From assembly GCA_021155085.1 (NCBI GenBank), contig JAJNQA010000027.1, forward strand, positions 30,058-94,057: 64,000 bases of DNA. The letters run 5' to 3'. Numbering within the stretch: the first letter of the stretch is position 1; each line of letters starts with the position of its first letter. This document shows positions 1 to 64,000 of this stretch, in pieces. Position numbers and translations under genes: made by a program. The notes beneath the pieces are model-generated. The model did no database searches. It was not told the DNA's origin and saw nothing but the letters and a program-made list of their open reading frames with translations. The DNA is from Heliomicrobium sp. Its GTDB lineage: Bacteria; Acidobacteriota; Blastocatellia; RBC074.

Positions 1-1170
1 ACTGTCATTGGCGTGGTGATCGGCGTTGCCGTCGTCACGCTGATCGCGGCTTTGCTGGAAGGCGCGGAGAACTACATAAAACAGACTGCATCCGAACTGG
101 GACCCGGGATTGCGCGAATTGACAAGGCGGCGTTTCAGGATTTTATCGGTGACGGACAAGCCTTTGCCGAAGCGCAATCCAAACGCCCGGACGTGACCAT
201 TGAAGATTTAAGAGGGCTGCAGGAAAGATTGCGCGACCGAATGGAAGTTGGCGCACAGCTTGACGCTTCCCTGCCTGTGCAGCGCGGAAACAATTCCCTG
301 CAAGGCATTGCCGTACAGGGCACGACGCCGAACATTGTGGCGCTGACGACGGTCAAAGTTGAACGCGGGCGGCAACTGACTGATTTTGACGACGAGTATC
401 GCCGTCCGGTTTGCGTGATCGGCGCGGACATTGACGAGTTTCTCTTTCCCGACCGCGATCCCCTGGGCCAATTCATCAAGGTCGGTTCGGCGGAATATGA
501 AGTGATTGGCATCGCCGCCAGACGCGGCTCATTGTTTGGCGCGTCGCAGGACGGCTTTGTGCAAATTCCGCTGGGCACGTTTGCCAAAGTCTTTGGCGCG
601 CGTTCCCGCTCCATCTCGGTGCTGGCCAAGGCCAAGCCCGAAGCCAACATTCCCAACGAAGAAGTTGAAGACATTGTCCGTTTTGCGATGCGCACCGAGC
701 GCCGTTTGCAGCCAGGCGAAGCGGATGATTTCAGCGTCGTCACCGCCAAAAGCGTCGAAAAAGTTTCCAAAACGCTGACCGGCTTGGTGGCTTTGATCCT
801 GTACCCGCTGACAGGGATTGCGCTGGTGGTTGGCGGCATTGTCGTGATGAACATGATGCTGGCTTCGGTGACGGAGCGGACGCGGGAAATCGGCATTCGC
901 CTGGCCATCGGCGCGCGGCGCAAAGACATCCTGGCGCAATTCCTGATCGAATCCACGCTGCTGACCCTGGCGGGCGGCGTGGTTGGAATCCTCGCTTCGA
1001 CCGGCGTGGTCTGGACGGCGGCGAAACTCGCCGGTCTGCCGCTGACGATGCCGCTGTGGGCGCTGGGCGCGGCGGTGATTGTTTCCTGTCTGGTGGGAAT
1101 TGTCTTTGGTGTGTTTCCAGCGCGGCGCGCGTCGAAGCTCGATCCGATTGAGGCGTTGAGGAAAGAATGA
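1..1170 (+). CDS. ABC transporter permease, FtsX/MacB family (5' partial, runs off window start)
   Basis: ORF track frame 1; C-terminal FtsX 4-TM permease signature (VMNMMLASVTERTREIGIRLAIGARRKDIL...GVFPARRASKLDPIEALR) preceded by large periplasmic domain. Confidence 0.8.
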   Translation, partial: TVIGVVIGVAVVTLIAALLEGAENYIKQTASELGPGIARIDKAAFQDFIGDGQAFAEAQSKRPDVTIEDLRGLQERLRDRMEVGAQLDASLPVQRGNNSLQGIAVQGTTPNIVALTTVKVERGRQLTDFDDEYRRPVCVIGADIDEFLFPDRDPLGQFIKVGSAEYEVIGIAARRGSLFGASQDGFVQIPLGTFAKVFGARSRSISVLAKAKPEANIPNEEVEDIVRFAMRTERRLQPGEADDFSVVTAKSVEKVSKTLTGLVALILYPLTGIALVVGGIVVMNMMLASVTERTREIGIRLAIGARRKDILAQFLIESTLLTLAGGVVGILASTGVVWTAAKLAGLPLTMPLWALGAAVIVSCLVGIVFGVFPARRASKLDPIEALRKE

Positions 1171-1173
1171 ATT

Positions 1174-1244
1174 AGGTGATAGGTCGTAGGTGGCAGCTTG
1201 TAGGTTGAATGGAAAAAGCATCTGCCACCTGTCACCTACCACCT
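1174..1244. repeat. long imperfect inverted repeat (about 23-bp arms, 25-nt loop) spanning the first in-frame ATG (1209) of the second permease
   Basis: AGGTGATAGGTCGTAGGTGGCAG ... CTGCCACCTGTCACCTACCACCT, 8 perfect + about 12 further pairs by eye. Confidence 0.5.
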
Positions 1245-1253
1245 ACAACCTAT

Positions 1254-2516
1254 ATGCAAAAGCAAATTCTTCGCGACATCGTCATCACCGTTTTCGACAG
1301 CCTGCGCGCGCACAAGCTGCGTTCGGCGCTGACCCTGCTGGGAGTCGTCATCGGAACTTCAGTCGTGGTAATGGTCGGCGCCGTACTGACCGGGTTATCG
1401 GCGCGCGTGGCCGCCATCACCGAACGCAGCGCGCCGAATGTCATTTACTTCACGAAGGAAGAGCGGATCGGGCCATCCTTCAGCCGCCAAACCGCCGAAG
1501 AGCGGCAGCGGAAAGAAATCAGTTATGAAGATGCGCTGGCCGTTGCCGCGCTGGATACTCCACAGGCCGTTTCGCCGCAGAAAATTCGCGGCAGCTACGG
1601 CCCGTCGGCCAACAAGGCCAAAATGACCGCGAAGGGCCGCGAAGCCATCAATCCATTGATTCTCGGCGTCTGGGAGAACTTTCCCGAAATCGTTTCGGTA
1701 CGCGTGGATCGTGGCCGGTTTTTCACGGAAACCGAACGCAAGAGCCGCGCGAAAGTTTGCGTCATCGGCGTGGGCGTCGCCCGGCAGTTGTTTGAGGAGA
1801 CAAACCCGCTGGACCAGGACGTTCGCATTGATGGCGAGATTTACCGAGTGGTGGGCATTCTGGAAGAAGCTTCCGGCGAAGGGGTCATCGGCAGCGATGA
1901 CCTTGACGAACGCACCATCTACGTACCGTTCGAGACCATCGCCAAACAGTATCCGGAAATTGAAGGCACGGTCATTGTTGTTCGCGCGCCGGCAGGCAAA
2001 ACCGACGTGGTGACCGAGCAGGTGACGACAACTTTGCGCATTCGCCGAAACGTGCCGAACGAAGCGCCGAACAATTTCGGCGTCAATCGCGCCGAGCAGG
2101 TTTTTGAAGTCATTCAGCAGATCATCGTCGGTCTGGCCGCCATCGTCGTGCCGATTGCCCTGGCTGGCCTGGTGGTCGGCGGCGTCGGCGTCATGAACAT
2201 CATGCTGGTGTCGGTGACTGAACGGTCCCCGGAAATCGGTATCCGCCGGGCGCTGGGCGCGCGCCGCCGCGACGTGCTGACGCAGTTTCTGGTTGAAGCC
2301 ATGATTTTGACTGGCGTCGGCGGGCTGATCGGCATCGCCATCGGCTTTGTCTTTGCGCTGCTTATCCGCTTCGTCGTTAATTTTCCCGCCGCCGTGCCGA
2401 TGTGGGCGGTGATTGTTGGCTTCTTCACCTCGGCCTCGGTCGGTCTGATTGCCGGGATGTGGCCGGCCATCAGAGCCGCGCGCCTTGATCCGGTTGTCGC
2501 CATTCGCGGCGAGTAA
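1254..2516 (+). CDS. ABC transporter permease, FtsX/MacB family
   Basis: ORF 1209..2516; start placed at ATG 1254 just 3' of hairpin (1209 alternative); FtsX motif VMNIMLVSVTERSPEIGIRRALGARRRDVL...AGMWPAIRAARLDPVVAIRGE. Confidence 0.75.
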   Translation: MQKQILRDIVITVFDSLRAHKLRSALTLLGVVIGTSVVVMVGAVLTGLSARVAAITERSAPNVIYFTKEERIGPSFSRQTAEERQRKEISYEDALAVAALDTPQAVSPQKIRGSYGPSANKAKMTAKGREAINPLILGVWENFPEIVSVRVDRGRFFTETERKSRAKVCVIGVGVARQLFEETNPLDQDVRIDGEIYRVVGILEEASGEGVIGSDDLDERTIYVPFETIAKQYPEIEGTVIVVRAPAGKTDVVTEQVTTTLRIRRNVPNEAPNNFGVNRAEQVFEVIQQIIVGLAAIVVPIALAGLVVGGVGVMNIMLVSVTERSPEIGIRRALGARRRDVLTQFLVEAMILTGVGGLIGIAIGFVFALLIRFVVNFPAAVPMWAVIVGFFTSASVGLIAGMWPAIRAARLDPVVAIRGE

Positions 2517-2534
2517 GTCGGCCAACCGAATTTC

Positions 2535-2570
2535 CCTGAATTGCCTGAATTGCCTGAATTGCCTGAATTG
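2535..2570. repeat. tandem repeat 4 x 9 bp (CCTGAATTG)
   Basis: cctgaattg x4 directly after permease stop codon. Confidence 0.8.
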
Positions 2571-2668
2571 ATTGTAAAACCTGCCGCTCTGCGCCAGAAT
2601 GCGCGCGTTTCGTTCCACCTTTCCTTCAAACACAACTAAGCAGAATTGGACAAACAGGAGAGACCGCA

Positions 2669-3448
2669 GTGTCAGAGAAAATACTCGTCTCGCTGGAAAA
2701 CGGCATTAAACGGATTACCATCAACAATCCCACGCGTCGAAATGCGCTTGATTTCGATGCTTTCCGAGACCTCGCTGATGCCATCAAACAATCCGCCGAG
2801 GATGAAACCAAAGTTATTGTGCTGACCGGCGCGGGCGACAGCTTTTGCGCCGGAGCCGACCTGCAAGGCTTTGGCGGCGATGCGGCCAGTCACGATGTCA
2901 CAGCCAGTTTGCGCTCCGGAGTGAATCCCGGCATTCAGGCGATGCGCGATTTGCCGAAACCGATCATCGCGCGGGTTCACGGGCACGCGGCGGGTGTCGG
3001 CTGCAATTACGCGCTGGCGGCGGACATCATTATTGCTTCGGAGCAGGCTTTTTTCGGCCAGGTCTTCGTCAAGATCGGACTGATGCCGGATGGCGGCGGA
3101 ACCTACTTTCTGCCGCGCGCGGTCGGTTACAACCGTGCGTTCGAACTGATGGCGCTGGGCGATCCGATTCCGGCGCAGGCCGCTTTTGCCATGGGCATGA
3201 TCAATCGGGTTGTGCCCGTGGCGGAACTGGATGCGACGGTCAATGCGCTGGCCGAACGGCTGGCAAATTCGCCCGGCGTCGCGCTGGGACGGATCAAAGC
3301 CGGCTTGAACGCGGCGATGAATTCTGACCTCGCCGCGGCCCTGGACTTTGAAGCCGTCAATCAGGGCGCCTGCTTCCGCTCGGAAGATTTCAAGGAAGGC
3401 GTCGCCGCATTCCTGCAAAAACGGAAGCCGGATTTCAAAGGTAAATGA
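2669..3448 (+). CDS. enoyl-CoA hydratase/isomerase (crotonase family)
   Basis: GTG start with AGGAGAG SD; crotonase signature VLTGAGDSFCAGADLQGF, oxyanion-hole region. Confidence 0.85.
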   Translation: MSEKILVSLENGIKRITINNPTRRNALDFDAFRDLADAIKQSAEDETKVIVLTGAGDSFCAGADLQGFGGDAASHDVTASLRSGVNPGIQAMRDLPKPIIARVHGHAAGVGCNYALAADIIIASEQAFFGQVFVKIGLMPDGGGTYFLPRAVGYNRAFELMALGDPIPAQAAFAMGMINRVVPVAELDATVNALAERLANSPGVALGRIKAGLNAAMNSDLAAALDFEAVNQGACFRSEDFKEGVAAFLQKRKPDFKGK

Positions 3449-3529
3449 GTTTATAAAGAAGGCCGTTAAGCCGCGTCGCGGACGGAACGTCCGCGATCCA
3501 AACCAACCATCAACCGCCAACTACAAACA

Positions 3530-4882
3530 ATGAACGAAAATCAAAGCTCCGCCCAGAATCCGTCCCAGAATCAAGCCTGGTTTGCCCTGGCCATATTATT
3601 CGCCATCAACACGATGAACTTTTTCGACCGGCAGATTGCGGCTTCGGTCGGCAAGCCGATCATTGACGAATTCAAGCTGACGGATTCCGATTTCGGCAAT
3701 ATGGCGATGGCTTTTACGCTGATTTACGCGGCGGTGGGTGTGCCGCTGGGCCGGTGGGCGGATCGCGGAAACCGCTCGCGGATTTTGAGCATCGGCGTGG
3801 CGGCCTGGAGTTTGTTCACGGCGGCGGGCGCCGCCGCCTGGAGTTATGGGTCATTGTTTGCGGCGCGAATGCTGGTGGGCGTTGGCGAAGCCAGTTGTTC
3901 GCCAGCGGGGAATTCGCTGATCGGCGATTTGTATCCGGCCAACAAGCGTGCGCGGGCGACTTCGATCTTTATGCTGGGGCTGCCGATTGGCATCTTCCTC
4001 AGCAATATGTTCGGCGGCGTGATCGCCAAACATTACGGTTGGCGCGCAACGCTGCTGATTGCGGCGGTGCCTGGACTGATTCTGGCCTCGCTGGCTTTTT
4101 TCATCAAAGAGCCGCCGCGCGGCGCAACCGAGGCCATCAAAACCAAACAGCAGGATCACAAAGGCTGGGAGCCTTATCGCCGCGTGCTGAACATTCCCAC
4201 GATGTGGTGGATCATCCTGTCGGGTGCGCTGCACAACTTCAACGCCTACGCGGTCAATTCATTTATGCCGCTTTACCTGGGCCGCTACCACGGTTTGGAC
4301 GTGGCCAACGCCGGTTATGTTTCCGCCGTGGTGCTGGGCGCGGTGGGGGTCGTCGGCTTGCTGGGCGGAGGGCTGGCCGCCGACTGGGTTCGCAAGAAAA
4401 GCCCGAACGGACGAATGCTTCTGTCCGCCTGGTCACTGCTGATCTCAACGCCGTGTATTTTCCTGGCATTGCAAATGCCGAAAGGCTCGCTGACCGCTTT
4501 TATGATTCTGATGGGGATCGGCTGGATGATGATCTACGTTTATTACGTGACGGTTTATCCGGCGGTGCAGGACGTGGTCGAGCCCGGTTTGCGCGGCACG
4601 GCGATGGCGCTGTATTTTTTCGCGATGTACCTGCTGGGTGGGGCCTTTGGCGCAAAAATCCTGGGAAATCTGAGCGATTATTTCGCCCGGCAGGAAATGA
4701 TCAAAGCCGGCGCAACCGCCATGGCCGAATCTTTCAGAGCCGAAGGATTGCACACCGCCTTTTACATCGCTCCGGTTGCTTCCCTGATTCTGGCTCTGGT
4801 GTTATTCGCCGGGGCGCGAACCGTGGCCAAAGACATGGAAAGGCTTCAGCAATGGATGCGCGGCGCGGCGGAAAAAGCCTGA
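3530..4882 (+). CDS. MFS transporter (spinster-like)
   Basis: 12-TM hydrophobic profile, MFS motif GRWADRGNRSRIL, DRQIAASVGKPI. Confidence 0.8.
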   Translation: MNENQSSAQNPSQNQAWFALAILFAINTMNFFDRQIAASVGKPIIDEFKLTDSDFGNMAMAFTLIYAAVGVPLGRWADRGNRSRILSIGVAAWSLFTAAGAAAWSYGSLFAARMLVGVGEASCSPAGNSLIGDLYPANKRARATSIFMLGLPIGIFLSNMFGGVIAKHYGWRATLLIAAVPGLILASLAFFIKEPPRGATEAIKTKQQDHKGWEPYRRVLNIPTMWWIILSGALHNFNAYAVNSFMPLYLGRYHGLDVANAGYVSAVVLGAVGVVGLLGGGLAADWVRKKSPNGRMLLSAWSLLISTPCIFLALQMPKGSLTAFMILMGIGWMMIYVYYVTVYPAVQDVVEPGLRGTAMALYFFAMYLLGGAFGAKILGNLSDYFARQEMIKAGATAMAESFRAEGLHTAFYIAPVASLILALVLFAGARTVAKDMERLQQWMRGAAEKA

Positions 4883-5080
4883 TCGCAAAAGCCTGGGTAC
4901 GCATCGCTTCCAGCGTGCGGACATGGCGGGAAAACCCGGTGGAATCCGAAAAGCAGGTGGAGCGCGCCCGCACGCTGGAAGCGATGCGTACCCAGGGGAG
5001 AGTTGTTTCACTTCCCGGATTGGCTTATGTTCTTGCCGCGAGATTTAGGCTTCGATTACTCAAGTGAAGCAGGGCGAATT

Positions 5081-6160
5081 ATGAAAAGGAATCGCAGAGA
5101 ATTTCTGAGAACCGGGCTGGCATTGGCTGCGACGACTTTGCCGGTTTTCGCACTGGCGCAAGACCCGCAGCAGCCGGAACAGATCGTTTATGTCTGCCCG
5201 ATGCACGCTGACGTATCTTCCAAACTGCCGGGAAAATGTCCGAAATGCAGTATGAAGCTGATAGCTGCAAAAGCTGCAGGCAGCAGCGGCGATTTCTATT
5301 CCTGCCCGATGCACCCCGACATTGTTTCCAACCAGCCGGGGAATTGTTCAAAGTGCAAGATGAAGCTGGTCAAATCAGCGCCGCCAGAAGTCAGCGATTA
5401 CGTCGTCAAAATTCAAACCGTGCCATCTCCGCCGCGCGCGGGCCAGAAAGCGAAGTTTCGCTTCACCATCTTTCATCCGACAACCGATCAGCAGATCAAG
5501 CAATTCAATATTCTGCACGACATGCCTTTTCACTTGTTTGTCGTCAGCCAGGACTTTGAAGCGTTCCAGCATATTCATCCCGACAAACAGGCCGATGGCA
5601 GCTTTACAATCGAGACCAAGCTTCCGAAAGCGGGTTATTACAAAATCTTCTGCGACTTCTTTCCGGCGGGCGGCACGCCGCAGGTCACGCATCACAGCCT
5701 GGTCACCGCAGGTTACAAAGGCGATTTGATGTCGTCGCTGGCGAAACTGACGCCGGATAAACCCGTTGGCGGCAAACTGGTGAAAACGGTTGAGGGGACG
5801 CGCTTTGAACTGAATTTCGAGCCGGCGGAACCTTTTTCCGGAAAATCCGCCGAGTTGCGTTACCACTTGACGGATGAAAAGACCGGCGGGCCGGTGACGG
5901 ATTTGAAGCCTTACCTCGGCGCCTGGGGACACACGCTGATTCTGAGCGAGGATGCGACGGATTATCTGCATTCGCATCCGACCGAAATGATTGACGAAGA
6001 ATTGACCATCGAAGAGCGCGACAAACTGCCTGGCAAGGCGGACGTGGTGTTTGACACCTTCTTTCCGCATCCGGGGAATTACCGCCTCTGGTCGCAGTTT
6101 CAGCGCAGAGAGAAGATCATCACGGTTTCCTTCACCGTCTACATTCCGCGTCTCAAGTAA
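5081..6160 (+). CDS. Tat-secreted metal-binding protein: two CPMHxD...CxKCxMKL heavy-metal-binding motifs + His-rich Ig-like C-terminal region
   Basis: Twin-arginine signal MKRNRREFLRTGLALAA; YVCPMHADVSSKLPGKCPKCSMKL and YSCPMHPDIVSNQPGNCSKCKMKL; HIHPD/WGH/HSHP His clusters. Confidence 0.6.
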   Translation: MKRNRREFLRTGLALAATTLPVFALAQDPQQPEQIVYVCPMHADVSSKLPGKCPKCSMKLIAAKAAGSSGDFYSCPMHPDIVSNQPGNCSKCKMKLVKSAPPEVSDYVVKIQTVPSPPRAGQKAKFRFTIFHPTTDQQIKQFNILHDMPFHLFVVSQDFEAFQHIHPDKQADGSFTIETKLPKAGYYKIFCDFFPAGGTPQVTHHSLVTAGYKGDLMSSLAKLTPDKPVGGKLVKTVEGTRFELNFEPAEPFSGKSAELRYHLTDEKTGGPVTDLKPYLGAWGHTLILSEDATDYLHSHPTEMIDEELTIEERDKLPGKADVVFDTFFPHPGNYRLWSQFQRREKIITVSFTVYIPRLK

Positions 6161-6216
6161 GGATGGGAGGAAGTCGGAAATCCGGACCGGGTTTCATTTT
6201 CCAGTTCCTCGTTCTC

Positions 6217-6269
6217 ATTTTTGATTTGTCATTGGTGAAGAGCCAGCCACTCGATGACAAATCAAAAAT
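6217..6269. repeat. inverted-repeat element copy 1 (ATTTTTGATTTGTCAT-N21-ATGACAAATCAAAAAT)
   Basis: 16-bp perfect arms; same core as copy at 8541-8614; followed about 50 bp later by shared CTATACTCCGCGC block. Confidence 0.8.
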
Positions 6270-6297
6270 GGAAAATAAGTCCCCGACAGCGTTTCTC

Positions 6298-6326
6298 CTG
6301 ACACTCCTTTTCTTTTCGACTATACT
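6298..6326 (+). promoter_or_regulatory. sigma70-like promoter for kinase gene (-35 CTGACA, 17-bp spacer, -10 TATACT)
   Basis: 5/6 + 5/6 matches to consensus, 17-bp spacing, about 90 bp upstream of ATG 6419; part of duplicated module. Confidence 0.5.
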
Positions 6327-6418
6327 CCGCGCACCCCTTTTCAGATAACCGAACATTTAGGTCAGACAGGCAGGCCAGACAGGCAGGCCAAACAGGCCGA
6401 ACAATCAAGGAGCAAGCC

Positions 6419-8524
6419 ATGAACCGCTGCGCGCATTGCTACGGTGATTTGCCGGATTTCGCCGTTTTCTGTCCCTCCTGCGCACGTGCCGACGAACCGG
6501 ACTTTGCCCGGATGCTGCACCAAACCATCGGGGAGCGTTACCGCCTTTACCGCCGGTTGGGGCAGGGAGGGCTTTCGACCGTTTTTGCGGCGACTGATCT
6601 GCAAACCGACGAGGTGGTGGTCGTGAAGGTCAGCGATCCGGCGCAGTTGGTGCAGCGAGAATTGAGTTATGCGATTGATGCCGAAGCCGCGCGCAACTAT
6701 TGGGGCGAGATGCTGGAGCGCATGCGCCGCGAAGCGGAAACACTTGCCGAGATTGATCATCCGAACATCGTGCGATTTTATGACACCGGGTTGATTGGCG
6801 AAGACCTGCGTTTTGTCGTCATGGAGTTTTTGCGCGGGCGGATGCTGCGGGATGAAATGGACGCCAAAGGCAGGCTGGAACCGGCAGCCGCAATCCGCAT
6901 CGCCCTGGAAATCTGCCAGGCGCTGCGCGAAGTCCACGCGCGCGGCATTGTTCACCGCGACATCAGTCCGCGAAACATCTTTCTGGCGGAAGCCAGAACG
7001 CAGGCAGCGGAAAATGAAACCGTCGAGGTGCGCCGCTCCATCATCAAGTTGATTGATTTCGGGATTGCCAAATTTCCGCAGCCGCCCGGCGCACCGCCCT
7101 TCACGCAGCATTCGGTGCTGAGCGGCACGGTCGCCTACGCTTCGCCGGAGCAATGTCAGAGCCGCGAAGTGGATCATCGTTCGGATATTTATTCGCTGGG
7201 GGTGGTGCTGTACGAAATGGTGACCGGGCAGCGTCTGTTTACAGGGCGGACGCCGACGGAAATTGCCCTCAAGCAAATTCAGGCGGAGCCGGTTCCACCG
7301 CGACAACTCAATCCTGATCTTCCCCTGGGCCTGGAGCGGGCGATTCTGCGGACGCTGGCGAAAAATCCTGAAGAGCGGCCACAAACCGCCGAACTATTTG
7401 CTGAAGAGCTTCGGGCAAGTGCCCGGCAAATCGTAATTCCACTGCAGGGCGTTCAAGCAGCGGACGCCGATTCGGTGGAAGGGCAAATCGTTGACGGCGA
7501 AAATGAAGAGTTGATTGACCGCGCGCGACTGGTTCGCCGCCGCCGCCGGCGCTTTGCATTGGCCGTGGCAGCCTTGTTGCTGGTCGGAGCCACGACGGGA
7601 ATGCTGTTTGGCAAAGACTGGCTGGTTTCGCGCCTGGTTGAAGCGCCGTTGGTGTCGCTGGCCAATCTGGGCGCGCAACCTTCGCCATCACCCAGCGAGA
7701 GTGCCGACGCCGAAGCCAACAGCGACCCGGACGCGCTGGAACTCGCGGCCCAGCTTCCGGCGGACAATGTCGCGGGCGTGCCCGGTAACAGCGGCGCGCA
7801 GCCATTGTCGCAACCCGGTCCGTCGAAATTGCCGGAGGCCAAATCAAACTTGTCCGCGGGTTCAAACACTCCATCAATCACACCGGCAAAACCAACGCCT
7901 GCGCCGGCACCTGCCGTAAAATCCGCGCCAGTCGCGTCTCATACGACGGTGAAGACTCCACCCCCCGTTTTGCCCGCTCCGCCACCGACGGTTGCCGTCG
8001 CGCGCGCGCCGCAGCCGGGCAGTTCTGCGCCCGACAGCAGGCCGGAAGCGCCAGGTTCACGCAAAATCGAAGACAGGAATAATCCCCGGCAGAGCGAACA
8101 TTCAACTGAAAACACCGATCACAATAATTCGCCGCAGGTTGCTCGCCGGGATCGTGTCGCCGCCAATCGCCAACGGGAGGAAGACTTTCCCCGCCGCGAA
8201 TCAAACTCGCGAAGGCACGAAGCCGCAGCCGATGCGGACGATGATCCTCAGGACAGGGAAGATTCTCAGCAACTCGGCCCGAAGCTGATTCAATGGAGCG
8301 GCCCGGTCAACCGCGAGCGCGAAATCACCATTGAGTTACCGGGCAAGCCCGGCAGATTGGAAATTCCGCGCGTCTACCGCAACCGTGTCGGCATGGTCGA
8401 ACCGCCCAGCCCATCGAATCGCTGGCGCAGCGCGAAACTGCGCGTCTTTGGACAAGGTGGAGTTTCGTTCGTCGTCCGTTGGTGGCCGGATGTGGTCGGG
8501 CTTTCCCGTCTGGCCGGTCATTGA
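6419..8524 (+). CDS. Ser/Thr protein kinase with N-terminal zinc-ribbon and Pro/Ala-rich low-complexity C-terminal half
   Basis: CAHCYGDLPDFAVFCPSCAR; Hanks kinase motifs GQGGLSTVF...VVKV, HRDISPRNIFL, DFGIAKF, GTVAYASPEQ; TM segment then PAP-rich tail. Confidence 0.85.
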   Translation: MNRCAHCYGDLPDFAVFCPSCARADEPDFARMLHQTIGERYRLYRRLGQGGLSTVFAATDLQTDEVVVVKVSDPAQLVQRELSYAIDAEAARNYWGEMLERMRREAETLAEIDHPNIVRFYDTGLIGEDLRFVVMEFLRGRMLRDEMDAKGRLEPAAAIRIALEICQALREVHARGIVHRDISPRNIFLAEARTQAAENETVEVRRSIIKLIDFGIAKFPQPPGAPPFTQHSVLSGTVAYASPEQCQSREVDHRSDIYSLGVVLYEMVTGQRLFTGRTPTEIALKQIQAEPVPPRQLNPDLPLGLERAILRTLAKNPEERPQTAELFAEELRASARQIVIPLQGVQAADADSVEGQIVDGENEELIDRARLVRRRRRRFALAVAALLLVGATTGMLFGKDWLVSRLVEAPLVSLANLGAQPSPSPSESADAEANSDPDALELAAQLPADNVAGVPGNSGAQPLSQPGPSKLPEAKSNLSAGSNTPSITPAKPTPAPAPAVKSAPVASHTTVKTPPPVLPAPPPTVAVARAPQPGSSAPDSRPEAPGSRKIEDRNNPRQSEHSTENTDHNNSPQVARRDRVAANRQREEDFPRRESNSRRHEAAADADDDPQDREDSQQLGPKLIQWSGPVNREREITIELPGKPGRLEIPRVYRNRVGMVEPPSPSNRWRSAKLRVFGQGGVSFVVRWWPDVVGLSRLAGH

Positions 8525-8540
8525 ACGCCACAGTCTTTTT

Positions 8541-8614
8541 CCCATTTCCCATTTTTGATTTGTCATTTCCACGAACGTATCTTCCGCAATGACAAATCAA
8601 AAATGGGAAATGGG
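8541..8614. repeat. inverted-repeat element copy 2 (27-bp perfect arms CCCATTTCCCATTTTTGATTTGTCATT / AATGACAAATCAAAAATGGGAAATGGG) with GGGAAAT tandem units
   Basis: perfect 27-bp palindrome arms separated by 20 nt; shares core with 6217-6269. Confidence 0.85.
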
Positions 8615-8662
8615 AAATGAAATGCGCTCTGCCGTCAATCCATTCCAGAAGGGAAAAAACAT

Positions 8663-8691
8663 CTTCCCACCCTTTTTTCGTGTGCTATACT
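8663..8691 (+). promoter_or_regulatory. candidate promoter with extended -10 (TGcTATACT), weak -35
   Basis: same CTATACTCCGCGC block as copy 1; about 155 bp upstream of ATG 8848. Confidence 0.35.
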
Positions 8692-8847
8692 CCGCGCCGC
8701 TTAGCCGATAAGAAAAGACGCCTCAGCTGGCAGTAAATCGTTGCCGAAGCCATTGAGCAGTAATCGTTCGCTGAAGACGCGTCATTCAATTGTCCCGGAT
8801 CTTTCCCGTCAACCGCAGTCTCAAACAGCCGAGGAGGAGCTTTCTGT

Positions 8848-11800
8848 ATGCTTTCCAAAGAGTGGAAACAACGAAAAACAACTTACGATTTCATCATCAT
8901 TGGTTCTGGGTATGGAGGCGCAATCACCGCCGCACGCCTGACCGCCGCCACGCCTTCGCCGTCCGTCTGCCTGCTGGAACGCGGGCGCGAATGGGAGGTT
9001 GGCAAATTCCCCGATGACGTTGGTGAAGTCGCCCGCAGCGTCCGCAATCCCACCTTCAATCCCACGGGACTCTATGATTTTCTGCTCTTTCCTGAAATTT
9101 CAGTCATGAAAGGCTCCGGCCTCGGCGGGACCTCGCTGATCAACGCCAACGTGGCCATCGTGCCGGACGAAGAAGTCTTCAGGCAGCTTGCCTGGCCAAA
9201 CGCGATCAAGCTGCCGGAGTTGCTGCCGTATTACCAGAAGGCGAAAACCATGCTGGGCGCAAACCCCCACCCACGCGGAAATCCGGCACAGGCCGATTCG
9301 CTGTTGAAAGTTCGTGGCCTGGATAAACGCGCGCAGGAACTGAGCCAGCGGGCCTTTCCGCTCGACATCGTGGTCAGTTTCAAGGACGGCAAGAACGCGG
9401 CGGGCGTCGAACAGAAAGCCTGCATTGATTGCGGCGATTGCGTGACCGGCTGCAACGTCGGCGCGAAAAACACGCTTTACATGAATTACCTGCCGGTCGC
9501 CGCGCGGCAGGGCTGCGACATTTTCACGAAGACCGAAATCAAATGGATCGAAAAACTCAGCGGCGGCGGCTGGCGCGTTCACGGCGTGCGCTACAAGGAC
9601 CTGAATTTCACGGATGATTTCACGCTCGACGCGGGCAAGGTGATTCTGGCCGCCGGTTCGCTGGGCACGCCGGAGATTCTGCTGCGCTCGGAGTTTCGCG
9701 GTTTATCGCTTTCGCCCAAAGTGGGCACGCAGTTTTCCGGCAATGGCGATTTCTTCGCGCTGGCGTACAACGCGGATCAACAGTTGAACACCGTGGGCTT
9801 CGGCAAAAATCCCGGCCATAAGTGGGCGCAGCGCGGCAATGCGCCCGGGCCAAGCATTGTCGGGACCGTTCGCTACGGCGGGACAAATTCCAGCCTGCCG
9901 TTGGAAAAGCGTATGACGATTCAGGATTTTTCCTTTCCCAGCGCCTATGTCAGCGCGGCGATGATCGCGCTGGATTCGCTGGTCAATCTCGGCGGCGGAC
10001 AGGACACAGACCTCGGCGATGAAAAGGCCGAACGCGACCGCGTCCGGAAGAACAATCCGTTCGACCCTTATAAACAGGACAACGCCGCGTTCAATCACAC
10101 AATGCTCTATTTGATAATGGGGCACGACGACGGGAAGGGCGTTTTGCGGCTGAAGCATGAACAGGGACGCGTCGAAATTGATTGGGACAACGCCGGACGG
10201 CAGCAGGTCTTCAACCTGATCAACGAAGAGATTCGCCGCCATTCCCGCGCGCTGGGCGCAACCTTCGTCACCAATCCGCTGTGGGCCATTACCCCATCCA
10301 GAAACCTGATCACCGCGCATCCGCTGGGCGGTTGTCCGCTGGGCGATGATTATCTGCACGGCGCGGTGGATGAATTCGGGCGCGTCTTCGCGGGCGATGG
10401 CAATGTTCATGACGGATTGTTTGTGGCAGACGGCTCGTTGATTTCGACGGCGCTTGGGGTCAATCCGTTCCTGACCATTTCAGCCCTGTCGGAACGAATC
10501 GCCGACCGAATGGTCCGCCATCTGGGCGGCGAAGCTTACCCGGCGCGCCCGGTAACGGTCCCGGTTGGCGGGCTCGAGCCGGCGGAAATCACGAAGTACA
10601 AGGAAGACGACCTGGAACGCATCTTCAGCCGCGTTCAAACCGGCAGCATCGAAAAGATGGTCAACGGCGGCAAGGTCGAAATTGACGCGGCGCATGGAAT
10701 GATCCGCAACGACACCGTCTGGAAAGGCTTTTTTCCGCGCGGCCACGTGATGGACCGGCTTTCGACGGCATTTTTTGCCAGCTTCAGGAAACGCTTCAGC
10801 AAAACCGCCGATGGCAAATTCATCGGCGTCACCAGCGATTCCGATGGGCGCATCAACGCTAATAACAAGCTCGAAGAGATCACGCTGACCAAACGCACGG
10901 GCACGCTCGATCCGGGCAAATACATCAAATTAAGTTACACGGATCCGCAGTGGGCGGGCTTTTACGACATTTTCAAAGTCGTCAGCGATGACCTGCTGAT
11001 CGGGCGCGTTTATCTGGGACGCTACCCGGACGGCCATCGCCTGTTTACCTTCCCCATGGTCCGCAGCTACGGCCTGGACAATATGACCGTCCCCGATCAC
11101 AAGGCGATTTGGGATCAGGGCGCTGTGCCAGCGAAAGAGCAGTTGAGCGGATTGTGGGAAATGCACATGGTTTCCAACGCGCACAACACCGGCGTAGTGG
11201 CGTATTTGAAATTCGAGCACAAACCTGACGGGCGGCTGGAATCGCATTACCAATTCCTGGGTTTGATTGAAGGGTTGGCGGACGGAAGCTTCGGCCAGGA
11301 TCATTTCCGGATGGATGACTTCACGCGGTTTCACGACGAAATTCGTTTCGTCAATCCAGACATGCTGGTCGGCAAATACGTGACCGACGAACGCCCCGCC
11401 GTATTCAATTTGTTTGGCCCGGATTCGCTGGGACTTTTTCACCGCGAAAAAGGCGCGGACGGCACGACGCGTTTTGGCTTTTATTACTGGCTGAAACGCA
11501 GCACGCTGACCGAAACACCGGCAGTGGGCTTCCTGCGCCCATTGCTCGATACGCGCCTGCCGGAAGGCGTGGGAATGAGTTTTGACGAGGAGATGAACGG
11601 ATATTTCTTCCTAGGCTTCACGCCCCCCCCTGGACGCGCGGGCGATCAGCAGATCGAAGCCAGAATTCCCGCAAGCGGTAAACCCGCCGATGGCGAAGAG
11701 ATGAGTCTGGAAATGCGCATTACCGCGCGCGACCTCAACGAATTCATTGAAAGCACTGAACACGAAGCCCGTTTGGAAGGCACGATTCGCATTCAGAACT

Positions 11801-12249
11801 TCGAGGGGCAGCCGGGACAGACCATCTGCACCATCAACAGCTCGAAGAGTTTCTTCAACTACCTGCGCATCAATCCGGCGACGCAGGAGGCGGAGATTCT
11901 CTACCGCATCTATTTCTTCGCCGGCGTGGGCCGGGAATACCTCTTCTCCGGGCGCAAGTACATGCAAAAAGACGCGCGCGACGTGCAGGAAATCGTCCGT
12001 GATTTCACCACCTGTTACGGGCGTTTGACCGAATTGAAAACGGGACGCGAAGTCGGCGCGGGCCTGCTCCGATTCCGAACCTTTGAAGATCCGGACGCCG
12101 TGCATAGCTTTGCGGAGTACCTGAAATCCTTCCGCGTGATCGGCACGGACAATCCGTTTGTGCAGTCGCAGGCGCAACTTCGATTTCTGGCAGTGACCAA
12201 TCAGTTCGTCGCAAGGGAGTATGACTTGATTGGAAATTTGCTGAGCTAA
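8848..12249 (+). CDS. GMC-family (cholesterol-oxidase-like) FAD oxidoreductase fused to about 570-aa C-terminal region of unknown function
   Basis: GAGGAGGAG SD; N-term DFIIIGSGYGGA Rossmann, GGTSLINANV, C-term GMC motif HPLGGCPLGDD...GLFVADGSLISTALGVNPFLTISALSERIA at about aa 480-560; remaining about 570 aa no recognisable family. Confidence 0.75.
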   Translation: MLSKEWKQRKTTYDFIIIGSGYGGAITAARLTAATPSPSVCLLERGREWEVGKFPDDVGEVARSVRNPTFNPTGLYDFLLFPEISVMKGSGLGGTSLINANVAIVPDEEVFRQLAWPNAIKLPELLPYYQKAKTMLGANPHPRGNPAQADSLLKVRGLDKRAQELSQRAFPLDIVVSFKDGKNAAGVEQKACIDCGDCVTGCNVGAKNTLYMNYLPVAARQGCDIFTKTEIKWIEKLSGGGWRVHGVRYKDLNFTDDFTLDAGKVILAAGSLGTPEILLRSEFRGLSLSPKVGTQFSGNGDFFALAYNADQQLNTVGFGKNPGHKWAQRGNAPGPSIVGTVRYGGTNSSLPLEKRMTIQDFSFPSAYVSAAMIALDSLVNLGGGQDTDLGDEKAERDRVRKNNPFDPYKQDNAAFNHTMLYLIMGHDDGKGVLRLKHEQGRVEIDWDNAGRQQVFNLINEEIRRHSRALGATFVTNPLWAITPSRNLITAHPLGGCPLGDDYLHGAVDEFGRVFAGDGNVHDGLFVADGSLISTALGVNPFLTISALSERIADRMVRHLGGEAYPARPVTVPVGGLEPAEITKYKEDDLERIFSRVQTGSIEKMVNGGKVEIDAAHGMIRNDTVWKGFFPRGHVMDRLSTAFFASFRKRFSKTADGKFIGVTSDSDGRINANNKLEEITLTKRTGTLDPGKYIKLSYTDPQWAGFYDIFKVVSDDLLIGRVYLGRYPDGHRLFTFPMVRSYGLDNMTVPDHKAIWDQGAVPAKEQLSGLWEMHMVSNAHNTGVVAYLKFEHKPDGRLESHYQFLGLIEGLADGSFGQDHFRMDDFTRFHDEIRFVNPDMLVGKYVTDERPAVFNLFGPDSLGLFHREKGADGTTRFGFYYWLKRSTLTETPAVGFLRPLLDTRLPEGVGMSFDEEMNGYFFLGFTPPPGRAGDQQIEARIPASGKPADGEEMSLEMRITARDLNEFIESTEHEARLEGTIRIQNFEGQPGQTICTINSSKSFFNYLRINPATQEAEILYRIYFFAGVGREYLFSGRKYMQKDARDVQEIVRDFTTCYGRLTELKTGREVGAGLLRFRTFEDPDAVHSFAEYLKSFRVIGTDNPFVQSQAQLRFLAVTNQFVAREYDLIGNLLS

Positions 12250-12293
12250 ATCTGCTCCTTTTCGCTTGAACCCGAAACTCACAGGAGATTGCC

Positions 12294-13763
12294 ATGAACG
12301 AAGATTTGAAAACCCTGTATCGCACGGTTGGAATCACCGCTCCGCTGCCGGACGCCACCCGATCGTTTGCCGCCACTGCGGCGTTGAATGCTGACGACCC
12401 GGCGGATTTGCCGCCGCTGGATGCCAATGGGCTGGATCAGCTCGAAGCGGAGTTGAATCTTCATCCGCGCCTGACGCTGGCGCGCGCGCGCGAAGCCTGG
12501 GATCCCGGGCTGACCCAGAAGCAATTGCGTGAAGCCATTGCCACAACCCGCCGGGCGCTGAACGCGCCGGAGCAAGCCGTCGCCGAAATCCAGGCCGCCG
12601 CCCTTTCCCGTTCGGCAATTGCCGCCGCTGCACTGCCGAACGGCTTCGATTTCCCCGGAATGGATCTCGCGGAAATCGGGATTGACCCGGATGATCGAAA
12701 GTTTGAAAACGATGATGTGGTTGGCATTCTCGGTTGGATGTTTGGCGCGGGGCCATACGTTCTGACAAGACCGAAGAAGGAAACCTTTCGATTCCACAAT
12801 CAAGCCTCATTCTCATCGAACTTCATTTATCCGCTGCCGGAACCCGCGCCCGGCGCGCCGCTGGAAATCGCGCTGTTCAGCGATTTCGGCGTCGGGCGGT
12901 ATTACTCGAAATACATCGCCAAACAGCTCAAAACCCGCCGCTTTCCTTATGCCATTCATCTGGGCGATGTGTATTTCGCGGGGCGGCGCTCGGAATTCGC
13001 CGAATACTTCGAACCGCTGATTGATCCCATCCTGGCCGAGACCGGCGTTTTTGCGCTCAATTCGAACCACGAGATGTATTCCGGCGGCATTCCGTATTTC
13101 GAGTACATCAGCAAACGCGCACAGCTTCAGCCCGCCAAACAGAAACAGGAAGGAAGTTATTTCTGCCTGCGCTCGCAGCGGTTTCAAATCATCGGAATTG
13201 ACACCGCTTTCAATGGTCACGGACGCTACAAGGAAGACATCCTGGTCAACTGGCTGCGCGACCGGTTGCGCGAAGGGCGGCAAGCGGGGCGGGTGAACAT
13301 TCTGCTCAGCGCCGATCATCCCTACAATTACGGCGAAAAGAAACTGACGAAGCTGCTGGACAAAGACCTGAGGCCGCTGGTGCTGGACGAACGGCTGGTG
13401 GATTTGTGGTTCTGGGGCAACACGCATTACTGCGCGCTGTACGACCACAGGCCGGCGGCTGCGGGCGAAATTCCCGTGCTGCCCTTTGTCGGCAGTTGCA
13501 TCGGGCACGGCGGCTATCCTTATGACATCGTGAAGCAGGGCCGGTTCCAGCCCACGCCGATTGTCTTTCTGGAGGGAAACGCGCGCTTCCCGGCGGCAAC
13601 GGGGCTGCGGCAGGACAGAGGCAATAACGGCTACTGCGTGCTGCAACTCAATGCGGATGGGTCAATCGGATTGCAATACGTGGATTGGATGAGCAATTTG
13701 CGCTTTGCTGCAATGCTGACCCGCGATGCTGCCGGACAACCGCTGAAAGTGGTGCCAGCCTGA
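12294..13763 (+). CDS. calcineurin-like metallophosphoesterase with about 190-aa N-terminal extension
   Basis: motifs HLGDVYFAG, ALNSNHEMY (GNHE-like), HPYNY, GNTHY; 44 bp after upstream stop. Confidence 0.7.
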   Translation: MNEDLKTLYRTVGITAPLPDATRSFAATAALNADDPADLPPLDANGLDQLEAELNLHPRLTLARAREAWDPGLTQKQLREAIATTRRALNAPEQAVAEIQAAALSRSAIAAAALPNGFDFPGMDLAEIGIDPDDRKFENDDVVGILGWMFGAGPYVLTRPKKETFRFHNQASFSSNFIYPLPEPAPGAPLEIALFSDFGVGRYYSKYIAKQLKTRRFPYAIHLGDVYFAGRRSEFAEYFEPLIDPILAETGVFALNSNHEMYSGGIPYFEYISKRAQLQPAKQKQEGSYFCLRSQRFQIIGIDTAFNGHGRYKEDILVNWLRDRLREGRQAGRVNILLSADHPYNYGEKKLTKLLDKDLRPLVLDERLVDLWFWGNTHYCALYDHRPAAAGEIPVLPFVGSCIGHGGYPYDIVKQGRFQPTPIVFLEGNARFPAATGLRQDRGNNGYCVLQLNADGSIGLQYVDWMSNLRFAAMLTRDAAGQPLKVVPA

Positions 13764-13770
13764 TCAAAAA

Positions 13771-13797
13771 GTGGAACGGACTTCAGTCCGTTCACAG
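13771..13797 (+). terminator. stem-loop GTGGAACGGAC-ttca-GTCCGTTCAC between operon genes (member of GTGG...CCAC hairpin family)
   Basis: 8-9 bp perfect stem, 4-nt loop; no clear U-tract so may be processing/REP-like rather than terminator. Confidence 0.4.
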
Positions 13798-13850
13798 CTA
13801 CCTGGAACAGACCGAAAATCCGTCTCACAAACTTGTTTAAGGAGCAATCA

Positions 13851-14819
13851 ATGGCCAATCTTGGCAAACTCGAACTCACGATCAAAAACACTGTGGATCA
13901 GCCTGCCGCCGATCCCAAAACGCGAATTGAAGTTCAACGTACGGACAATTCCGTCGTCCGCCAATTTAAGAACCTTAACCTGCCGCTCCCCGGCGTATTG
14001 GAGATTCCGGCGTTCCCGCATGAATCCAATTTGCGCTGCACCGTGCTGTCAAAACGCTATCGCCCTTTCAACACGGGCTTTTTCACGCTTTCATCGGCGG
14101 AACCGAAGCGGCTGGAATTGCACGCCCTGCGCAATCCCAAAGAGTGGAGCGCGCAATTCGTCGCCTGGAAGCAACTGCCGGAAGAGTTCAAACCCATTCA
14201 ACAGGTGCTGGACGCTTCGGAAGTAAAAGTCATCAAGGGCGAAAAACTCGGCAAATTTACCGAAGACAAATACGACACGGCCAAGACCGAAAAGACCGTC
14301 CTGGCGAAAACCGCCCTGCTGAACCTGTTCGCCAAACTCACCGTTTTGCCGGAACCGATTGGCGGACGGAATCCCTGGTTTTCGTTTGTGGATCGCGTGC
14401 TGGCGATTGACCGGGAGCGTTTTTACGCGCAGGTGAACGTGGAAATGGGCGAGGTCGTCCGGCATATCAAAGACAACCTGCCCAAATTCAACGGCTACGA
14501 ATCGGCCACCGCCGGCAATCACTTCGACAAATTGCAGGAAACCCTGCCTGAATTCCGCATCTTCAAAACGAAGATGTTCAGCGTCAAAACCGACGATGCC
14601 AACGGCAATCTGCAACTGACGCTGGCTCCAGCCAAAGACGCTGGCGGAAACGACGTGCTGCTGCTGGATGCCGATATGGACGAAAACGGCAAAATGCTGA
14701 AGCACTTGATTGACGTGTTTTTCATTCACCCGTTCAATGGCGGAACGCATCCATTCGACATTCACGAATACCTGGCGCTGGCCCATCGCAACCATCCGCG
14801 CGGGTACGAACTGGTCTGA
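13851..14819 (+). CDS. hypothetical protein (322 aa), third gene of GMC/phosphoesterase operon
   Basis: AAGGAG SD 7 nt upstream of ATG 13851; no recognisable motif. Confidence 0.5.
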   Translation: MANLGKLELTIKNTVDQPAADPKTRIEVQRTDNSVVRQFKNLNLPLPGVLEIPAFPHESNLRCTVLSKRYRPFNTGFFTLSSAEPKRLELHALRNPKEWSAQFVAWKQLPEEFKPIQQVLDASEVKVIKGEKLGKFTEDKYDTAKTEKTVLAKTALLNLFAKLTVLPEPIGGRNPWFSFVDRVLAIDRERFYAQVNVEMGEVVRHIKDNLPKFNGYESATAGNHFDKLQETLPEFRIFKTKMFSVKTDDANGNLQLTLAPAKDAGGNDVLLLDADMDENGKMLKHLIDVFFIHPFNGGTHPFDIHEYLALAHRNHPRGYELV

Positions 14820-14866
14820 GGTTTTCGGGTCGCGGCGATGACTGAAAATCGCCGCGGCCCGGAATC

Positions 14867-16288
14867 TTACGGTCTGGATTTCGGCAGCCGCTCAACCAGC
14901 GGCTGGTAGCGCGGATCGGAACGCAACGTTGCCAGATCCTCATCGCCATCATAATCCGTGCGCGCGCCGAAGTTTTCATTAACCGCCTGCGCCAGCATTT
15001 CAAACGCCTTGTCTTTCTTTCCCAGCCGCGCATATCCACACGCCAGATTGTAGGACGCCAGCCCGCGCGTGTTGGCGCCGGGCGGAATACCAGCGGCAAA
15101 GGCATTCTCATAATTTTTGACCGCCTCTTCGTTTTTCCCCTGGTGGAGTTGTGCGTAGGCGAGCTGGCCGTAAACCTGACTGTTGCGCATTCCGCCGTCA
15201 ACGGCGCGGATCAAAAGCTGTTCCGCTTCAGCCCATTGCTGCCTGCCCAGCCGAATCTGTCCCAGCCCGGCCAGAACGCCCGGATGATCGGAACCCAGGG
15301 CCAGCGCCTTTTCATAGGCGGCGGTGGCTTCGTCCGTTCGCCGCAGTTGCATCAGCGCCCGGCCATAATGCAAATGCGCGTCGGCGTCTTTGGGATGGTC
15401 GGCCACCCAGCGAGAGAGCAAATCGGCTGTCTGCTGCGGATTATTGCCGTATGTCGCGGCGACGATAGCCCGCGCGGGCGAAGGCTGCCACGGCGGCGCG
15501 GGAACCGGTTCCAGATTGGATTTCCAGAACGCAAGACTTTGTTGAATGATCCGGCGCGCGTCGTCATTGTCTGAAAACGCGTCGAAGGCGTGCGGCAGGC
15601 GGCTGGCAAACAATAACGTCCACGGTGCGCCGGCTTCGACGACACGCTGCCACAAACCGGTGAGCGGCGCGCCCAATCCCGGCGCATCACCCGCTGCCGT
15701 AATGAACAGCACCGGCAGGTCGGTTCGCAGCTTGCCCGGCGGAGGCGCGCCGTAATACAGCGCCGCCGCGCGAATGCCGGGAGCGGCGTGTTCGCCGGAA
15801 AGATATTCCGCCGCTCCGCGCACATTGGCCGAAGCGGCGTAAACGCCCAGCCGCGCCGCGTCCACGTGATGTTCCGCGCCCCGCTCGGTCAAAAAGCTGA
15901 ACAGGCCGCGAATGCTTTCCTGAACTTTCGTGGCGTCGGCGTCCATCGAAATCCCGATCATTCCGTGCGCCGCCACCAGTCGCGGCCAGGTTTTATAAAT
16001 CTCCCAGCTTTTGATTTTGCTGTCTGGGCGGTCGCCAATGGCATTGAGGAACACAACCGCAGGGCGTTTCTCTCCGGCTTTCAAACCAGGCGGCAGATAA
16101 ATGTCCGCCGTCAATGCGCCGGAGTAGGGAACGTCCGCGCGGACTTTAACATCGCGCGTGGCGGGAACGTCGTAAACCACGCCCCAGTATGTCGCATCGA
16201 GTGGCGAACGCTCTTGCGCCAGACTGGAAATTGCAAAAGCCGCCGTCAGTAGCAGCAGTCGTGTTGCTCGAAACAGGTGTTGAATCAT
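14867..16288 (-). CDS. secreted alpha/beta-hydrolase (dienelactone-hydrolase/S9-like) with C-terminal TPR repeats
   Basis: start at MIQHL with GGAGG SD; signal peptide; a/b-hydrolase core then TPR-like AYEKALALG.../AYAQLHQGKNEEAVKNYENA. Confidence 0.7.
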   Translation of the reverse strand: MIQHLFRATRLLLLTAAFAISSLAQERSPLDATYWGVVYDVPATRDVKVRADVPYSGALTADIYLPPGLKAGEKRPAVVFLNAIGDRPDSKIKSWEIYKTWPRLVAAHGMIGISMDADATKVQESIRGLFSFLTERGAEHHVDAARLGVYAASANVRGAAEYLSGEHAAPGIRAAALYYGAPPPGKLRTDLPVLFITAAGDAPGLGAPLTGLWQRVVEAGAPWTLLFASRLPHAFDAFSDNDDARRIIQQSLAFWKSNLEPVPAPPWQPSPARAIVAATYGNNPQQTADLLSRWVADHPKDADAHLHYGRALMQLRRTDEATAAYEKALALGSDHPGVLAGLGQIRLGRQQWAEAEQLLIRAVDGGMRNSQVYGQLAYAQLHQGKNEEAVKNYENAFAAGIPPGANTRGLASYNLACGYARLGKKDKAFEMLAQAVNENFGARTDYDGDEDLATLRSDPRYQPLVERLPKSRP

Positions 16289-16420
16289 GGTTGCGCCTCC
16301 GAGTTTGGAAAAGCCGTTGAACATGAAAAAAGCCGGGCACGTGGCCCGGCTGGAAATATAGCGGCGCAAAGGTTGGCCGAATACTGCGGCTCACCGCGCT
16401 CTAACATCTTTTACAAGATT

Positions 16421-18919
16421 TTACCGCCCGCCAATCGGATCGCCCGGTGGTGTCGGCAGGGGACGGCTCGGCTGACGAACAGCGTCCGGGCGGCTCAAAA
16501 AGCGTTCGATGTCTTCCTGCACGGCGCGCCGATGCGCGTCGGTTGCGGCAGTGGTTTTCAGCAATGCATTCAAACCGCGCAGTGCGCCGGAAGCCTCCGC
16601 TCTCACCAGCGGCGAAGCGCCTTCATCCCCCGCCAGAGCGATCAGCTTCTGCGCTGTCACGCTTTGCACCGAACGCTGAATCGCGCGGTGATAAGCGTTC
16701 GTCGTGGCGGGAGCTTTCCAGGTGGCGGCGATGACGGCGTCAATCACTTCCTTGAAATCCGGATTGGCGGCGTTTTCTCCGTGGAACTGAATCAGCCGGG
16801 CGGCGCGATTCGGATCGAGCAGTGCGGTCAAGGTCAGATCGGCGGCAATCGTCGCGGCGGCCAGCGGATCGAACGCCGGGTCGGTGCGGCGGCTGAAATA
16901 TTCCGCCGTGCCGCCTTCGTAGCCGGTGGCAACGGGCGGAATCAGATCGAGAATATTTTGCGGCAGCGCCAGTTCATCCACCTTGATTGTTTCGAGTAAG
17001 GCTTTTAATGCCTCGCGCTGGCGAGCGGCAGGAGCGACTTCGCGGAATTTGGCCGGACTGGGACCATTGGCGGTTTTGACGGCGTAGGTGAAATACAGGC
17101 CGCCGAGCGATTTTGATGCGGCAATCAGTTGGTAGCGGTGATGCAGATACAACGGCAGCAGCTTGGCTTCGAGCGCGGACATCGGCTGGCCCACCGCGAT
17201 GCTTTTCAGGCCGAAATCTTTCAGCCCGATGCGGCGGACTTCCATTTCGTGGCGCAAGGTGGCGATGGCGTCCGTGCCGTTGTCCCAGACGCTGGCCAGC
17301 GGATGCGCCGTGCCTACGCCGCGCGCGTCGCCGTCGTCAATGAACAGCATTCCGTCGGTCAGCCCTTTTTGAATGATCTTTTCCAGTTCCGCTTTTTCAT
17401 TCACGCCGGCAGGGAATTCGGCGTAGGCGAATTTGACCGAAAACTTGTCGAAATCGCCGATGCCGACGGCGTAGGCATTCGACAAATCCAGTTTGCCGTT
17501 TTTGATCTCGACCCACGGCGCGGGGTAATCCATCACCGAACCTCGGTTGTAACTGGACGCCGCGAAGTTATGCGAGAAGCCCAGCGTGTGGCCGACTTCG
17601 TGGGCCGACAACTGGCGAATGCGCGCAAGCGCCATCGCCGCTGAATCGGTCGCCGCGTCGGCCGTCGAAGCGGTCAAATAGTCCATGTCCGGCGAATCGC
17701 CCGCTTCGCACAAATGATTGAATCCGGCATCTTCGGTTGACGCGGTCAGCACGGGGATCATCCCAGTCCCCAGCATGACATCCTGCCGAATGCGCAAACT
17801 TCCCAACGAGACATTGCCCTTGATGATTTCGCCCGTGCGCGGGTCGCTGACCGAGGCGCCGTAGGACCAGCCGCGCGTCGAACGATGCACCCAGTTGATC
17901 ATGTTGTAGCGGACATCCATCGGGTCTGCGTCCGCCGGAAGCACTTCGACGCGGTAGGCGTTTTTGAATCCGGCGGCTTCATACGCCTGTGCCCACCACT
18001 GCGCGCCTTCGACCAGGGCGGAGCGGATCGGTTCCGGCACGCCGTTATCCACGTAATAGACAATCGGTTTGACGACTTCGCTGACCGCCGCGCCAGGATC
18101 TTTTTTCTGCAGGCGGTGACGGCGAATCCAGCGCTTTTCGACCGGTTCGGTAAATGGCGAAGCGTAATCGTGAAACATCATTGGCATCGCGCTGACGCGC
18201 GGGTCGTATTCTCGCGGCTTATAGTTCAAATCCGGCAGTTCGACGAAGGAATGATGCTGGCGCACGGTCACGGATTGCGCTGACGGCGTAACGCTGCGAA
18301 CGAGGCCGCCCGGTTCATCGCTGGCCAGCGTGATGACGGTTTCGACTTCGGTATTTTTCGGAAAGCCTTTGGTGCGTGGCAGGTAAAACGAACTGCGCGA
18401 TTCGTCAAAACGGAAATTGCCCTGCCGCGCGCCGCGCATTCTTTCCGCGACACCGTGCGCGTCGCGCATAAACAGCGCGGTTGCATCCACCAGCACTTTG
18501 CCAGCTTCCGCCGCTTCGACCTTGAAGCCCCAGATGACGGATTTGGCAAAGGAATCGGCGACAGCGCGGCGTTCGGCTTCGTCGCTGGACAGTGCGCGAT
18601 AGCGGTAATTCGGCTGAATCATCAAGACCTTCGACCCGACGCGCTCGAAGTGCACGACAAACGTCCCGCCCAATTGTCCGCGATCCAGGCCGATGGGATT
18701 GGAGCCGACGCCCGCCGGCAGCGAAAGCTGGTAGAGCAGTTCGGTGTTGAACCGGGAAATTTCCATCCACATCTTGCCTTGCGCCGCGTCCCAGTACAGC
18801 GGCACGTAGCCGTCAATCTTTTGCAGGTTGGCGGTTTTGGCGGAAATCGTCGGTGGCGTTTGCGCGCCGACTGGCAGCGCGGCAAATAACAGCAACAGGG
18901 TGAAGAGCAGTTTTTTCAT
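16421..18919 (-). CDS. secreted zinc-dependent metalloprotease (DUF5117/DUF4953-type, HExxH)
   Basis: signal peptide [20 protein letters not shown]; [13 protein letters not shown] zinc-binding motif. Confidence 0.8.
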
Positions 18920-19018
18920 TTATACGTCCTCCGAAGTTTGTGAGTGAGTTGCGTGCGGTGGAATTAGTGCGGTACGCGAGCGTAAGCGAGCGCCATCAGT
19001 GATGAGAGTGGCGCTCGC

Positions 19019-20107
19019 TCACGCTCGCGTACTGTGCGCATCAAGCATCTTGCGAATCAACGGCGCGAGCAAATGCGGCTCGGCCAGAAAGCCATCGTGT
19101 CCGTGGTCGGTAAGGATTTCGGCGTACTCGGCATCCACACCCGCTTCTCGCATCCGGTTACTCAACGCTTTGACTTCCGAAGCCGGAAACAGCCAATCCG
19201 AAGAAATGCCGACCAGCAGCACGCGGGCCTGGATTCGTTCCAGCGCGGCGCGTTCCGACTCATAGCCAACCGTCGGATGAAAGTTATCCATTGCCTTGGT
19301 GATGAGCAGATAGGAATCGGCGTCAAAACGCCGCATGAAAATCGCGCCCTGATAATCCAGATACCCGCCGATGTCGTACCGTCCGGTCAGCGAAACCAGC
19401 GGGGCCTCGCCGTTGCGGTTTGGCCTGCGGGCGTACCGTTCGTCCAACAGCGTTTCGGATTTGTACGACAGCATCGCGATTTCACGCGCCAGCGCCAGCC
19501 CGCCATTTGGGTTATTAAAGATCGCCTGCCGTTGCAGGTGATTGAGCGCCAGTCCCATCGCGGTCAATGGCGCTGCCCCAATTGCCACGCATCGCGGAAC
19601 GCGATGCGGAAGGTCAATGGCCCATTGCATCGCCTGCATCGCGCCAATCGAACCGCCGACCACCGCGCGCAAGGTTTCAATTCCCAGATGATCCAGCAAA
19701 CGCGCCTGTGATCGAACCCAGTCGGAAACACCGACCAGCGGAAAGTCCCTGCCAAATGGTTTGCCGGTCGCGGGATTCCAGCTTTGCGGTCCGGTCGAAC
19801 CGTAGCAGGAACCCAGGACGTTGACGCAGATGACGCAATCGCGGTCGAGATCGAAAACGCCGTTCGCATTTTCCGGTGTCAGAAACAGTTGGGGCCACCA
19901 ATCGCCCGCGCGTGCCGAGCCGGACAAGGCGTGGCAGACCAGAATGGCGTTGTCGCGCTGTTCATTCAGCTTGCCGTAAATTGCGTAATGCAGCGTAACA
20001 GGTTGCAGCGAACCGCCGGAGAAAAGCTGGAAGGGCTGGTCAGTGGCGAAAGCGAAATCGCCTTCGAAGGTGGGTTCAATTGAATTGGGCGTCGCGTTTG
20101 ATGCCAT
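19019..20107 (-). CDS. metX: homoserine O-acetyltransferase
   Basis: a/b-hydrolase MetX family (GGSIGAMQAMQWAIDLP, catalytic Ser), start placed at ATG 20107 (MASNATPNS); ORF extends to 20161 with TTG. Confidence 0.8.
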   Translation of the reverse strand: MASNATPNSIEPTFEGDFAFATDQPFQLFSGGSLQPVTLHYAIYGKLNEQRDNAILVCHALSGSARAGDWWPQLFLTPENANGVFDLDRDCVICVNVLGSCYGSTGPQSWNPATGKPFGRDFPLVGVSDWVRSQARLLDHLGIETLRAVVGGSIGAMQAMQWAIDLPHRVPRCVAIGAAPLTAMGLALNHLQRQAIFNNPNGGLALAREIAMLSYKSETLLDERYARRPNRNGEAPLVSLTGRYDIGGYLDYQGAIFMRRFDADSYLLITKAMDNFHPTVGYESERAALERIQARVLLVGISSDWLFPASEVKALSNRMREAGVDAEYAEILTDHGHDGFLAEPHLLAPLIRKMLDAHSTRA

Positions 20108-20140
20108 TACTGCCTGTGGAAGGGAATTTTCAGGAAGCCG

Positions 20141-20250
20141 AAAGAGGAGAGCACGGAACAAACGGAAATAACGGAATAAACGGAAACTTCAGGGTTGTTT
20201 CTCTTCTTCCGTTCGCTCCGTTATTTCCGTGTGTTCCGTATTCTCCAAAT
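20141..20250. repeat. about 100-bp imperfect palindrome with AACGGAA(T)A tandem units in metY-metX spacer
   Basis: ggaacaaacggaaataacggaataaacggaaac ... gtttccgt / cgttatttccgtgtgttccg mirror arms. Confidence 0.6.
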
Positions 20251-20260
20251 GCATTGCTGG

Positions 20261-21733
<1,473 letters not shown>

Positions 21734-22005
21734 TCAAATTGTCACTAAAATTGTTGAATCATCTGAATGACGCGCGCAGTCTAGGCTATCGTCAACCGCA
21801 CTGTCAAAGTTTTGGATTGAATGCCCTGGATTGCGGACGTTCCGTCCGCGCAGTCGCGTCATTTTGCGCGGACGGAGCGTCTGCGCTCCAGCCTCAATCT
21901 TCTACTTTGGAAAAGAATGGTCTACCATACGGCCACTTCGCAAAAACACTTCAACGTTTGTCGGAATTTCGCATCCGGACTTTGCTTTCAGGGAGGAAAT
22001 TAAGA

Positions 22006-23295
22006 ATGCGTCGTCTCTTGTCGCTTGCGTTATCGCTAATGGTTTTGGGTTGTCTTGCCTCGCTTGCCGCGGTGTCGGCGGAAAACTGGCCGCAATGGCG
22101 CGGGCCGATGCTCAACGGCATCAGCAATGAAAAGAACCTGCCGGTCAAATGGTCCGCGGAAGAAAACGTCACCTGGAAACTGCCTATGCCCGACCGCAGC
22201 GGCTCAACGCCGATTATCTGGGACAACACAATTTTCCTGAATATGGCGGACGGCACAAAAGCGACCGGCACGCTGTCTTTCTGGGCGGTGGATCGCACCA
22301 AGGGCACCGTGTTGTGGAAAAAGCCGCTCGGCGCAGGCGACCACATGATGCGCAAACAGAATATGTCTTCGCCTTCGCCTGTCACGGACGGCAAAATGGT
22401 CTGGGTGCTGACAGGGATGGGTGTGCTGCGCGCCTTCGATTTCAACGGCAATGAACTGTGGATGCGCGACATTCAAAAAGAGTATGGCAAGTTCGGTTTG
22501 AACTGGGGCTACGGCTCTTCGCCGCTGCTGCACGAAAACGCGCTTTATGTGCCGGTGCTGCACGGCATGCGCACGGATGAGCCCTCTTACCTTTTGAAAC
22601 TGGACAAGGCCACCGGCAAAACCATCTGGAAACATGACCGGCCGACTCCGGCCATCATGGAATCACCCGATGCCTACATCACACCGGCCTTGCTGAAAAA
22701 CGGGAACAAACTGGAAATCGTGCTCAGCGGCGGCGACTGCATCACTGGTCACGATCTGGCGACCGGCAAGGAATTGTGGCGCGCTTACGGTCTGAATCCG
22801 CAAAACATACAGTTCAACCGCATCGTCAATTCGCCGATCGTTTTCGACGGGTTGATTTACGCCGGCAGTCGGGGAAATCCGTATCTGGCTCTGCGCGCCG
22901 GAGGAAGCGGCGACATCACCAACACCCATGTTGCCTGGTCGTTCAACAACGGTCCTGATGTGCCAACGCCGGTTACGGATGGCAAGTATCTCTATCTGGT
23001 GCGCGACAACGGCACAATATTCTGCCTGGATGCCAAAACCGGAAAAGAAATTTACGGTAACCAGCGTTTGAAACCTGGCACCTACAGCTCTTCTCCCGTG
23101 CTGGCCGACGGCAAGATATACGCGGCCAACGAAGAGGGCTTTACAGTGGTCGTCAAAGCCGGGCCGCAATTTGAAGTCCTGGCTGAAAACGCGCTTGGCG
23201 ATTACTGCCTGAGTTCGCCTGCGATTTCCGACGGCCAGATTTTCATGCGCACTTCGGGCGCGTTGTACTGCATCGGCAAACGCGTAAAGAAGTAA
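22006..23295 (+). CDS. secreted PQQ-like beta-propeller repeat protein
   Basis: GGGAGG SD; signal peptide [25 protein letters not shown]; repeated W-x-x-G propeller blades. Confidence 0.7.
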
Positions 23296-23303
23296 TGAAA
23301 GCG

Positions 23304-23351
23304 TGGGACAGATTTCAGTCTGTCCACAGTGCCGACAGGCTAAAGCCTGTC
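23304..23351. repeat. two adjacent REP-like hairpins (GTGGGACAGAT-ttcag-TCTGTCCACAG and GACAGGCT-aa-AGCCTGTCCCAC)
   Basis: same palindrome family as 34038, 40235, 41830. Confidence 0.7.
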
Positions 23352-23373
23352 CCACGATTTCCACGGAGCAATT

Positions 23374-25476
23374 ATGCTGAAAGCACGCATCGCAGTTGTT
23401 TCAATTCTCCTACTTATCTTTTCGCTGTCCGTGTTGGCGCAAACCAGGCGTCCGATCACTCACGAAGACGTCTGGCTGATGAAACGCGTCGGCGCGCCCG
23501 TGCCTTCGCCGGACGGGAAATGGGTAGTCTTTTCGGTGGTCGAACCGTCTTACGTCGAAGCGGACCAGGTTTCGGATTTGTGGATCGTTCCCGCCGACGG
23601 CAGCGCCAAACCGCGCAAGCTGACCAACACCAAAGGCGGTGAGAGCGGCGCAACGTGGTCGCCGGATGGCAAAAAGATCGCCTTTTCCACTCGCCGCGAA
23701 GGCGACGAAGCCGCGCAAATTTATCTGCTCAGCGTTGACGGCGGCGAAGCGATGCGTGTGACCCAGCTTTCCACTGGCGCGCGCAGTCCGCAGTTTTCGC
23801 CGGACGGCAAAGCGATTCTCTTTCAAAGCAGCGTCTTTCCCGGCACGCTCAACGACGAAGACAACAAGAAAGCCGCTGCCGACCGCAAGGCGCGCAAGTG
23901 GAACGCCCGCGTTTACGAAAGCTTCCCCATTCGCAACTGGGATCGCTGGCTGGATGACAAGCAAACGCACGTCTTTGTGCAATCACTTGATCCCGGTGCG
24001 AAAGCGAAAGACTTGCTGGCAGGAACGAAACTGGTCGCAGGCGCAGGATTCGCGGGCGTGACCGGCGCTGGCAGTGATGATCTGAATGCCGCGTGGTCGC
24101 CCGATGGCCAGTCAGTTGTGTTCGCGGCAAGCGACAACCGCAATGTGGCGGCTTATGCCGAAACCAGCACGCATCTTTACGCGGTTTCGATTAACGGCGG
24201 CGAACCAAAGCCGTTGACGAACGGACAGGACAGTTACTCCGGACCGAAGTTCAGCCATGATGGAAAAACGCTTTTCTGCGCGCTCAGTCCGGATTCCGAG
24301 AAAGCTTATAACCTGAACCGAATCGCCAGCTTTTCCTGGCCGTCCGTCAGCGACCGGAAAATTGTCACCGCCGGATTTGACCGTGCGCCGTCAAGCTTTG
24401 CGCTGACGCCGGATGGCAAAACGATTTACCTGCTGGCCGAAGACGCCGGACACGAAAAGCTGTTCACGGTTCCGGCAAGCGGTGGGCAAGTGACGCTGGC
24501 GATGGACCTGACGCGCGGCGTTTACACGGGCTTGGCGATTCCGGCCAAAGCGTCAGCAGTGTTTGCCAACTGGGAAAGCGCGACCAATCCGGCGGAAGTC
24601 GTGCGCATTGACCCCGCCTCGAAAACTCACAAGGCGCTGAGCGACTTCAACGCCGAGCGTGTTGCGCAGCTTGATCTGCCGCCGCTGCGCCATCACTGGT
24701 TCACCAGCAAGCGTGGAAAAAAGATTCACAGCTTGATTGTCTTGCCGCCGGGCTTCGACGAAAACAAAAAGTATCCATTGTTCGTCTTCATTCACGGCGG
24801 GCCGCACACGATGACGCGCGACCAGTTCTTTCTACGCTGGAATTATCATCTGTTGGCGCAGCCGGGCTACGTGATTTTGATGACGGATTACACAGGCTCG
24901 ACCGGCTACGGCGAAAAGTTCGCGCAGGAAATTCAGCGCGATCCGCTGAAAGGTCCCGGCGAAGAATTGAACGAAGCCGCTGACGCCGTGATCAAGGAAT
25001 TCAAATGGATTGACGGCGCGCGGCAGGCGGCGGGCGGCGCAAGTTACGGCGGGCATCTGGCCAACTGGCTGCAGGCAACCACCACGCGCTACAAATGTTT
25101 GATCGCGCACGCGGGCTTGATGAATTTGGAATCGCAGTGGGGAACCAGCGACGTGATTTACAGCCGCGAAGTCAGCAACGGCGGCCCGGTCTGGGAACAG
25201 GGCGAAGTCTGGCGGACGCAGAATCCGATTCGATACGCCGCCAACTTCAAAACGCCGATGCTGATCACCGTCGGCGAAAACGATTTCCGCGTGCCGCTCA
25301 ACAATTCACTGGAAAGTTGGAGCATCCATCAGCGGCTGCGCATTCCCAGCAAACTGCTGGTGTTTCCCGAAGAAAATCACTGGATTCTGCGTGGTGAAAA
25401 CAGCCGGTTTTTCTATTCGGAAGTTCACGCCTGGCTGAACCGCTGGCTGAATCCGGTTTCAAGCGCAGGCAATTGA
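23374..25476 (+). CDS. S9 family peptidase (prolyl-oligopeptidase/dipeptidyl-peptidase type) with N-terminal beta-propeller
   Basis: signal peptide; PD40-like repeats (WSPDG x several); C-term a/b-hydrolase GGASYGGHLANWL. Confidence 0.8.
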   Translation: MLKARIAVVSILLLIFSLSVLAQTRRPITHEDVWLMKRVGAPVPSPDGKWVVFSVVEPSYVEADQVSDLWIVPADGSAKPRKLTNTKGGESGATWSPDGKKIAFSTRREGDEAAQIYLLSVDGGEAMRVTQLSTGARSPQFSPDGKAILFQSSVFPGTLNDEDNKKAAADRKARKWNARVYESFPIRNWDRWLDDKQTHVFVQSLDPGAKAKDLLAGTKLVAGAGFAGVTGAGSDDLNAAWSPDGQSVVFAASDNRNVAAYAETSTHLYAVSINGGEPKPLTNGQDSYSGPKFSHDGKTLFCALSPDSEKAYNLNRIASFSWPSVSDRKIVTAGFDRAPSSFALTPDGKTIYLLAEDAGHEKLFTVPASGGQVTLAMDLTRGVYTGLAIPAKASAVFANWESATNPAEVVRIDPASKTHKALSDFNAERVAQLDLPPLRHHWFTSKRGKKIHSLIVLPPGFDENKKYPLFVFIHGGPHTMTRDQFFLRWNYHLLAQPGYVILMTDYTGSTGYGEKFAQEIQRDPLKGPGEELNEAADAVIKEFKWIDGARQAAGGASYGGHLANWLQATTTRYKCLIAHAGLMNLESQWGTSDVIYSREVSNGGPVWEQGEVWRTQNPIRYAANFKTPMLITVGENDFRVPLNNSLESWSIHQRLRIPSKLLVFPEENHWILRGENSRFFYSEVHAWLNRWLNPVSSAGN

Positions 25477-25485
25477 GGTAAACGC

Positions 25486-25908
25486 ATGAAATATCAAATC
25501 TCCACGGACGACCTGGAATTTCAACGGCAGTTTGAGACGGGGAGTTTTCCACCCGCTGAATTCAGTCATCGGGAACATGTGCGGCTTGCTTATGTTTATC
25601 TTTGCGGGAATGAGCCGGAAGCGGCGCACTTCAAAATGCGCCAGGCGCTTCAACAATACCTGGCGCATCACGGCATTGATCCCGGCAAATACCACGAAAC
25701 GATGACGAAAGCCTGGGTGCTGGCGGTGCGTCACTTTATGGAACGGTCTGCGGGGGCTGCGTCGTCGGAGCAGTTCATTGAAAACTGCCCGCTGCTGCTG
25801 GAAAAGGAAATCATGCTGACGCATTACACGAAATCCGAGCTTTTTTCCGAGAAGGCGCGCAGCGGTTTTATCGAACCGGATTTGGAGCAAATTCCCAGAT
25901 ACGCGTAA
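25486..25908 (+). CDS. hypothetical protein (140 aa)
   Basis: ORF only 9 bp after peptidase stop, no known motif. Confidence 0.4.
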   Translation: MKYQISTDDLEFQRQFETGSFPPAEFSHREHVRLAYVYLCGNEPEAAHFKMRQALQQYLAHHGIDPGKYHETMTKAWVLAVRHFMERSAGAASSEQFIENCPLLLEKEIMLTHYTKSELFSEKARSGFIEPDLEQIPRYA

Positions 25909-25927
25909 CTTGCCTGACTGGTAACGC

Positions 25928-25982
25928 AGAAAGCGGCGTCTTTTGTGGATTATATTTCGATCCACGAAAGACGCCGCTTTCT
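25928..25982. terminator. bidirectional stem-loop (16-bp stem AGAAAGCGGCGTCTTT / AAAGACGCCGCTTTCT with nested hairpin) between convergent genes
   Basis: perfect 16-bp arms flanked by T/A tracts on both strands. Confidence 0.7.
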
Positions 25983-25991
25983 TGCATTCGA

Positions 25992-26001
25992 GGGGGGGGG
26001 G
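25992..26001. repeat. poly-G homopolymer (10 nt) immediately 3' of stop codon of TIG-repeat gene
   Basis: gggggggggg at 25992-26001. Confidence 0.9.
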
Positions 26002-26002
26002 A

Positions 26003-29000
26003 CTATTTGATATTCACTCGCACGGTATTGGCGATTTTCCCATTCACCGTGATCACCAAATCCACTTCGCCGCGCCCCAGCAAACTACGCGGAATGCGCG
26101 CGTTGCACTGATCCAGCCCGATGAAACCCGGCGCGTCCGCTGCGTAAAGTACTTCACAATCCACGCCGCCGATTTTCACGCTGACACTGGACAGCGCGCC
26201 ATTGAATCGGAATCCCGTGCCGAACAGCAACGCGAAGACCTGGTCACCTTCCGGTCCCAGATCAATCGGACGCGGAACGAAACGGCCCAGCGAAGAATCG
26301 AACATCGCGAAGGATTCGAAGCTTTGCGCGCCGTTCGCGGTCAAGCGGAAAACGTTCGCCGCCGGAACGCCCACGCCGCTGGCATTCGCTGTGAACAAAC
26401 CCGGCGCAACCGTTGAGATTTGCTGTGTGCCCATCGAAATATTGTTGTCACCACTGGTGACTGTGATTGTCGCCAGGCCATTGGCCGTGCCCGGCGGGAT
26501 CAGGTAATTGATCTGTGATGGCGCGACGAAGAATAGCGGCGAGAGCCGTTCCATTCCCAGACTGTCTCTGACCGAAACCTTGGTTCCCAGCAACATTGTC
26601 GGCAACGGCTGGGAATCGGCGATGGCGACGCCGGTTGCCATCCCTACACCAAAAGCCGCGACAATGGATTCGGCGGCCAGTTCATTGCCGAAGAAACTGG
26701 CGGCGGAAACGCTGGTTACGCGGCTGACAATGTTAAAGGGCTGCGCGTTCGATGTGCCGCCACCCGGCGCGGGGGTGACAACCGTGATCGTTGCCGTCCC
26801 CGCGGTGGCAATGTCGGCAGCAGGGATCGCCGCTGTCAATTGCGTCGCGCTGAGAAACGTCGTTGTTCGCCCGCTGCCATTCCATTGCACCGACGAACTA
26901 TTAACGAAGTTCGTACCGGTGACAGTCAGCGTGAACGCCGTGCCGCCCGCGATGGCAAAACCTGGATTCAGGCTGGCAATCGTTGGCGCAGGCGTTGCCG
27001 CGTTGATCGTGAAACTGACTGCGTTTGAGGTGCCACCACCCGGCGTTGGCGTTACCACCGTCACGCTGGCCGTGCCAGCCGAAGCAATATCGCTGGCTGG
27101 AATCGCCGCTGTCAGTTGCGTGGCGCTGACAAAAGTCGTTGTCCGCGCGTTGCCGTTCCATCGCACGGTCGAACCATTGATGAAATTCGATCCGTTTACC
27201 GTAAGAGAAAACGCCGCGCCGCCCGTCGTCGCCGAATTCGGACTGATGTTGGTAAGTGTTGGCGCAGGGTTGTTGATGGTGAAGCTCAGGTTGTTTGAGC
27301 TTCCGCCGCCCGGCGCGGGATTGTTTACGGAAACACTGGCCGTGCCTGCCGTCGCAATGTCACTTGCCGGAATTGCGGCGGTCAGTTGCGTTGCACTGAC
27401 AAACGTCGTTGTGCGCTGGCTGCCGTTCCACCATACCGTCGAGCTGTTCACGAACCCGCTGCCGTTGAGGGTTAGCGTAAATGCTGCTCCGCCTGCCGCC
27501 GCTGAGTTCGGGTTCAGACTCGTGAGCGTCGGGGCCGGATTGTTGATCGTGAATGTTGCCGCTGCTGTGGTTCCGCCGCCTGGCGCGGGATTGGTCACTG
27601 TCACGCTGGCCGAGCCTGCCGTTGCTATATCCGTCGCGGGAATTGCCGCCGTCAATTGCGTGGCGCTGACGAAGGTCGTGGTGCGGAAACCGCCATTCCA
27701 CCACACGGTCGAATCGTTGATGAAATTCGTTCCATTGATTGTCAGCGTGAATGCCGCGCCGCCTGCCGTTGCTGAACTCGGATTGAGGGTCGTAATGGTG
27801 GGAACGGGATTCTGCGATTGATTGATCGTAAAACTCGCGGAATTTGATGTGCCTCCACCCGGCGCTGGATTCACAACCGTGACAATGGCGGAACCGTTAC
27901 TGGCGATGTCTGTTGCCGGAATGGCCGCTGTCAATTGCGTCGCGCTGCCAAAGGTCGTTGTGCGCGCACTGCCATTCCATCGGACGGTCGAACCGTTTAC
28001 AAAGCCGCTGCCGTTCACCGTCAAGGTAAACGCCGCGCCTCCCGTCGTCGCCGAATTCGGGTTCAATGTTGTTATGCCTGGCGTCGGATTATTGATGGTG
28101 AAGGTGGCCGTTGCGGAAGTTCCTCCGCCCGGCGCGGGACTATTCACTGTCACATTGGCGGTTCCTGCCGTGGCGATGTCGCTTGCCGGAATGGCCGCTG
28201 TCAATTGCGTCGCGCTGCCAAAAGTGGTTGTGCGCGGGCTGCCATTCCACTGCACGGTCGAACCGTTCACAAAGCCGCTGCCGTTGACTGTCAACGTAAA
28301 TGCCGTTCCGCCCGCTGTCACGGCATTCGGACTCAAGGTTGTGATTGTTGGGGCGGGGTTATTGATCGTAAACGTCAGGCTGTTTGAAGTGCCTCCGCCC
28401 GGCGCCGGACTTACTACGGTGACGGTTGCAGTACCCGCGGCAACCAGATCGCTGGATGGAATCGTCGCCGTCAGTTGAGTGGCGCTGACGAAGGTGGTTG
28501 TGCGCGGACTGTTGTTCCAGCGAACTTCAGAATTGCCGGCAAAGTTCGAGCCGTTCACCGTCAAGGTGATTCCACTGCTGCCAGCCGTCGCCGATGCGGG
28601 ATTCAGGCTGTTCAGCACAGGCACCGGATTCGGTTGCTGGACGGTGACCGCTCCCGCCGTGAAAGCCGATGTCAGGGTGTTGGCGGTGACATCGGAAATT
28701 TCGCGGGCGATGGGTTGATCCCCGAAGGTGATCGGGGAAGAGCCTGCCGCCGCGTTGCCGGCAACTGTGAAGGTGACGACGATAAGTTGCCGTGTCCCGG
28801 CGGCAAAGGTTTGTCCCGTTGACAACGCCAGGGCGACGCCCAGACGGCCATTGGCAACCTGCGCCGGATTCACGTTCAGCATTGCTCCGGCGGCGCCGTT
28901 GCCCGGCACGGTTGCCGGAGCGCTGAGGACGGTGGGGTTGAAATTCAGGCTGAAACCGATCGCGTTTTCATTGCCTTGCGAGACCAGTTCCACAGCCACG

Positions 29001-29167
29001 TTGACATTTTGACCCGTGGTGGCGGAAACGTTGACGATGCGCACTTCGCGCGCCTGCGCCGGGCTGGCCTGCGACGAATTCAAGCCGGCGGCAATGGCCA
29101 GTGTTGCGATGAATAATCCGGCCAGTGTTAGAAATGATTTTGCACGATGGAGCGTCTTGGCTTTCAT
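26003..29167 (-). CDS. large secreted surface protein: cohesin-like N-term, 7 tandem IPT/TIG domains, Solibacter-type C-terminal domain
   Basis: signal peptide; seven about 95-aa repeats [66 protein letters not shown]...; C-term SAASFFG...QINYLIPPG... (TIGR03437-like from memory). Confidence 0.75.
26500..28620. repeat. seven near-identical about 285-bp tandem coding repeats (TIG domains); mirror ORFs on + strand are artefacts
   Basis: protein-level repeats >80% identical. Confidence 0.8.
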
Positions 29168-29288
29168 TGTTGACCTCTCTTTGACCGACGATTTGTAACA
29201 ATGGGGAGCTTGTTCGGGCGATGTTTACGCCTGACGTTTGGAAACAAAATTTTGAAAGAATTGCTGAAGTGTTCCGAGGCGTTTTACC

Positions 29289-30026
29289 CTAACGCAGGTA
29301 TTGGCGTTCGACGGCCATGATTTTGGCGACGCGCTTACCGTGCCGCGCTTCGCCTTCAGGCGTGGCGAGCCAGGTCTGAACGACTTCGCGCAATTGCTCG
29401 GAACTGAGCATCCGCCCGCCGAGTGTCAGGACGTTCGCATAATTGTGCTCGCGGCTGTTGCGGGCGGTTGCCGCGTCGTAACACATTGCCGCGCGCACGC
29501 CGGGCACTTTGTTCGCGGTCATGCACGAACCGATTCCCGCGCCGTCCACGATGATTCCCAGATCGCAACCGCTGTCCGCGACAGCGCGCGCGACCGCATG
29601 CGCGAAGTCCGGGTAATCCACTGCCTCCTCCGAAAACGTGCCGAAGTCGCGATGTTTGAATCCGAGTTCGTCGAGCAGCTTTTTCAATTTCTCCTTCGCC
29701 TCAAACCCGCCGTGATCCGAGCCGATGGCGATCACGCGCTGTTTTCCGGAAACGGTGCGCCGTGTGCGGTGACGGATTTCGATGCCGCGTTCACGAATCA
29801 CATCCCGTGCGGCGGGCGTGATGATTGCGCCATCGCGAATCATCAGCTTTGCGTTTGCGGCCAGGTCGCGAACATCGGCTTCCGTAATGACGTTCTTCGC
29901 GGATTCGTCAATGACGGCTTCGGGTTGAACCTGATGAGGCGGGCCGCCAACCTGCTGCTGCAAAGCTTCGCGGACAAGCTGGCGAACCTTCTCACGTGAA
30001 TTGTTTTGCTCTTCGTTCATGTTCAA
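29289..30026 (-). CDS. RpiB/LacA/LacB-family sugar-phosphate isomerase with about 95-aa N-terminal extension
   Basis: C-terminal RpiB core (RVIAIGSDHGGFEAKEKL...GIIVDGAGIGSCMTANKVPGVRAA...); N-term VITEADVRDL..GAIITPAARDVIRERGIEI module. Confidence 0.7.
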   Translation of the reverse strand: MNMNEEQNNSREKVRQLVREALQQQVGGPPHQVQPEAVIDESAKNVITEADVRDLAANAKLMIRDGAIITPAARDVIRERGIEIRHRTRRTVSGKQRVIAIGSDHGGFEAKEKLKKLLDELGFKHRDFGTFSEEAVDYPDFAHAVARAVADSGCDLGIIVDGAGIGSCMTANKVPGVRAAMCYDAATARNSREHNYANVLTLGGRMLSSEQLREVVQTWLATPEGEARHGKRVAKIMAVERQYLR

Positions 30027-30658
30027 TCTTCTTCCAGATGCGCCGGGCCGGAATCACGGCTGAGCCACCATTGATGTCCGGCCAGCATCAACGCCACCCA
30101 GGCGCTGCCAAACATCCACCCGCCAACAATGTCCGTCGCCCAATGCGCACCGACGTGAATGCGGGCCAGATTGGTCAGCAGCAAATACAGCAGGGAAAGA
30201 ACGATTACGGTCTTGCTGAGGCGGGACTTGCCGGCCAACCGCGCCAGATACAACACCACGCCGCCCACCCCCATTGCATTCAGCGCCGTTCCGCTCGGAA
30301 AGCTCAACCCCTTCGACGCCTGATAGATCGTGACCAGATCCGCCGAGGGACGCGGACGCCCGAACAGCGGCTTCAGTTGCGATTCTCCGAACAGGGCGAT
30401 TGGCAGGCACGTCAGACCAAGCAGCAATGCCCAGTCCCATTTGCGCAATCCTAAAAGAATGGCGAAGACGAAATACGGCGAATAGCGCAGCATTTCACCC
30501 ATCACATTCCACAGCAGCCTGACGCCGCCGTTGTAAGGCAGCAGGTTTTGAACAAACTGGGTGAATTCCAAATCGCCCGGCAACGGGCCAGCGCCTTTCG
30601 CCTGCGAACCGAGCAAAATGGCGCACAGCAGAAACACCGCGGAGGCGATGAGAAACAT
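30023..30658 (-). CDS. PAP2-family membrane phosphatase
   Basis: KPLFGRPRP...SFPSGTA...RIHVGAHWATDIVGG motifs; 4-bp overlap with downstream gene. Confidence 0.7.
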   Translation of the reverse strand: MFLIASAVFLLCAILLGSQAKGAGPLPGDLEFTQFVQNLLPYNGGVRLLWNVMGEMLRYSPYFVFAILLGLRKWDWALLLGLTCLPIALFGESQLKPLFGRPRPSADLVTIYQASKGLSFPSGTALNAMGVGGVVLYLARLAGKSRLSKTVIVLSLLYLLLTNLARIHVGAHWATDIVGGWMFGSAWVALMLAGHQWWLSRDSGPAHLEED

Positions 30659-30698
30659 GCGGTAACTTTTCAAGCTCGCTCCTGGCAAAGAAGGGAAG

Positions 30699-31877
30699 TT
30701 AATCATTGAGGAACGACTTGATGCCGCGAATCGCCTGCGCGATGCGCTGTTCATTCTCCACCAGCGCGAATCGCACATACCCTTCGCCGCGTTCGCCGAA
30801 ACCTATACCGGGAGAAACGGCGACGCCTGCGCGCGTGATCATCTGTTTGGCGAATTCCAGCGAACCGTCTTTGGCAAAGTATTCCGGAATTTTCGCCCAG
30901 ACGAACATCGTCCCTTTGGGCGACGGAACTTTCCAGTTGGCGGAATTCAACCCTTTGATGAGGGCGTCGCGCCGCTTGCGGTAGACTTCGACGATTTCCG
31001 GCACGATGGCATCGCAATCCCGCAGGGCGATGACGCCCGCAATCTGCAACGGCTGGAAGATGCCGTAATCCAGATAGCTCTTGAGCCGCGTCAATGCCCC
31101 AATCGCCTGCTTGTTGCCGACGCAGAAACCCATTCGCCAGCCCGGCATCGAATAGCTCTTCGACATTGAAAACATCTCGACCGCGACATCCTTCGCGCCG
31201 GGAACCTGCAAAATGCTCGGTGCTTTATAACCATCGAAAGTCTGATCGGCATAGGCCAGATCGTGAATGATCAAATAGCCGCGTTCGCGCGCCAGCGCGA
31301 CGGCTTCTTCAAAAAAATCCAGTTCGACGCAGGCTGTCGTCGGATTGTGCGGGAACGACAGTACCAGCAGTTTGGGCTGTTCCGAACGCGGGAATTCCAG
31401 GCGGCGTAATTCCTCCATCATCTCTTCCGGGCTGTTATTGATCGGCAGTTTGATCAATTCGCAGCCGGCGATGGTGGCGGCGAAGGAATGAATCGGATAG
31501 CTGGGATCGGGCACGATGACCTTGTCGCCCGGTTCAACCAGGGCCAGCACCAGATGCGAAAAGCCTTCCTTGGCGCCAATGGTGACGATAGCTTCGGTCT
31601 CGGGATCAATGTCCACGTTATACCGGCGCGCGTACCATTTGGAAATTTCCAGCCGCAGGTTCGGAATCCCTTTCGATGCCGAATAGCGGTGATTGCGCGG
31701 ATTGCGCGCGGCTTCGACCAGCTTGTCCACAATCGGGTCCGGCGTGGCCAGATCGGGATTGCCCATTCCCATGTCAATAATGTCTTCGCCCTGGCGGCGG
31801 GCTTCCATCTTCAGTTGGTTGATGACGGCGAAAACGTACGGGGGAAGTTTTTCAATCAGTGGAAATCTGTAGTCCAT
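30699..31877 (-). CDS. class I/II pyridoxal-phosphate aminotransferase (alanine/aspartate aminotransferase-like)
   Basis: start [16 protein letters not shown]; [32 protein letters not shown] (Lys-PLP) motifs. Confidence 0.8.
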
Positions 31878-32079
31878 ACTTCGTCTTTGAGTTTTGAAAT
31901 CCTGGTTAAGATTAAGGCTGAATTGACACCCGGAGAATCGGTCAATATATTGCCGGTTCCCCACGGCAATTCATCATTCACAGCATACGCAAAACATTAC
32001 CAGCCCAAGCATTTGTGCGGGCCATATTTTAATTACCAGCCCTTCTCGAAGGTCGGGCTTTTGTAAGGAGTTTGGCAAC

Positions 32080-32634
32080 ATGTCTGAAACCCGCAACTCC
32101 GTGTCGGAGTTTAACAATCCGGAGCTTGAAGTTCTGATCCCGACCGAGAAGCTACAGGAACGAATCCGTGAACTCGGCCAGCAAATTGCCCGCGATTACG
32201 CGGGACGCCGTCCCGAACTGATCTGCGTGCTGAAAGGCGCGATGGTTTTCCTGAGCGATCTGATGCGCGCGATTGACCTCAATCTGACGATTGATTACAT
32301 CGCCGTTTCAAGTTACGGCAAAGGCGTCAAATCCTCCGGCGAAGTCAAAATCGTCAAAGACCTGGATGAGCCGCTGCAGGGCCGCGAAATCATTTTGGTT
32401 GAAGACATTCTCGACACCGGACTGACGCTCAGTTATCTGGTCAATAGTTTTCATGCGCGCGGGGCGACTTCGGTCAAGATCGCAACCTTACTCAACAAAC
32501 CGGAACGGCGCAAGGTCGAAGTCCATCCCGATTACGTCGGTTTCGATATTCCAGATAAGTTCGTTGTGGGCTATGGGCTGGATTACGCTGAGCGGTATCG
32601 CAACCTGCCTTACATCGGCGTTGTGAAAGGGTAA
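32080..32634 (+). CDS. hpt: hypoxanthine phosphoribosyltransferase
   Basis: PRTase motif ILVEDILDTGLT, full-length Hpt homology. Confidence 0.9.
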   Translation: MSETRNSVSEFNNPELEVLIPTEKLQERIRELGQQIARDYAGRRPELICVLKGAMVFLSDLMRAIDLNLTIDYIAVSSYGKGVKSSGEVKIVKDLDEPLQGREIILVEDILDTGLTLSYLVNSFHARGATSVKIATLLNKPERRKVEVHPDYVGFDIPDKFVVGYGLDYAERYRNLPYIGVVKG

Positions 32635-32747
32635 AAGGGAAGGGAAGCGGGAAACGTCATTGGCCATTGACCATTAGCAATTGGCCATTAACCGACAAAA
32701 GACAGACGCTCTTCCATCGGTTAATGGCTGAATTCCTAATTTCCGGC

Positions 32748-34019
32748 TCAGACGAAAATGTTCAAGTTGTTGAAATTTCCACCCAGCACCTGTGCCGATT
32801 CCGCCGCCGAGTTGCCGAACCAGCCTTGAATGATTGTTGCGTACACGTCGCGGAAATCAATGTTGTGTTTCAAATTGCCTTGTAACAGATCAGTCAGGTT
32901 CGGATCAGTGCCGTACATCCCGCCTTTCACTTTGCCGCCGATGCAATAAAGATTATTTGCCGTTCCGTGATCGGTGCCGTTGCTGGCGTTGTCGGCGACG
33001 CGGCGGCCAAATTCAGACCAGACCAGAATCAGCACTTTGTCGCCGATGCCGTGCGCGACCAGATCGTCATAAAACGCCTTCAACCCCTCGCTTAAGGTTT
33101 TGTGCAGATTCGGCAGATCCTTGTCCTGATTGGCGTGCGTGTCGTAGCCGCCCTGGCTGATGTAAAAGACGCGCGTGCCCAGTTTCGGGCTTGTCGAAGT
33201 CGCCATCTTGGCAATCAGCTTCAAGCCGCCGGCAAACTGATTGTTTGGATACTGCACGCTGCTCGAATAGCCGGTTGCGGCTTGTCCAACCGAATCGGAA
33301 CTGTTCAGCGCATCCAGCCAGGTGCTTTCGGCCAACTCCGCATAAGTTTTCGATGAAACCTCCGGATTGTCCCAGCGCGCGACGGCAAGCTGATTGTTGC
33401 GGTCGCCGTTGTAGCGGCCATCGGTGTTGAACGCATAACCCGACGGATTGCCTTGCGCGTCCGCGCCGATGCCGGAAATCTTCGCGCCCGGCGCATAAAG
33501 CGTTGTATTGACGCCGCCAATGCCCACCGTGTCGAGCGGATTGTTCCCGTTGCCGAACAGCAGCGAATGCCGCCCTAGCCAGCCTGATTGCGCCGTCACC
33601 GAAGGCGCGGGATCGCCGATGCGGTAAATGTTCCGCGAACCGTCGTGCGACAGATTCGGATTCGGATAATGTACGGATTGAATGACCGCCAGCTTGCCCG
33701 CGTCGGCAATCGGTTTGATTGCGCTCAAATTCGGCGACAAGCCCATCGTCGCTGAACCGTACAATGGCAAGACCTGATTTCGCGGAATCGCCAGCCGCGA
33801 ACGAAAGCTGGCGTACGTGCTGTACTGTCCGAGCGGCACAATCGTGTTGAGCGGATCATTCCCGCCGCCGAGTTCGACGACCACTAGAATTCTGTCTTCG
33901 GCGACCAATTCATGCCGCAAAGCTTCGACGACAGTCACACCGTTTGCCTGCCGGGGAAGAATCATTCCCGCGCCAATTGCGCCCGCACCAGTTTTGATGA
34001 AATCTCTTCGTGTGGTCAT
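32748..34019 (-). CDS. DUF1501 family protein (sulfatase-like, Tat signal)
   Basis: MTTRRDFIKTGAGAIGAG Tat signal; paired with DUF1800 upstream. Confidence 0.8.
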   Translation of the reverse strand: MTTRRDFIKTGAGAIGAGMILPRQANGVTVVEALRHELVAEDRILVVVELGGGNDPLNTIVPLGQYSTYASFRSRLAIPRNQVLPLYGSATMGLSPNLSAIKPIADAGKLAVIQSVHYPNPNLSHDGSRNIYRIGDPAPSVTAQSGWLGRHSLLFGNGNNPLDTVGIGGVNTTLYAPGAKISGIGADAQGNPSGYAFNTDGRYNGDRNNQLAVARWDNPEVSSKTYAELAESTWLDALNSSDSVGQAATGYSSSVQYPNNQFAGGLKLIAKMATSTSPKLGTRVFYISQGGYDTHANQDKDLPNLHKTLSEGLKAFYDDLVAHGIGDKVLILVWSEFGRRVADNASNGTDHGTANNLYCIGGKVKGGMYGTDPNLTDLLQGNLKHNIDFRDVYATIIQGWFGNSAAESAQVLGGNFNNLNIFV

Positions 34020-34037
34020 AAACTCCCCTTCGCAAAT

Positions 34038-34063
34038 GTGGGACAGGCTAAAGCCTGTCCCAC
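34038..34063. repeat. REP-like perfect palindrome GTGGGACAGGC-taaa-GCCTGTCCCAC
   Basis: 11-bp perfect stem, intergenic between DUF1800 and DUF1501. Confidence 0.85.
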
Positions 34064-34078
34064 GTTCAGAAATATTTC

Positions 34079-35611
34079 CTAAAAATTCTGCGCCTCCGGA
34101 CGCGACAGCAGCAGGTGAATCAGCCCCCGCACTTTCTTGTCTTTCGTTGTTGCGTCAAGCGTGAACGTGCCAATCGTACCGTTATCGTTTTTCTTCAGAT
34201 AATCAATCAGCAGTTGGCGAAGCTGCGCGTGAATCGGCCCCTGCACCAGCAGCTTGACGAAATAATCCACCACCTGTTCCGCCGTCGAATTCGCGTTCAA
34301 ACCCGCCGTCGCCAGCACGGTGTCTATTGGAATGCCTGGCGGGGCGGGCGCATTCCCGCGCGCTGTCGTCAGATTGTTGGCGAAGTTGGCGCGCGCGAAC
34401 AGTTGCGAAGTCGTGATCCAGTTCTCCTTGCCGGGCCAGCCGAAAACATCCGGCGGATTCAGCAAGACCATTCCCATCGAGGCAATGCTGGAAGGCGCCG
34501 GAATGTTGAATCCGCCGAAACCGCCGCCGTACAACTGGCGCAAATCCATTGTCGCCTGCGTCAATCGCACGGCGTTGACAGCGTAATACACAGGCCATTT
34601 GACCAGCGCGCGCATCGCCCGGTCAGAGTAAAATTCCTTGGTGTTCAGGAACAGATCGCGCAGGATCAACTTGATGTCGAAATCCGTCCGCAAGGCAACG
34701 GCAGCCAGATGTTCGATGACATGCGGTTCCGGATCGTCGTAGGCGAAATACTCAAACAGCTTCTTGCAAATCATCCGCGCGGCAAAGCTGCGCTGCGGTT
34801 CCCGGTCGAAAATCAAATCCACGATGTCGTCGCCATTGAAATTGCCTACCTGGCCGAAGACCGTCTTGTCGGTGTAATCGTGCCGCTGCGCCGCGCGCGA
34901 AGCATCCGGCGTGGCGGGCGGAACTTCGATGACTGCTGCCGGATCGGTGATGGGACCGTTCTGTTCGTTCATCAATTCCTTGTCGAACTGGCAGAACATC
35001 AAATTGTCGCCGCACTTCAAGCCCCAGCCGGTGAACGCCCGCGCCGCCTGCTGCACATCCGGTTCGGTGTATCCGCCCGCGAAAAAAGCGTCCAACCCGA
35101 GCGTGAAAATCTCAAACAGTTCGCGCGCATAGTTTTCATTCGGCGAGCCTTTGACGTTCAGATAATTGTCCAGCCACCACAGCATCGCCGGATCGCGGTT
35201 GATGGCTTTGACCAGCGCGCGGAAATTGCCGGTGGCGTGCTGGCGAAAGGTCAGGTTTTGCCAGTACAGATATTTGTAGCCGTTCGGCGCGCCAACTTTG
35301 CTGACTGCGGTTGCAAAATGATCGTGCCAGAAAATGACCATCCGCTCCTGCAATGGGCGGCGCGTTTTGACCATTCGTTCCAGCCACCACGAAGCCGTGT
35401 CTTCAATCGTCAGCAAGCGGATATTGAACGTTCCGTCGCGCGTCGTCGGCGTAGCGGGAATCGCGGGGTTTTCTACGACGGTTTCGTAGTTGATCAGTTG
35501 CTCCACCGTCGCCGCGAATCCTAGCTTCAAATAGTTTTCGATCTCATCCGGCCTTGCGCCAAACCCGGCGCGGCGCAGCAGATGCGCCATTCTGTCATAT
35601 TGAGTGGGCAT
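34079..35611 (-). CDS. DUF1800 family protein
   Basis: N-term MPTQYDRMAHLLRRAGFGARPDE signature; GGAG SD. Confidence 0.8.
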   Translation of the reverse strand: MPTQYDRMAHLLRRAGFGARPDEIENYLKLGFAATVEQLINYETVVENPAIPATPTTRDGTFNIRLLTIEDTASWWLERMVKTRRPLQERMVIFWHDHFATAVSKVGAPNGYKYLYWQNLTFRQHATGNFRALVKAINRDPAMLWWLDNYLNVKGSPNENYARELFEIFTLGLDAFFAGGYTEPDVQQAARAFTGWGLKCGDNLMFCQFDKELMNEQNGPITDPAAVIEVPPATPDASRAAQRHDYTDKTVFGQVGNFNGDDIVDLIFDREPQRSFAARMICKKLFEYFAYDDPEPHVIEHLAAVALRTDFDIKLILRDLFLNTKEFYSDRAMRALVKWPVYYAVNAVRLTQATMDLRQLYGGGFGGFNIPAPSSIASMGMVLLNPPDVFGWPGKENWITTSQLFARANFANNLTTARGNAPAPPGIPIDTVLATAGLNANSTAEQVVDYFVKLLVQGPIHAQLRQLLIDYLKKNDNGTIGTFTLDATTKDKKVRGLIHLLLSRPEAQNF

Positions 35612-35857
35612 AAAATTTCTCCGAAATCGGCCATCAATTGTTCAGTTGATCCGCTGAAACAACGTCACAAACCGTGCATTTCGGTCAGGAAAGGAAGGCT
35701 TCCGATAGTTTTATTCCGTTTCCAGCATTGACCGGAGATGTGGTACAAAGCGCTGGCGGTTGACGCTTTCAGACAGTGAGTCTTGAACGATGTCATCTCG
35801 CTGCCACTCACCAACTCCATTCGATAACTTTGTTCAGTCAATCCAGGAGGTGTTTCG

Positions 35858-36403
35858 ATGGTTAGAACTGCTCAGCTACTTAAGCAAACTTTCGCCGCGA
35901 TCTTGGCAACTTTATGCCTGTTTTCACTGACGACCGGAACTCAGGTTATTCAGGCGGCTCAGCAGGAGCGAACTTGTAAGGTCTATGAGCAAAGTATACC
36001 CAAAGGTGTGCTTGAGATCACGAAGATCAATAATCTTCAGTCGCCTTCGTTTCCCCAGGATTTTGAAGTTGAGGTGAAGAACATCTCAAACAAGCCGATT
36101 TATTACATCAACATAAACGCCACTCTTCCAGAAGCCTCGCCATACGGATTTATCCTGAAGTATGGCAGACGAGAGATCGCTGGTTTTGAACTTGCGGAAG
36201 AAAAAGATGTCCCCCTCCTTCCTGGTAAATCTGTAATTCTGGGGACCGACACGCCGCTGCGACAGAATAGAATGCCGAGGTTTAAAGACAATGATGCCGA
36301 ATGGGCCAGAGCAATGAGCCGAGTCAATGTGTCTTTTCAGTATCTACACTTCGGGGATGGAACTGGGTACATGATGAGCAAGCCTTATCCGCGCAAAAAT
36401 TAA
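35858..36403 (+). CDS. hypothetical secreted protein (181 aa) in AT-rich islet
   Basis: signal peptide; lower GC than surroundings. Confidence 0.5.
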   Translation: MVRTAQLLKQTFAAILATLCLFSLTTGTQVIQAAQQERTCKVYEQSIPKGVLEITKINNLQSPSFPQDFEVEVKNISNKPIYYININATLPEASPYGFILKYGRREIAGFELAEEKDVPLLPGKSVILGTDTPLRQNRMPRFKDNDAEWARAMSRVNVSFQYLHFGDGTGYMMSKPYPRKN

Positions 36404-36420
36404 GTCTTCACTTCTTGGAC

Positions 36421-36468
36421 AAAAGAAATGGGCGGCAATTGACTGTTGCTGCCCATTTCTTTTGCTTT
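36421..36468 (+). terminator. rho-independent terminator (18-bp stem AAAAGAAATGGGCGGCAA/TTGCTGCCCATTTCTTTT + T-tract)
   Basis: near-perfect 18-bp stem followed by TTTTGCTTTGC. Confidence 0.75.
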
Positions 36469-36578
36469 GCTGGCGGAATGGGTTGATCGCAATGATGACG
36501 CGAGTTTGCATTGTTTTGTCTGATTGGGGACGTGCTATGCTTCCGCCACAATGTTGACTGAGAAAATTGGAGGCTACG

Positions 36579-36806
36579 ATGATTCGGACGATTGAAGCTC
36601 CGCAAATTCAGGTGGAATGGCTAAAGCTGCTCGAAGCTGCAAGTCGAGGCGAGGAGATCATAATCACGCGCGATACCCAACCCGTCGCCAAGCTTGCGCC
36701 AGTAAGCCATGGTGATGGTGATTTACGCTACGGCAGCGCCAAAGGCCTGGTCACAATTCATCCGGATTTTGATGCGCCGATTGAAGGATTTGAGGAGTAT
36801 CAGTAA
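36579..36806 (+). CDS. type II antitoxin, Phd/YefM-VapB-like
   Basis: GGAGG SD; MIRTIEAPQIQVEWLKLLEAASRGEEIIITRDTQPVAKLAPV; stop overlaps toxin start. Confidence 0.7.
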   Translation: MIRTIEAPQIQVEWLKLLEAASRGEEIIITRDTQPVAKLAPVSHGDGDLRYGSAKGLVTIHPDFDAPIEGFEEYQ

Positions 36807-37192
36807 TGCGGTTGCTCTTGGACACGCACGCGCTGCTGTGGTTCGTCAGCGCGGATCCCAAACTCAGCCTGCCTGCGCAACAAGCCATTGCGGATCCCCG
36901 AAATCAGAAATTCGTCAGCATCGTCAGCCTTTGGGAAATTGCAATCAAACACAGTTTGGGCAGGTTGGATTTGCAAATGCCGCTTGCTGATTTCATTAAC
37001 CAGCATCTGACGCCAGGGAAGATCACGCTTTTGTCCATGAGCATTCCTCATCTGCTGAAAGTTGATTTGCTCCCGCACCTTCACCGCGACCCATTTGATC
37101 GCTTGTTGATCGCTCAAGCTTTGACCGAAAACTTATTGCTGGTGAGCGCTGACGCCGCATTTGATCAATATGGTGTGCCACTGATTTGGTGA
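36806..37192 (+). CDS. vapC: type II toxin VapC (PIN domain RNase)
   Basis: MRLLLDTHALLWF...PIN acidic residues D6, E, D. Confidence 0.8.
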   Translation: MRLLLDTHALLWFVSADPKLSLPAQQAIADPRNQKFVSIVSLWEIAIKHSLGRLDLQMPLADFINQHLTPGKITLLSMSIPHLLKVDLLPHLHRDPFDRLLIAQALTENLLLVSADAAFDQYGVPLIW

Positions 37193-37269
37193 TTGTAAAC
37201 GGGCAGCGAGAATCAGTCTCTGCCCGTCAAATTTGCTGCTCCGGCAAAGTAGTTTGAAAGAAGACCAAT

Positions 37270-38823
37270 TCAGAAGGAATTTTTGATATTAAACGAATCA
37301 GGCTCGTCGGCCATCGAGTTGATGACGTTTAACTGCCCGCCCGTGAATTCAAACACCTTCCACAACGTCCCGCCGCCGGTTGGAGCCGTGAATACCCGCA
37401 CTTGGCTGTTTCCGCTGTACACCCGAACTACCACGCCGGATTGCGCGATGCCGGTGCTGCCATTCGTGTCACGGTTGGTGTAGTTGTGAATCGAGAAGCG
37501 ATAGGTGCTGGTTGCGTTTGGAGTAAAAGTCACGGTTTCTGGGCCGGGGCTGCTGCCGTCAATGTCCAGCATCGTGGTCATGGGGGTGAGCAAATCCGTC
37601 GGTTCCAGCCACCAGACGTGGAAGCGGGAATTGCCGGAAGCCGGGCCGGTCATATGCGCGTCGAGGTCAATCGCGCTTTGCCAGGTGACGATGACTCTGT
37701 ATTGCCCGGCGGCGAGCGGGGCTGTCAGCGCAAAGTTGGCGGTGCCTGTCTGGCCTCCGGTGACCATCGCCGATTGCGAGGCGGTAATGAAGCCATTGGC
37801 GGCGGCGGACAAATTGTAGCTGCCCGGATTGATGACGTAGAGATTGAATTTGCCCAGTACGTCGGTCGTGGCTGTGCGCGTGGTGCCGTTGCCAGTGGGT
37901 TGCAGGCTGACGCTTGCGCCCGCGAGCGGCGCGCCGCTGACCGCATTGAGCACGGTGCCGCCAACGGTGCCGAATTCATTGCGGTTCACGATGGCCAGCG
38001 TGGTTGAAAGGCTCTGTTTGCCTTTCAACGAGACAGTAAAAGGCGTTTTCAGATTGGTCGGCAGGCTGGCCGGAATCACCGCGTTGATCTGCCACAGGCC
38101 GACGAAGCCGGGCGCGAGTCCGCTGAATTGGACTTCGGCGGCGATGCCGCCAATTGAAACAGAGGTTGTGCCAGTGGCCACAGCTAGCGGATCGCCGGGA
38201 GCCGCGACGCCGTCCGCGACCAGCGGATTGGTGTTGCCGATGCCGGTGGCGTAAATCACCACGACGTTGCCGGAAGCTTCAGGGCGCGCGCCTGGAGATT
38301 TATCGAAATCGGAGTTGGGCGAAAGATCGGAATTCAGCGCAATGGCCTGGTTCTTGCCAGAAAGATCTGTTGTCAAAATTCCGGGCGCGGCTTCGGCGAC
38401 GTTGGCTGTGCCGGTTCCGACTGCGGCGGCAATGCCGTTGTTGAAGACCTGAATGCTGGAGGTCCCGACCGTTGCGCCGCTGGGCACTTGCAGGTTGATC
38501 TGGTTCGGCGAAACGAAAAAGAGCGGCGCGTCAATGCCGTTGATTTTGACCGTCACGCCGCCCAGCGTTTTCGGCAGCGGCACGGTCGACGCGATGACGG
38601 TTTGCGTCGCCATCCCCGCGCCGAACAACGCGCCGATGGAGCCGGGCGCGACCGCCACATCGTAGCTTGCCGCATTGACCAGCGTAACCGTGCCGGCTTG
38701 GGCGGCTTTGGCTGCCGGCGCGAAGTGAGTGGTTGCGGCGGCGGCATAAACAAACAGCGCCAGAACCAGCACTCGCCGCGACCAAGAACAAGCGGATGAA
38801 TTGAAGATTGCTTTAAGCTTCAT
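37270..38823 (-). CDS. secreted protein: N-terminal Solibacter-type domain (SAASY...QINLQVP) + carboxypeptidase-regulatory-like domain
   Basis: signal peptide; VNAASYDVAVAPGSIGALFG...VSPNQINLQVP; GTVLNAVSGAPLAGASVSL... CarbopepD_reg-like. Confidence 0.6.
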   Translation of the reverse strand: MKLKAIFNSSACSWSRRVLVLALFVYAAAATTHFAPAAKAAQAGTVTLVNAASYDVAVAPGSIGALFGAGMATQTVIASTVPLPKTLGGVTVKINGIDAPLFFVSPNQINLQVPSGATVGTSSIQVFNNGIAAAVGTGTANVAEAAPGILTTDLSGKNQAIALNSDLSPNSDFDKSPGARPEASGNVVVIYATGIGNTNPLVADGVAAPGDPLAVATGTTSVSIGGIAAEVQFSGLAPGFVGLWQINAVIPASLPTNLKTPFTVSLKGKQSLSTTLAIVNRNEFGTVGGTVLNAVSGAPLAGASVSLQPTGNGTTRTATTDVLGKFNLYVINPGSYNLSAAANGFITASQSAMVTGGQTGTANFALTAPLAAGQYRVIVTWQSAIDLDAHMTGPASGNSRFHVWWLEPTDLLTPMTTMLDIDGSSPGPETVTFTPNATSTYRFSIHNYTNRDTNGSTGIAQSGVVVRVYSGNSQVRVFTAPTGGGTLWKVFEFTGGQLNVINSMADEPDSFNIKNSF

Positions 38824-38917
38824 CGCAAAACTCCTGTAAAACGTTTATGGCTCGGTCTTCAGGCGGAAGAGTTGCATTGAAAACCGCTTCCGCCTGAAGG
38901 CGGAACTACAAACCTCA

Positions 38918-40216
38918 TCACATCAAAAAGCCCAGATTCGTGAATTGACCGTTGAGCACTTGTTGAGCCTCGGCAGCGGTGTTGCCGAACCAGCTTTGAA
39001 TGATCGTCGAATAGGCATCGCGGAAATCCAGATTGTTTTTCAGGTTTCCGTTTTGCAGATCGTTCAGTTTGGGGTCCGCGCCGTAGGTGCCGCCTTTGAC
39101 ACGGTCGCCGATGCAATAAATATTGTTGGCCTGGCCGTGATCGGTGCCGTCGCTGGCGTTGTCGGCGACACGGCGGCCAAATTCGGACCAGATCATAATC
39201 AGCGTTTTGTCAGCCAGATTATGCGCCACCAGGTCGTCGTAAAACGCTTTCACGGCTTCGGCCAACGCTCTATGCAACGTTGGCTGATCGTTGATTTGGT
39301 CAGCATGCGTGTCATAACCGCCCTGAGTGGCGTAAAAAACGCGCGAACCCAGTTGCGGATTGGTCGAGGTGGCCAGTTTGGCGATCAGTTTCAAGCCGGC
39401 GGCAAGGTTGTTGCCGGTTGGATACGTGATGGTGCTTTGGTAGGTTGCGGCAGCTTGCGCGACCAGGTCGGCGCTGTTCAGCGCATCAAGCTGGGTTGAC
39501 TCAGACAGATCAATGTAAGGTTTGTTGGATTGCGCGTTGTCAACGGTTCTGGCCACGGCGAGTTGATTGTTGCGGTCGCCCGTGTAGCGGTCATCCGTGC
39601 GGAAAAGATAACCGGAGGGATTGCCTTGCGCGTCATTGTTAATTCCAGAGATTTTCGCGCCCGGCGCATACAGCGTTGAATTGACGCCGCCGATGCCGAC
39701 CGTGTCCAGCGAATTCGTCCTGCTGCCGAACAGCGCCGAATGGCGGCCAATCCAGCCCGTGCCGCCCGCCGCCACGCTGCCGGAAGCATTGCCTTGCCGG
39801 TAGATCGAACGCGAGCCGTCGTGCGACAGGTTCGGATTCGGGTAATGGCACATTTGAATGACAGCCAGTTTGCCCGCGTCCGCAATGGGTTTGATCGCGC
39901 TGAGGTTCGGCGACAAGCCCATCGTCGTTGAACCGTACAGCGGCAGCACCTGTTCTTTCGGAATGGCGATGCGCGAACGGAAGCTGGCGTAGGTGTTGTA
40001 CTGTTGCAGCGGCACGATGGTGTTGAGCGGATCGTTGCCGCCGGCCAGTTCGATGATGACCAGGATTTTGTTGTCCGCCTGCAATTCGTCCCGCAGCATT
40101 TGCACCATTGCCTCGCCCCTGGCGTCGGGGTTGAAGACCGGCAGCAGCATTCCTGCACTGAGGCCTGCGCCAACTGCGGCCGTGCCTGTTTTGATGAAAT
40201 CTCTTCGCGTGGTCAT
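38918..40216 (-). CDS. DUF1501 family protein (paralog 2)
   Basis: MTTRRDFIKTGTAAVGAGLSAGMLLP Tat signal; about 60% identical to 32748-34019 product. Confidence 0.8.
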   Translation of the reverse strand: MTTRRDFIKTGTAAVGAGLSAGMLLPVFNPDARGEAMVQMLRDELQADNKILVIIELAGGNDPLNTIVPLQQYNTYASFRSRIAIPKEQVLPLYGSTTMGLSPNLSAIKPIADAGKLAVIQMCHYPNPNLSHDGSRSIYRQGNASGSVAAGGTGWIGRHSALFGSRTNSLDTVGIGGVNSTLYAPGAKISGINNDAQGNPSGYLFRTDDRYTGDRNNQLAVARTVDNAQSNKPYIDLSESTQLDALNSADLVAQAAATYQSTITYPTGNNLAAGLKLIAKLATSTNPQLGSRVFYATQGGYDTHADQINDQPTLHRALAEAVKAFYDDLVAHNLADKTLIMIWSEFGRRVADNASDGTDHGQANNIYCIGDRVKGGTYGADPKLNDLQNGNLKNNLDFRDAYSTIIQSWFGNTAAEAQQVLNGQFTNLGFLM

Positions 40217-40234
40217 AAAATCTCCTTCGCAATT

Positions 40235-40287
40235 GTGGGACAGGCTTCAGCCTGTCGTCAGTGCGGACAGGCTGAAGCCTGTCCCAC
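40235..40287. repeat. two head-to-head REP-like hairpins forming a 53-bp near-perfect super-palindrome
   Basis: GTGGGACAGGC-ttca-GCCTGTCgtcagtgcGGACAGGC-tgaa-GCCTGTCCCAC. Confidence 0.85.
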
Positions 40288-40302
40288 GTTCAGGAATGAC
40301 TT

Positions 40303-41808
40303 CTAAAAATTCTGGCATTCGGGCCGCGACAGCAGCAGATGAATCAAGCCGCGCACCTTTTTGTCTTTCGTCGTCGCATCCAGCGTGAACGTGCCGATGG
40401 ATCCGTTGTCGGTCTTTTTCAGATAATCCACCAGCGCCTGGCGGACGTTTGCCGCCAGCGGACGCTGGATCAGCAGGCTGATGAAGTAATCGGTGACTTG
40501 TTCGGCGGTGGCGTTGGCGCCAAGTCCGCCTGCGGCCAGTACCGTATCAATTGGAATGCCGGTGTTGCCCTGCGTGGTGCTGCGGTTGGTGGCCAGTGCA
40601 TTGGCGAAATTGTCCCGCGCCAGCAGTTGCGCGGTCGTAATCCATTCCTCCTTGCCGGGCCAGCCGAAAACATCCGGTGGATTCAGCAGCGCCATGCCCA
40701 TGGCGTCGAGCGTCGTCTGCTGTTGCTGGACACGCCCGCCGCCGTTCAAACCGCGCGTGATGATCGAAGCTTGAAGTTGCCGCACGGCGTTGACGACGTA
40801 ATACACAGGCCATTTGACCAGCGAATGAATGGCGCGTTCGGAATAGAACTCCTTGGTGTTGAGGAACAGATCGCGCAGGACGAGTTTGATGTTGAAGTTG
40901 TGGCGCAGGGTGACGGCGGCCATGTGCTCGACGACTGCTTCTTCGGGGTTTTCGTAGGCGAAATGTTCGAAGAGCTTTTTGCCGATCATCTTCGCGGCGA
41001 AGGTGCGCTGCGGTTCGTGGTCGAGAATCAAATCCACGATGTCGTCGCCGTTGAAATTGCGCACCACGCCGAAGACTGTCTTGTCGCCGTAATCGTGATT
41101 TCGCGTGGCCGGCGAGTTGTCGTTCGCATTCGGAGGAATGATGACGGCTTGTGCCGGATCAGTCAGCGGGCCGTTCGGATTGTTGTTGACCGGAACATCC
41201 GCGCCGCGCCGGATCGTCCAGCCGGTGAAAGCGCGCGCGGCTTGTTGCACGTCCGGCTCTGTGTAACCCCCCGCGAAGAAGGATTCCAGTCCGAGCATGA
41301 AAATCTCCAACTGCTCGCGGGCATAGTTTTCATTCGGGCTGCCTTTGATGTTCAGGTAGTTGTCCAGCCACCACAGCATTGCCGGGTCGCGGTTGATGGC
41401 TTTGCACATCGCGCGAAAGTCCCCGGTGGCGTATTGCCTGAAAAGCTGGTTTTGCCAGTACAGGTATTTGAGGCCGTTCGGCACGTTGACCTTGCTGGCC
41501 GCCGTTGCGAAATGATCATGCCAGAAAATGGTCATCCGCTCCTGCAGCGGGCGTTTGGTGAAGATCATCCGCGTCAGCCACCAGGAAGTGGTGTTATCCA
41601 GGTCGAGAATTTGAACGTCCAACCCGCCTCCGGTGGTGGTGGGTTGGGCCGGGACATTGGGCGATTCGGCGACGTTTTCGTAATTGATCAGTTGATCCAC
41701 CGTCGTCTCGAAGCCTTGTTTGAGGTAGTTGTTGATTTCGTCGGGACGCGCACCGAACGCGGCTCGACGCCACAGATGCGCCATTCTGTCATAGGCTGAT
41801 ACCGCCAT
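40303..41808 (-). CDS. DUF1800 family protein (paralog 2)
   Basis: MAVSAYDRMAHLWRRAAFGARPDE; AAGGAGGA SD. Confidence 0.8.
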   Translation of the reverse strand: MAVSAYDRMAHLWRRAAFGARPDEINNYLKQGFETTVDQLINYENVAESPNVPAQPTTTGGGLDVQILDLDNTTSWWLTRMIFTKRPLQERMTIFWHDHFATAASKVNVPNGLKYLYWQNQLFRQYATGDFRAMCKAINRDPAMLWWLDNYLNIKGSPNENYAREQLEIFMLGLESFFAGGYTEPDVQQAARAFTGWTIRRGADVPVNNNPNGPLTDPAQAVIIPPNANDNSPATRNHDYGDKTVFGVVRNFNGDDIVDLILDHEPQRTFAAKMIGKKLFEHFAYENPEEAVVEHMAAVTLRHNFNIKLVLRDLFLNTKEFYSERAIHSLVKWPVYYVVNAVRQLQASIITRGLNGGGRVQQQQTTLDAMGMALLNPPDVFGWPGKEEWITTAQLLARDNFANALATNRSTTQGNTGIPIDTVLAAGGLGANATAEQVTDYFISLLIQRPLAANVRQALVDYLKKTDNGSIGTFTLDATTKDKKVRGLIHLLLSRPECQNF

Positions 41809-41829
41809 AACGCTTCCTCCTTGAAAAAC

Positions 41830-41880
41830 GTGGGAGAGGCTTTCGCCAGTCCCACCGTGGACAGACCGAAGCCTGCCCCT
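41830..41880. repeat. degenerate copies of GTGGGA..GGC/GCC..TCCCAC hairpin family
   Basis: GTGGGAGAGGCtttcGCCAGTCCCAC and GGACAGACcgaaGCCTGCCC. Confidence 0.5.
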
Positions 41881-42066
41881 CGCTGTGTTGAGGGCTGCTG
41901 ATGAAATCTGTTTTGTAGAGCTTGCAGCTTGAGAACGATCTGCGCCGCAGTGAACTTTTCCGCGCTTGTCTTGTCGCGCGTCAGATTCACTTCCGCAAGT
42001 CAGCGTTGTTTGGGAGGAGGTCTTTACAAAAAAAGTCTTAAATATTTTTGCGCCGGCTCAATTTAT

Positions 42067-42855
42067 TCAATCTGTTTTCGGCGCGCCGCCAATCAAGGCC
42101 AGCAATCCGCCATCCACGTCAATCGCAGTTCCAGTGACGAAGGATGCTGCATCCGTCAGCAGGAAGGCGATGACTTCGGCGACCTCCATCGGCTGGGCCA
42201 TTCGACCCATCGGGTGCATGCTCGCGCAGGCTTTGATGACGGAATCCGGATTGGCGTCAAGTGACGCAGACCAGCGAAACATCGGCGTGTCCACGGTTCC
42301 GGGGCAGACGCAGTTGACGCGGATGTGTTCCGCTGCGTAATCCACCGCCATTGCTCTGGTCAGCCCGAGCATCGCGTGCTTGCTGGTGACATACGCAACC
42401 GCGCCACGTTGCGACGCGTGCGATTGCACGGAGCCGACATTGACGATGGCGCCGCCACCGCTCTGCCGTAAATGCGGGATGGCCGCGCGAGAAACCAGAA
42501 ATGCGGCAGTCAGATTTACATCCATCACTTCGCGCCACAATTCCAGCGAAGTTTGTTCCGCATTGCCGTAGCGCTGAATGCCAGCGCTGTTGACGACGGC
42601 GTCGAGGCTTCCGAACGCCTGGACAGTTTGGGCGACAGCGCGCTCGGCGTCTTCCGGCTGAGCCAGATTGGCTTCAATGAAAATGGCGCGTTGATCCTGG
42701 TCATTGAGAGCGGTCAACGCTTCCGCACCTTTGCCGGCCTGCACATCAACAATGGCCACGCGCGCGCCGCGCTGATGAAGCAATTGCGCGGTGGCCAGAC
42801 CGATGCCGCTCGCGCCGCCGGTGACAAGCGCTGACAGTTTGCTGGAGTTGGTCAT
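42067..42855 (-). CDS. SDR-family NAD(P)-dependent oxidoreductase
   Basis: LVTGGASGIGLATA Rossmann, catalytic YxxxK (YVTSKHAM); start at MTNSS avoids overlap with kinase. Confidence 0.8.
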   Translation of the reverse strand: MTNSSKLSALVTGGASGIGLATAQLLHQRGARVAIVDVQAGKGAEALTALNDQDQRAIFIEANLAQPEDAERAVAQTVQAFGSLDAVVNSAGIQRYGNAEQTSLELWREVMDVNLTAAFLVSRAAIPHLRQSGGGAIVNVGSVQSHASQRGAVAYVTSKHAMLGLTRAMAVDYAAEHIRVNCVCPGTVDTPMFRWSASLDANPDSVIKACASMHPMGRMAQPMEVAEVIAFLLTDAASFVTGTAIDVDGGLLALIGGAPKTD

Positions 42856-42859
42856 GGGG

Positions 42860-45811
<2,952 letters not shown>

Positions 45812-46049
45812 AGTGCGCTCGTGTGGAATAAGTCCGAAACTCTAGCCGAGTTTGCCGGGCTGGGCAAGGTAGGCTTCATCCGATCATGATGTTCAAATCA
45901 TTTTGCCAGCGTCATCTCGAACCTTGACGAACCGGGCGCGCAAGGCAACCTTGACTGGCAATTTTCCTGGTCGCGGCAATCCTTCGACAAAAGGAGATGG
46001 GCCAGGCAAAGACGCTTGCGCCCATCTTTTCAGTTGTGATCGCCAATGG

Positions 46050-47936
46050 CTACTTAGGCGGCAAAACGCCCACTTTCAAATGCGAACTCAGTTTCGCTGA
46101 ATGGAATACGCGATGCGTCGCTTTCTGAAAATCGGCCTCCGTCGCGCTGTAGATGTCCACGAATTTCTGCGGATTGCGATCCACCAGCGGGAACCAGGAA
46201 CTTTGCACCTGCACCATCAGCCTGTGACCAGCCTTAAAGGTGTGATTCACGTCCTGCAAGTTGAATTTCACTTCGGTCGGCTGGTTGGGCGTAAAGGCTT
46301 CCGGTTTTGAGAAACTGTTGCGGAACTTGCCGCGCATGACTTCGGCGCGAACCAGCATTTGGAAACCGCCCATCTTCACCTGTGGCGACGTGTTCGGCGC
46401 GTTGTCGGGAGAAACGTCAATCAGCTTGACCACGAAATCCGCATCCGTGCCGGTGATCGAAACAAAGAGGTCAGCCAGAATCGGCCCGGCCAGTGTGATG
46501 TCTTCCGCCAGAGCTTCCGTCTGGAAGGTGAGCACATCAGACCGCCGCGCGGCAAAACGCTGATCTTCGATCATATAGCCCGTGCCGCGATTGTTCGTGA
46601 TTTCGTTGGTGTAGGGGACGGGCTTCGATGGATCGCTGATGTATTCGGCAAATTCGGAAGCTGATGATTTCGGCGCATCAAACGACAACTTGCCGTTCGC
46701 CTGAAAGTAAAGCGAACGCGCTTGTAATTGCGTCGGCGGCCACTGTTCGTAAGATTTCCATTCATTTGCGCCTGTCTGAAAGACCGATGCTTCCGGTAGT
46801 TTCAACTCACCTTTGTCTTTCAGATGGAAATTGAAAAACTTCAGCTCGACGTTTTCCCTGTACCATTCGGAAGGCTTTGAATCGAACCGGATGTTGCCCA
46901 GCGATTCACCCGTCCCGCGCGCCCATCCGCCGTGCGACCACGGTCCCATCACCAGCGCGTTGAAACCTTGCGGATTGTTCTTTTCGAGTTTCTGGTAAAT
47001 GTTCAACGGCCCAAACAGGTCTTCCGCGTCAAACCATCCGCCGACGGTCAGAACAGCAGTGTGGACTTTCTTCAAATGCGGCAGCGTGCTGTGCGACTGC
47101 CAGAATTCGTCGTAGGCGCCGTGGGCCATCACATCGTTCCAATACTTGTTCTGCCCCTTGAAATACTTCTTTTGCGCATTCGCCACCGGGCCGAGTTCGA
47201 GAAAAAACTGATAGGCGTCTGGAGTTCCCATATTGAAACTTTTGAATTGATTTTGCGTCGGTTGGGGACGCGGCATCCCGAAAAATTGATTGAAGCTGAA
47301 ACAGTCAAACAGGAAAAACGCGCCGTTGTGATGATCGTCATCGCCCAGAAACATATCGCCAATCGGAGCCTGTGGCGAAGACGCTTTCAATGCCGGATGC
47401 GGATCGTGCAGCGCCGCCGCCGCGTAAAAGCCTGGATAGGAGATGCCATACATTCCCGCGCGGCCATTGTTGTTCGGGATGTTTTTGATCAGCCAGTCAA
47501 TCGTGTCGTACGTGTCGCTCGCTTCGTCAATGTCGGCGTTCGATTTTTTGTTCGGAATGAAGGGCCGAACGTCTTCATAGTCGCCTTCGGACAGAAACGT
47601 CCCGCGCACATCCTGGTAAACGAAAATATACCCTTCCGAGGTGAACAGGGGGGAGGGGCCAAGCGACGGACGATACACTTCCACGCCATAAGGGCCGGAG
47701 CCATAAGGTGTGCGCGTCATCAGAAATGGGTATTTCTGGGAACCGTCTTTCGGCGAGTACACAACGGTGTACAGCTTCCTGCCATCACGCATCGGAATCT
47801 GATGTTCCGATTTAACGTAGTTCGCCTTGACATCGGCGATGGAACTTTGCGCCTGTACCGGCTGAGCAGGAGGGAAGGACGAAAACGCCAGGACTGCAAT
47901 ACACAGCAGTGGCGCGAGCAATCTGAATAACTTCAT
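46050..47936 (-). CDS. CocE/NonD-family hydrolase (X-Pro dipeptidyl-peptidase S15-like), secreted
   Basis: signal peptide MKLFRLLAPLLCIAVLA; GISYPGFY Ser nucleophile region. Confidence 0.75.
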   Translation of the reverse strand: MKLFRLLAPLLCIAVLAFSSFPPAQPVQAQSSIADVKANYVKSEHQIPMRDGRKLYTVVYSPKDGSQKYPFLMTRTPYGSGPYGVEVYRPSLGPSPLFTSEGYIFVYQDVRGTFLSEGDYEDVRPFIPNKKSNADIDEASDTYDTIDWLIKNIPNNNGRAGMYGISYPGFYAAAALHDPHPALKASSPQAPIGDMFLGDDDHHNGAFFLFDCFSFNQFFGMPRPQPTQNQFKSFNMGTPDAYQFFLELGPVANAQKKYFKGQNKYWNDVMAHGAYDEFWQSHSTLPHLKKVHTAVLTVGGWFDAEDLFGPLNIYQKLEKNNPQGFNALVMGPWSHGGWARGTGESLGNIRFDSKPSEWYRENVELKFFNFHLKDKGELKLPEASVFQTGANEWKSYEQWPPTQLQARSLYFQANGKLSFDAPKSSASEFAEYISDPSKPVPYTNEITNNRGTGYMIEDQRFAARRSDVLTFQTEALAEDITLAGPILADLFVSITGTDADFVVKLIDVSPDNAPNTSPQVKMGGFQMLVRAEVMRGKFRNSFSKPEAFTPNQPTEVKFNLQDVNHTFKAGHRLMVQVQSSWFPLVDRNPQKFVDIYSATEADFQKATHRVFHSAKLSSHLKVGVLPPK

Positions 47937-48097
47937 CAAGCAATCTCCTTGGGGTTGATTTCGACGGCAGAGCATAAACGACGGTCGGCGGGAAATCCAC
48001 GCCTGCAAATGCCTGCCGGCAGCCTGTCAATCTCGCAACCGGTAAGCGAGAATTCGCCGCTATTCAAGCTGTTGATTTCACTTACGGCAGAGGATAA

Positions 48098-49537
48098 ATG
48101 AATAACGAAAACGAGTTCGGCAAACCGCCGCTCCTTCGCTCGCTCAAACTGCGCGATCTGGTTCTGTTCAATTTGGTTGCGGTGCTGGGGTTGCGGCATC
48201 TGGCAATTTCGGCCAACTTTGGCCCCGGCGCGCTGGCGCTGTGGGGACTGGCCGCGCTCTTCTTTTTCATTCCCCAAGGTCTGGCCGTGATTGAACTGTC
48301 ATCGCGATTTCCGAATGAAGGTGGAATCTACTTCTGGACGAAGCAGGCGCTGGGAGAAGGGCATGGGTTTTTGTGTGGCTGGTGTTACTGGATCAACAAT
48401 GTTCTTTATTATCCCAATTTGCTGATCACGTCAGCCGTCATCGCGACGTACATTGTGGGAAAAGGCGACAGCGGATTCAGCGGCAATTGGAGCTACGTTT
48501 TGCCCGCGACGCTAATTGCGTTGTGGCTGGCAGTCATCATCAATATCGTGGGAGTAGGAACGGGAAAATGGCTGCAAAACGCCGGCGCGCTCGGCACGTA
48601 TATTCCCGGACTGATCATCATCCTGCTTGGCATCCACGGCGCAATCTACGGCCCGCCTGCCAACCCGATCAACATTTCCACGCTGATACCGGATTTTTCC
48701 GATTTTGGATCATTGAACTTGCTCTCTGCCGTGGCCTTCGCCTTTGCCGGGCTGGAACTCGTTTCGACTATGGGCGATGAAGTGGAGAACCCAAAGCGAA
48801 ATCTCTCCCGATCCGTTTTTATCGCCGCGCCACTGATTGCGATGGCTTATGTGCTGGGCACGGCAGCGCTGCTCTGGCTGGTGCCGAAACAGGAGATCAA
48901 TGTTGTTTCGGGAATTCTGCAAGCCATCTCAAACGGCATCGGCAATCTTCCTGGAAGCTTGCGCTGGCTGATGCCGGTTTGCGCCGCACTGTACACTCTC
49001 GGAAACATTGGCTGCGTCGGAGCCTGGCTGGTTGGACCGGCGCGCGTGGCATTTGTTATCGGTTTGGATCGTTACTTTCCGGCGTGGTTCGGCAAGGTGC
49101 ATCCAACATGGCGCACACCATATGCCGCCATTCTGGTTCAGGCTTCACTGGCAACGGTTTTTCTCCTGCTTTCAATTCTGGGGAAAGGCACCACCGTTGA
49201 AGAGGTTTATCTGATTTTGCTCGACACGCAAGTGCTGATCTACTTCATTCCCTATGCCTATCTCTTCATCGTTTTTCTGCTTCACCGCATACGCGCTGAA
49301 GCTTGCCAGGGCGTGGTACTCGCGCCAGGAGGTCGTCCAGGCGCGTGGATTATTGGGGGAAGCGGCCTGACTCTGACCTTGTTCGCGATGGTTGTCGCGA
49401 TGATTCCACCAGCGTCCAGTGCCCATCCAATGCTGTTTAGAGCAAAGGTGATCGGGGGCGCTCTGGGTTTCATTTTGGTCGGCGGAGTAATCTACGGAAT
49501 TGCAAAGATGAAGAATAAAGGCACTTTTAGGAAGTAA
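48098..49537 (+). CDS. APC-family amino acid permease
   Basis: 12 TM, APC signature FGPGALALWGLAALFFFIPQGL...NEGGIYFW. Confidence 0.8.
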   Translation: MNNENEFGKPPLLRSLKLRDLVLFNLVAVLGLRHLAISANFGPGALALWGLAALFFFIPQGLAVIELSSRFPNEGGIYFWTKQALGEGHGFLCGWCYWINNVLYYPNLLITSAVIATYIVGKGDSGFSGNWSYVLPATLIALWLAVIINIVGVGTGKWLQNAGALGTYIPGLIIILLGIHGAIYGPPANPINISTLIPDFSDFGSLNLLSAVAFAFAGLELVSTMGDEVENPKRNLSRSVFIAAPLIAMAYVLGTAALLWLVPKQEINVVSGILQAISNGIGNLPGSLRWLMPVCAALYTLGNIGCVGAWLVGPARVAFVIGLDRYFPAWFGKVHPTWRTPYAAILVQASLATVFLLLSILGKGTTVEEVYLILLDTQVLIYFIPYAYLFIVFLLHRIRAEACQGVVLAPGGRPGAWIIGGSGLTLTLFAMVVAMIPPASSAHPMLFRAKVIGGALGFILVGGVIYGIAKMKNKGTFRK

Positions 49538-49682
49538 GCTATGAAAATGAAGTAACATCACTTTCAGAAATGATAACGCGTATTATGGTAAAACAACTCG
49601 TTTCTCACTTATCACGCATGCAAAATATCGATATTGTGTACCATCAAGGCAGAATATATTTTCTAAATGAGAGATTATTTTC

Positions 49683-49711
49683 TTGACGGCCTTCCCGGAC
49701 AGGAGTATAAA
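49683..49711 (+). promoter_or_regulatory. near-consensus sigma70 promoter (-35 TTGACG, 17-bp spacer, -10 TATAAA) in AT-rich leader upstream of tRNA array
   Basis: TTGACG-gccttcccggacaggag-TATAAA. Confidence 0.6.
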
Positions 49712-50095
49712 ACGCGACGGTGAAAGTGAATGAAGTAGCTTTCAGCCAGTTCAAGGTAAAGATCAAATTTTCGGTAATTAATTTTCAAGACACTTTTCAG
49801 GACGCTATGTTGCTCAATGGACACAAAAACTTGATAGCCGCCAACGCGACAACGAAACGTCGCGCCGCCATCTCAGCATGTTGGCAATTTGGCGTCGTGG
49901 TGACCTTGGGAAGCAACCCGAATACGCCATCCAACAATTCGATTGATTCGATGATGCTGCGAGATAAAACCAGACGGGCGGGATCGCCCGAACGTTTAGT
50001 CGGCGGTTATCTCTTTAGTCATCAATGTTAAGCCAGCGGGAGCGGTTTCCCGCTCCCGAAAATTCCAAGTTCAAGTACACCAGGGATTTAAGGTC

Positions 50096-50140
50096 GAGCG
50101 GGCCGCTTCAACGAAAGTTCTGAAGCTTGCCCGCTTTTTC
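50096..50140 (+). terminator. rho-independent terminator/attenuator hairpin + TTTTT just upstream of first tRNA
   Basis: GCGGGC-CGCTTCA-acgaaagttc-TGAAGC-TT-GCCCGC-TTTTT. Confidence 0.6.
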
Positions 50141-50176
50141 CTTTTGCGGCAGCGCCTTCAGCAAAAAGGTTTCGAC

Positions 50177-50262
50177 GCCGGAGAAGCCCGATGGACGGGC
50201 GGCGGACTGTAAACCCGTTGTGGACGTGTGTCTGCAAGCAGGTTCGATTCCTGCCTCCGGCA
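50177..50262 (+). tRNA. tRNA-Tyr(GTA), type II (19-nt variable arm); non-canonical A8-A9
   Basis: acceptor GCCGGAG/CTCCGGC, loop CTGTAAA, T-arm GCAGG-TTCGATT-CCTGC, disc A; A31-C39 mismatch. Confidence 0.55.
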
Positions 50263-50267
50263 TTTCG

Positions 50268-50339
50268 GGGAGTATGTGGTAACTGGCAACCGGTCGGTCT
50301 CCAAAACCGATATTCCAGGTTCAAATCCTGGTACTCCTG
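50268..50339 (+). tRNA. tRNA-Trp(CCA)
   Basis: anticodon arm TCGGT-CTCCAAA-ACCGA, T-arm CCAGG-TTCAAAT-CCTGG, G1-U72; irregular D-arm. Confidence 0.6.
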
Positions 50340-50358
50340 TCAACGTTTGTAGCTATTT

Positions 50359-50446
50359 AGAGGCGTGGCGGAATTGGCAATCGCACTGGTCCGCTAAACC
50401 AGGGAGCTACTACAGTCTCGTGTGGGTTCGAGTCCCACCGCCTCTG
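50359..50446 (+). tRNA. tRNA-Ser(GCT), type II; C33 in anticodon loop
   Basis: acceptor AGAGGCG/CGCCTCT, CTGGT-CCGCTAA-ACCAG, long variable arm, T-arm GTGGG-TTCGAGT-CCCAC. Confidence 0.6.
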
Positions 50447-50465
50447 TCGAGTTATTTTTAGTTAC

Positions 50466-50550
50466 GGAGGGTTAGCCTAATTGGTAAGGCAGCAGTTTCG
50501 AAAACTGCCGTAGGATTGTACCTTTGAGGGTTCGAGTCCCTCACCCTCCT
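50466..50550 (+). tRNA. tRNA-Ser(CGA), type II; CCA encoded (50551-50553)
   Basis: acceptor GGAGGGT/ACCCTCC, GCAGT-TTCGAAA-ACTGC, T-arm GAGGG-TTCGAGT-CCCTC. Confidence 0.7.
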
Positions 50551-50600
50551 CCATTAAGTTCGGAGGTAATCAGCAACGCAATTAAGTTACAAATAGTTAT

Positions 50601-50684
50601 GGAGGGATGGCCGAATTGGCAAGGCAGTAGTTTTGAAAACTACCGGAGGTAACACTCTTCGGGGTTCGAGTCCCCGTCCCTTCG
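50601..50684 (+). tRNA. tRNA-Ser(TGA), type II
   Basis: acceptor GGAGGGA/TCCCTTC, GTAGT-TTTGAAA-ACTAC, T-arm CGGGG-TTCGAGT-CCCCG. Confidence 0.7.
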
Positions 50685-50715
50685 TCAGGTAGTAGTGTGT
50701 CTTGCAGGTACTTTG

Positions 50716-50791
50716 GCACTGGTAGCTCAGTTGGAATCAGAGCGCGGGCCTCCGAAGCCTGAGGTCGCGAGTTCGAGTCTCGCCCGGTGCA
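50716..50791 (+). tRNA. tRNA-Arg(CCG)
   Basis: acceptor GCACTGG/CCGGTGC, CGGGC-CTCCGAA-GCCTG, T-arm GCGAG-TTCGAGT-CTCGC. Confidence 0.7.
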
Positions 50792-50846
50792 TTTGACGTA
50801 AGTCGAACGTTATTTGAAAAGCCGGAAGTTATATTCAAATTACTTT

Positions 50847-50921
50847 GCGGGTGTGGCGCAAGCTGGTAGACGCGCAGCGCTAAGAACGCTGTTATTGGAG
50901 GTTCAAGTCCTCTCACCCGCA
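50847..50921 (+). tRNA. compact (type I, 75 nt) Leu-like tRNA with anticodon AAG
   Basis: acceptor GCGGGTG/CACCCGC, Leu-type D-arm GCG-CAAGCTGGTAGA-CGC, CAGCG-CTAAGAA-CGCTG, 5-nt variable loop, T-arm GGAGG-TTCAAGT-CCTCT, disc A. Confidence 0.5.
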
Positions 50922-50931
50922 TTTGGCGTTT

Positions 50932-51006
50932 GCAGGCATGGCGCAAATTGGCAGACGCGGCAGTCTCAAAAACTGCATTGTGAAGGTTCGAGTCCTTCTG
51001 CCTGCA
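50932..51006 (+). tRNA. compact (type I, 75 nt) Leu-like tRNA, anticodon CAA
   Basis: acceptor GCAGGCA/TGCCTGC, D-arm GCG-CAAATTGGCAGA-CGC, GCAGT-CTCAAAA-ACTGC, variable ATTGT, T-arm GAAGG-TTCGAGT-CCTTC, disc A. Confidence 0.55.
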
Positions 51007-51022
51007 TTATTGAAAGTTTTTT

Positions 51023-51098
51023 GTGGGTGTGGCGCAATTCAGGTAGACGCACCGGTCTCAGAAGCCGGTTGTTGGAGGTTCAAGTCCTCTCACCCACA
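51023..51098 (+). tRNA. compact (type I, 76 nt) Leu-like tRNA, anticodon CAG
   Basis: acceptor GTGGGTG/CACCCAC, D-arm GCG-CAATTCAGGTAGA-CGC, CCGGT-CTCAGAA-GCCGG, variable TTGTT, disc A. Confidence 0.55.
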
Positions 51099-51108
51099 TC
51101 AGATTTTC

Positions 51109-51181
51109 GTCGGCGTAGCTCAATTGGGAGAGCGCGAGTTTGCCAGGCTCGAGGTCGGGAGTTCAAACCTCCTCGCCGACT
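51109..51181 (+). tRNA. tRNA-Gly(GCC); CCA encoded (51182-51184)
   Basis: acceptor GTCGGCG/CGCCGAC, CGAGT-TTGCCAG-GCTCG, T-arm GGGAG-TTCAAAC-CTCCT, disc T. Confidence 0.7.
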
Positions 51182-51193
51182 CCATATTCTTTT

Positions 51194-51267
51194 GCACGCT
51201 TGGCCGAGTGGATTACAGGCGCAGGGCCGCAGCCCCTGTCAGGGCGGTTCGATTCCGTCAGCGTGCT
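51194..51267 (+). tRNA. Cys-like tRNA (anticodon GCA) with Ser-like D-arm, C33 and G37
   Basis: acceptor GCACGCT/AGCGTGC, disc T, CAGGG-CCGCAGC-CCCTG, T-arm GGCGG-TTCGATT-CCGTC. Confidence 0.45.
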
Positions 51268-51278
51268 TCATTTGATCT

Positions 51279-51354
51279 GCCGAAGTGGCGCAAACAGGCA
51301 GACGCGTGGAGCTTAAACCTCCGTCATTTGAGGGTTCGAGTCCCTCCTTCGGCA
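51279..51354 (+). tRNA. compact (type I, 76 nt) Leu-like tRNA, anticodon TAA
   Basis: acceptor GCCGAAG/CTTCGGC, D-arm GCG-CAAACAGGCAGA-CGC, TGGAG-CTTAAAC-CTCCG, short variable loop, T-arm GAGGG-TTCGAGT-CCCTC, disc A. Confidence 0.55.
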
Positions 51355-51365
51355 TTGTCAGTTTT

Positions 51366-51435
51366 TGCGGGTGGGCAAGTGCTCAGTTAGGTCTCATAAG
51401 CCTCGACTCGCTGGGAGCGTTACCCAGACCCGCAA
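51366..51435 (+). pseudogene. degenerate tRNA-like (CAT anticodon loop CTCATAA; non-canonical T-loop AGCGTTA)
   Basis: acceptor TGCGGGT/ACCCGCA pairs; D/T arms irregular. Confidence 0.3.
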
Positions 51436-51445
51436 TCAAAGTATG

Positions 51446-51521
51446 GGGCGCTGGGCAAGTCCGGTGAAGCCGTCGGTCTTTCAAGCTGAAGATCGTGGAT
51501 TCAAATCCCACACGACGCCCT
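51446..51521 (+). pseudogene. degenerate tRNA-like (TTC anticodon loop; T-stem A53-C61 mismatch and 2-nt insertion before 3' acceptor)
   Basis: GGGCGCTGGGCAAGT 5' end paralogous to 51366 copy; TCGGT-CTTTCAA-GCTGA. Confidence 0.3.
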
Positions 51522-51569
51522 ACTGTGTTTAGTTACATGATGTTACTCGGCAAGTAACTCGAAGTTACT

Positions 51570-51642
51570 GAGTCCGTGGCCTAATTGGCAAGGCAACAGC
51601 CTTTTAAGCTGTAAGATGTGGGTTCGATTCCCACCGGACTCA
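51570..51642 (+). tRNA. tRNA-Lys(TTT)
   Basis: acceptor GAGTCCG/CGGACTC, ACAGC-CTTTTAA-GCTGT, T-arm GTGGG-TTCGATT-CCCAC. Confidence 0.75.
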
Positions 51643-51660
51643 TTCGGATTTTTGAAGTTT

Positions 51661-51752
51661 GCTCCCGTAGCTTAAATGGAGAAAGCGGCGCGAAAATGAC
51701 GTGTCAGCATCGAGGGTCGCTGGAAATCCGGGTTCAAATCCCGGCTGGAGTC
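51661..51752 (+). tRNA. 92-nt tRNA-like gene with about 23-nt extra arm and non-canonical anticodon loop (AAAATGA); paralog of 51774 gene
   Basis: acceptor GCTCCCG/CTGGAGT (one C-U mismatch), D-arm GCTT-AAATGGAGA-AAGC, T-arm CCGGG-TTCAAAT-CCCGG. Confidence 0.35.
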
Positions 51753-51773
51753 TTTGTTTTTGGCTGCTGATTG

Positions 51774-51863
51774 GCTCCTGTAGCTCAACAGGCAGAGCGG
51801 CACGCTTATAACGTGTAAGCACCAGATCGGTGCGTGATCCGGGTTCGAATCCCGGCGGGAGCA
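51774..51863 (+). tRNA. 90-nt Ile-like tRNA, anticodon TAT, with about 22-nt stem-loop variable arm
   Basis: acceptor GCTCCTG/CGGGAGC, D-arm GCTC-AACAGGCA-GAGC, GCACG-CTTATAA-CGTGT, extra arm GCACC-agatc-GGTGC, T-arm CCGGG-TTCGAAT-CCCGG. Confidence 0.45.
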
Positions 51864-51874
51864 TCAGGATTTCT

Positions 51875-51949
51875 GGCGGGTGTAGCTCAGGCAGGCAGAG
51901 CGTCTGGCTGTGAACCAGAAAGCCGCCGGTTCAAATCCGGTCACTCGCC
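51875..51949 (+). tRNA. tRNA-His(GTG) with genome-encoded G-1
   Basis: G-1 + GCGGGTG/CACTCGC, disc C pairs G-1; TCTGG-CTGTGAA-CCAGA; T-arm GCCGG-TTCAAAT-CCGGT. Confidence 0.75.
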
Positions 51950-51967
51950 CTGATTTTTGAAGGTCTT

Positions 51968-52039
51968 TGGGATGTCGTCTAACTGGCAGGACGGTAGTCT
52001 TTGAAGCTATCTGTCGAGGTTCGAATCCTCGCATCCCGG
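51968..52039 (+). tRNA. tRNA-Gln(TTG), U1
   Basis: acceptor TGGGATG/CATCCCG, GTAGT-CTTTGAA-GCTAT, T-arm CGAGG-TTCGAAT-CCTCG. Confidence 0.65.
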
Positions 52040-52043
52040 TTTT

Positions 52044-52116
52044 GCACCTGAAGCTCAGTTGGCAGAGCACGCGGTTGATAACCGCGCGGTCGAAGGTTCG
52101 AGTCCTTCCGGGTGCA
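52044..52116 (+). tRNA. tRNA-Ile(GAT)
   Basis: acceptor GCACCTG/CGGGTGC, CGCGG-TTGATAA-CCGCG, T-arm GAAGG-TTCGAGT-CCTTC. Confidence 0.75.
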
Positions 52117-52126
52117 TCGAATTTGT

Positions 52127-52200
52127 GGGGCGTTGGTGTAGATGGTGAACACGCTCGGCTTTCAATCGAGAGATGGCCGGTTCGAGTCCGGTACGCCCTA
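52127..52200 (+). tRNA. tRNA-Glu(TTC)
   Basis: acceptor GGGGCGT/ACGCCCT, CTCGG-CTTTCAA-TCGAG, T-arm GCCGG-TTCGAGT-CCGGT. Confidence 0.7.
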
Positions 52201-52212
52201 CTCAAGTTTTAT

Positions 52213-52286
52213 GGGATCGTGGGCCAGTTGGAGTGGCTGCAGCCCTGTCAAGGCTGAGATCACGGGTTCGAGTCCCGTCGGTCCCG
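52213..52286 (+). tRNA. tRNA-Asp(GTC)
   Basis: acceptor GGGATCG/CGGTCCC, CAGCC-CTGTCAA-GGCTG, T-arm ACGGG-TTCGAGT-CCCGT. Confidence 0.75.
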
Positions 52287-52302
52287 TTTAGGATTTGAAA
52301 AT

Positions 52303-52375
52303 GGATCGGTAACTCAATGGTCAGAGTGCCTGCCTCTTAAGCAGGAAGTTGTGGGTTCAAGTCCCACCCGATCCA
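52303..52375 (+). tRNA. tRNA-Lys(CTT); CCA encoded (52376-52378)
   Basis: acceptor GGATCGG/CCGATCC, CCTGC-CTCTTAA-GCAGG, T-arm GTGGG-TTCAAGT-CCCAC. Confidence 0.75.
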
Positions 52376-52387
52376 CCAAAAAGTTTT

Positions 52388-52460
52388 TACAGGGTAGCTC
52401 AGTTGGCAGAGCGCCGGTCTGTTAAACCGGTCCGCGCGGGTTCGAGTCCCGCCCCTGTAG
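52388..52460 (+). tRNA. tRNA-Asn(GTT)
   Basis: acceptor TACAGGG/CCCTGTA, CCGGT-CTGTTAA-ACCGG, T-arm GCGGG-TTCGAGT-CCCGC. Confidence 0.75.
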
Positions 52461-52465
52461 CTTTT

Positions 52466-52542
52466 CAGAGTGTAGTTGCGGTTTGCGCAGAGCGCACGGC
52501 CCGGGCCCGTGAGGTCGCTCACTTCGAATCCTGCCACTCTGA
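52466..52542 (+). pseudogene. degenerate tRNA-like (acceptor CAGAGTG/CACTCTG pairs; anticodon hairpin CACGG-CCCGGGC-CCGTG; T-stem does not pair)
   Basis: TTCGAAT T-loop present but flanks unpaired. Confidence 0.3.
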
Positions 52543-52617
52543 TTTTAGCGGCGAATGCTGATGGAACTACATCTTGGAAAATGAACGTTTCATCAAATTT
52601 TTGTCGCCGCTTTTTTC

Positions 52618-52690
52618 GTGAGCGAAGCGCTAATGGCAGCGTGCTGGTCTTCCAAACCGGAGGTAGCGGGTTCGATCCCCGCCGCTCACT
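52618..52690 (+). tRNA. tRNA-Gly(TCC)
   Basis: acceptor GTGAGCG/CGCTCAC, CTGGT-CTTCCAA-ACCGG, T-arm GCGGG-TTCGATC-CCCGC; preceded by 8-bp-stem hairpin + T6 (52551-52616). Confidence 0.75.
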
Positions 52691-52695
52691 TTTTT

Positions 52696-52767
52696 GCTGG
52701 TGTAGCTCAACGGATGAGCCGCCGTCTCGTAAGCGGCAGGATATGGGTTCGAATCCCATCGCCAGCT
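52696..52767 (+). tRNA. tRNA-Thr(CGT)
   Basis: acceptor GCTGGTG/CGCCAGC, GCCGT-CTCGTAA-GCGGC, T-arm ATGGG-TTCGAAT-CCCAT. Confidence 0.7.
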
Positions 52768-52772
52768 TTGAT

Positions 52773-52844
52773 TGGGAGATCGTCTAATTGGCAGGATGGC
52801 AGATTCTGACTCTGTTGATTGTGGTTCGAATCCACATCTCCCAG
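52773..52844 (+). tRNA. tRNA-Gln(CTG), U1
   Basis: acceptor TGGGAGA/TCTCCCA, GCAGA-TTCTGAC-TCTGT, T-arm TGTGG-TTCGAAT-CCACA. Confidence 0.7.
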
Positions 52845-52850
52845 TTTTTT

Positions 52851-52923
52851 AGGAACGTAGCTCAGTGGCTAGAGCATTGGTCTTACAAACCAGAGGCCGT
52901 GGGTTCGAGTCCCACCGTTCCTA
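52851..52923 (+). tRNA. tRNA-Val(TAC)
   Basis: acceptor AGGAACG/CGTTCCT, TTGGT-CTTACAA-ACCAG, T-arm GTGGG-TTCGAGT-CCCAC; followed by 15-bp x2 tandem TTGCCCAATGCTTAT (52926-52955). Confidence 0.75.
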
Positions 52924-52965
52924 TTTTGCCCAATGCTTATTTGCCCAATGCTTATTTGAAAGCCT

Positions 52966-53038
52966 GGGATCGTAGCCAAACTGGAAAGGCGCCAGTCTTG
53001 CAAACTGGAAATTGTGGGTTCGAGCCCCACCGGTTCCA
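52966..53038 (+). tRNA. tRNA-Ala(TGC) with G3-U70 identity pair
   Basis: acceptor GGGATCG/CGGTTCC, CCAGT-CTTGCAA-ACTGG, T-arm GTGGG-TTCGAGC-CCCAC. Confidence 0.75.
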
Positions 53039-53048
53039 TTCTGATTTT

Positions 53049-53120
53049 CTGGGTGTGGGGCAGTGGCTGCCCACTTGCCTTGGGAGCAAGCCGACGCAGG
53101 TTCGAGTCCTGCCACCCAGA
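53049..53120 (+). tRNA. tRNA-Pro(TGG)
   Basis: acceptor CTGGGTG/CACCCAG, CTTGC-CTTGGGA-GCAAG, T-arm GCAGG-TTCGAGT-CCTGC. Confidence 0.75.
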
Positions 53121-53126
53121 CTTTAT

Positions 53127-53203
53127 GTTCGTGTAGCTCAGTGGAAATTTAGAGCGCTGGTCTACGAAACCAGAGGCCGAAGGTTCGAATCCTTCCACGA
53201 ACA
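53127..53203 (+). tRNA. tRNA-Arg(ACG)
   Basis: acceptor GTTCGTG/CACGAAC, CTGGT-CTACGAA-ACCAG, T-arm GAAGG-TTCGAAT-CCTTC. Confidence 0.75.
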
Positions 53204-53211
53204 TCAAATTT

Positions 53212-53283
53212 GGTTGGTTAGCACAACTGGCAGTGCGCTCGGCTGAAGCCCGAACGGACGGGGTTCGAGTCCTCGACCAACCA
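53212..53283 (+). tRNA. tRNA-Phe(GAA)
   Basis: acceptor GGTTGGT/ACCAACC, CTCGG-CTGAAGC-CCGAA, T-arm CGGGG-TTCGAGT-CCTCG; followed by 7-bp-stem hairpin 53290-53318. Confidence 0.7.
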
Positions 53284-53324
53284 TCAAATCAAATCTCCGA
53301 TTTCAAATTGGAGATTCGAGATGG

Positions 53325-53399
53325 GGTGATGTAGCTCAGTGGAATCAGAGCGACTGCCTCCTAAGCAGTAGGCCGTGAGTTCAAATCTCACCATCGCCA
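53325..53399 (+). tRNA. tRNA-Arg(CCT)
   Basis: acceptor GGTGATG/CATCGCC, ACTGC-CTCCTAA-GCAGT, T-arm GTGAG-TTCAAAT-CTCAC. Confidence 0.75.
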
Positions 53400-53407
53400 C
53401 TTCAAAT

Positions 53408-53481
53408 GTCCGCATAGCTCAGTTGGAGGCAGCACCCGCTCGGTACGCGGGAGGACGCCGGTTCGATTCCGGCTGCGGGCT
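53408..53481 (+). tRNA. tRNA-Thr(GGT); apparent C33 and 3-bp D-stem
   Basis: acceptor GTCCGCA/TGCGGGC, CCCGC-TCGGTAC-GCGGG, T-arm GCCGG-TTCGATT-CCGGC. Confidence 0.55.
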
Positions 53482-53497
53482 TAACCTGATAATCTAC

Positions 53498-53573
53498 GGG
53501 TCTGTCGTCTAATTGGAATCAAGGCGTCCGGCTTCTAACCGGGATGATGCAGGTTCGAGTCCTGCCAGGCCCT
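53498..53573 (+). tRNA. tRNA-Arg(TCT)
   Basis: acceptor GGGTCTG/CAGGCCC, TCCGG-CTTCTAA-CCGGG, T-arm GCAGG-TTCGAGT-CCTGC. Confidence 0.7.
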
Positions 53574-53597
53574 TCTTGAGCAATCAACGGAGTTGTT

Positions 53598-54155
53598 ATG
53601 GTAATCAGCAGAAAAGTCTTGCTACTCAACGCTTCTTACGAACCGCTCAGTGTGGTGACTGCGCCGAAGGCGTTGACGCTAGTTTTCAGGCACGTGGCCG
53701 AAGTGCTGGAGGCGGATCAAGGACACGTGCTGCGTTCGCCACGGTTTGTTTTCCAGGTGCCGTCGGTGATCCGGTTGACGCAATACATCAATATCCGCTC
53801 GCGGCAAAACCGCGTGGCCAATCGCCATCGGATTCTGGCGCGTGACCATTACCGCTGCCAGTATTGCGGCAAGCGTGGAAGTGCCTTTGAACTGACGCTT
53901 GATCACATCCTACCCAGATCACGTGGCGGTCGAACAGTGGCCGAAAACCTGGTTGCGTCTTGCCAGGCTTGTAACAACCGCAAAGGTGACCGGACGCCGG
54001 AAGAAGCCCGGATGCCTTTGCTGACTAATCCGGCGGCGTTGTTTTATGGATTGGAGCGGGTGGAGTTGCGGCAGGCGGCCGCGAATCGTCCGGAATGGAG
54101 AAAATATCTTTTCCTCGAACACGCGGAAGAGGAACTGGCGGTAATCTCCGCCTGA
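53598..54155 (+). CDS. HNH endonuclease
   Basis: ACGGAG SD; HNH motif DHYRCQYCGKRGSAFELTLDHILPRSRGG...NLVASCQACNNRKGDRT. Confidence 0.8.
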   Translation: MVISRKVLLLNASYEPLSVVTAPKALTLVFRHVAEVLEADQGHVLRSPRFVFQVPSVIRLTQYINIRSRQNRVANRHRILARDHYRCQYCGKRGSAFELTLDHILPRSRGGRTVAENLVASCQACNNRKGDRTPEEARMPLLTNPAALFYGLERVELRQAAANRPEWRKYLFLEHAEEELAVISA

Positions 54156-54315
54156 GGTTCCCAGTCGTCGCTGGCGCTGATTCGAGCAATGGAGTCTGTG
54201 TCGTTCTGCTGCCCGAATCGGCGCTGGCGGGCGAATTTTTTGAACTACATTTTTTGTCTGTCTTGACAGTTTCGCGAACCATCTGCTACTTTCCCGGCTT
54301 CGTTATTAGACATAC

Positions 54316-54390
<75 letters not shown>

Positions 54391-54744
54391 TTTCTCCCGA
54401 TTTCCTGGGAGTTTCTCTTTGGCACATGCCAAAACGTTCAACGTCAGCTCCCGAAGAGTTGCCGGAATTATGCAAAGACGATTTATCTTTAATCGAACTA
54501 AGTAGCTGCGATGATCCAAGCGCCACTCCGGCGCGTTCGTCGCAGCAGCTTTGCATTGGCAACCGCTGGCGTAGGACCTTACCTTAAAGCGCCTATCTTA
54601 CTTGGGCTTTTTGCTTTTGGGATTGTCCGCACCGGTTAATTTCAGATTTGAAATCCGGGGCCTGGGTTTCGTTGTTATGCCCGGGGTCCTGGTTTCAGGC
54701 TACAGACATCCCATCTGTCAGACCGTAAGTTTAGGTAAAAAGCA

Positions 54745-56751
54745 GTGAGCGAAATACAAAATCAATCCAATCAAGCATCGTCGCAAGCAGCAGGGGCTCA
54801 AGCTGTTGTTGGGGCTTCAGCGCTGGAACTTTTGAAGCAACAGGATCGCGAAAGCGCAAAGAAAGCGCTTGCCGCACGTCTTTTCCGCAATGGTGTTCAG
54901 CAGGAAGAGCCTGTTGATTTGAGCTATCAAATTGGTGAAGGTGAACGGGTGGAACCCGTCACGCCAGAATCGCCTGAAGCTCTGGAAGTTTACCGCCATT
55001 CGACAGCGCATTTGCTGGCGGCGGCGGTTTTGGATCTGTTTCCGGGGGCGAAACTCGGTATTGGGCCGGCGTTACTCGACGATCCAAAGGGCGGGTTCTA
55101 TTACGACTTTGTGCGTGAAGACGGTGGGCGATTCACGCCGGAAGATTTACCGAAGATCGAAAAGAAAATGCGCGATCTGATGAAGCGCAATCTCGAATAT
55201 CGGCGAATTCAGATGCCGAAGGCGGAAGCCGAAAAGAAATTTGCCGAGATGGCCGAGCCGCTCAAGTGCGAGTTGATCAAGGAAAAAGCGGGCGAAATCG
55301 TCAGTTGCTACACGATTGAAGGCACGCCCTTCGTGGATTTTTGTCTGGGGCCGCATATTCCTTCGACGGGCAAGATCAAGGCGATCAAGCTGCTTTCGAT
55401 TGCCGGCGCGCACTGGAAAGGCGACGAAAAGCGCGAGCAGATGCAGCGAATTTACGGCACGTCCTTCTTTTCGCAGGAGGAACTGGACGCCTGGATCAAG
55501 CAAAAGGAAGAGGCCGAAAAGCGTGATCATCGTCGCCTGGGGCAGGAGCTTGATCTGTTCAGCTTCAGCGACGCGATTGGGCCCGGCTTGGTGCTCTGGC
55601 ATCCGAACGGTGCGCTGATTCGCAAAGTCATCGAGCAGTTCCTGAACGACAAGCTTTATCAAAGCGGATACAGCTTCGTGAACACGCCGCACGTCACGCA
55701 GTCGGAGCTTTTCAGAATCTCCGGCCATTTGGAGAACTACCAGGAAGGCCTGTATCCGGCGATGCACACGGGCGACAAGGGCGAAAAGGAAGATGTAGAG
55801 TATCGGATGAAGCCGATGAACTGCCCGTTCCATATCCAGATTTTCAAAGCCCGGCAGCGGTCGTATCGTGACTTGCCGCAGCGTTACGCCGAATACGGGA
55901 TGGTTTACCGCTACGAGCGTTCGGGGGTTACGCACGGGTTGATGCGCGCGCGCGGTTTCACGCAGGACGATGCGCATCTGTTCTGCACACCGGAGCAATT
56001 GGTTCACGAAGTGCTCGGTTGCCTGGAACTGGTGGATTATGTTTTCAAGGCGTTCGGTTTTGAGTACAAGGCCGAATTATCCGTTCGCCACGCAACGGAT
56101 CATGAAAAATATTTGGGTTCGGACGAAGTTTGGACGCTGGCCGAAAAGGCATTGACGGACGCGCTCAACGAATACGGCTTGCCTTACGTTCGAATGGAAG
56201 ATGAAGCCGCGTTTTACGGGCCGAAAATTGACTTCAAGGTCGTGGATGCGATCAAGCGGACCTGGCAGCTTTCGACGATTCAGGTGGATTTCAATTTGCC
56301 GCAGCGGTTCGGCATTGAATATACGGGCGCGGACAACAAACCGCATCAGCCGATTATGGTGCATCGGGCGATTCTGGGTTCGTTCGAGCGGTTCTTTGGG
56401 ATTTTGATTGAGCATTATGCGGGGGCTTTCCCGGTCTGGATGGCGCCGACACAAGCCATCGTGCTGCCGATTTCGGATCGTTTCAATGACAAGGCGATGG
56501 AAGTCGAGCGCGAATTGCAGGCAGCCGGTCATCGCATCCAGGCTGATCTGCGCAGCGAAAAAATCGGCGCGAAGATTCGGGATGCTCAGTTGAAGAAGAT
56601 TCCTTTTATGCTGGTGCTTGGCGAGCGTGAGGCGGAGGCCGGGTTGGTTTCAGTCCGCGACCGCATCAAAGGCGACACCGGCGCGGTTCCAGTGGCGGAA
56701 TTCAGCGCGCGATTGAAAGAGTTCGTCAGCACGCGCGCATTGCAGGCTTAG
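54745..56751 (+). CDS. thrS: threonyl-tRNA synthetase
   Basis: class II aaRS motifs, TGS/N2 editing domain ([12 protein letters not shown]), anticodon-binding C-term. Confidence 0.9.
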
Positions 56752-56803
56752 TCAGGTATTAAGTTGTGGACTTGATGCTTGAGATTTCATTGGAGGTGGG
56801 TTT

Positions 56804-57373
56804 ATTAACACAGGATTTTCAGGCGGCGGTTATCGAGGTGGCGGAGGGCGCGGTCAACATCGTGCCCCCCAAGTCCGCGTCAATGAACGCATTCGCACAA
56901 AAGAAGTGCGTGTGATTGACGAGGAAGGGCAGCAGTTAGGCATTATGACGCCGCAGGAAGCGATCAAAACAGCGCGTTCGCGCGGCTATGACCTGGTCGA
57001 AGTCGCGCCGCAAGCGCAACCCCCTGTTTGCCGAATTGTGGATTTTGGCAAGTATCTTTACGAACAGAAGAAACGGGCGCACGAAGCCAAGAAAAAACAG
57101 GTCGTCATTGAGGTCAAAGAGATCAAATTTCGTCCGGCGACCGACGAACACGACTATAATTTTAAGATGAAGCATGCCCGGGAAATTCTGGCCGATGGCA
57201 ACAAAGTCAAAGCCACCGTCAGATTCAGAGGCCGAGAGATTACGCACAAAGAGTTGGGGGCGCAATTGCTTGAACGGCTGGAGAAAGATCTGGCCGACGT
57301 TGGCGTGCCCGAATTCAGGCCGAAACTCGAAGGGATGCAATTCATTCTGATCTTTACACCGAAAAAGCAATAG
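56804..57373 (+). CDS. infC: translation initiation factor IF-3 (AUU start codon)
   Basis: ORF track begins at GTG 56906, but in-frame upstream residues ([26 protein letters not shown]) are IF-3-like; GGAGGTG SD 7 nt before ATT 56804. Confidence 0.75.
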
Positions 57374-57414
57374 GCAAGTTGTTGCCTGTCGCTGACTCAT
57401 ACAACGGAGGAATT

Positions 57415-57618
57415 ATGCCTAAGCTTAAAACTCACCGGGGGGCGGCCAAACGGTTTCGGACGACCGCGACCGGCAAAATCAAGCGCGGCCATTCGCACGC
57501 GCGCCACATTCTTACGAAGAAGACCACGAAACGTAAGCGCCTGCTCGACATTGACGCGCTGGTTTCCGTAAGTGATCAGAAGCGCGTCGAGGCGATGCTT
57601 CCATACGGCAGAAAGTAA
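57415..57618 (+). CDS. rpmI: 50S ribosomal protein L35
   Basis: [24 protein letters not shown]; GGAGG SD. Confidence 0.85.
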
Positions 57619-57687
57619 CGCTGAATCCCTTCCACAAAGATTACGTTCAGCATTCAAAATTATCTTTTAGTTAAGTAAGGAGGGCTT

Positions 57688-58065
57688 ATGCCTCGGGCAA
57701 AACGTGGACCCAAGCGCGTAGAAAAGCGCAAAAAATTAGAGAAACTGTCGAAAGGCTATCGCGGAACCAAGAGCAAGCTGTATCGCTCGATGCGCGAATC
57801 CGTGCAACGCGCACTGAAATTCGCCTACGTTGGCCGCAAGATCAAGAAGCGTGATTATCGTTCGCTGTGGATCGTTCGCATCGGCGCGGCGGCGCGGTTG
57901 AACGGATTGAACTACAGCCAATTCATGCACGGTTTGAAAGTGGCCGGCATTGATCTGGATCGCAAGATTCTGGCCGATCTGGCTGTCAATCAGCCGGATG
58001 CGTTTACCGAATTGGCAAATTCGGTGAAGAAGGCTTTGGAATCGGCGGATAAGAAAGCAGCGTAG
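57688..58065 (+). CDS. rplT: 50S ribosomal protein L20
   Basis: [26 protein letters not shown]. Confidence 0.9.
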
Positions 58066-58161
58066 ACCGGCAACAATCGTTCCCGGTTGAAGAAACCTCA
58101 AGACCCAAGACCTGAAGCCTGAAACTCTTCGAGTCTTGGGTTTTCGTTTACTCTCGAACTT

Positions 58162-59187
58162 ATGTCAGATCGCATTACACAACTGCGCGAAGATTTCGAC
58201 CGCGAATTGGCGGCGGTTGCCAGTGACACCGAAGCGGGTTCGCTGCGCGACCGTTGGGTAGGGCGCAAAAGCGGCTTGCTCACCGCCGAAATGAAGACGC
58301 TCGGCAAGCTTTCGCCCGAAGAGCGCAAGACGGCAGGCGCGAAACTCAACGAATTGAAGAATTCCGTCGAAGTGGCGATTGACGGGCTACTCGGCAGTTT
58401 CGCCGCCAAACGCGAAGCCGAACAGCTTGCCAAGGAACGAATTGACGTGACGCTGCCCGGTCGGCGCATTCAAGCCGGTCACCTGCATCCGATCACGCTG
58501 CTGCGGCAGAAGATCGAAGACATCTTCGTTTCGATGGGCTACGAGATCGAAGACGGGCCGGAAATCGAAACGCATTTCTACAACTTCGATGCGCTGAACA
58601 TTCCGGAAAACCATCCGGCGCGCAGTCCGCAAGACACGTTTTACCTGACCGAACATCTGGCGCTGCGTTCGCAGACTTCGACCATGCAGATTCACGCGAT
58701 GCAGAAACGGCAGCCGCCGTTGCGCGTCGCCGCGCCTGGCCGCGTTTTCCGGCGCGATACGCCTGACGCGACGCACAACCCGATGTTCTATCAAGTGGAA
58801 GGCCTGTTGATTGATCGCGGCATCACGCTCGGAGACCTGAAAGGCACGGTTGAAGAATTCGTCCGCCGCCTGTTCGGACTGGAAACGCGGACGCGCTTCC
58901 GCCCGTCGTATTTCCCTTTCGTCGAACCAGGCGCGGAAATTGACTACACCTGCTTCAAATGCGGCGGCGGTGGCTGCCGTGTTTGCAAAGGTTCCGGCTG
59001 GATCGAAATGGGCGGTTCGGGCATGGTGCATCCGAATGTGCTGCGCGTCGTCGGAATTGATCCAGAAGAATTCTCAGGCTTCGCGTTTGGCCTGGGCTTG
59101 GATCGGTTGTGCGCGTTGATGTATGGCTTGGACGATATTCGGCTTCTGTACGAAAATGACGTGCGGTTTTTAGAACAGTTTAGTTAG
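58162..59187 (+). CDS. pheS: phenylalanyl-tRNA synthetase alpha subunit
   Basis: class II motifs ([31 protein letters not shown]). Confidence 0.9.
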
Positions 59188-59210
59188 TCTGAGTTTCATT
59201 GGAGGGCAAA

Positions 59211-59450
59211 ATGGAACAACAAACACTGACGATTTCGCAGGCTCTTTATCGCAGGCTGGAAACCGAGGCACAGCTTCAAAGCTTGAGTATTGAACAGTTG
59301 ATTGAACAGTGGGAACACCAACTTTCAGAGATCAAGCGACGGCAGGAAGCAGGGCGTGTGATCAAAGAAACTTTCAAGAAAATGAAAGCCAAATACGGAC
59401 TCATGCCGGACAGTGCCGAACTAATTCGCGAGGATCGGGACAGCAGATGA
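59211..59450 (+). CDS. ribbon-helix-helix type II antitoxin (VapB-like)
   Basis: MEQQTLTISQALYRRLETEAQLQSLSIEQLIEQ RHH pattern; ATGA overlap with PIN gene. Confidence 0.55.
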   Translation: MEQQTLTISQALYRRLETEAQLQSLSIEQLIEQWEHQLSEIKRRQEAGRVIKETFKKMKAKYGLMPDSAELIREDRDSR

Positions 59451-59878
59451 CAAATCTGGTGATAGACAGTGGCGTTGCGGTGAAATGGTTTGTGAACGAG
59501 CCAAACTCCGCGGAAGCTGAACGCATTTTCGATGAGTATCTGGCCAGCGAGATTTTCTTATTGGCTCCGGACTTTATCTATGCTGAGTTCGGCAACATCA
59601 TCTGGAAAAAGCAGACGCTTCAGGGATTCAATCCTACAGACGCGGCCAAGGTTATTGATGACTTTCGCACGCGGGTCACAATTGCTCTGACTTCAACGGC
59701 AGATCTGCTTGAAGATGCCTACCAATTGGCTGTCACTCACAGGCGAACCGTTTACGACATGCTTTACCTGGCCTTGAGTCTTCGCGAAGGCTGCCAATTC
59801 GTTACCGCCGATGATCGTCTGGTGAACGCAATCGGCAGTCAATTCCCAAACATCGTTCGATTGGCCGATTGGCCGTAA
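59447..59878 (+). CDS. PIN-domain toxin (VapC-like)
   Basis: MTNLVIDSGVAVKWF...PIN acidic residues; start overlaps antitoxin stop. Confidence 0.7.
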   Translation: MTNLVIDSGVAVKWFVNEPNSAEAERIFDEYLASEIFLLAPDFIYAEFGNIIWKKQTLQGFNPTDAAKVIDDFRTRVTIALTSTADLLEDAYQLAVTHRRTVYDMLYLALSLREGCQFVTADDRLVNAIGSQFPNIVRLADWP

Positions 59879-59890
59879 GAAGCGAGGGAG

Positions 59891-60694
59891 ATGAAACGGA
59901 AAGTCTCGGAATTCGCCTACGGTTTTGTTCTGACACACGAACTGGTGCGCACTTATGGCTATTTGCCGACCGATGTGCCGCTGCCCGGAATGGAAAAGAA
60001 ACGTAAGAAGGCGAAAGCTGGAGACGATGCCGGCGCTTTGCCGCCCAAACAGTATGGTTATCCGCTCTTCCTGCAATTCAAAGCCAGCGAATTTATGAAG
60101 CGCAAGAACGCGGGCGAATCGAAGCTGGTGGGTTTGCCGTATTTCCGGTTTCCGATCTATCGCAAGACGCAGTCGAATCAGCAGCCGTTGTTGTGCGAGA
60201 TCGAAAAGCGCGGTTACCCGGTTTATTACGCAACGCCGAAGATGCACGAAGCGGTCAATTTGAATGGAGCTTTCTTCGACGAACGCGTTGTCGCCCATTC
60301 GCTGTTTGTCAGTCCGCTGGAAATCGGAGAATTGCCGGACAATCTAAATCATCGTGTGGTTTTCAGCGGCACGACGAAAGAAGTTTATTTCTGTCCGAAG
60401 CCACGTCAGCTCAAACGTGCGATTCACGGCGAAGACTTTGCCGAAAAGATCCAGGAAGTTCTTTCCACGCGAGAGCCGGAACTGCTCGATGATGATTTCT
60501 TTCAGCGGCTGGCGAGCGATTTGGTCTCGCTGGTTTCGCCGAACCGCAGAATCTTCGATGAATTATCGCGCGGGAAATTTGAGATGACTGCGGCGACGTT
60601 TGCTAACTATCTGGCACGGACTTTGTTCGATTGCGAATTACTGATCATTCCGGCGAAGGCTGTGGATGAAGACGGAACGACTTTGCACTTATGA
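59891..60694 (+). CDS. hypothetical protein (267 aa) inserted between pheS and pheT, stop overlaps pheT start (ATGA)
   Basis: no recognisable motif. Confidence 0.5.
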
Positions 60695-62745
60695 AAATCA
60701 GCTACAACTGGCTTAAAGAATTTGTGGACGTTGATCTCCCGCCGCGCGATTTGGCGGAGAAGCTGACGATGGTCGGACTGGCGGTGGATGGGGTCGAAGA
60801 GCATGGTGAAGATTTTGTGCTCGACATTGATCTGACCTCGAACCGGCCGGACTGTTTGTCTCATCTCGGCGTTGCGCGCGAAGCAGCGGCGATCACTAGA
60901 AATCCATTGCGAATGCCGAAAGTTGAGTTTGCCGAATCGCAGGCTAAGGTTGGCGAATTGACCTCGGTGGAGATTTTGAATCCGGACCTTTGTCCGCGCT
61001 ACACGGCGCGAATTATCAAAGGCGTCAAGATCGGTCCTTCGCCTGAGTGGTTGGTCAAACGGCTGGAGGTGATGGGACAGCGCAGCGTCAACAACGTCGC
61101 CGACATCACCAATTACGTCATGCTGGAGATGGGGCAGCCGCTGCACGCCTTCGATCTGGCGATGCTGAACTCGCAGCGCATCATTGTCCGTGCGGCGCGT
61201 GACGGCGAAAAGATGACGACGCTCGATGGCGAAGAGCGCGAGCTGACTTCCAGGATGCTGGTCATCGCCGATGCCGAATGCGCGGTGGCGCTCGGCGGAA
61301 TCAAGGGCGGGGAGGACTCGGGCATTACGGACACGACGGTGGATGTGCTGCTCGAAGCGGCGTATTTCACTCCAGCGCAGATTCGCGCAACTTCAAAAAC
61401 ATTGGGTTTGAGCACCGAAGCTTCGTACCGTTTCGAGCGAGGGACGGATCCCGAAATCGTGCCGGTGGCTTCAGCGCGGGCGGCGGCGATGATCGCCGAA
61501 ATCGCGGGCGGGGAGGTGCTAGACGGAATCGTGGACGTTTATCCGAAGCAGGCGGAGCGCCGCCGAATCACGATGCGCCGCGCGCGGTATTCGCAACTGA
61601 CCGGTTTGCAGATTGAGCTTGGCGAAGCTGAAGCGATTCTGCGCGGACTTGGTTTTGAGGTTGAGGCCGATATTGAAAATGATTCGCTGCACACGAACGC
61701 GCCAAGCTGGCGGATTGATATTTCGATTGAAGAAGATTTGATCGAAGAAGTCGCCCGCATCGCCGGGTATGACAACCTGAAAACAACGCTGCCGGGCAGC
61801 GCTGGCGCTGGCGCTTATCTGCCGGGCGAAGAAGGCCGCCGCGCCGCACGCCGCGCGCTGACTTCGTTGGGCTACACCGAAGCAGTCAGCTTCAGCTTCG
61901 TCAACGCCGAAGCGGACGCGGTCGTCAGCGATGCGCCGGATTCCGCGCGGTTGCTGCTGCGAAATCCGATTGATGAAACGCAGTCGCACATGCGGACGAC
62001 GCTGCTGGGTGGGTTGCTGAAAGCGCTCGAGCATAACTTCAACCATTCTTCGCGCAACGTGCGGCTGTTCGAAATCGGCAAGTGCTTTCTTGACGCGGGC
62101 GAAGATCGGCCCCGGGAGACGGAACACCTGGCGTTTGTCGCCACCGGCGCGCGCAATGAATTTGACTGGCAGACGGCCAACGCGAAAATTGATTTCTTCG
62201 ATGTCAAAGGCGCGCTTGAATCCATTGGCGCAGCATTGGGTTTGCCGCCAATGGAATTCACGCCGGTTGAAACCAGAACGTCTTTGCATCCCGGACGCGC
62301 CGCGCTAATATCACTGGCCGGAAATCGAGTAGGACAAATCGGGCAGCTTCATCCCCGCGTCGCTGCAAATTACAAATTCAAACAAGCTGTCTTCGTTGCC
62401 GAATTGGATTTCGGGGCTTTGCTGAATGCCGACCGCGCAGGCGTTCGCTATCAACCGCTGCCGAAATATCCGGCGGTGGTTCGCGATCTGGCGCTGCTGA
62501 TCGAAACCAGCGTGCCGCTTGCCGCCATTGAACGCGCTGTCCACGCCTTGAGTATTTCGGAACTGGCAGGCATCAGACTGTTCGATCTGTATTCGGGCAA
62601 GGAATTGCCGGCTGGCAAGCATTCGATTGCGCTTTCGCTGCGTTATCGCGCGGCGGATCGCACGCTGACGGACGAGGAAATCAGCGTGATGCACTCGCAG
62701 ATTGTGAAACAATTGACCGAAGAGTTTTCGGCTGAAATTCGATGA
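60691..62745 (+). CDS. pheT: phenylalanyl-tRNA synthetase beta subunit
   Basis: [16 protein letters not shown] tRNA-binding N-term, B3/4, B5, FDX-ACB domains. Confidence 0.9.
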
Positions 62746-62764
62746 GGGAATTGTCACAGGAATT

Positions 62765-63040
62765 ATGGCTGCACCGGGGCTGGAAAAATTCGAGAACTTG
62801 TTGGACAAAATCCATCGTTCAGTCGCCATCTGCAATTCTCTCAGACATGAGAAAGAACAGCTCGAAGGTGACCTTCAAAAATTAACGCTAGATTTGGCGG
62901 CGGAAAAGACGGATAACGAGAAGCTGAAATCTCAAATCGAGTTCTTGCTCGAGGAACGGGAAGCCATGAAATTGAAGGTTGAAGGCATTCTCGATGCCAT
63001 CACAATGCTGGAACTCGAAGCCGATTCGGTCAAGAAATGA
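62765..63040 (+). CDS. small coiled-coil protein (ZapB-like)
   Basis: heptad-rich 91-aa ORF between pheT and zapA. Confidence 0.4.
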   Translation: MAAPGLEKFENLLDKIHRSVAICNSLRHEKEQLEGDLQKLTLDLAAEKTDNEKLKSQIEFLLEEREAMKLKVEGILDAITMLELEADSVKK

Positions 63041-63209
63041 GCGGCTGAAGTTTAAGCAGGTCTGCAAAAACAAATTGATATAGACAAGATTCACTGGATT
63101 TTGGCAGGTGTCTTCTCTGCTTTTGTCCATCCTGTTAGTACTCTGATTAATCCTGTCCAGGCTTGGTTTATTTGCCGAGGAAGTAATTGGCTTCCCAGGT
63201 GGAGAAGAT

Positions 63210-63512
63210 ATGGAAATCCCGTCCCAAACCGTGAACGTCAAAATCTTCAACCAGACCTACACCATTCGCGCGAACGACGGCGATGCGGAGCGAACACAGC
63301 GGCTGGCGGCGCTGGTGGATCAGCGGATGCGCGAAATTGCGCAGGGCGCGCTAACCTCCGATTCGCTGAAGCTGGCCATTCTGGCCGCAATTCTGATCGC
63401 CGACGATCTGGAGAAAGCGAACGCCAGATATGACGAATTGAACCAGGAATTGATTGCGCGCAGCGCCGAATGCGCCGAACTGCTGGATCAAATGCTCAAA
63501 GGCGGAAAATAA
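63210..63512 (+). CDS. zapA: cell division protein ZapA
   Basis: [37 protein letters not shown] ZapA fold signature, pheT-linked as in many bacteria. Confidence 0.75.
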
Positions 63513-63602
63513 ATACGCATTGATCGAATCAAGCCTAATCGGGATTGACCTGACCTGATCTCCTGCAAACAGGCTCTTGATGACAAACTTCATGGAGGCA
63601 TC

Positions 63603-64000
63603 GTGAAAAAAATCGTTTTAACAGGCCTGCTGTTTGCGGGCGTTCTGGCAGCGCCGCAAATGGCGACGCAAGCGCAACGCAAGCAGGAGGGCACAACACA
63701 GAACAGGCCGCCGGCGGTTTCGCTGGCGGCGGAAAAACAAACCGGTGAATTCGGCAACGTCGAAGGCATCACCGCCGCGCAGTTGAAAGACTATCTGTAT
63801 TTCGTCGCTTCGGATGAAATGGAAGGCCGCAACACGCCTTCGCGCGGATTGGACCTGACGGCCAAGTTCCTGGCAATGAACATGTCGCGCTGGGGATTGA
63901 AGCCCGCCGGTGACGACGGAACGTTCATGCAGAAGATCGCGCTGACCAGCCGCTCGATTGCGCCGGAACAATCCAGCGCCAGCGTCGGCGGGCAAAGCTT
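63603..64000 (+). CDS. secreted M28-like peptidase, N-terminal fragment (runs off window)
   Basis: GGAGG SD, GTG start, signal peptide, [22 protein letters not shown] motif. Confidence 0.5.

What the first reader, a model, noticed from the sequence alone, without database searches (positions are those of the whole stretch)
50847..50921. Leu-like tRNA with A34 (anticodon AAG)
The anticodon loop reads CTAAGAA, giving AAG. In bacteria A34 (deaminated to inosine by TadA) is essentially restricted to tRNA-Arg(ACG), which is also present at 53127. A Leu-AAG tRNA is the eukaryotic solution for CUN codons and is rare in bacteria.
Basis: partly seen in the sequence, partly recalled or inferred. Interest (0 to 1): 0.6.

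Follow-up and report, generated by a model that had tools for sequence, protein, structure and literature searches.

The report
Armless A34 leucine tRNA in array
The A34 leucine tRNA is real, but it is one gene in a 33-gene mobile-type tRNA array in a soil Acidobacteriota chromosome, lacks the long arm that bacterial leucine tRNAs normally have, and arose from a G34 version by a change that recurs in bacterial and phage arrays and looks tuned for conversion to inosine.

Summary
Window 50847-50921 encodes a well-formed tRNA with anticodon loop CUAAGAA (A34-A35-G36), supported by ARAGORN, Rfam, thermodynamic folding and covariation.

The context changes its meaning:
- It is gene 7 of a 33-gene, 3.4-kb long tRNA array (L-array). 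The adjacent HNH endonuclease is homologous to the one beside the Anabaena PCC 7120 trn array. The host is a Blastocatellia-type Acidobacteriota chromosome.
- Like all four Leu tRNAs of the array, it lacks the long variable arm (type I) but keeps the LeuRS identity elements.
- Orthologous arrays at the same chromosomal site carry a type I Leu(GAG) in this slot, so AAG is a G34-to-A34 anticodon shift.
- The shift recurs in at least four lineages, including phage contigs. It replaces GAG, and it always comes with an Arg(ACG)-like loop (U33, R37, A38).
- CUAAGAA is a loop that even E. coli TadA partly deaminates.

Most likely this is a functional array tRNA-Leu that host TadA converts at least partly to IAG, reading CUU, CUC and CUA. 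A34 tRNA-Leu is already known in Lactobacillales. The type I body, the array and phage setting, and the phylum are new. Modification, charging and expression are untested.

The parts
50847..50921 (+). tRNA-Leu(AAG), type I: 75 nt with a 5-nt variable loop UUAUU, discriminator A73, and no encoded CCA
   Evidence: ARAGORN; Rfam 54 bits; fold; covariation across 18 homologues
50880..50886 (+). Anticodon loop CUAAGAA, with A34 at 50882. It is identical to the array's Arg(ACG) loop CUACGAA except at position 35
   Evidence: Sequence; loop table for the whole array
50177..53573 (+). Long tRNA array (L-array): 33 co-oriented tRNA genes in 3.4 kb. It includes one degenerate copy (51661-51752), plus a decayed Glu(UUC) at about 51445-51521 that ARAGORN does not call
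   Evidence: conserved gene order in related arrays; tRNA genes far better conserved than spacers
50932..51006 (+). tRNA-Leu(CAA), type I
51023..51098 (+). tRNA-Leu(CAG), type I; the closest paralogue of the AAG gene, with the same T-arm
51279..51354 (+). tRNA-Leu(UAA), type I
53127..53203 (+). tRNA-Arg(ACG), the canonical TadA substrate, loop CUACGAA
53598..54155 (+). HNH endonuclease (185 aa) that accompanies the array; a homologue of Anabaena PCC 7120 all8564
   Evidence: Pfam HNH_5/HNH; 38% identity, E=2e-32, to the HNH next to the Anabaena trn array; homologues beside arrays in many phyla and phages
54316..54387 (+). tRNA-Val(GAC), the last tRNA of the unit, lying after the HNH gene in all syntenic arrays
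48098..49537 (+). Amino-acid permease; the conserved chromosomal left neighbour of the array
   Evidence: Pfam; the same neighbour in L064, L067, L058 and L120
54745..56751 (+). thrS (threonyl-tRNA synthetase); the conserved right neighbour, followed by infC-rpmI-rplT-pheS-pheT
   Evidence: Pfam; gene tables of L001/L002, which include L35; ThrRS 92% and 81% identical downstream of HNH in Blastocatellia MAG loci L105 and L062

Best explanation
Shown: the gene is a structurally constrained tRNA of the Leu type. U8, A14, A15, G18G19, the T-loop and A73 are invariant, and its D-arm matches classical bacterial tRNA-Leu, but it lacks the long variable arm. It is one of four such type I Leu genes in a 33-gene long tRNA array with an HNH endonuclease. 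The array occupies the same site (permease | array-HNH-Val | thrS) in several Blastocatellia genomes. In the orthologous arrays this slot holds a type I tRNA-Leu(GAG), so the AAG gene is a G34-to-A34 anticodon shift that replaces GAG as the array's CUY reader. The same shift recurs in other arrays and in phage contigs, and each time it comes with an Arg(ACG)-like loop. Inferred: the tRNA is transcribed with the array, leucylated by the host LeuRS (which does not read the anticodon), and deaminated at A34, at least partly, by the host's TadA, because its loop CUAAGAA mimics the tRNA-Arg(ACG) substrate at six of seven positions. As IAG it would read CUU, CUC and CUA, and together with Leu(CAG) would cover the CUN box, the same A34+C34 arrangement the array uses for Arg (ACG+CCG). 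Like other L-arrays, the array as a whole is probably a supernumerary tRNA set used under translational stress or tRNA depletion, not the housekeeping set.
For: Fold and identity.
Array and HNH: with 38% identity to Anabaena all8564. The Anabaena array also has four type I Leu genes, and 23 of its 26 tRNAs are aminoacylated in vivo (PMC8421152), so at least one type I Leu is charged there.
Purifying selection: tRNA genes are 79-98% identical between arrays while spacers are 21-80%.
Shared chromosomal site in Blastocatellia MAGs.
GAG in the orthologous slot, and AAG+GAG in tandem in L085/L094.
Recurrence: 29 distinct type I Leu(AAG) sequences in 16 clusters, including phage contigs, at three or more positions on the array tree.
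Replacement of GAG: 2 of 9 AAG loci carry GAG against 41 of 49 others, p=6e-4.
Loop context: 4 of 4 AAG clusters have U33+R37+A38 against 0 of 15 GAG clusters, p=2.6e-4.
A34 enrichment: 7 of 56 Leu-NAG genes against 8 of 538 in other G34 families, p=1.6e-4.
Literature: E. coli TadA partly (about 15%) deaminates an AAG anticodon placed in the CUAAGAA loop, and changes at positions 32, 37 or 38 abolish it (PMC11066159). S. pyogenes TadA accepts YUAMGRA, which this loop fits (PMC11472039).
Against: No RNA data exist, so expression, charging and I34 are all untested.
E. coli TadA did not edit S. pyogenes tRNA-Leu(AAG) in vitro, and it edited only about 15% of the orthogonal AAG tRNA.
The host TadA is not in the window, and no array locus encodes a deaminase.
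E. coli LeuRS could not charge the S. coelicolor type I tRNA-Leu (PMC6614811).
L-arrays are often poorly expressed.
Lineage B has A32, which falls outside the TadA motif.
The array lacks Met/fMet and Thr(UGU), so it is not a self-sufficient set, and CUA is only 1.7% of host Leu codons.
The lineage counts are small and the trees rest on short sequences.
Confidence: 0.55

Rival explanations
1. A34 stays unmodified. The G34-to-A34 change is a nearly neutral anticodon shift tolerated because the array is redundant with the host's own tRNA-Leu genes. The tRNA then reads mainly CUU, reads CUC weakly, and does not read CUA.
For: Arrays do shift anticodons; for example the CAG paralogue has become UAG in L099. 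Tran 2016 predicted such shifts in redundant arrays. Strict TadA enzymes reject A35 in some contexts. O. oeni keeps unmodified A34 tRNAs. Unmodified A34-AAG reads CUU about 3:1 over CUC.
Against: A34 is about 9-fold enriched in Leu-NAG over other G34 families. It always comes with a TadA-like loop, which the GAG relatives do not have. AAG replaces GAG rather than adding to it, which would leave CUC, at 12% of host Leu codons, poorly served by the array. The exact loop CUAAGAA is partly edited even by E. coli TadA.
Confidence: 0.25
2. The A34 anticodon, the armless body and the odd loops of array tRNAs are escape variants. On this reading the array is an anti-toxin or anti-defence tRNA reserve whose members are selected to resist anticodon nucleases or variable-arm-directed tRNases aimed at host tRNAs, and decoding by A34 or I34 is secondary.
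For: Phage tRNAs carry anticodon-loop changes predicted to block VapC, PrrC and colicin-type nucleases (PMC10264068). tRNA arrays have been called putative anti-defence systems (PMC12803027). The same type I Leu and Leu(AAG) genes occur in phage contigs and near an HNH homologue in an Acidobacteria jumbo phage. Many array Leu(GAG), Ser, Cys and Thr tRNAs have C33. A PIN (VapC-like) gene lies 5 kb away.
Against: No nuclease specific for tRNA-Leu(GAG) or for the Leu variable arm is identified here. The convergence of AAG loops on the TadA substrate motif is explained better by deamination than by escape. This reading is not exclusive of the best explanation.
Confidence: 0.1
3. The gene is a silent relic: a decaying pseudogene in a cryptic, unexpressed array.
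For: L-arrays can be transcriptionally silent. The window's array contains decayed copies, 'Ile(AAU)' at 51661-51752 and Glu(UUC) at about 51445-51521. No sigma-70-type promoter was found, although that scan is weak evidence for this phylum.
Against: The cloverleaf is perfect with compensatory changes. tRNA genes are conserved far above spacers. The AAG allele is retained in diverged arrays (L131, L168, L089). Identity elements are invariant.
Confidence: 0.07
4. The tRNA is not charged with leucine. Loss of the variable arm switches identity, so it would insert another amino acid at CUY codons.
For: The long variable arm is missing. E. coli LeuRS fails on the S. coelicolor type I tRNA-Leu. Aberrant gel mobility of some Anabaena array tRNAs raised the possibility of misacylation.
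Against: All E. coli-type Leu identity elements other than the arm are present and invariant (element list from PMC6614811). All four Leu isoacceptors share the same body in dozens of arrays, which is hard to reconcile with proteome-wide recoding. No mistranslation was detected in Anabaena.
Confidence: 0.03

Closest known systems
tRNA-Leu(AAG), edited to IAG, of Lactobacillales (Streptococcus, Lactobacillaceae, Oenococcus oeni), modified by TadA
   Same: Same anticodon. It replaces rather than accompanies tRNA-Leu(GAG). The anticodon loop fits the relaxed TadA motif YUAMGRA. tRNA-Arg(ACG) co-resides.
   Different: Those are type II (the S. pyogenes tRNA is 89 nt), chromosomal housekeeping tRNAs, and confined almost entirely to Bacilli. 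This one is type I (75 nt), sits in a long tRNA array, is in Acidobacteriota, has A37 rather than G37, and its modification is unproven.
L-arrays / tRNA array units, e.g. the trn operon of Anabaena sp. PCC 7120 plasmid delta (Santamaria-Gomez 2021; Tran 2016)
   Same: A long, dense, co-oriented, non-periodic tRNA array. The adjacent HNH endonuclease is homologous (38% identity). All Leu tRNAs are type I. Distribution is patchy across phyla.
   Different: The Anabaena array uses Leu(GAG)+Leu(UAG), not AAG. It is plasmid-borne and has a different gene order. Here the array is chromosomal and syntenic across Blastocatellia genomes. Stress induction has been shown only for Anabaena.
Type I tRNA-Leu(CAA) of Streptomyces coelicolor (PMC6614811)
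   Same: A bacterial tRNA-Leu with a 5-nt variable loop that is a genuine LeuRS substrate in its host.
   Different: That is a single isoacceptor coexisting with type II Leu tRNAs, and it needs a particular LeuRS leucine-specific domain. Here all four array isoacceptors are type I, and the LeuRS of the host is unknown.
Eukaryotic tRNA-Leu(IAG) with ADAT2/3
   Same: The A34-sparing strategy, with IAG plus CAG covering CUN.
   Different: A heterodimeric, sequence-tolerant deaminase and type II tRNAs. There is no evolutionary link to this gene, which derives from a bacterial- or phage-type Leu(GAG).
Phage tRNA clusters with HNH or Seg homing endonucleases (T4 segB region; Tunturiibacter phage Tunturi_5)
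   Same: tRNA clusters linked to homing endonucleases. The HNH of Tunturi_5 is 44% identical, and type I Leu tRNAs are present.
   Different: Those are phage genomes, not a chromosomal resident, and Tunturi_5 has Leu(GAG) of type II and no AAG.

Membership tests
tRNA (Rfam RF00005) | Cloverleaf with a 7-nt anticodon loop and conserved T-loop and D-loop elements | tested here: met
   54 bits against a gathering score of 29, over the full-length model; ARAGORN; 99.4% pairing and 9 of 20 covarying pairs
Bacterial tRNA-Leu (LeuRS identity set as listed in PMC6614811) | Discriminator A73 | tested here: met
   A at 50921, invariant in 18 of 18 homologues
Bacterial tRNA-Leu (LeuRS identity set as listed in PMC6614811) | U8-A14, the A15-U48 Levitt pair, and G18G19 with U54/U55/C56/A58 elbow contacts | tested here: met
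   T8, A14, A15, G19G20 (= G18G19), T50 (= U48), T56 T57 C58 and A60 are invariant in alignment A1.
Bacterial tRNA-Leu (LeuRS identity set as listed in PMC6614811) | Long variable arm (type II architecture) | tested here: not met
   The variable loop is 5 nt (UUAUU). A deletion of about 10 nt relative to type II Leu is visible. All four array Leu tRNAs are 75-76 nt
Bacterial tRNA-Leu (LeuRS identity set as listed in PMC6614811) | Leucylation by LeuRS | not testable with these tools
   Indirect only: at least one of the four type I Leu tRNAs of the Anabaena array must be among the 23 of 26 tRNAs charged in vivo
TadA substrate (A34 to I34) | A34 in a 7-nt loop on an anticodon stem, with U33 and G36 | tested here: met
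   Loop CUAAGAA on a 5-bp stem
TadA substrate (A34 to I34) | Strict E. coli-type motif YUACGAA | tested here: not met
   Position 35 is A, not C; the other six positions match (motif from PMC11472039)
TadA substrate (A34 to I34) | Relaxed S. pyogenes-type motif YUAMGRA | tested here: met
   CUAAGAA fits it. The same loop with an AAG anticodon was about 15% edited in E. coli
TadA substrate (A34 to I34) | Inosine actually present at position 34, and a TadA with suitable specificity in the genome | not testable with these tools
   No RNA data. No deaminase motif in the window or in any array locus. The rest of the genome is not available
tRNA array unit / L-array | At least 20 tRNA genes at 2 or more per kb (Tran 2016), co-oriented with short spacers and non-periodic | tested here: met
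   33 genes in 3,397 bp, all on the + strand, with no repeating unit
tRNA array unit / L-array | Adjacent HNH homing endonuclease conserved with the array | tested here: met
   Pfam HNH. Homologues lie beside arrays in more than 30 loci. 38% identity to Anabaena all8564
tRNA array unit / L-array | Patchy, HGT-like distribution across phyla | tested here: met
   Related type I Leu arrays occur in Acidobacteriota, Planctomycetota, Chloroflexota, Actinomycetes, Cyanobacteria, Proteobacteria, Firmicutes and viral contigs. Within Blastocatellia, however, the site is conserved, which indicates vertical inheritance
tRNA array unit / L-array | Supernumerary to a housekeeping tRNA set; induced by translational stress | not testable with these tools
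   Only 64 kb of the genome is available. The absence of Met/fMet tRNAs in the array implies that other tRNA genes exist elsewhere

The most novel reading that the evidence does not exclude
Long tRNA arrays and phage tRNA clusters carry a structurally re-engineered parallel tRNA set: Leu without the variable arm, an Ile(UAU)-type tRNA with one, and C33 variants. Within this set tRNA-Leu(AAG) has arisen repeatedly by recruiting the host's TadA. Wobble inosine would then have expanded beyond tRNA-Arg many times outside Firmicutes, driven by mobile elements, and TadA in Acidobacteriota and other hosts would tolerate A35 and so could also edit UAAG sites in mRNA.
Probability: 0.3. Interest if true: 0.7.

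Novelty: new variant of a known kind. Interest (0 to 1): 0.5.

Why it matters
How wobble inosine spread from one tRNA (Arg) in bacteria to eight in eukaryotes is an open question, and the known bacterial intermediates (tRNA-Leu IAG) come from a single clade, Bacilli. These arrays offer many independent natural replicates of the first step. A G34 tRNA-Leu becomes A34 and, each time, acquires an Arg(ACG)-like loop. This happens in Acidobacteriota, other phyla and phages, and on an unusual armless tRNA-Leu body. If the tRNAs are modified, TadA specificity is broader across bacteria than assumed and mobile tRNA arrays are a route for new decoding strategies. If they are not modified, they are a rare natural case of unmodified A34 decoding. 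The armless Leu tRNAs also bear on LeuRS recognition and on the proposed role of arrays as reserves against tRNA-targeting stress.

Tried and rejected
- Phage origin of the window: no megablast match. The neighbours are ordinary chromosomal genes such as thrS, infC, rplT, pheST, Ser/Thr kinases and DUF1800/DUF1501, so this was rejected.
- Alternative fold or anticodon: none found.
- My first type I Leu search pattern had wrong gap lengths. It missed even the window's own genes and wasted one viral scan. I corrected it and validated it on the window.
- The second, AAG-specific pattern fixes loop positions 33-38, so its hits were not used for the loop-convergence test. Only the loop-agnostic set was used.
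- About 20 of the 43 metagenome hits had no ARAGORN tRNA call and were ignored.
- The sigma-70 promoter scan found nothing and was judged uninformative for Acidobacteriota.
- An array-encoded or window-encoded TadA-like deaminase was searched for by motif and not found.
- The 'Ile(AAU)' call at 51661-51752 was considered as a third A34 tRNA and rejected. Its loop is AAAAUGA with no U33, its fold z-score is -0.07, it scores only 33.8 bits against a gathering score of 29 in the sensitive Rfam search, with its anticodon arm unaligned, and was not listed in the first Rfam scan. It is a decayed tandem copy of the long-arm tRNA(UAU).
- Literature searches found no prior description of type I tRNA-Leu in phage or array tRNAs. 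The library is incomplete, so this is not proof of absence.
- The supplementary data of the Anabaena paper, needed to see which Leu tRNAs were charged, are not held.
- The first 50 kb of the Anabaena delta plasmid has no tRNAs; the array is in the last 5.4 kb.
- TadA residue analysis was not attempted, because the host TadA is unavailable and no determinants of A35 tolerance are known.

Full report
**1. The observation**

The sequence at 50847-50921 is called tRNA-Leu(aag) by ARAGORN (50846-50922). It matches the Rfam tRNA model over its full length at 54.0 bits, against a gathering score of 29. The minimum-free-energy fold gives the acceptor, anticodon and T arms and a 7-nt loop CUAAGAA, so the anticodon is A34-A35-G36, with A34 at window position 50882. 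No alternative fold yields another anticodon.

**2.

The gene is the seventh of 33 co-oriented tRNA genes packed into 50177-53573. These are followed by a 185-aa HNH endonuclease (53598-54155), a tRNA-Val(GAC), and then thrS-infC-rpmI-rplT-pheS-pheT. Upstream lie an amino-acid permease, an S15 peptidase, Ser/Thr kinases and DUF1800/DUF1501 pairs.

There is no phage match. The window is therefore a bacterial chromosome. The identical HNH protein occurs on 15 metagenome contigs with the same neighbours.

tblastn against loci fetched later shows the same arrangement in MAGs labelled Blastocatellia (titles):
- L105 and L062 have HNH followed by ThrRS at 92% and 81% identity.
- L064 has the S15 peptidase at 84% identity plus the permease.

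The host is therefore a Blastocatellia-type Acidobacteriota, and within this clade the array has been inherited in place.

**3. What kind of array**

The unit meets the published definition of a tRNA array unit or L-array: at least 20 genes at 2 or more per kb, co-oriented and non-periodic (PMC4758250; PMC8421152). That literature reports a conserved HNH homing endonuclease beside L-arrays.

I fetched the experimentally studied Anabaena PCC 7120 trn array (L183). Its neighbouring HNH (all8564) is 38% identical to the window's (E=2e-32). HNH homologues lie beside related arrays in more than 30 loci from many phyla and in phages. The best phage hit is a jumbo phage of an Acidobacteriota host, Tunturiibacter phage Tunturi_5.

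Between orthologous arrays the tRNA genes are far better conserved than the spacers (L105: 89% against 54%; L062: 79% against 21%). The genes are therefore under purifying selection.

**4. The tRNA lacks the Leu variable arm**

All four Leu tRNAs of the array (AAG, CAA, CAG, UAA) are 75-76 nt long with a 5-6 nt variable loop. Bacterial tRNA-Leu is normally type II.

U8, A14, A15, G18G19, U48, the T-loop and A73 are invariant in 18 homologues. These are the E. coli LeuRS identity elements listed in PMC6614811.

In the library searched, the only characterised bacterial type I tRNA-Leu is S. coelicolor tRNA-Leu(CAA). That paper calls it rare and shows that E. coli LeuRS cannot charge it.

A pattern requiring the Leu D-arm and a short distance to the T-loop found 76 genome contigs and 46 viral contigs. 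The genome contigs were mostly Acidobacteriota, with Planctomycetota, Chloroflexota, Actinomycetes, Cyanobacteria, Proteobacteria and Firmicutes also represented. Nearly all of the hits are tRNA arrays.

The Anabaena array also has four type I Leu genes. Since 23 of its 26 tRNAs are aminoacylated in vivo, at least one type I Leu is charged there. Armless Leu tRNAs are therefore a hallmark of this class of arrays. I found no paper stating this.

**5. Origin of the AAG anticodon**

A family of arrays shares the order Tyr-Trp-Ser-Ser-Ser-Arg(ccg)-Leu(NAG)-Leu(caa)-Leu(cag)-Gly-Cys-Leu(taa)-...-Arg(acg)-Phe-Arg(cct)-Thr-Arg(tct)-[HNH]-Val(gac). The slot varies as follows:

| Slot content | Loci |
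|---|---|
| GAG | L058, L062, L064, L067, L105 |
| AAG | window, L131, L168, L089/L149 |
| AAG and GAG in tandem | L085, L094 |

The window's gene is 96% identical to L131, 91% to L089, and 88-90% to GAG genes of syntenic arrays. L168 has the AAG loop but keeps the GAG-type variable loop and acceptor stem.

The cloverleaf of this slot family is 99.4% paired, with 9 of 20 pairs covarying. A tree built from the other shared tRNAs places AAG in at least three positions. The tree is rough, because the sequences are short.

An AAG-specific pattern found 23 further metagenome loci and 4 viral loci with type I Leu(AAG). In all there are 29 distinct sequences in 16 clusters at 85% identity, including a human-gut phage array.

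AAG and GAG are nearly mutually exclusive within arrays: 2 of 9 AAG loci carry GAG against 41 of 49 other loci (p=6e-4). This mirrors the pattern in Lactobacillales.

**6. Is A34 likely deaminated?**

This cannot be shown from sequence, but four lines of evidence point the same way.

(a) The loop CUAAGAA differs from the array's Arg(ACG) loop CUACGAA only at position 35. It fits the relaxed TadA motif YUAMGRA of S. pyogenes, though not the strict YUACGAA motif.

(b) In E. coli, an orthogonal tRNA with anticodon AAG in exactly this loop context was about 15% converted to inosine by the native TadA. Any tested change at position 32, 37 or 38 abolished the modification (PMC11066159).

(c) In the loop-agnostic dataset all 4 independent AAG clusters have U33+R37+A38, against 0 of 15 GAG clusters, whose loops are UUGAGAG, CCGAGAA, UUGAGGU and so on (p=2.6e-4).

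(d) A34 is about 9-fold enriched in the Leu-NAG family relative to all other G34 families (7 of 56 against 8 of 538, p=1.6e-4). The only other well-formed ANG case, His(AUG) in CUAUGAA, is another anticodon that E. coli TadA modifies.

As IAG the tRNA would read CUU, CUC and CUA. With Leu(CAG) it would cover the CUN box, the same A34+C34 scheme as the array's Arg(ACG)+Arg(CCG). Arrays with GAG have no CUA reader.

The evidence against is as follows:
- E. coli TadA failed on S. pyogenes tRNA-Leu(AAG) in vitro.
- O. oeni keeps unmodified A34 Thr and Ser tRNAs.
- Lineage B has A32.
- The host TadA is unknown, and neither the window nor any array locus encodes a deaminase.
- CUA is only 1.7% of host Leu codons.
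- The array lacks Met/fMet and Thr(UGU), so it is not self-sufficient.

**7. Comparison with what is known, and verdict**

tRNA-Leu(AAG) edited to IAG is established in O. oeni, S. pyogenes and several Lactobacillales families. Those tRNAs are type II and housekeeping, and almost all such genes are reported from Bacilli. L-arrays with an HNH gene are also established.

What is new is the combination: an A34 Leu tRNA on an armless type I body, inside a long array in Acidobacteriota, arising repeatedly from type I Leu(GAG) in bacterial and phage arrays with a convergent TadA-like loop. I classify it as a new variant of a known kind and give it interest 0.5.

The best explanation is a functional array tRNA-Leu that is at least partly I34-modified. 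I give it 0.55. The main rival is unmodified A34 as a near-neutral shift, at 0.25. Nuclease escape, silent relic and non-Leu identity are less likely. tRNA-seq of position 34 would decide between them.

Noticed in passing
window 51774-51863 (+); also L058, L061, L062, L064, L067, L085, L088, L089, L095, L099, L100, L105, L110, L116, L120, L122, L168, and viral L017/L056: A 90-nt 'tRNA-Ile(UAU)' with a long variable arm on an otherwise type I-like body (4-bp D-stem, A73). It folds as a clean cloverleaf (z=-3.5) and scores 63 bits against Rfam. It is conserved across arrays, with 17 of 24 pairs covarying, including the variable-arm stem. In bacteria a type II body is expected only for Leu, Ser, Tyr and Sec, yet in these same arrays Leu has lost the arm. 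Its amino-acid identity is unknown. I found no description of such a tRNA.
   Followed up: partly
window 51661-51752 (+): ARAGORN's 'tRNA-Ile(AAU)' (92 nt) is a decayed tandem copy of the long-arm tRNA(UAU). Its loop is AAAAUGA without U33, its fold is no better than shuffled sequence, and it scores only 33.8 bits in the sensitive Rfam search. It is not a genuine third A34 tRNA.
   Followed up: partly
window 51445-51521 and 51366-51440 (+): The 210-bp gap between Leu(UAA) and Lys(UUU) holds a decayed tRNA-Glu(UUC). It is a partial Rfam hit at 51452-51511 (34.6 bits) and is still called as Glu in the 99%-identical array L005. There is also an unexamined tRNA-like stretch with a CUCAUAA loop.
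   Followed up: partly
window 50358-50448 (Ser-GCU), 51194-51267 (Cys-GCA), 53408-53481 (Thr-GGU); many Leu(GAG) genes in L062, L086, L088, L095 and others: Several G34 tRNAs of these arrays have C33 instead of the near-universal U33, with loops CCGCUAA, CCGCAGC, UCGGUAC and CCGAGAA. Array Leu(CAG) and Leu(AAG) also have A37 rather than G37, which from memory (not checked here) is the norm for CUN-reading Leu tRNAs.
   Followed up: partly
L001 1-9500 (JGI 3300014202 contig Ga0181609_131234): In a strain with the identical HNH protein, only the last five tRNAs of the array remain next to HNH. Upstream is an element encoding a phage-type integrase, HTH regulators, an Acb5 (anti-CBASS) homologue and an IS605 OrfB-like HTH. 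It apparently inserted into or replaced most of the array.
   Followed up: no
window 59309-59878 (+), between pheS and pheT: A PIN-domain (VapC-like) gene (Pfam E=4e-10), with a small upstream ORF, sits between pheS and pheT in the window and in L011. It is absent from the otherwise 99%-identical L001/L002, so it is a strain-variable putative toxin-antitoxin module about 5 kb from the tRNA array. From general knowledge (not checked here), VapC toxins are often tRNases.
   Followed up: partly
window 50177-54387 (whole array): The array has no tRNA-Met, initiator tRNA or CAU-type tRNA-Ile, and no Thr(UGU). It otherwise covers every amino acid except Met.
   Followed up: partly
L131 (CAZMXG010000222.1, labelled uncultured Heliomicrobium sp.): This array has the same gene order as the window, 94% tRNA identity and the same Leu(AAG), yet it is binned to a Firmicutes MAG. 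Either the 11.6-kb contig is mis-binned or the array was transferred recently across phyla.
   Followed up: no
Loop-agnostic locus set L012-L133: Ten distinct tRNA-Arg(GCG) genes (G34 in the CGN box) occur in these arrays alongside 30 Arg(ACG) genes. The arrays also contain sporadic Ser(ACU), Thr(AGU) and His(AUG) genes and suppressor-like CUA anticodons.
   Followed up: no
window 32748-35611 and 38918-41808 (-): Two DUF1800/DUF1501 gene pairs lie within 9 kb; for the first, only the DUF1800 gene (34079-35611) was scanned and the adjacent 423-aa ORF is assumed to be its DUF1501 partner. They sit next to TIG/IPT-repeat and carboxypeptidase-regulatory-domain proteins. They are unrelated to the finding.
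   Followed up: no

What the first reader, a model, noticed from the sequence alone, without database searches (positions are those of the whole stretch)
51661..51863. Paralogous pair of 90-92-nt tRNAs with a ~22-nt extra arm; one carries anticodon TAT
Genes at 51661 and 51774 share acceptor and T-arm sequences (GCTCCyG...CCGGGTTCrAATCCCGG). Both have an Ile/Met-like 4-bp D-stem but a 22-23-nt insertion between the anticodon arm and T-arm that can form its own stem (GCACC/GGTGC). The second has loop CTTATAA (anticodon UAU, reading AUA), an anticodon rare in bacteria, on a type-II-like body. The first has a non-canonical loop AAAATGA.
Basis: seen in the sequence. Interest (0 to 1): 0.6.

Follow-up and report, generated by a model that had tools for sequence, protein, structure and literature searches.

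The report
Five-armed AUA-reading tRNA and its degenerate twin
Two neighbouring tRNA genes in a mobile cluster of 34 tRNA genes carry an extra hairpin; the one with anticodon UAU belongs to a widespread class of five-armed isoleucine tRNAs in phages and soil bacteria for which I found no published description, and the other is a conserved copy that can no longer read a codon.

Summary
Genes at 51661-51752 and 51774-51863 are tandem paralogues inside a 34-gene tRNA array (50177-54387) with an embedded HNH endonuclease, on the chromosome of an uncultured Acidobacteriota bacterium.

tRNA2 is a strong tRNA (Rfam 63 bits). It has a normal 7/5 acceptor/T branch, a 4-bp D-stem, the loop CUUAUAA and A73. 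It also has a 4-5 bp hairpin placed 5' of a class-I-like 5-nt variable loop.

tRNA2 is not a one-off:
- One pattern found 89 such genes in viral contigs and more than 80 in bacterial genomes, almost all in tRNA arrays.
- They form 51 sequence clusters.
- In the window's subfamily the extra stem covaries (4 of 5 pairs).
- Among class-I tRNAs of these arrays, the arm is nearly specific to anticodon UAU.
- In carrier phages, ATA codons evolve as isoleucine codons, so recoding is unlikely.

The role of the arm is unknown. Its commonest loop, C-A-G-A-U-N-A, resembles a tRNA-Ile(GAU) anticodon loop.

tRNA1 is present in all nine related arrays examined and is much better conserved than the spacers. 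However, it never has U33, its "anticodon" varies, and it folds poorly. It is probably a non-decoding tRNA-like paralogue.

I found no paper describing this class.

The parts
50177..54387 (+). tRNA array unit: 34 tRNA genes in 4.2 kb, all on the + strand, holding the two genes of the finding
   Evidence: ARAGORN and Rfam tRNA hits. Homologous arrays with the same gene order occur in Acidobacteriota MAGs L092, L097, L100, L145, L165 and L195.
51661..51752 (+). tRNA1: 92-nt five-arm tRNA-like paralogue. It has G1.U72, a C6xU67 mismatch, discriminator C, anticodon loop AAAATGA (A33) and an imperfect extra hairpin.
   Evidence: ARAGORN Ile(aat). Rfam gives 33.8 bits with the anticodon arm skipped. 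It is present in 9 related arrays with variable purine-rich loops. Mean pairwise identity is 0.83 against 0.35-0.71 for spacers.
51693..51699 (+). tRNA1 anticodon-loop equivalent, AAAATGA, without U33
   Evidence: Sequence. Orthologues read AAAAAAA, GGAATGA, GGAAAAA, GAAATGA or a 6-nt AAAAAA.
51705..51727 (+). tRNA1 extra region, CAGCATCGAGGGTCGCTGGAAAT (imperfect stem AGCATC/GTCGCT plus a 5-nt tail)
   Evidence: The consensus fold of 7 orthologues keeps a broken stem here. One-sided changes occur, but no double compensatory change.
51774..51863 (+). tRNA2: 90-nt five-arm tRNA-Ile(UAU) with a 7-bp acceptor stem, 4-bp D-stem, 5-bp anticodon stem, extra hairpin, 5-bp T-stem and A73
   Evidence: ARAGORN. 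Rfam tRNA 63 bits. The MFE fold is a five-arm cloverleaf, z = -3.5. All five helices covary in 22 relatives.
51805..51811 (+). tRNA2 anticodon loop CTTATAA; anticodon TAT at 51807-51809
51817..51838 (+). tRNA2 extra region: linker AA, stem GCACC (51819-51823), loop AGATC (51824-51828), stem GGTGC (51829-51833), tail GTGAT (51834-51838)
   Evidence: In alignment A1, 4 of the 5 stem pairs show changes on both sides. The loop G-A and the tail G-A-U are invariant.
53598..54155 (+). HNH endonuclease gene embedded in the array
   Evidence: Pfam HNH_5/HNH, E = 3e-16. Homologues at 51-85% identity lie inside the arrays of about 30 Acidobacteriota loci.
54394..54411 (+). Terminator-like hairpin plus T-run, 7 nt after the last tRNA of the array (possible end of the array transcript)
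   Evidence: Consensus scan only. This is weak evidence.

Best explanation
The two genes are a tandem duplicate inside a horizontally mobile 'tRNA array unit' (34 tRNA genes plus an HNH endonuclease). The array is lodged in the chromosome of an uncultured Acidobacteriota bacterium.

tRNA2 is a working elongator tRNA that reads the rare codon AUA as isoleucine through an encoded UAU anticodon, so lysidine synthetase (TilS) is not needed. It belongs to a large, structurally distinct class. The class has a class-I tRNA-Ile-like core: a 7/5 acceptor/T branch, a 4-bp D-stem, G18G19, A15 with U48, G46 and A73. A 3-9 bp hairpin is inserted between the anticodon stem and an otherwise normal 5-nt variable loop.

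Shown here: the gene, its fold, its family, covariation of the extra stem within the window's subfamily, near-specificity of the arm to UAU tRNAs, and the isoleucine-like evolution of ATA codons in carrier phages.

Inferred: that tRNA2 is expressed, is charged by IleRS and is used on the ribosome. The role of the arm is also inferred. My favoured reading is that it compensates for problems a mobile UAU tRNA faces in a foreign host. These are poor acceptance of U34 by ordinary IleRS and misreading of AUG. The arm could act either as an added synthetase contact or by stiffening the anticodon/D-stem hinge.

tRNA1 is a paralogue that has lost a decodable anticodon loop. It is still kept in all related arrays. 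It is most likely a non-decoding tRNA-like RNA, or a slowly decaying copy.
For: Existence and fold:
- ARAGORN calls both genes; Rfam gives 63 bits for tRNA2; its MFE fold has z = -3.5.

Array context:
- 34 tRNAs in 4.2 kb with an HNH ORF.
- The same HNH and gene order occur in other Acidobacteriota loci. L097 shares the flanking S15 peptidase at 84% identity.
- The literature describes tRNA array units with an embedded HNH gene, a tRNA-Ile(TAT) and a short-arm tRNA-Leu (PMC6582537, PMC5966550, PMC4758250).

Family:
Most of the genome loci are bacterial and most of those are Acidobacteriota.
- These give 126 unique sequences in 51 clusters.
- A cultured example is annotated plainly as tRNA-Ile in Acinetobacter phage vB_AbaS_qsb1.

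Structure:
- In 22 relatives, 97.6% of cells are paired and 19 of 26 pairs show double changes. The extra helix has 4 of 5 pairs covarying. 0 of 500 shuffles reach the observed values, and slid controls fall to about 40% paired.

Specificity to UAU:
- Only 10 of 554 other class-I tRNAs in the same viral loci are 84 nt or longer.

Meaning of AUA:
- In carrier phage loci, ATA aligns to Ile codons 1080 times, Val 421, Leu 274 and Met 87. This matches the ATT/ATC profile and the control loci. ATA makes up 25% of Ile codons there.

Identity elements:
- A73 is present in all but 3 of 126 unique sequences, with A37 and A38.
- The standard-length phage tRNA(UAU) genes have A73 in 114 of 115 and similar variable loops.

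tRNA1:
- It is present in 9 arrays. Identity is 0.83 against 0.35-0.71 for spacers. No orthologue has U33. Positions 34-36 read AAT or AAA.
Against: - There are no expression, aminoacylation or modification data for this gene or any member of the class.
- The codon test shows what AUA means in carrier phages, not which amino acid this tRNA carries. The host tRNA-Ile2 could do the decoding.
- The host hardly uses ATA (13 of 11,821 codons), so the gene may be idle cargo here.
- The search pattern required TAGCT, CTTATAA and the T-loop. Conservation of those elements is therefore built in.
- Many hits are close relatives (43 unique sequences in one cluster, mostly Pyrinomonadaceae), so counts overstate independence.
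- E. coli IleRS charges a UAU variant 360-fold worse than the lysidine form (PMC3575796). Isoleucylation in an ordinary host cannot be taken for granted.
- For tRNA1, seven to nine close orthologues give no double compensatory change. Some anticodon-stem changes are uncompensated. 'Conserved' rests on a comparison with short, poorly alignable spacers.
Confidence: 0.7

Rival explanations
1. Recoding tRNA. Synthetases that ignore the anticodon (LeuRS or SerRS) would use the long extra arm together with A73 to charge tRNA2. AUA would then be read as Leu or Ser, as with nematode nev-tRNA-Ile(UAU) or acidobacterial allo-tRNAs.
For: - nev-tRNA-Ile(UAU) carries a V-arm and A73 and is leucylated in vitro (PMC3333845, PMC4300185).
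- allo-tRNAs with non-Ser anticodons insert Ser in E. coli, and UAU is their commonest anticodon (PMC5389517).
- tRNA2 has A73 and an extra arm.
- The window is acidobacterial.
Against: - The core is class I, not Leu- or Ser-like: a 4-bp Watson-Crick D-stem, an 8-nt D-loop and 5 unpaired nt 3' of the arm.
- The discriminator is A in nearly all members, whereas the cited work reports G73 (or U73) for Ser-type tRNAs (PMC5389517, PMC3333845).
- In carrier phages, ATA sites exchange mainly with Ile codons (52% of non-identical alignments). Leu is 13%, as expected for a true Ile codon and as seen in controls.
- The array's own Leu tRNAs lack a long arm. The arm is therefore not a Leu mark in this system.
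Confidence: 0.06
2. Dead cargo. Both genes are pseudogenes, and the hairpin is a scar (a small insertion or duplication) with no function that persists because arrays are redundant with the host's own tRNA set.
For: - Arrays are reported as redundant with chromosomal tRNAs (PMC12803027, PMC5966550).
- The host uses ATA in 0.11% of codons.
- tRNA1 is clearly degenerate.
- The array also holds a broken tRNA-Glu-like sequence at 51452-51511.
Against: - tRNA2 is among the best-conserved genes of the array across 7 genomes (0.93 identity; anticodon arm 0.97).
- The five-arm design is kept in 51 clusters from unrelated phages and bacteria. The stem changes by compensation and the loop motifs are conserved.
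- Carrier phages use ATA for 25% of their Ile codons.
Confidence: 0.06
3. Removable element. The hairpin is a mini-intron or processing signal that is excised, leaving a standard 73-nt tRNA-Ile(UAU).
For: - Removing the linker and hairpin leaves a perfect class-I tRNA with a 5-nt variable loop.
- Archaeal tRNA-Ile(UAU) genes found by the same pattern carry short introns.
Against: - The insertion lies in the variable region and forms a plain hairpin without a bulge-helix-bulge motif.
- ARAGORN run with introns allowed does not call one.
- As far as I know, bacteria and their phages have no enzyme that splices such short inserts; their tRNA introns are group I, over 200 nt (own knowledge).
- Hairpin loop sequences are conserved as if they were read in the mature RNA.
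Confidence: 0.04
4. tRNA1 is a selected, non-decoding tRNA-like RNA rather than a decaying copy. It could be, for example, a decoy or substrate for a tRNA-binding enzyme or toxin, or a processing or structural element of the array transcript.
For: - It is present at the same position in all 9 related arrays.
- Identity is 0.83 overall and 0.94 for the T arm plus 3' acceptor strand, like bona fide neighbours Gln (0.84) and His (0.87) and well above the spacers.
- The odd features are themselves conserved: G1.U72, the Y6xU67 mismatch and C73.
Against: - The fold is no better than random for the single sequence.
- There are uncompensated changes in the anticodon stem, and the loop varies in length and sequence.
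- No double compensatory change was seen. The orthologues are few and close.
Confidence: 0.4

Closest known systems
Bacterial tRNA-Ile(UAU) ('Ile3'), e.g. Mycoplasma mobile, Bifidobacterium, Neorickettsia (PMC3575796, PMC8450103)
   Same: An encoded UAU anticodon in the loop CUUAUAA, with A73. It reads AUA without lysidine.
   Different: I found no mention of an extra arm on these tRNAs in the papers read. The M. mobile tRNA works with a co-adapted IleRS (Arg865) and ribosome. The present class is carried by mobile arrays and phages, and has a fifth arm.
tRNA array units with embedded HNH endonuclease (Acidithiobacillus, Mycobacterium, mycobacteriophages; PMC4758250, PMC5966550, PMC6582537, PMC12803027)
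   Same: At least 20 densely packed tRNA genes and an HNH gene inside the array. [quoted passage not shown] The Mycobacterium mucogenicum array tRNA-Ile(TAT) is expressed.
   Different: Those papers do not mention an extra arm on the Ile(TAT) gene. The present array is acidobacterial and carries a second, degenerate copy.
Nematode nev-tRNA-Ile(UAU) (PMC3333845, PMC4300185)
   Same: A UAU anticodon, a long extra arm and A73.
   Different: It is eukaryotic. It derives from tRNA-Leu, with a Leu-like D-arm and V-arm, and is leucylated. The present class has a class-I core, and its codon context is isoleucine.
allo-tRNA(UAU) of Acidobacteria (PMC5389517)
   Same: The same phylum, a long extra arm, UAU as the commonest anticodon, and mention of five-stem junctions and degenerate copies.
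   Different: allo-tRNAs are defined by an 8/4 or 9/3 acceptor/T branch, a long D-stem with a tetraloop and a 6-bp anticodon stem. They are linked to toxin-antitoxin loci. tRNA2 is 7/5 with a canonical D-arm and lies in a full tRNA array.
Class II tRNAs (Leu, Ser, bacterial Tyr)
   Same: A stem-loop between the anticodon and T arms.
   Different: Class II tRNAs have a 3-bp D-stem and few unpaired nucleotides 3' of the arm (own knowledge). Here there is a 4-bp D-stem and a full 5-nt tail. In this array the Leu tRNAs themselves are class I.
Engineered 'pseudo-anticodon' V-arms (PMC7590224)
   Same: A hairpin in the variable region whose loop copies an anticodon loop, in order to recruit a synthetase's anticodon-binding domain.
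   Different: It is synthetic, was built on allo-tRNA and needed a synthetase with an extra fused domain. No natural case is known.

Membership tests
tRNA (Rfam RF00005) | Cloverleaf scoring above the gathering score of 29 bits | tested here: met
   tRNA2 scores 63 bits. tRNA1 scores 33.8 bits, only in a short search and with the anticodon arm skipped.
tRNA (decoding-competent) | A 7-nt anticodon loop with U33 and a purine at position 37 | tested here: met
   Met for tRNA2 (CUUAUAA). Not met for tRNA1 (AAAAUGA) or any of its orthologues.
tRNA-Ile(UAU) AUA decoder | Anticodon UAU with A37, A38 and discriminator A73 | tested here: met
   A73 is present in all but 3 of 126 unique family members.
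tRNA-Ile(UAU) AUA decoder | Charged with isoleucine by IleRS | not testable with these tools
   The only evidence is indirect. ATA sites in carrier phages evolve as Ile sites.
tRNA-Ile(UAU) AUA decoder | Replaces tRNA-Ile2(CAU)/TilS in the genome | not testable with these tools
   Only 64 kb is available. There is no CAU tRNA in the array. The genome is a metagenomic contig.
[quoted passage not shown] 2016 definition) | At least 20 tRNA genes at a density of at least 2 per kb | tested here: met
   34 genes lie in 4.2 kb.
tRNA array unit (Mycobacterium-type) | An HNH endonuclease gene embedded in the array | tested here: met
   ORF 53598-54155 matches Pfam HNH and is conserved in related arrays.
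Class II tRNA | An extra arm of at least 10 nt between the anticodon and T arms | tested here: met
   The extra region is 22 nt in tRNA2 and 23 nt in tRNA1.
Class II tRNA | A class-II core: a 3-bp D-stem, few unpaired nt 3' of the arm, and a Leu, Ser or Tyr anticodon | tested here: not met
   The D-stem has four Watson-Crick pairs that are invariant or covarying. There is a 5-nt tail with invariant G-A-U. The anticodon is UAU.
allo-tRNA | An 8/4 or 9/3 acceptor/T branch | tested here: not met
   Seven acceptor pairs and five T pairs are supported by covariation.
allo-tRNA | A long D-stem with a tetraloop and a 6-bp anticodon stem | tested here: not met
   The D-stem is 4 bp with an 8-nt loop containing GG. 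The anticodon stem is 5 bp.
nev-tRNA | [quoted passage not shown] | tested here: not met
   The D-arm is class-I type, and the array's Leu tRNAs have no V-arm. Leucylation was not testable.
Intron-containing tRNA | An insert placed as an intron (bulge-helix-bulge or group I) by tRNA software | tested here: not met
   ARAGORN run with -i gives no intron call, and the insert is a plain hairpin in the variable region.

The most novel reading that the evidence does not exclude
The extra arm is a natural 'pseudo-anticodon arm'. In about 20 of 51 clusters, including the window's gene and dozens of Acidobacteriota (mostly Pyrinomonadaceae/Blastocatellia) genomes, it is a 3-9 bp stem closing a 7-nt loop C-A-G-A-U-N-A (sometimes C-U-G-A-U-A-A). 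That is the anticodon loop of the major tRNA-Ile(GAU), with position 33 changed.

Ordinary IleRS rejects U34 (a 360-fold loss in E. coli). A mobile UAU tRNA could therefore carry one arm for the ribosome (UAU) and a second arm that offers IleRS the G-A-U it recognises. That would separate identity from decoding within one tRNA.

The tandem geometry would also allow the two arms to swap places. The arrangement is D-stem, N26, arm 1, arm 2, a 5-nt variable loop, then the T-stem.
Probability: 0.15. Interest if true: 0.9.

Novelty: new variant of a known kind. Interest (0 to 1): 0.62.

Why it matters
Reading AUA is a known weak point of bacterial decoding. It normally needs the essential enzyme TilS, or else a UAU tRNA that ordinary IleRS charges poorly and that can misread AUG.

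A fifth arm that recurs, covaries and is almost specific to UAU tRNAs carried by phages and mobile arrays suggests that these elements have a structural solution that works across hosts. It makes two questions directly testable with simple hairpin-deletion and loop-swap mutants:
- How does a foreign UAU tRNA get charged?
- How does it stay accurate?

It also matters for three other areas:
- Annotation: such genes are filed as plain tRNA-Ile.
- The idea that tRNA arrays act as anti-defence or translational back-up sets.
- tRNA engineering, where hairpins in the variable region are being designed deliberately.

Tried and rejected
- BLAST of the region, of tRNA2 and of two family representatives against cultured phages gave only short tRNA-part matches. 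The exception was Acinetobacter phage vB_AbaS_qsb1. Plasmids gave nothing.
- The single metagenome scan, aimed at tRNA1, returned only 2 loci, one identical in sequence to L145. tRNA1's evolution therefore rests on 9 close orthologues.
- The allo-tRNA supplement is not held. Direct comparison with allo-tRNA(UAU) was impossible.
- The Mycobacterium paper's probe table did not show whether its Ile(TAT) has the arm.
- Global identity of the hairpin-less core to other tRNAs (65-73%) does not discriminate its origin.
- No standard-length phage tRNA(UAU) is closer than 84% to a five-arm core. No recent gain or loss event was caught.
- The promoter scan found nothing.
- A strict 'GAU mimic' reading is weakened by two results. 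Some type-1 loops read GAC. A second large hairpin type has the loop C-U-N-R-C-A-A.
- I considered kissing between the extra loop and the palindromic UUAUAA of the anticodon loop. I dropped it because the needed bases are not conserved.
Full report
**Observation**

ARAGORN finds 34 tRNA genes on the + strand between 50177 and 54387. They include tRNA-Ile(aat) at 51661-51752 (92 nt) and tRNA-Ile(tat) at 51774-51863 (90 nt), exactly the stated coordinates.
- shared GCTCCYG and CCGGGTTCRAATCCCGG;
- 4-bp D-stems;
- loops AAAATGA and CTTATAA;
- 23 and 22 nt between the anticodon and T arms.

Rfam's tRNA model scores tRNA2 at 63 bits and places 19 nt as an insertion in the variable region. Folded alone, tRNA2 gives a five-arm cloverleaf as its minimum-energy and centroid structure (-39.5 kcal/mol, z = -3.5).

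tRNA1 is marginal:
- Rfam gives 33.8 bits only in a short search, with the anticodon arm skipped.
- It is absent from the 5.5-kb search.
- ARAGORN loses it at a slightly stricter threshold.
- Its fold is no better than shuffles.

ARAGORN run with introns allowed does not reinterpret either insertion.

**Context**

The window is bacterial chromosome, not phage. It encodes DUF1800/DUF1501 pairs, PD40 Ser/Thr kinases and peptidases. Directly downstream of the array lie ThrRS and the PheRS alpha and beta subunits; the source contig also shows IF3 after ThrRS. An HNH endonuclease ORF (53598-54155) sits inside the array. An identical HNH protein is encoded on metagenomic contigs, including a 111-kb contig of JGI sample 3300014202 with the same ThrRS neighbour.

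Homologous arrays occur in Acidobacteriota MAGs. They share the same HNH (51-85% identity) and, in six loci, the same gene order Lys(ttt)-tRNA1-tRNA2-His(gtg)-Gln-Ile(gat). L097 (Blastocatellia) also shares the flanking S15 peptidase at 84% identity.

This is a 'tRNA array unit' as defined by Tran et al. (PMC4758250). Such units are described in Mycobacterium with an embedded HNH gene, a tRNA-Ile(TAT) that is expressed, and a tRNA-Leu with a short variable loop (PMC5966550, PMC6582537, PMC12803027). The four Leu tRNAs of the present array are likewise only 77-79 nt.

**Anatomy of tRNA2**

From 5' to 3':
- acceptor strand GCUCCUG, which pairs with CGGGAGC near the 3' end;
- U8 A9;
- D-stem GCUC/GAGC with loop AACAGGCA;
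- G26;
- anticodon stem GCACG/CGUGU with loop CUUAUAA;
- linker AA;
- extra stem GCACC/GGUGC with loop AGAUC;
- tail GUGAU;
- T arm CCGGG-UUCGAAU-CCCGG;
- discriminator A73.

The tail has the form of a class-I variable loop (N-N-G46-N-U48) and matches A15 in the D-loop. Standard-length phage tRNA(UAU) genes have variable loops such as AGGTC, AGGTT, CGAT and AGAT. The body is therefore a class-I tRNA with a hairpin added 5' of its variable loop. It is not a class-II body.

**A large family**

I scanned for TAGCT, 18-24 nt, CTTATAA, 24-36 nt, GGTTCRANTCC.
- In IMG/VR viral contigs this returned 89 loci, a complete count.

ARAGORN calls almost all bacterial and viral hits as tRNA-Ile(tat) of 84-98 nt. 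The archaeal hits are intron-bearing tRNA-Ile(UAU) genes and are unrelated. After filtering for intact stems there are 126 unique sequences in 51 clusters at about 80% identity.

Carriers include:
- dozens of Pyrinomonadaceae/Blastocatellia MAGs;
- Rhodospirillaceae;
- Pseudoxanthomonas mexicana DSM 17121;
- Acidithiobacillus sp. M4-SHS-6 (a 38-gene array);
- Planctomycetia;
- Lachnospiraceae;
- many phage contigs.

One cultured phage, Acinetobacter phage vB_AbaS_qsb1, has such a gene annotated simply as tRNA-Ile. Its loop is CTTATAC and its extra region is AACGACAGATAATCGGCTGAT. The five-arm form is therefore a sizeable minority.

**Structure is under selection**

I aligned the window gene with 21 relatives that share its 22-nt extra region (A1). 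On this alignment:
- 97.6% of cells form standard pairs, against 74% in shuffles and 36-44% when partners are slid.
- 19 of 26 pairs show changes on both sides.
- No shuffle out of 500 reaches any observed measure.
- The extra helix has 4 of 5 pairs with double changes. Its innermost pair is often open, giving a 4-bp stem with a 7-nt loop.
- The loop G-A and the tail G-A-U are invariant.

Across all clusters the stem takes at least 15 different complementary sequences around the same loop.

**Hairpin types**

- Type 1 (about 20 clusters, including the window and the Pyrinomonadaceae genes): loop C-A-G-A-U-N-A, sometimes C-U-G-A-U-A-A or C-G-G-A-C-U-A.
- Type 2 (about 18 clusters, mostly Clostridia and gut-type phage contigs): GCC[C-U-N-R-C-A-A]GGY.
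- The rest carry GNRA-like or other small hairpins.

**Specificity to UAU**

In the loci holding five-arm UAU tRNAs, other non-Leu/Ser/Tyr tRNAs are 84 nt or longer in 10 of 554 cases (viral loci) and 32 of 845 cases (genome loci). Several of the latter are archaeal intron cases or tRNA1 orthologues.

**What AUA means in carriers**

I took ORFs of at least 80 aa from the 89 viral loci. I aligned homologues from different contigs (50-98% identity) and tabulated aligned codons.
- ATA pairs with a different codon 2,093 times: Ile 1,080, Val 421, Leu 274, Met 87.
- This is the profile of ATT and ATC in the same data, and of ATA in the control loci that carry standard-length tRNA(UAU). It is unlike TTA or CTA, which pair with Leu 1,885 and 1,616 times.
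- ATA makes up 25% of Ile codons in these phages.

AUA is therefore an isoleucine codon where this tRNA lives. That argues against Leu or Ser recoding of the kind seen with nev-tRNAs or allo-tRNAs. The pairs are not independent, and the test does not identify the amino acid on this particular tRNA.

In the host window, ATA is almost unused: 13 of 11,821 codons. The gene is therefore cargo of the array rather than a host necessity.

**tRNA1**

It lies between Lys(ttt) and tRNA2 in all seven aligned arrays and in two further metagenomic contigs, although ARAGORN calls it in only some.

Conserved features:
- G1.U72;
- a Y6xU67 mismatch;
- discriminator C;
- D-stem GCUU/AAGC;
- the whole T arm plus the 3' acceptor strand.

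The anticodon loop is purine-rich and variable: AAAAUGA, AAAAAAA, GGAAUGA, GGAAAAA, GAAAUGA and a 6-nt AAAAAA. It never has U33, and positions 34-36 read AAU or AAA. Two orthologues have uncompensated anticodon-stem changes.

Mean pairwise identity is 0.83. The T arm plus acceptor strand is 0.94 and the extra region 0.71. For comparison, the four spacers are 0.35-0.71, Gln is 0.84, His 0.87 and tRNA2 0.93.

tRNA1 is thus more conserved than neutral sequence, but it cannot be a fixed decoder. With so few and such close orthologues, I cannot separate a selected tRNA-like RNA from a slowly decaying copy.

**How the arm may work (inference)**

A UAU tRNA has two documented problems:
- E. coli IleRS charges a UAU variant 360-fold worse than the lysidine form. 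M. mobile needed an IleRS change (Arg865).
- The M. mobile tRNA cannot tell AUA from AUG on E. coli ribosomes (PMC3575796).

A tRNA that travels between hosts cannot rely on co-adapted enzymes. The arm sits at the anticodon-stem/D-stem hinge. It could add a synthetase contact, block an unwanted modification or synthetase, or stiffen the hinge and so tune decoding.

The type-1 loop is strikingly like the tRNA-Ile(GAU) anticodon loop. An engineered 'pseudo-anticodon' V-arm has been shown to help recruit a synthetase (PMC7590224). However, some type-1 loops read GAC, type 2 reads N-R-C, and the tip of a short variable-region hairpin is far from where IleRS binds the anticodon. I give this reading about 0.15.

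**Comparison and novelty**

The gene works like the known bacterial tRNA-Ile(UAU). Its context is a known kind of mobile tRNA array. It fails the defining features of three other groups:
- class II tRNAs (D-stem, tail, anticodon);
- allo-tRNAs (8/4 or 9/3 branch, long D-stem, 6-bp anticodon stem);
- nev-tRNAs (Leu-derived body).

Seven full-text searches and the papers read contain no description of an extra arm on bacterial or phage tRNA-Ile(UAU) (searches; papers read). The allo-tRNA(UAU) sequences, which might overlap, could not be inspected.

I rate the finding a new variant of a known kind. The window's pair is one member of that class, plus a conserved degenerate twin.

**Limits**

- No expression or charging data exist.
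- The family was collected with a pattern that fixes the anticodon loop, U8-U12 and the T-loop.
- Many members are closely related.
- Whole genomes were not available to check tilS, tRNA-Ile2 or IleRS.

Noticed in passing
window 50846-50922, 50931-51007, 51022-51100, 51278-51355: All four tRNA-Leu genes of the array (aag, caa, cag, taa) are only 77-79 nt, with a 4-5 nt variable loop. That is class I, whereas nearly all bacterial tRNA-Leu are class II. The discriminator reads A if ARAGORN's 8th pair is discounted. The same holds in related arrays: 75 short against 10 long Leu genes in the genome loci.
   Followed up: partly
window 51452-51511 (about 51443-51520): A tRNA-like sequence with loop CTTTCAA (anticodon TTC, Glu). 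Rfam matches it only partially (34.6 bits, model positions 8-63) and ARAGORN does not call it. It sits where related arrays have tRNA-Glu(ttc). It appears to be a copy with a broken acceptor stem, and a second Glu(ttc) lies at 52127-52201.
   Followed up: partly
window 50177-54387: The 34-gene array has no tRNA with a CAT anticodon (no Met, fMet or Ile2), although it covers the other 19 amino acids. Related Pyrinomonadaceae arrays do contain a Met(cat).
   Followed up: no
window 53598-54155; L097, L100, L145, L147, L112 and about 25 Pyrinomonadaceae loci: The embedded HNH endonuclease is conserved (51-85% identity) inside tRNA arrays across many Acidobacteriota MAGs. Weaker relatives (28-36%) lie in three viral tRNA-array contigs (L002, L023, L067). 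This points to one array-plus-HNH lineage.
   Followed up: partly
L109 112-2808 (Planctomycetia MAG); also L188, L199: In these arrays ARAGORN draws several other tRNAs (calls of Phe gaa, Gly tcc, Val aac, Pro ggg, Gln ctg and two of undetermined anticodon) as 91-96 nt with an extra hairpin. Here the fifth arm is not confined to Ile(UAU). Some of these calls have weak stems.
   Followed up: no
L197 2608-2703 (- strand): A 96-nt tRNA(cat) lies about 270 nt from the five-arm Ile(tat). Its extra hairpin has a perfect anticodon-like loop CTTGTAA (TGT, Thr) on the stem CGGT/ACCG. It is either a two-anticodon-arm tRNA or a Met/Thr gene fusion.
   Followed up: no
window 51805-51811 and all family members: The loop core TTATAA of a UAU tRNA is a 6-nt palindrome, so two such anticodon loops could pair with each other. 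Any relevance to the extra arm is unknown.
   Followed up: no
L043, L057, L088 (viral contigs): ARAGORN calls three identical five-arm genes as 'tRNA-Stop(tta)' because it shifts the anticodon frame on ...GAGTTCTTATAAAGC.... Automated pipelines can misname this class as suppressor tRNAs.
   Followed up: no

Follow-up and report, generated by a model that had tools for sequence, protein, structure and literature searches.

The pheS-pheT spacer of Blastocatellia as a probable two-layer accessory slot, with a fixed nuclease-like gene and a mobile VapBC-type cassette

Several described systems come close to parts of the locus reported here. The PD-(D/E)xK nucleases, among them the homing endonuclease I-Ssp6803I, the archaeal Hjc resolvases and RecU, are characterized by a restriction-endonuclease-like alpha/beta core fold and by a catalytic acidic residue combined with a (D/E/Q)-x-K feature. 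Nuclease folds that are catalytically dead can be kept as binding or structural proteins, as for Sen15 and Sen54, two subunits of the tRNA-splicing endonuclease. In phage genomes, free-standing homing endonuclease genes sit between essential genes. In Pseudomonas aeruginosa, the core defence hotspot cDHS1 is flanked by pheS/pheT/rplT/ihfA and its neighbourhood also includes a MerR-family regulator, ihfA and a proline tRNA; the paper describes no cassettes separating pheS from pheT (PMC10250203). Our literature searches turned up no earlier case of a gene lying between pheS and pheT, nor of a toxin-antitoxin (TA) module within an aminoacyl-tRNA synthetase operon. The Blastocatellia locus resembles cDHS1 in that variable conflict-type cassettes gather at a conserved rplT-pheST neighbourhood. 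In contrast to cDHS1, these cassettes lie inside the operon, between the subunit genes, and one gene, hereafter orfX, is fixed, not variable. That TA cassettes (VapBC, BrnTA) and further accessory genes are hosted within an essential aminoacyl-tRNA synthetase operon extends the "core defence hotspot" idea from Pseudomonas.

In the window (the whole stretch of 64,000 nt that was analyzed), the order read from the sequence is pheS, antitoxin, PIN toxin, the 267-aa orfX and pheT, all co-oriented and tightly packed. The 5' edge of the slot is pheS (58162..59187, + strand), encoding the PheRS alpha subunit (Pfam tRNA-synt_2d, E 1.6e-99; Phe_tRNA-synt_N), with 80-95% identity over 44 related loci. 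The 3' edge is pheT (60691..62745, + strand), encoding the 684-aa beta subunit, for which a Pfam search returned B3_4, B5, tRNA_synthFbeta and FDX-ACB and no tRNA_bind match, this PheT lacking the B2/tRNA_bind domain. Successive gaps from pheS to pheT are 23, -4, 12 and -4 nt, and the DNA left non-coding between the genes is only 23 nt (from the pheS stop to a TTG at 59199; 35 nt if the ATG at 59211 is used) plus 12 nt. These data confirm an earlier note on this DNA, which had placed three genes with two ATGA overlaps between pheS and pheT; the overlaps are at 59447 and 60691. At the second overlap (60691..60694, + strand, gap -4), the orfX stop (TGA) meets the pheT start (ATG), an arrangement typical of translational coupling, and pheT translation may, at the level of the sequence, be coupled to orfX in this way. 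Signals for internal promoters or terminators within the pheS-pheT spacer did not exceed the counts obtained with shuffled sequence. Judging from the spacing, read-through from a thrS-infC-rpmI-rplT-pheS unit would transcribe all three genes of the spacer; the proposal that they hitchhike on pheST transcription would fit both the packing and this absence of promoter- or terminator-like signals above chance. Production of orfX would be constitutive, because ribosomes and RNA polymerase must traverse it to express pheT. A 201-aa antisense ORF (59693-60298) was treated as mechanical, since selection acts on the + frame.

The first gene of the spacer (59211..59450, + strand) encodes a 79-aa VapB-like antitoxin with a probable ribbon-helix-helix (RHH) N-terminus, always found paired with the PIN gene. 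A Shine-Dalgarno sequence, GGAGGG (59201..59206, + strand), lies 4 nt 5' of ATG 59211, which is most likely the true start in place of the TTG at 59199 chosen earlier: all homologues begin at that Met in the alignment, and an independent gene call on an identical sequence also gave 79 aa. None of the profile matches of this protein reached threshold (PHROG Arc-like, E 0.014; NCBIfam VapB, E 0.008; RHH-type MazE7, E 0.1), and neither did those of some homologues to RHH_1 (E 0.0097) or a FitA-like RHH (E 0.004), within an E range of 0.004-0.01. The small overlapping antitoxin proposed before is retained and its RHH fold is plausible, while the proposed start is most likely incorrect. Through an ATGA overlap (59447..59450, + strand), the antitoxin stop is followed by a predicted VapC-type PIN-domain toxin of 143 aa (59447..59878, + strand). 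The PIN assignment held, with a Pfam PIN match at E 1.8e-10 (41.9 bits for a cut-off of 23.6) and the four acidic residues D7, E47, D104 and D122, invariant in 18 homologues and all present in the window protein; several of the 521 toxin homologues are labelled VapC family toxin by NCBI. From what is known of the family, the PIN RNase would be kept inactive by a labile antitoxin, and a failing antitoxin supply would lead to translation arrest. A 34-tRNA array is adjacent, and it and tRNA-Phe would be candidate substrates.

The pair shares with type II VapBC systems a PIN domain that passes the Pfam cut-off and has its four acidic residues, a small 5' gene overlapping the toxin gene by 4 nt, a conserved tail at the antitoxin C-terminus (G-x-MPDS-x-ELIREDR), a patchy mobile distribution and a toxin-first decay that has left an orphan antitoxin at one locus (L010). 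It differs from them in that the window antitoxin matches RHH/VapB models only below threshold and in that the cassette, inside an essential operon, leaves no space for a separate promoter, which makes classical autoregulation by the antitoxin doubtful. The TA pair of the window is, in itself, ordinary.

Across 45 pheS-pheT loci, the VapBC-like pair was intact in 7 and decayed in 2, L010 retaining just the last 20 PIN codons and L017 having its PIN gene split across frames; orfX occurred without the pair in the other 36. Between relatives whose flanks are about 90% identical, the pair is an indel. The same cassette was found without orfX elsewhere, at the unrelated housekeeping junctions of fusA and murJ/yjeF, and at every site found the 78-79-aa and 142-144-aa genes stay together. 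GC3 was 0.51-0.57 for the pair compared to 0.66-0.68 for pheS and pheT. The VapBC-like pair is a mobile, decay-prone passenger and the sole part of the spacer that behaves as an insertion. More broadly, VapBC, BrnTA and further genes come and go around the pheS-pheT slot across relatives. BrnTA and POTRA genes, among others, separate orfX from pheT in many of these relatives, so that the coupling of orfX to pheT is not conserved.

The orfX gene itself (59891..60694, + strand), preceded by a Shine-Dalgarno GAGGGAG (59884..59890, + strand), encodes a protein predicted to consist of a restriction-endonuclease-like (PD-(D/E)xK-like) N-terminal core and a helical C-terminal part. We observed orfX between pheS and pheT in 45/45 loci of this soil-bacterium lineage (Blastocatellia), made up of 40 GTDB species loci (40/40 with orfX), 4 further metagenome loci and the window; since it is found in the 44 related loci as well as in the window, it did not come with any recent 1.5-kb insertion. 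The earlier proposal of a single insertion of that size therefore stands for the TA pair and fails for orfX, and the comparison of pheS-pheT spacing in relatives, which had been named as able to overturn it, gave a divided answer, orfX being conserved between the two genes and the TA pair not. The 127 orfX homologues share 53-95% identity, and NG86 dN/dS is 0.03-0.21 for orfX in its own frame compared to 0.08-0.25 for pheT. As judged from these sequence comparisons, orfX is a real gene, neither chance nor the unconserved antisense noise that had been raised as an alternative. Overall, orfX is shown to be a lineage fixture of the slot, under purifying selection as strong as that on pheT, and across the clade it diverges broadly in step with PheS and PheT. 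A single empty site, on contig L064, was recovered by a targeted adjacency-pattern scan of 241 million metagenome records; there, pheS abuts a 685-aa B2-less pheT without orfX, and the PheS/PheT identities are at the edge of, or within, the range of the clade. Because L064 lacks both orfX and the B2 domain, we rejected the possibility that orfX compensates for the B2 domain that PheT lacks.

The motif of the orfX family comprises E7, E17, E38, G44, D46 and Q59-x-K61. E38, G44 and D46 are found in 100% of 239 wider-family sequences and of 8 Blastocatellia sequences, and are lost in the remaining alleles at the locus: in 111 of 119 pheST-linked proteins, window orfX included, a variable disordered loop replaces the E..GxD segment. 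In the window, this degenerate segment corresponds to residues 21-55 (59951..60055, + strand) and stands in place of the family-invariant P-S/T-L-x-E-E-G-x-x-G-G-G-Y-D. The 111 loop alleles retain E7, E17, QxK, R83, S92, Q94 and H151. Likewise, window orfX keeps E7, E17 and Q62-x-K64 without the E38/G44/D46 segment; an Asp that happens to align there lacks conservation across the loop alleles. With regard to the PD-(D/E)xK superfamily, orfX has the restriction-endonuclease-like core fold, and the wider family also has the helix-1 Glu and the D...Q-x-K pattern. The catalytic combination of acidic residue and (D/E/Q)-x-K is present in the wider family and in the 8 Blastocatellia alleles and absent from window orfX, which lacks the conserved Asp-bearing segment. 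orfX further differs from these nucleases in having an additional C-terminal half, helical and about 100 residues long, and in matching no Pfam family or PDB chain at the sequence level. In the structure model of window orfX, pLDDT is below 50 at residues 39-50, and in that of a motif-bearing allele the E/G/D segment is modelled with low confidence (pLDDT about 51-55); we therefore infer its catalytic role from invariance and the D...QxK pattern and not from geometry.

Within the clade, identity is 36% in the loop region and only 47% over residues 171-205, compared to 77-91% for the N-terminal helix, the core and the C-terminal region. The constraint is inverted with respect to the family as a whole, with 36% in the clade against 51% family-wide for the loop and 79% against 25% for the C-terminus; the C-terminal region is thus under far stronger constraint in the clade than elsewhere in the family. 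A polybasic stretch (K+R 0.21) occurs in many loop alleles, others have short acidic or Gly-rich loops, and a substitute metal ligand is possible since loops are rich in acidic residues. On a neighbour-joining gene tree, built without bootstrap, motif loss is repeated or patchy. The full-length ORFs of loop alleles on gene-spanning contigs can all be aligned end to end (dN/dS about 0.09) except that of L037, in which the C-terminus is truncated or has diverged.

Motif-bearing and motif-less alleles are ancient and have been swapped by recombination between otherwise near-identical backbones. Between L046 and L024, the flanks are about 90% identical and orfX only 53-77%, with a dS of 2.2 for orfX compared to 0.27-0.35 in the flanks. 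Between L050 and L014, dN is 0.045 for pheT and 0.40 for orfX, where dS is saturated. These two cases, in which divergence is confined to orfX, are equally compatible with homing and with ordinary allelic recombination. Metagenome-assembled genomes may be chimeric, which could inflate allele discordance, and the two independent cases with sharp boundaries argue otherwise.

Beyond Blastocatellia, a profile search for orfX relatives returned 1468 representatives (50% clusters) at E<=1e-3, of which 938 at E<=1e-10. As previously proposed, the 267-aa ORF abutting pheT through ATGA is uncharacterized: neither orfX nor 12 wider-family members matched Pfam, NCBIfam, PADLOC or PHROGs, and PADLOC v2 gave no match at E<=1 for the window proteins and the same 12 members. 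Sequence-profile searches of the PDB with the family gave nothing meaningful, and Foldseek against the PDB gave no match. In other phyla, the family gene is solitary and lies in variable regions. Its contexts include the end of a P2-like prophage in Vibrio, the neighbourhood of TnsA-like/TniB/TniQ genes of a Tn7-like element, a type IIG restriction-modification system, Gabija-like OLD-TOPRIM and UvrD genes with type I restriction-modification, a position directly 3' of a TIR protein gene, and plasmids. This gene context associates the family with defence islands. Despite the Vibrio prophage, the family is not typically phage-borne, since tblastn against 50,697 GenBank phage records gave no match and 2.9 million IMG/VR contigs only 1 family locus. 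A conserved partner gene was rejected, as neighbours differ at every site examined; a 431-aa Collimonas neighbour had no similarity to the Blastocatellia POTRA proteins. We also rejected orfX as a Tn7 TnsA, since it does not combine a match to the TnsA N-terminal catalytic domain with the leading position in a tnsABC/tniQ operon. A phylum-spanning, database-unannotated family of at least 1468 clusters with a nuclease-like fold and defence or mobile contexts is a concrete candidate for defence-system screens.

On balance, the pheS-pheT spacer is probably an old accessory slot with two layers, a fixed, domesticated, non-cutting and nucleic-acid-binding orfX of conflict-system origin and a mobile VapBC-type cassette. 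Our best guess is that window orfX would no longer cut nucleic acid and would only bind it, having descended from a nuclease of a conflict system (defence or mobile element). As in Sen15 and Sen54, the catalytic residues appear to be lost while the rest of the fold is under strong purifying selection; unlike them, active-looking and dead-looking alleles of orfX coexist at one locus in one lineage and are exchanged. It would be a natural case of domestication, with a family member locked lineage-wide in an essential operon and its presumed catalytic segment lost repeatedly or replaced by allele exchange, in which the transition from nuclease to non-catalytic protein and the persistence of both forms are directly testable. 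The joint arrival of the RHH, PIN and 267-aa genes as one recent addiction or defence module, stabilising or riding the locus, is very unlikely. The three genes are contiguous and co-oriented with a GC3 below that of pheS and pheT, and VapBC and orfX occur side by side in the fullest islands of relatives, but the TA indel is independent of orfX, most orfX loci are without the pair, the cassette occurs elsewhere without orfX and orfX divergence broadly tracks PheS/PheT. Stabilization by addiction is, in addition, unnecessary because the locus is essential anyway. It is hardly credible that orfX is a mere translated spacer delivering ribosomes to the pheT start, its product functionless: the ATGA overlap and the same position in every locus would suit this, whereas the low dN/dS and the many invariant residues indicate selection on the amino-acid sequence, and other genes intervene before pheT in many relatives.

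Three further explanations give orfX a role of its own. As a free-standing homing-type selfish endonuclease, it would have invaded the junction, cycled between active (motif) and degenerate (loop) forms and re-invaded by cleavage and repair. The position between two essential genes, the replacement of a loop allele by a motif allele where the backbone is 90% identical and only the gene diverges, the repeated or patchy motif loss and the existence of one empty site are in line with such a cycle. We nevertheless consider it quite unlikely, as it predicts neutral decay and loss: sporadic presence and decay of fixed copies were not seen, all 45 sites being occupied and motif-less alleles being under purifying selection, only one empty site emerged from the targeted metagenome scan, and the wider family lies at many unrelated, non-conserved sites, as is typical of cargo genes. 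Exaptation as a housekeeping accessory of PheRS/tRNA-Phe metabolism, for instance as a factor that binds tRNA in trans or assists assembly and whose stoichiometry is kept by position, is unlikely, although less so. It could explain the universal presence and pheT-like constraint of orfX, its tight ATGA coupling to a PheT without the B2 tRNA-binding domain, the clade-specific gain of C-terminal constraint, which suggests a new interaction surface, and the polybasic stretch of many loop alleles, which recalls the lysine-rich appendages by which eukaryotic aminoacyl-tRNA synthetases bind tRNA. Against it, L064 does without orfX next to an equally B2-less pheT, deeply divergent alleles are swapped between near-identical backbones, which is unexpected for a co-evolving subunit, the polybasic loop is not conserved and the wider family has no translation-related context. 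We hold as similarly doubtful that this is a new kind of conflict locus, in which a nuclease-derived gene is locked in an essential synthetase operon and the active and dead-looking alleles form an ancient maintained polymorphism. The dead form would then be a site-occupying or subunit-poisoning protector against related mobile-element nucleases, or a sensor tied to PheRS expression, and the family of about 1500 clusters an undescribed single-gene family of defence or mobile-element nucleases.

Across the clade, orfX is retained universally over a deep divergence, with PheT as low as 63% identity. Defence genes usually turn over and are not commonly retained so universally; a housekeeping role would fit this pattern better.

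In the window, thrS (54745-56751) is followed by infC, rpmI, rplT and pheS (58162-59187), and pheT (60691-62745) comes after three co-oriented ORFs: a small antitoxin ORF (59199/59211-59450), a PIN-domain ORF (59447-59878; Pfam PIN, E 1.8e-10) and a 267-aa ORF, here named orfX (59891-60694). Two ATGA overlaps (antitoxin/PIN and orfX/pheT) were read directly in the window sequence, and non-coding sequence in the pheS-pheT spacer, hereafter the slot, is limited to gaps of 23 nt (up to the TTG at 59199) and 12 nt. The three-gene layout with ATGA overlaps described in the earlier note was thus borne out. The antitoxin most likely starts at the ATG at 59211 (79 aa), since GGAGGG precedes this codon, all homologues begin there and an independent gene call on an identical sequence agrees. 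Promoter- and terminator-like sites showed no excess over shuffled sequence, and none was located between pheS and pheT. Read-through transcription of the pheS-pheT operon would account for expression of the three slot genes, and translation of pheT is probably coupled to that of orfX.

Homologues of orfX (n = 127, 53-95% identity) were all found in metagenome-assembled genomes of Blastocatellia/Acidobacteriota. When one genome per GTDB species was scanned, a homologue was present between pheS and pheT in 40/40 loci, which share a common thrS-infC-rpmI-rplT-pheS...pheT-zapB-like-zapA backbone, and the same position was observed in four further metagenome loci, picked for the most divergent orfX alleles. 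Nei-Gojobori dN/dS values were 0.03-0.21 for orfX, 0.08-0.25 for pheT and 0.01-0.16 for pheS, and the GC3 of orfX (0.60) was inside the range of the neighbouring housekeeping genes. Overall, orfX is a genuine gene, under strong constraint and present throughout the lineage. A single damaged copy was seen, on contig L037 (6001-6570), where the homologue aligns only up to residue 192/267 within a 244-aa ORF; it may carry a C-terminal frameshift, be a pseudogene or reflect an assembly error. A ZapB-like 91-aa coiled-coil ORF and zapA lie 3' of pheT in the window (62765-63512) and downstream of pheT in nearly all related loci, so that thrS to zapA forms a conserved lineage backbone.

The slot itself is a small variable island around a fixed core. 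Across 45 loci its order is pheS, an optional 185-aa secreted protein, an optional antitoxin-PIN pair, an optional POTRA protein (~440 aa), orfX, then optionally a second POTRA protein (~427 aa) or BrnT-BrnA, and pheT; orfX is the only slot gene present throughout. The antitoxin-PIN pair is VapBC-like and was intact in the window, L001, L012, L014, L039, L046 and L048, while L010 retains the antitoxin plus the final 20 PIN codons and the PIN of L017 is split across frames. The pair is a clean indel when L046 is compared with L024 (~90% identical flanks). A two-gene cassette of the same type (78 aa + 142 aa) was also found in other genomes (L059 4765-5429 and L061 4765-5429), where it sits between co-oriented housekeeping genes (upstream of fusA; between murJ and yjeF), suggesting that it tends to ride within transcription units of housekeeping genes. 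Therefore, the pair is a mobile, decay-prone passenger, separate from orfX, and the proposal that both had arrived as one insertion did not hold. The pair is a new VapBC-type member, unusual in its location alone. The VapC subfamily has 521 homologues, one cyanobacterial among them, and the window protein has the four acidic residues invariant in this PIN subfamily. The probable RHH fold of the antitoxin was recovered in sub-threshold matches only. The GC3 values of the two genes (0.51 and 0.57) were lower than that of orfX. The VapC protein would act as an RNase checked by the antitoxin.

Other passengers were recorded in the slot. Some relatives (L003, L010, L012, L013, L014, L017, L050 and L051) carry a second toxin-antitoxin family, BrnT/BrnA, between orfX and pheT. 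Decay was seen here as well, with a frameshift in the BrnT of L012 and no more than a fragment of BrnA in L013. One or two paralogous POTRA proteins (~430-440 aa) flank orfX in many relatives (L046 4666-5988 and 6772-8055; also L003, L013, L018-L026, L038, L048 and L050), including at least one in all four loci with a motif-bearing orfX. Several have a hydrophobic, putatively signal-peptide-like N-terminus. The POTRA genes evolve more rapidly than those around them (dN/dS 0.2-0.47).

No match to orfX was obtained in Pfam, NCBIfam, PADLOC or PHROGs, nor among PDB chains by sequence. The AlphaFold2 model of the window protein (confident overall, pLDDT 84.8, pTM 0.84; low confidence at residues 39-50 and in the C-terminal tail) retrieved nothing from the PDB with Foldseek, so any relationship is remote. 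A profile run against 1.84 billion cluster representatives recovered 1468 proteins at E<=1e-3, of which 938 reached E<=1e-10; the majority are 250-270 aa with full-length matches, and the Blastocatellia group makes up only one or two of the family clusters. Nearly invariant in the wider family are S6-E7, E17 and P-S/T-L-x-E38-E-G-x-x-G-G44-Y-D46 in the N-terminal part and L-Q59-F-K61, R83, S92-x-Q94-H95, Y110, P113 and H151 further on, a helix-1 Glu plus D...QxK pattern like that of PD-(D/E)xK enzymes. Among members from other phyla, that of Vibrio fluvialis sits at one end of a P2-like prophage, that of Collimonas adjoins TnsA-like/TniB/TniQ genes belonging to a Tn7-like element, and that of Luteimonas has a type IIG restriction-modification enzyme as its neighbour. 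Another is found beside a Gabija-like OLD-TOPRIM/UvrD pair and a type I restriction-modification system, and the one in Luteolibacter lies directly 3' of a TIR-domain protein gene. Eight plasmids, one archaeal, also carry members, always annotated as 'hypothetical protein'. Phage collections contain few members, and no recurring partner gene was found among the contexts examined in other phyla. orfX has a nuclease fold and comes from a large family that lacks annotation and is associated with accessory genomes. It is a new variant of the PD-(D/E)xK fold and represents an undescribed family, with a probable ancestry in defence or mobile-element conflict.

The E38/G44/D46 segment, the most conserved of the family and presumably catalytic, is absent from the window protein and from all 40 genome loci, and is replaced by a loop of 14-44 residues, predicted to be disordered and in many cases enriched in K, R, E and D. 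Among 119 Blastocatellia sequences, 111 were loop alleles and 8 motif alleles, the latter likewise between pheS and pheT. E7, E17, QxK, R83, S92, Q94 and H151 are retained by 88-100% of loop alleles; in the window H95 is changed to Q as well. Constraint is inverted in the pheST-linked clade, with a relaxed loop region (36% identity vs 51% in the wider family) and a tightened C-terminus (79% vs 25% family-wide over the last 50 residues). On a neighbour-joining tree with the loop masked, motif alleles were both basal (P0118, P0120) and in a nested clade (P0073 and relatives), a pattern that calls for three or more losses, or for allele exchange. One branch of the family has become domesticated within an essential operon and has mostly lost the presumed catalytic segment; the window protein would bind nucleic acid without cutting it.

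Different backbones have exchanged orfX alleles. L046, with a motif allele, differs from L021, L024 and L026 by a dS of 0.27-0.35 in pheS and pheT and of 2.2-2.3 in orfX; against L024, nucleotide identity is ~90% across pheS, both POTRA genes and pheT, and drops to 53-77% only within orfX. L050, also with a motif allele, compares with L014 in the same way (pheT dN 0.045, dS 0.56; BrnA dS 0.37; orfX dN 0.40, dS saturated). Recombination therefore moves old, deeply divergent orfX alleles into conserved backbones. Between L012 and L014, the RHH-PIN-orfX-BrnTA island has a dS of 0.02-0.14 although that of pheS is 0.43, suggesting that recombination recently carried the entire island between these species-level genomes. 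Such allele swapping is expected of conflict-related loci and unexpected for a co-evolving enzyme subunit.

The B2 (tRNA_bind, OB-fold) domain is present in E. coli-type PheT. The window PheT (684 aa) has none, the B1 region running straight into B3_4, and the domain is likewise missing from PheT in all related loci. Scanning metagenomes for direct adjacency of the pheS end and pheT start returned one contig, L064, in which pheS abuts a 685-aa, equally B2-less pheT without orfX. It shares 76-82% (PheS) and 62-69% (PheT) identity with clade members, which places it at the edge of, or inside, clade diversity. B2-less PheRS thus does not require orfX. A role as a PheRS or tRNA accessory factor, weakened by this contig and by allele swapping, is unlikely, and a homing-type selfish nuclease appears somewhat less probable still given the purifying selection on motif-less alleles.

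For the location, the nearest parallel in the literature is a core defence hotspot of P. aeruginosa in the neighbourhood of pheS, pheT, rplT and ihfA (PMC10250203); in the present loci the cassettes are found between pheS and pheT. The finding clearly exceeds an ordinary toxin-antitoxin insertion.

A dense array of 34 tRNA genes occupies the + strand just upstream of thrS (50177-54387); all but tRNA-Val, at 54316, fall within 3.4 kb. They include tRNA-Phe(GAA) and the unusual anticodons Ile AAT and TAT and Leu AAG; no tRNA-Met was called. This array beside a tRNA-synthetase operon with a PIN, possibly tRNA-cleaving, toxin deserves attention. Several contigs whose PheS shares 85-94% identity with the window protein carry the titles 'uncultured Heliomicrobium sp.' or 'Heliobacteriaceae' (Firmicutes), namely L004, L007, L008, L013, L014, L017, L022, L025, L035 and L039; these titles are probably taxonomic mislabels, because the gene content of the contigs matches Blastocatellia.
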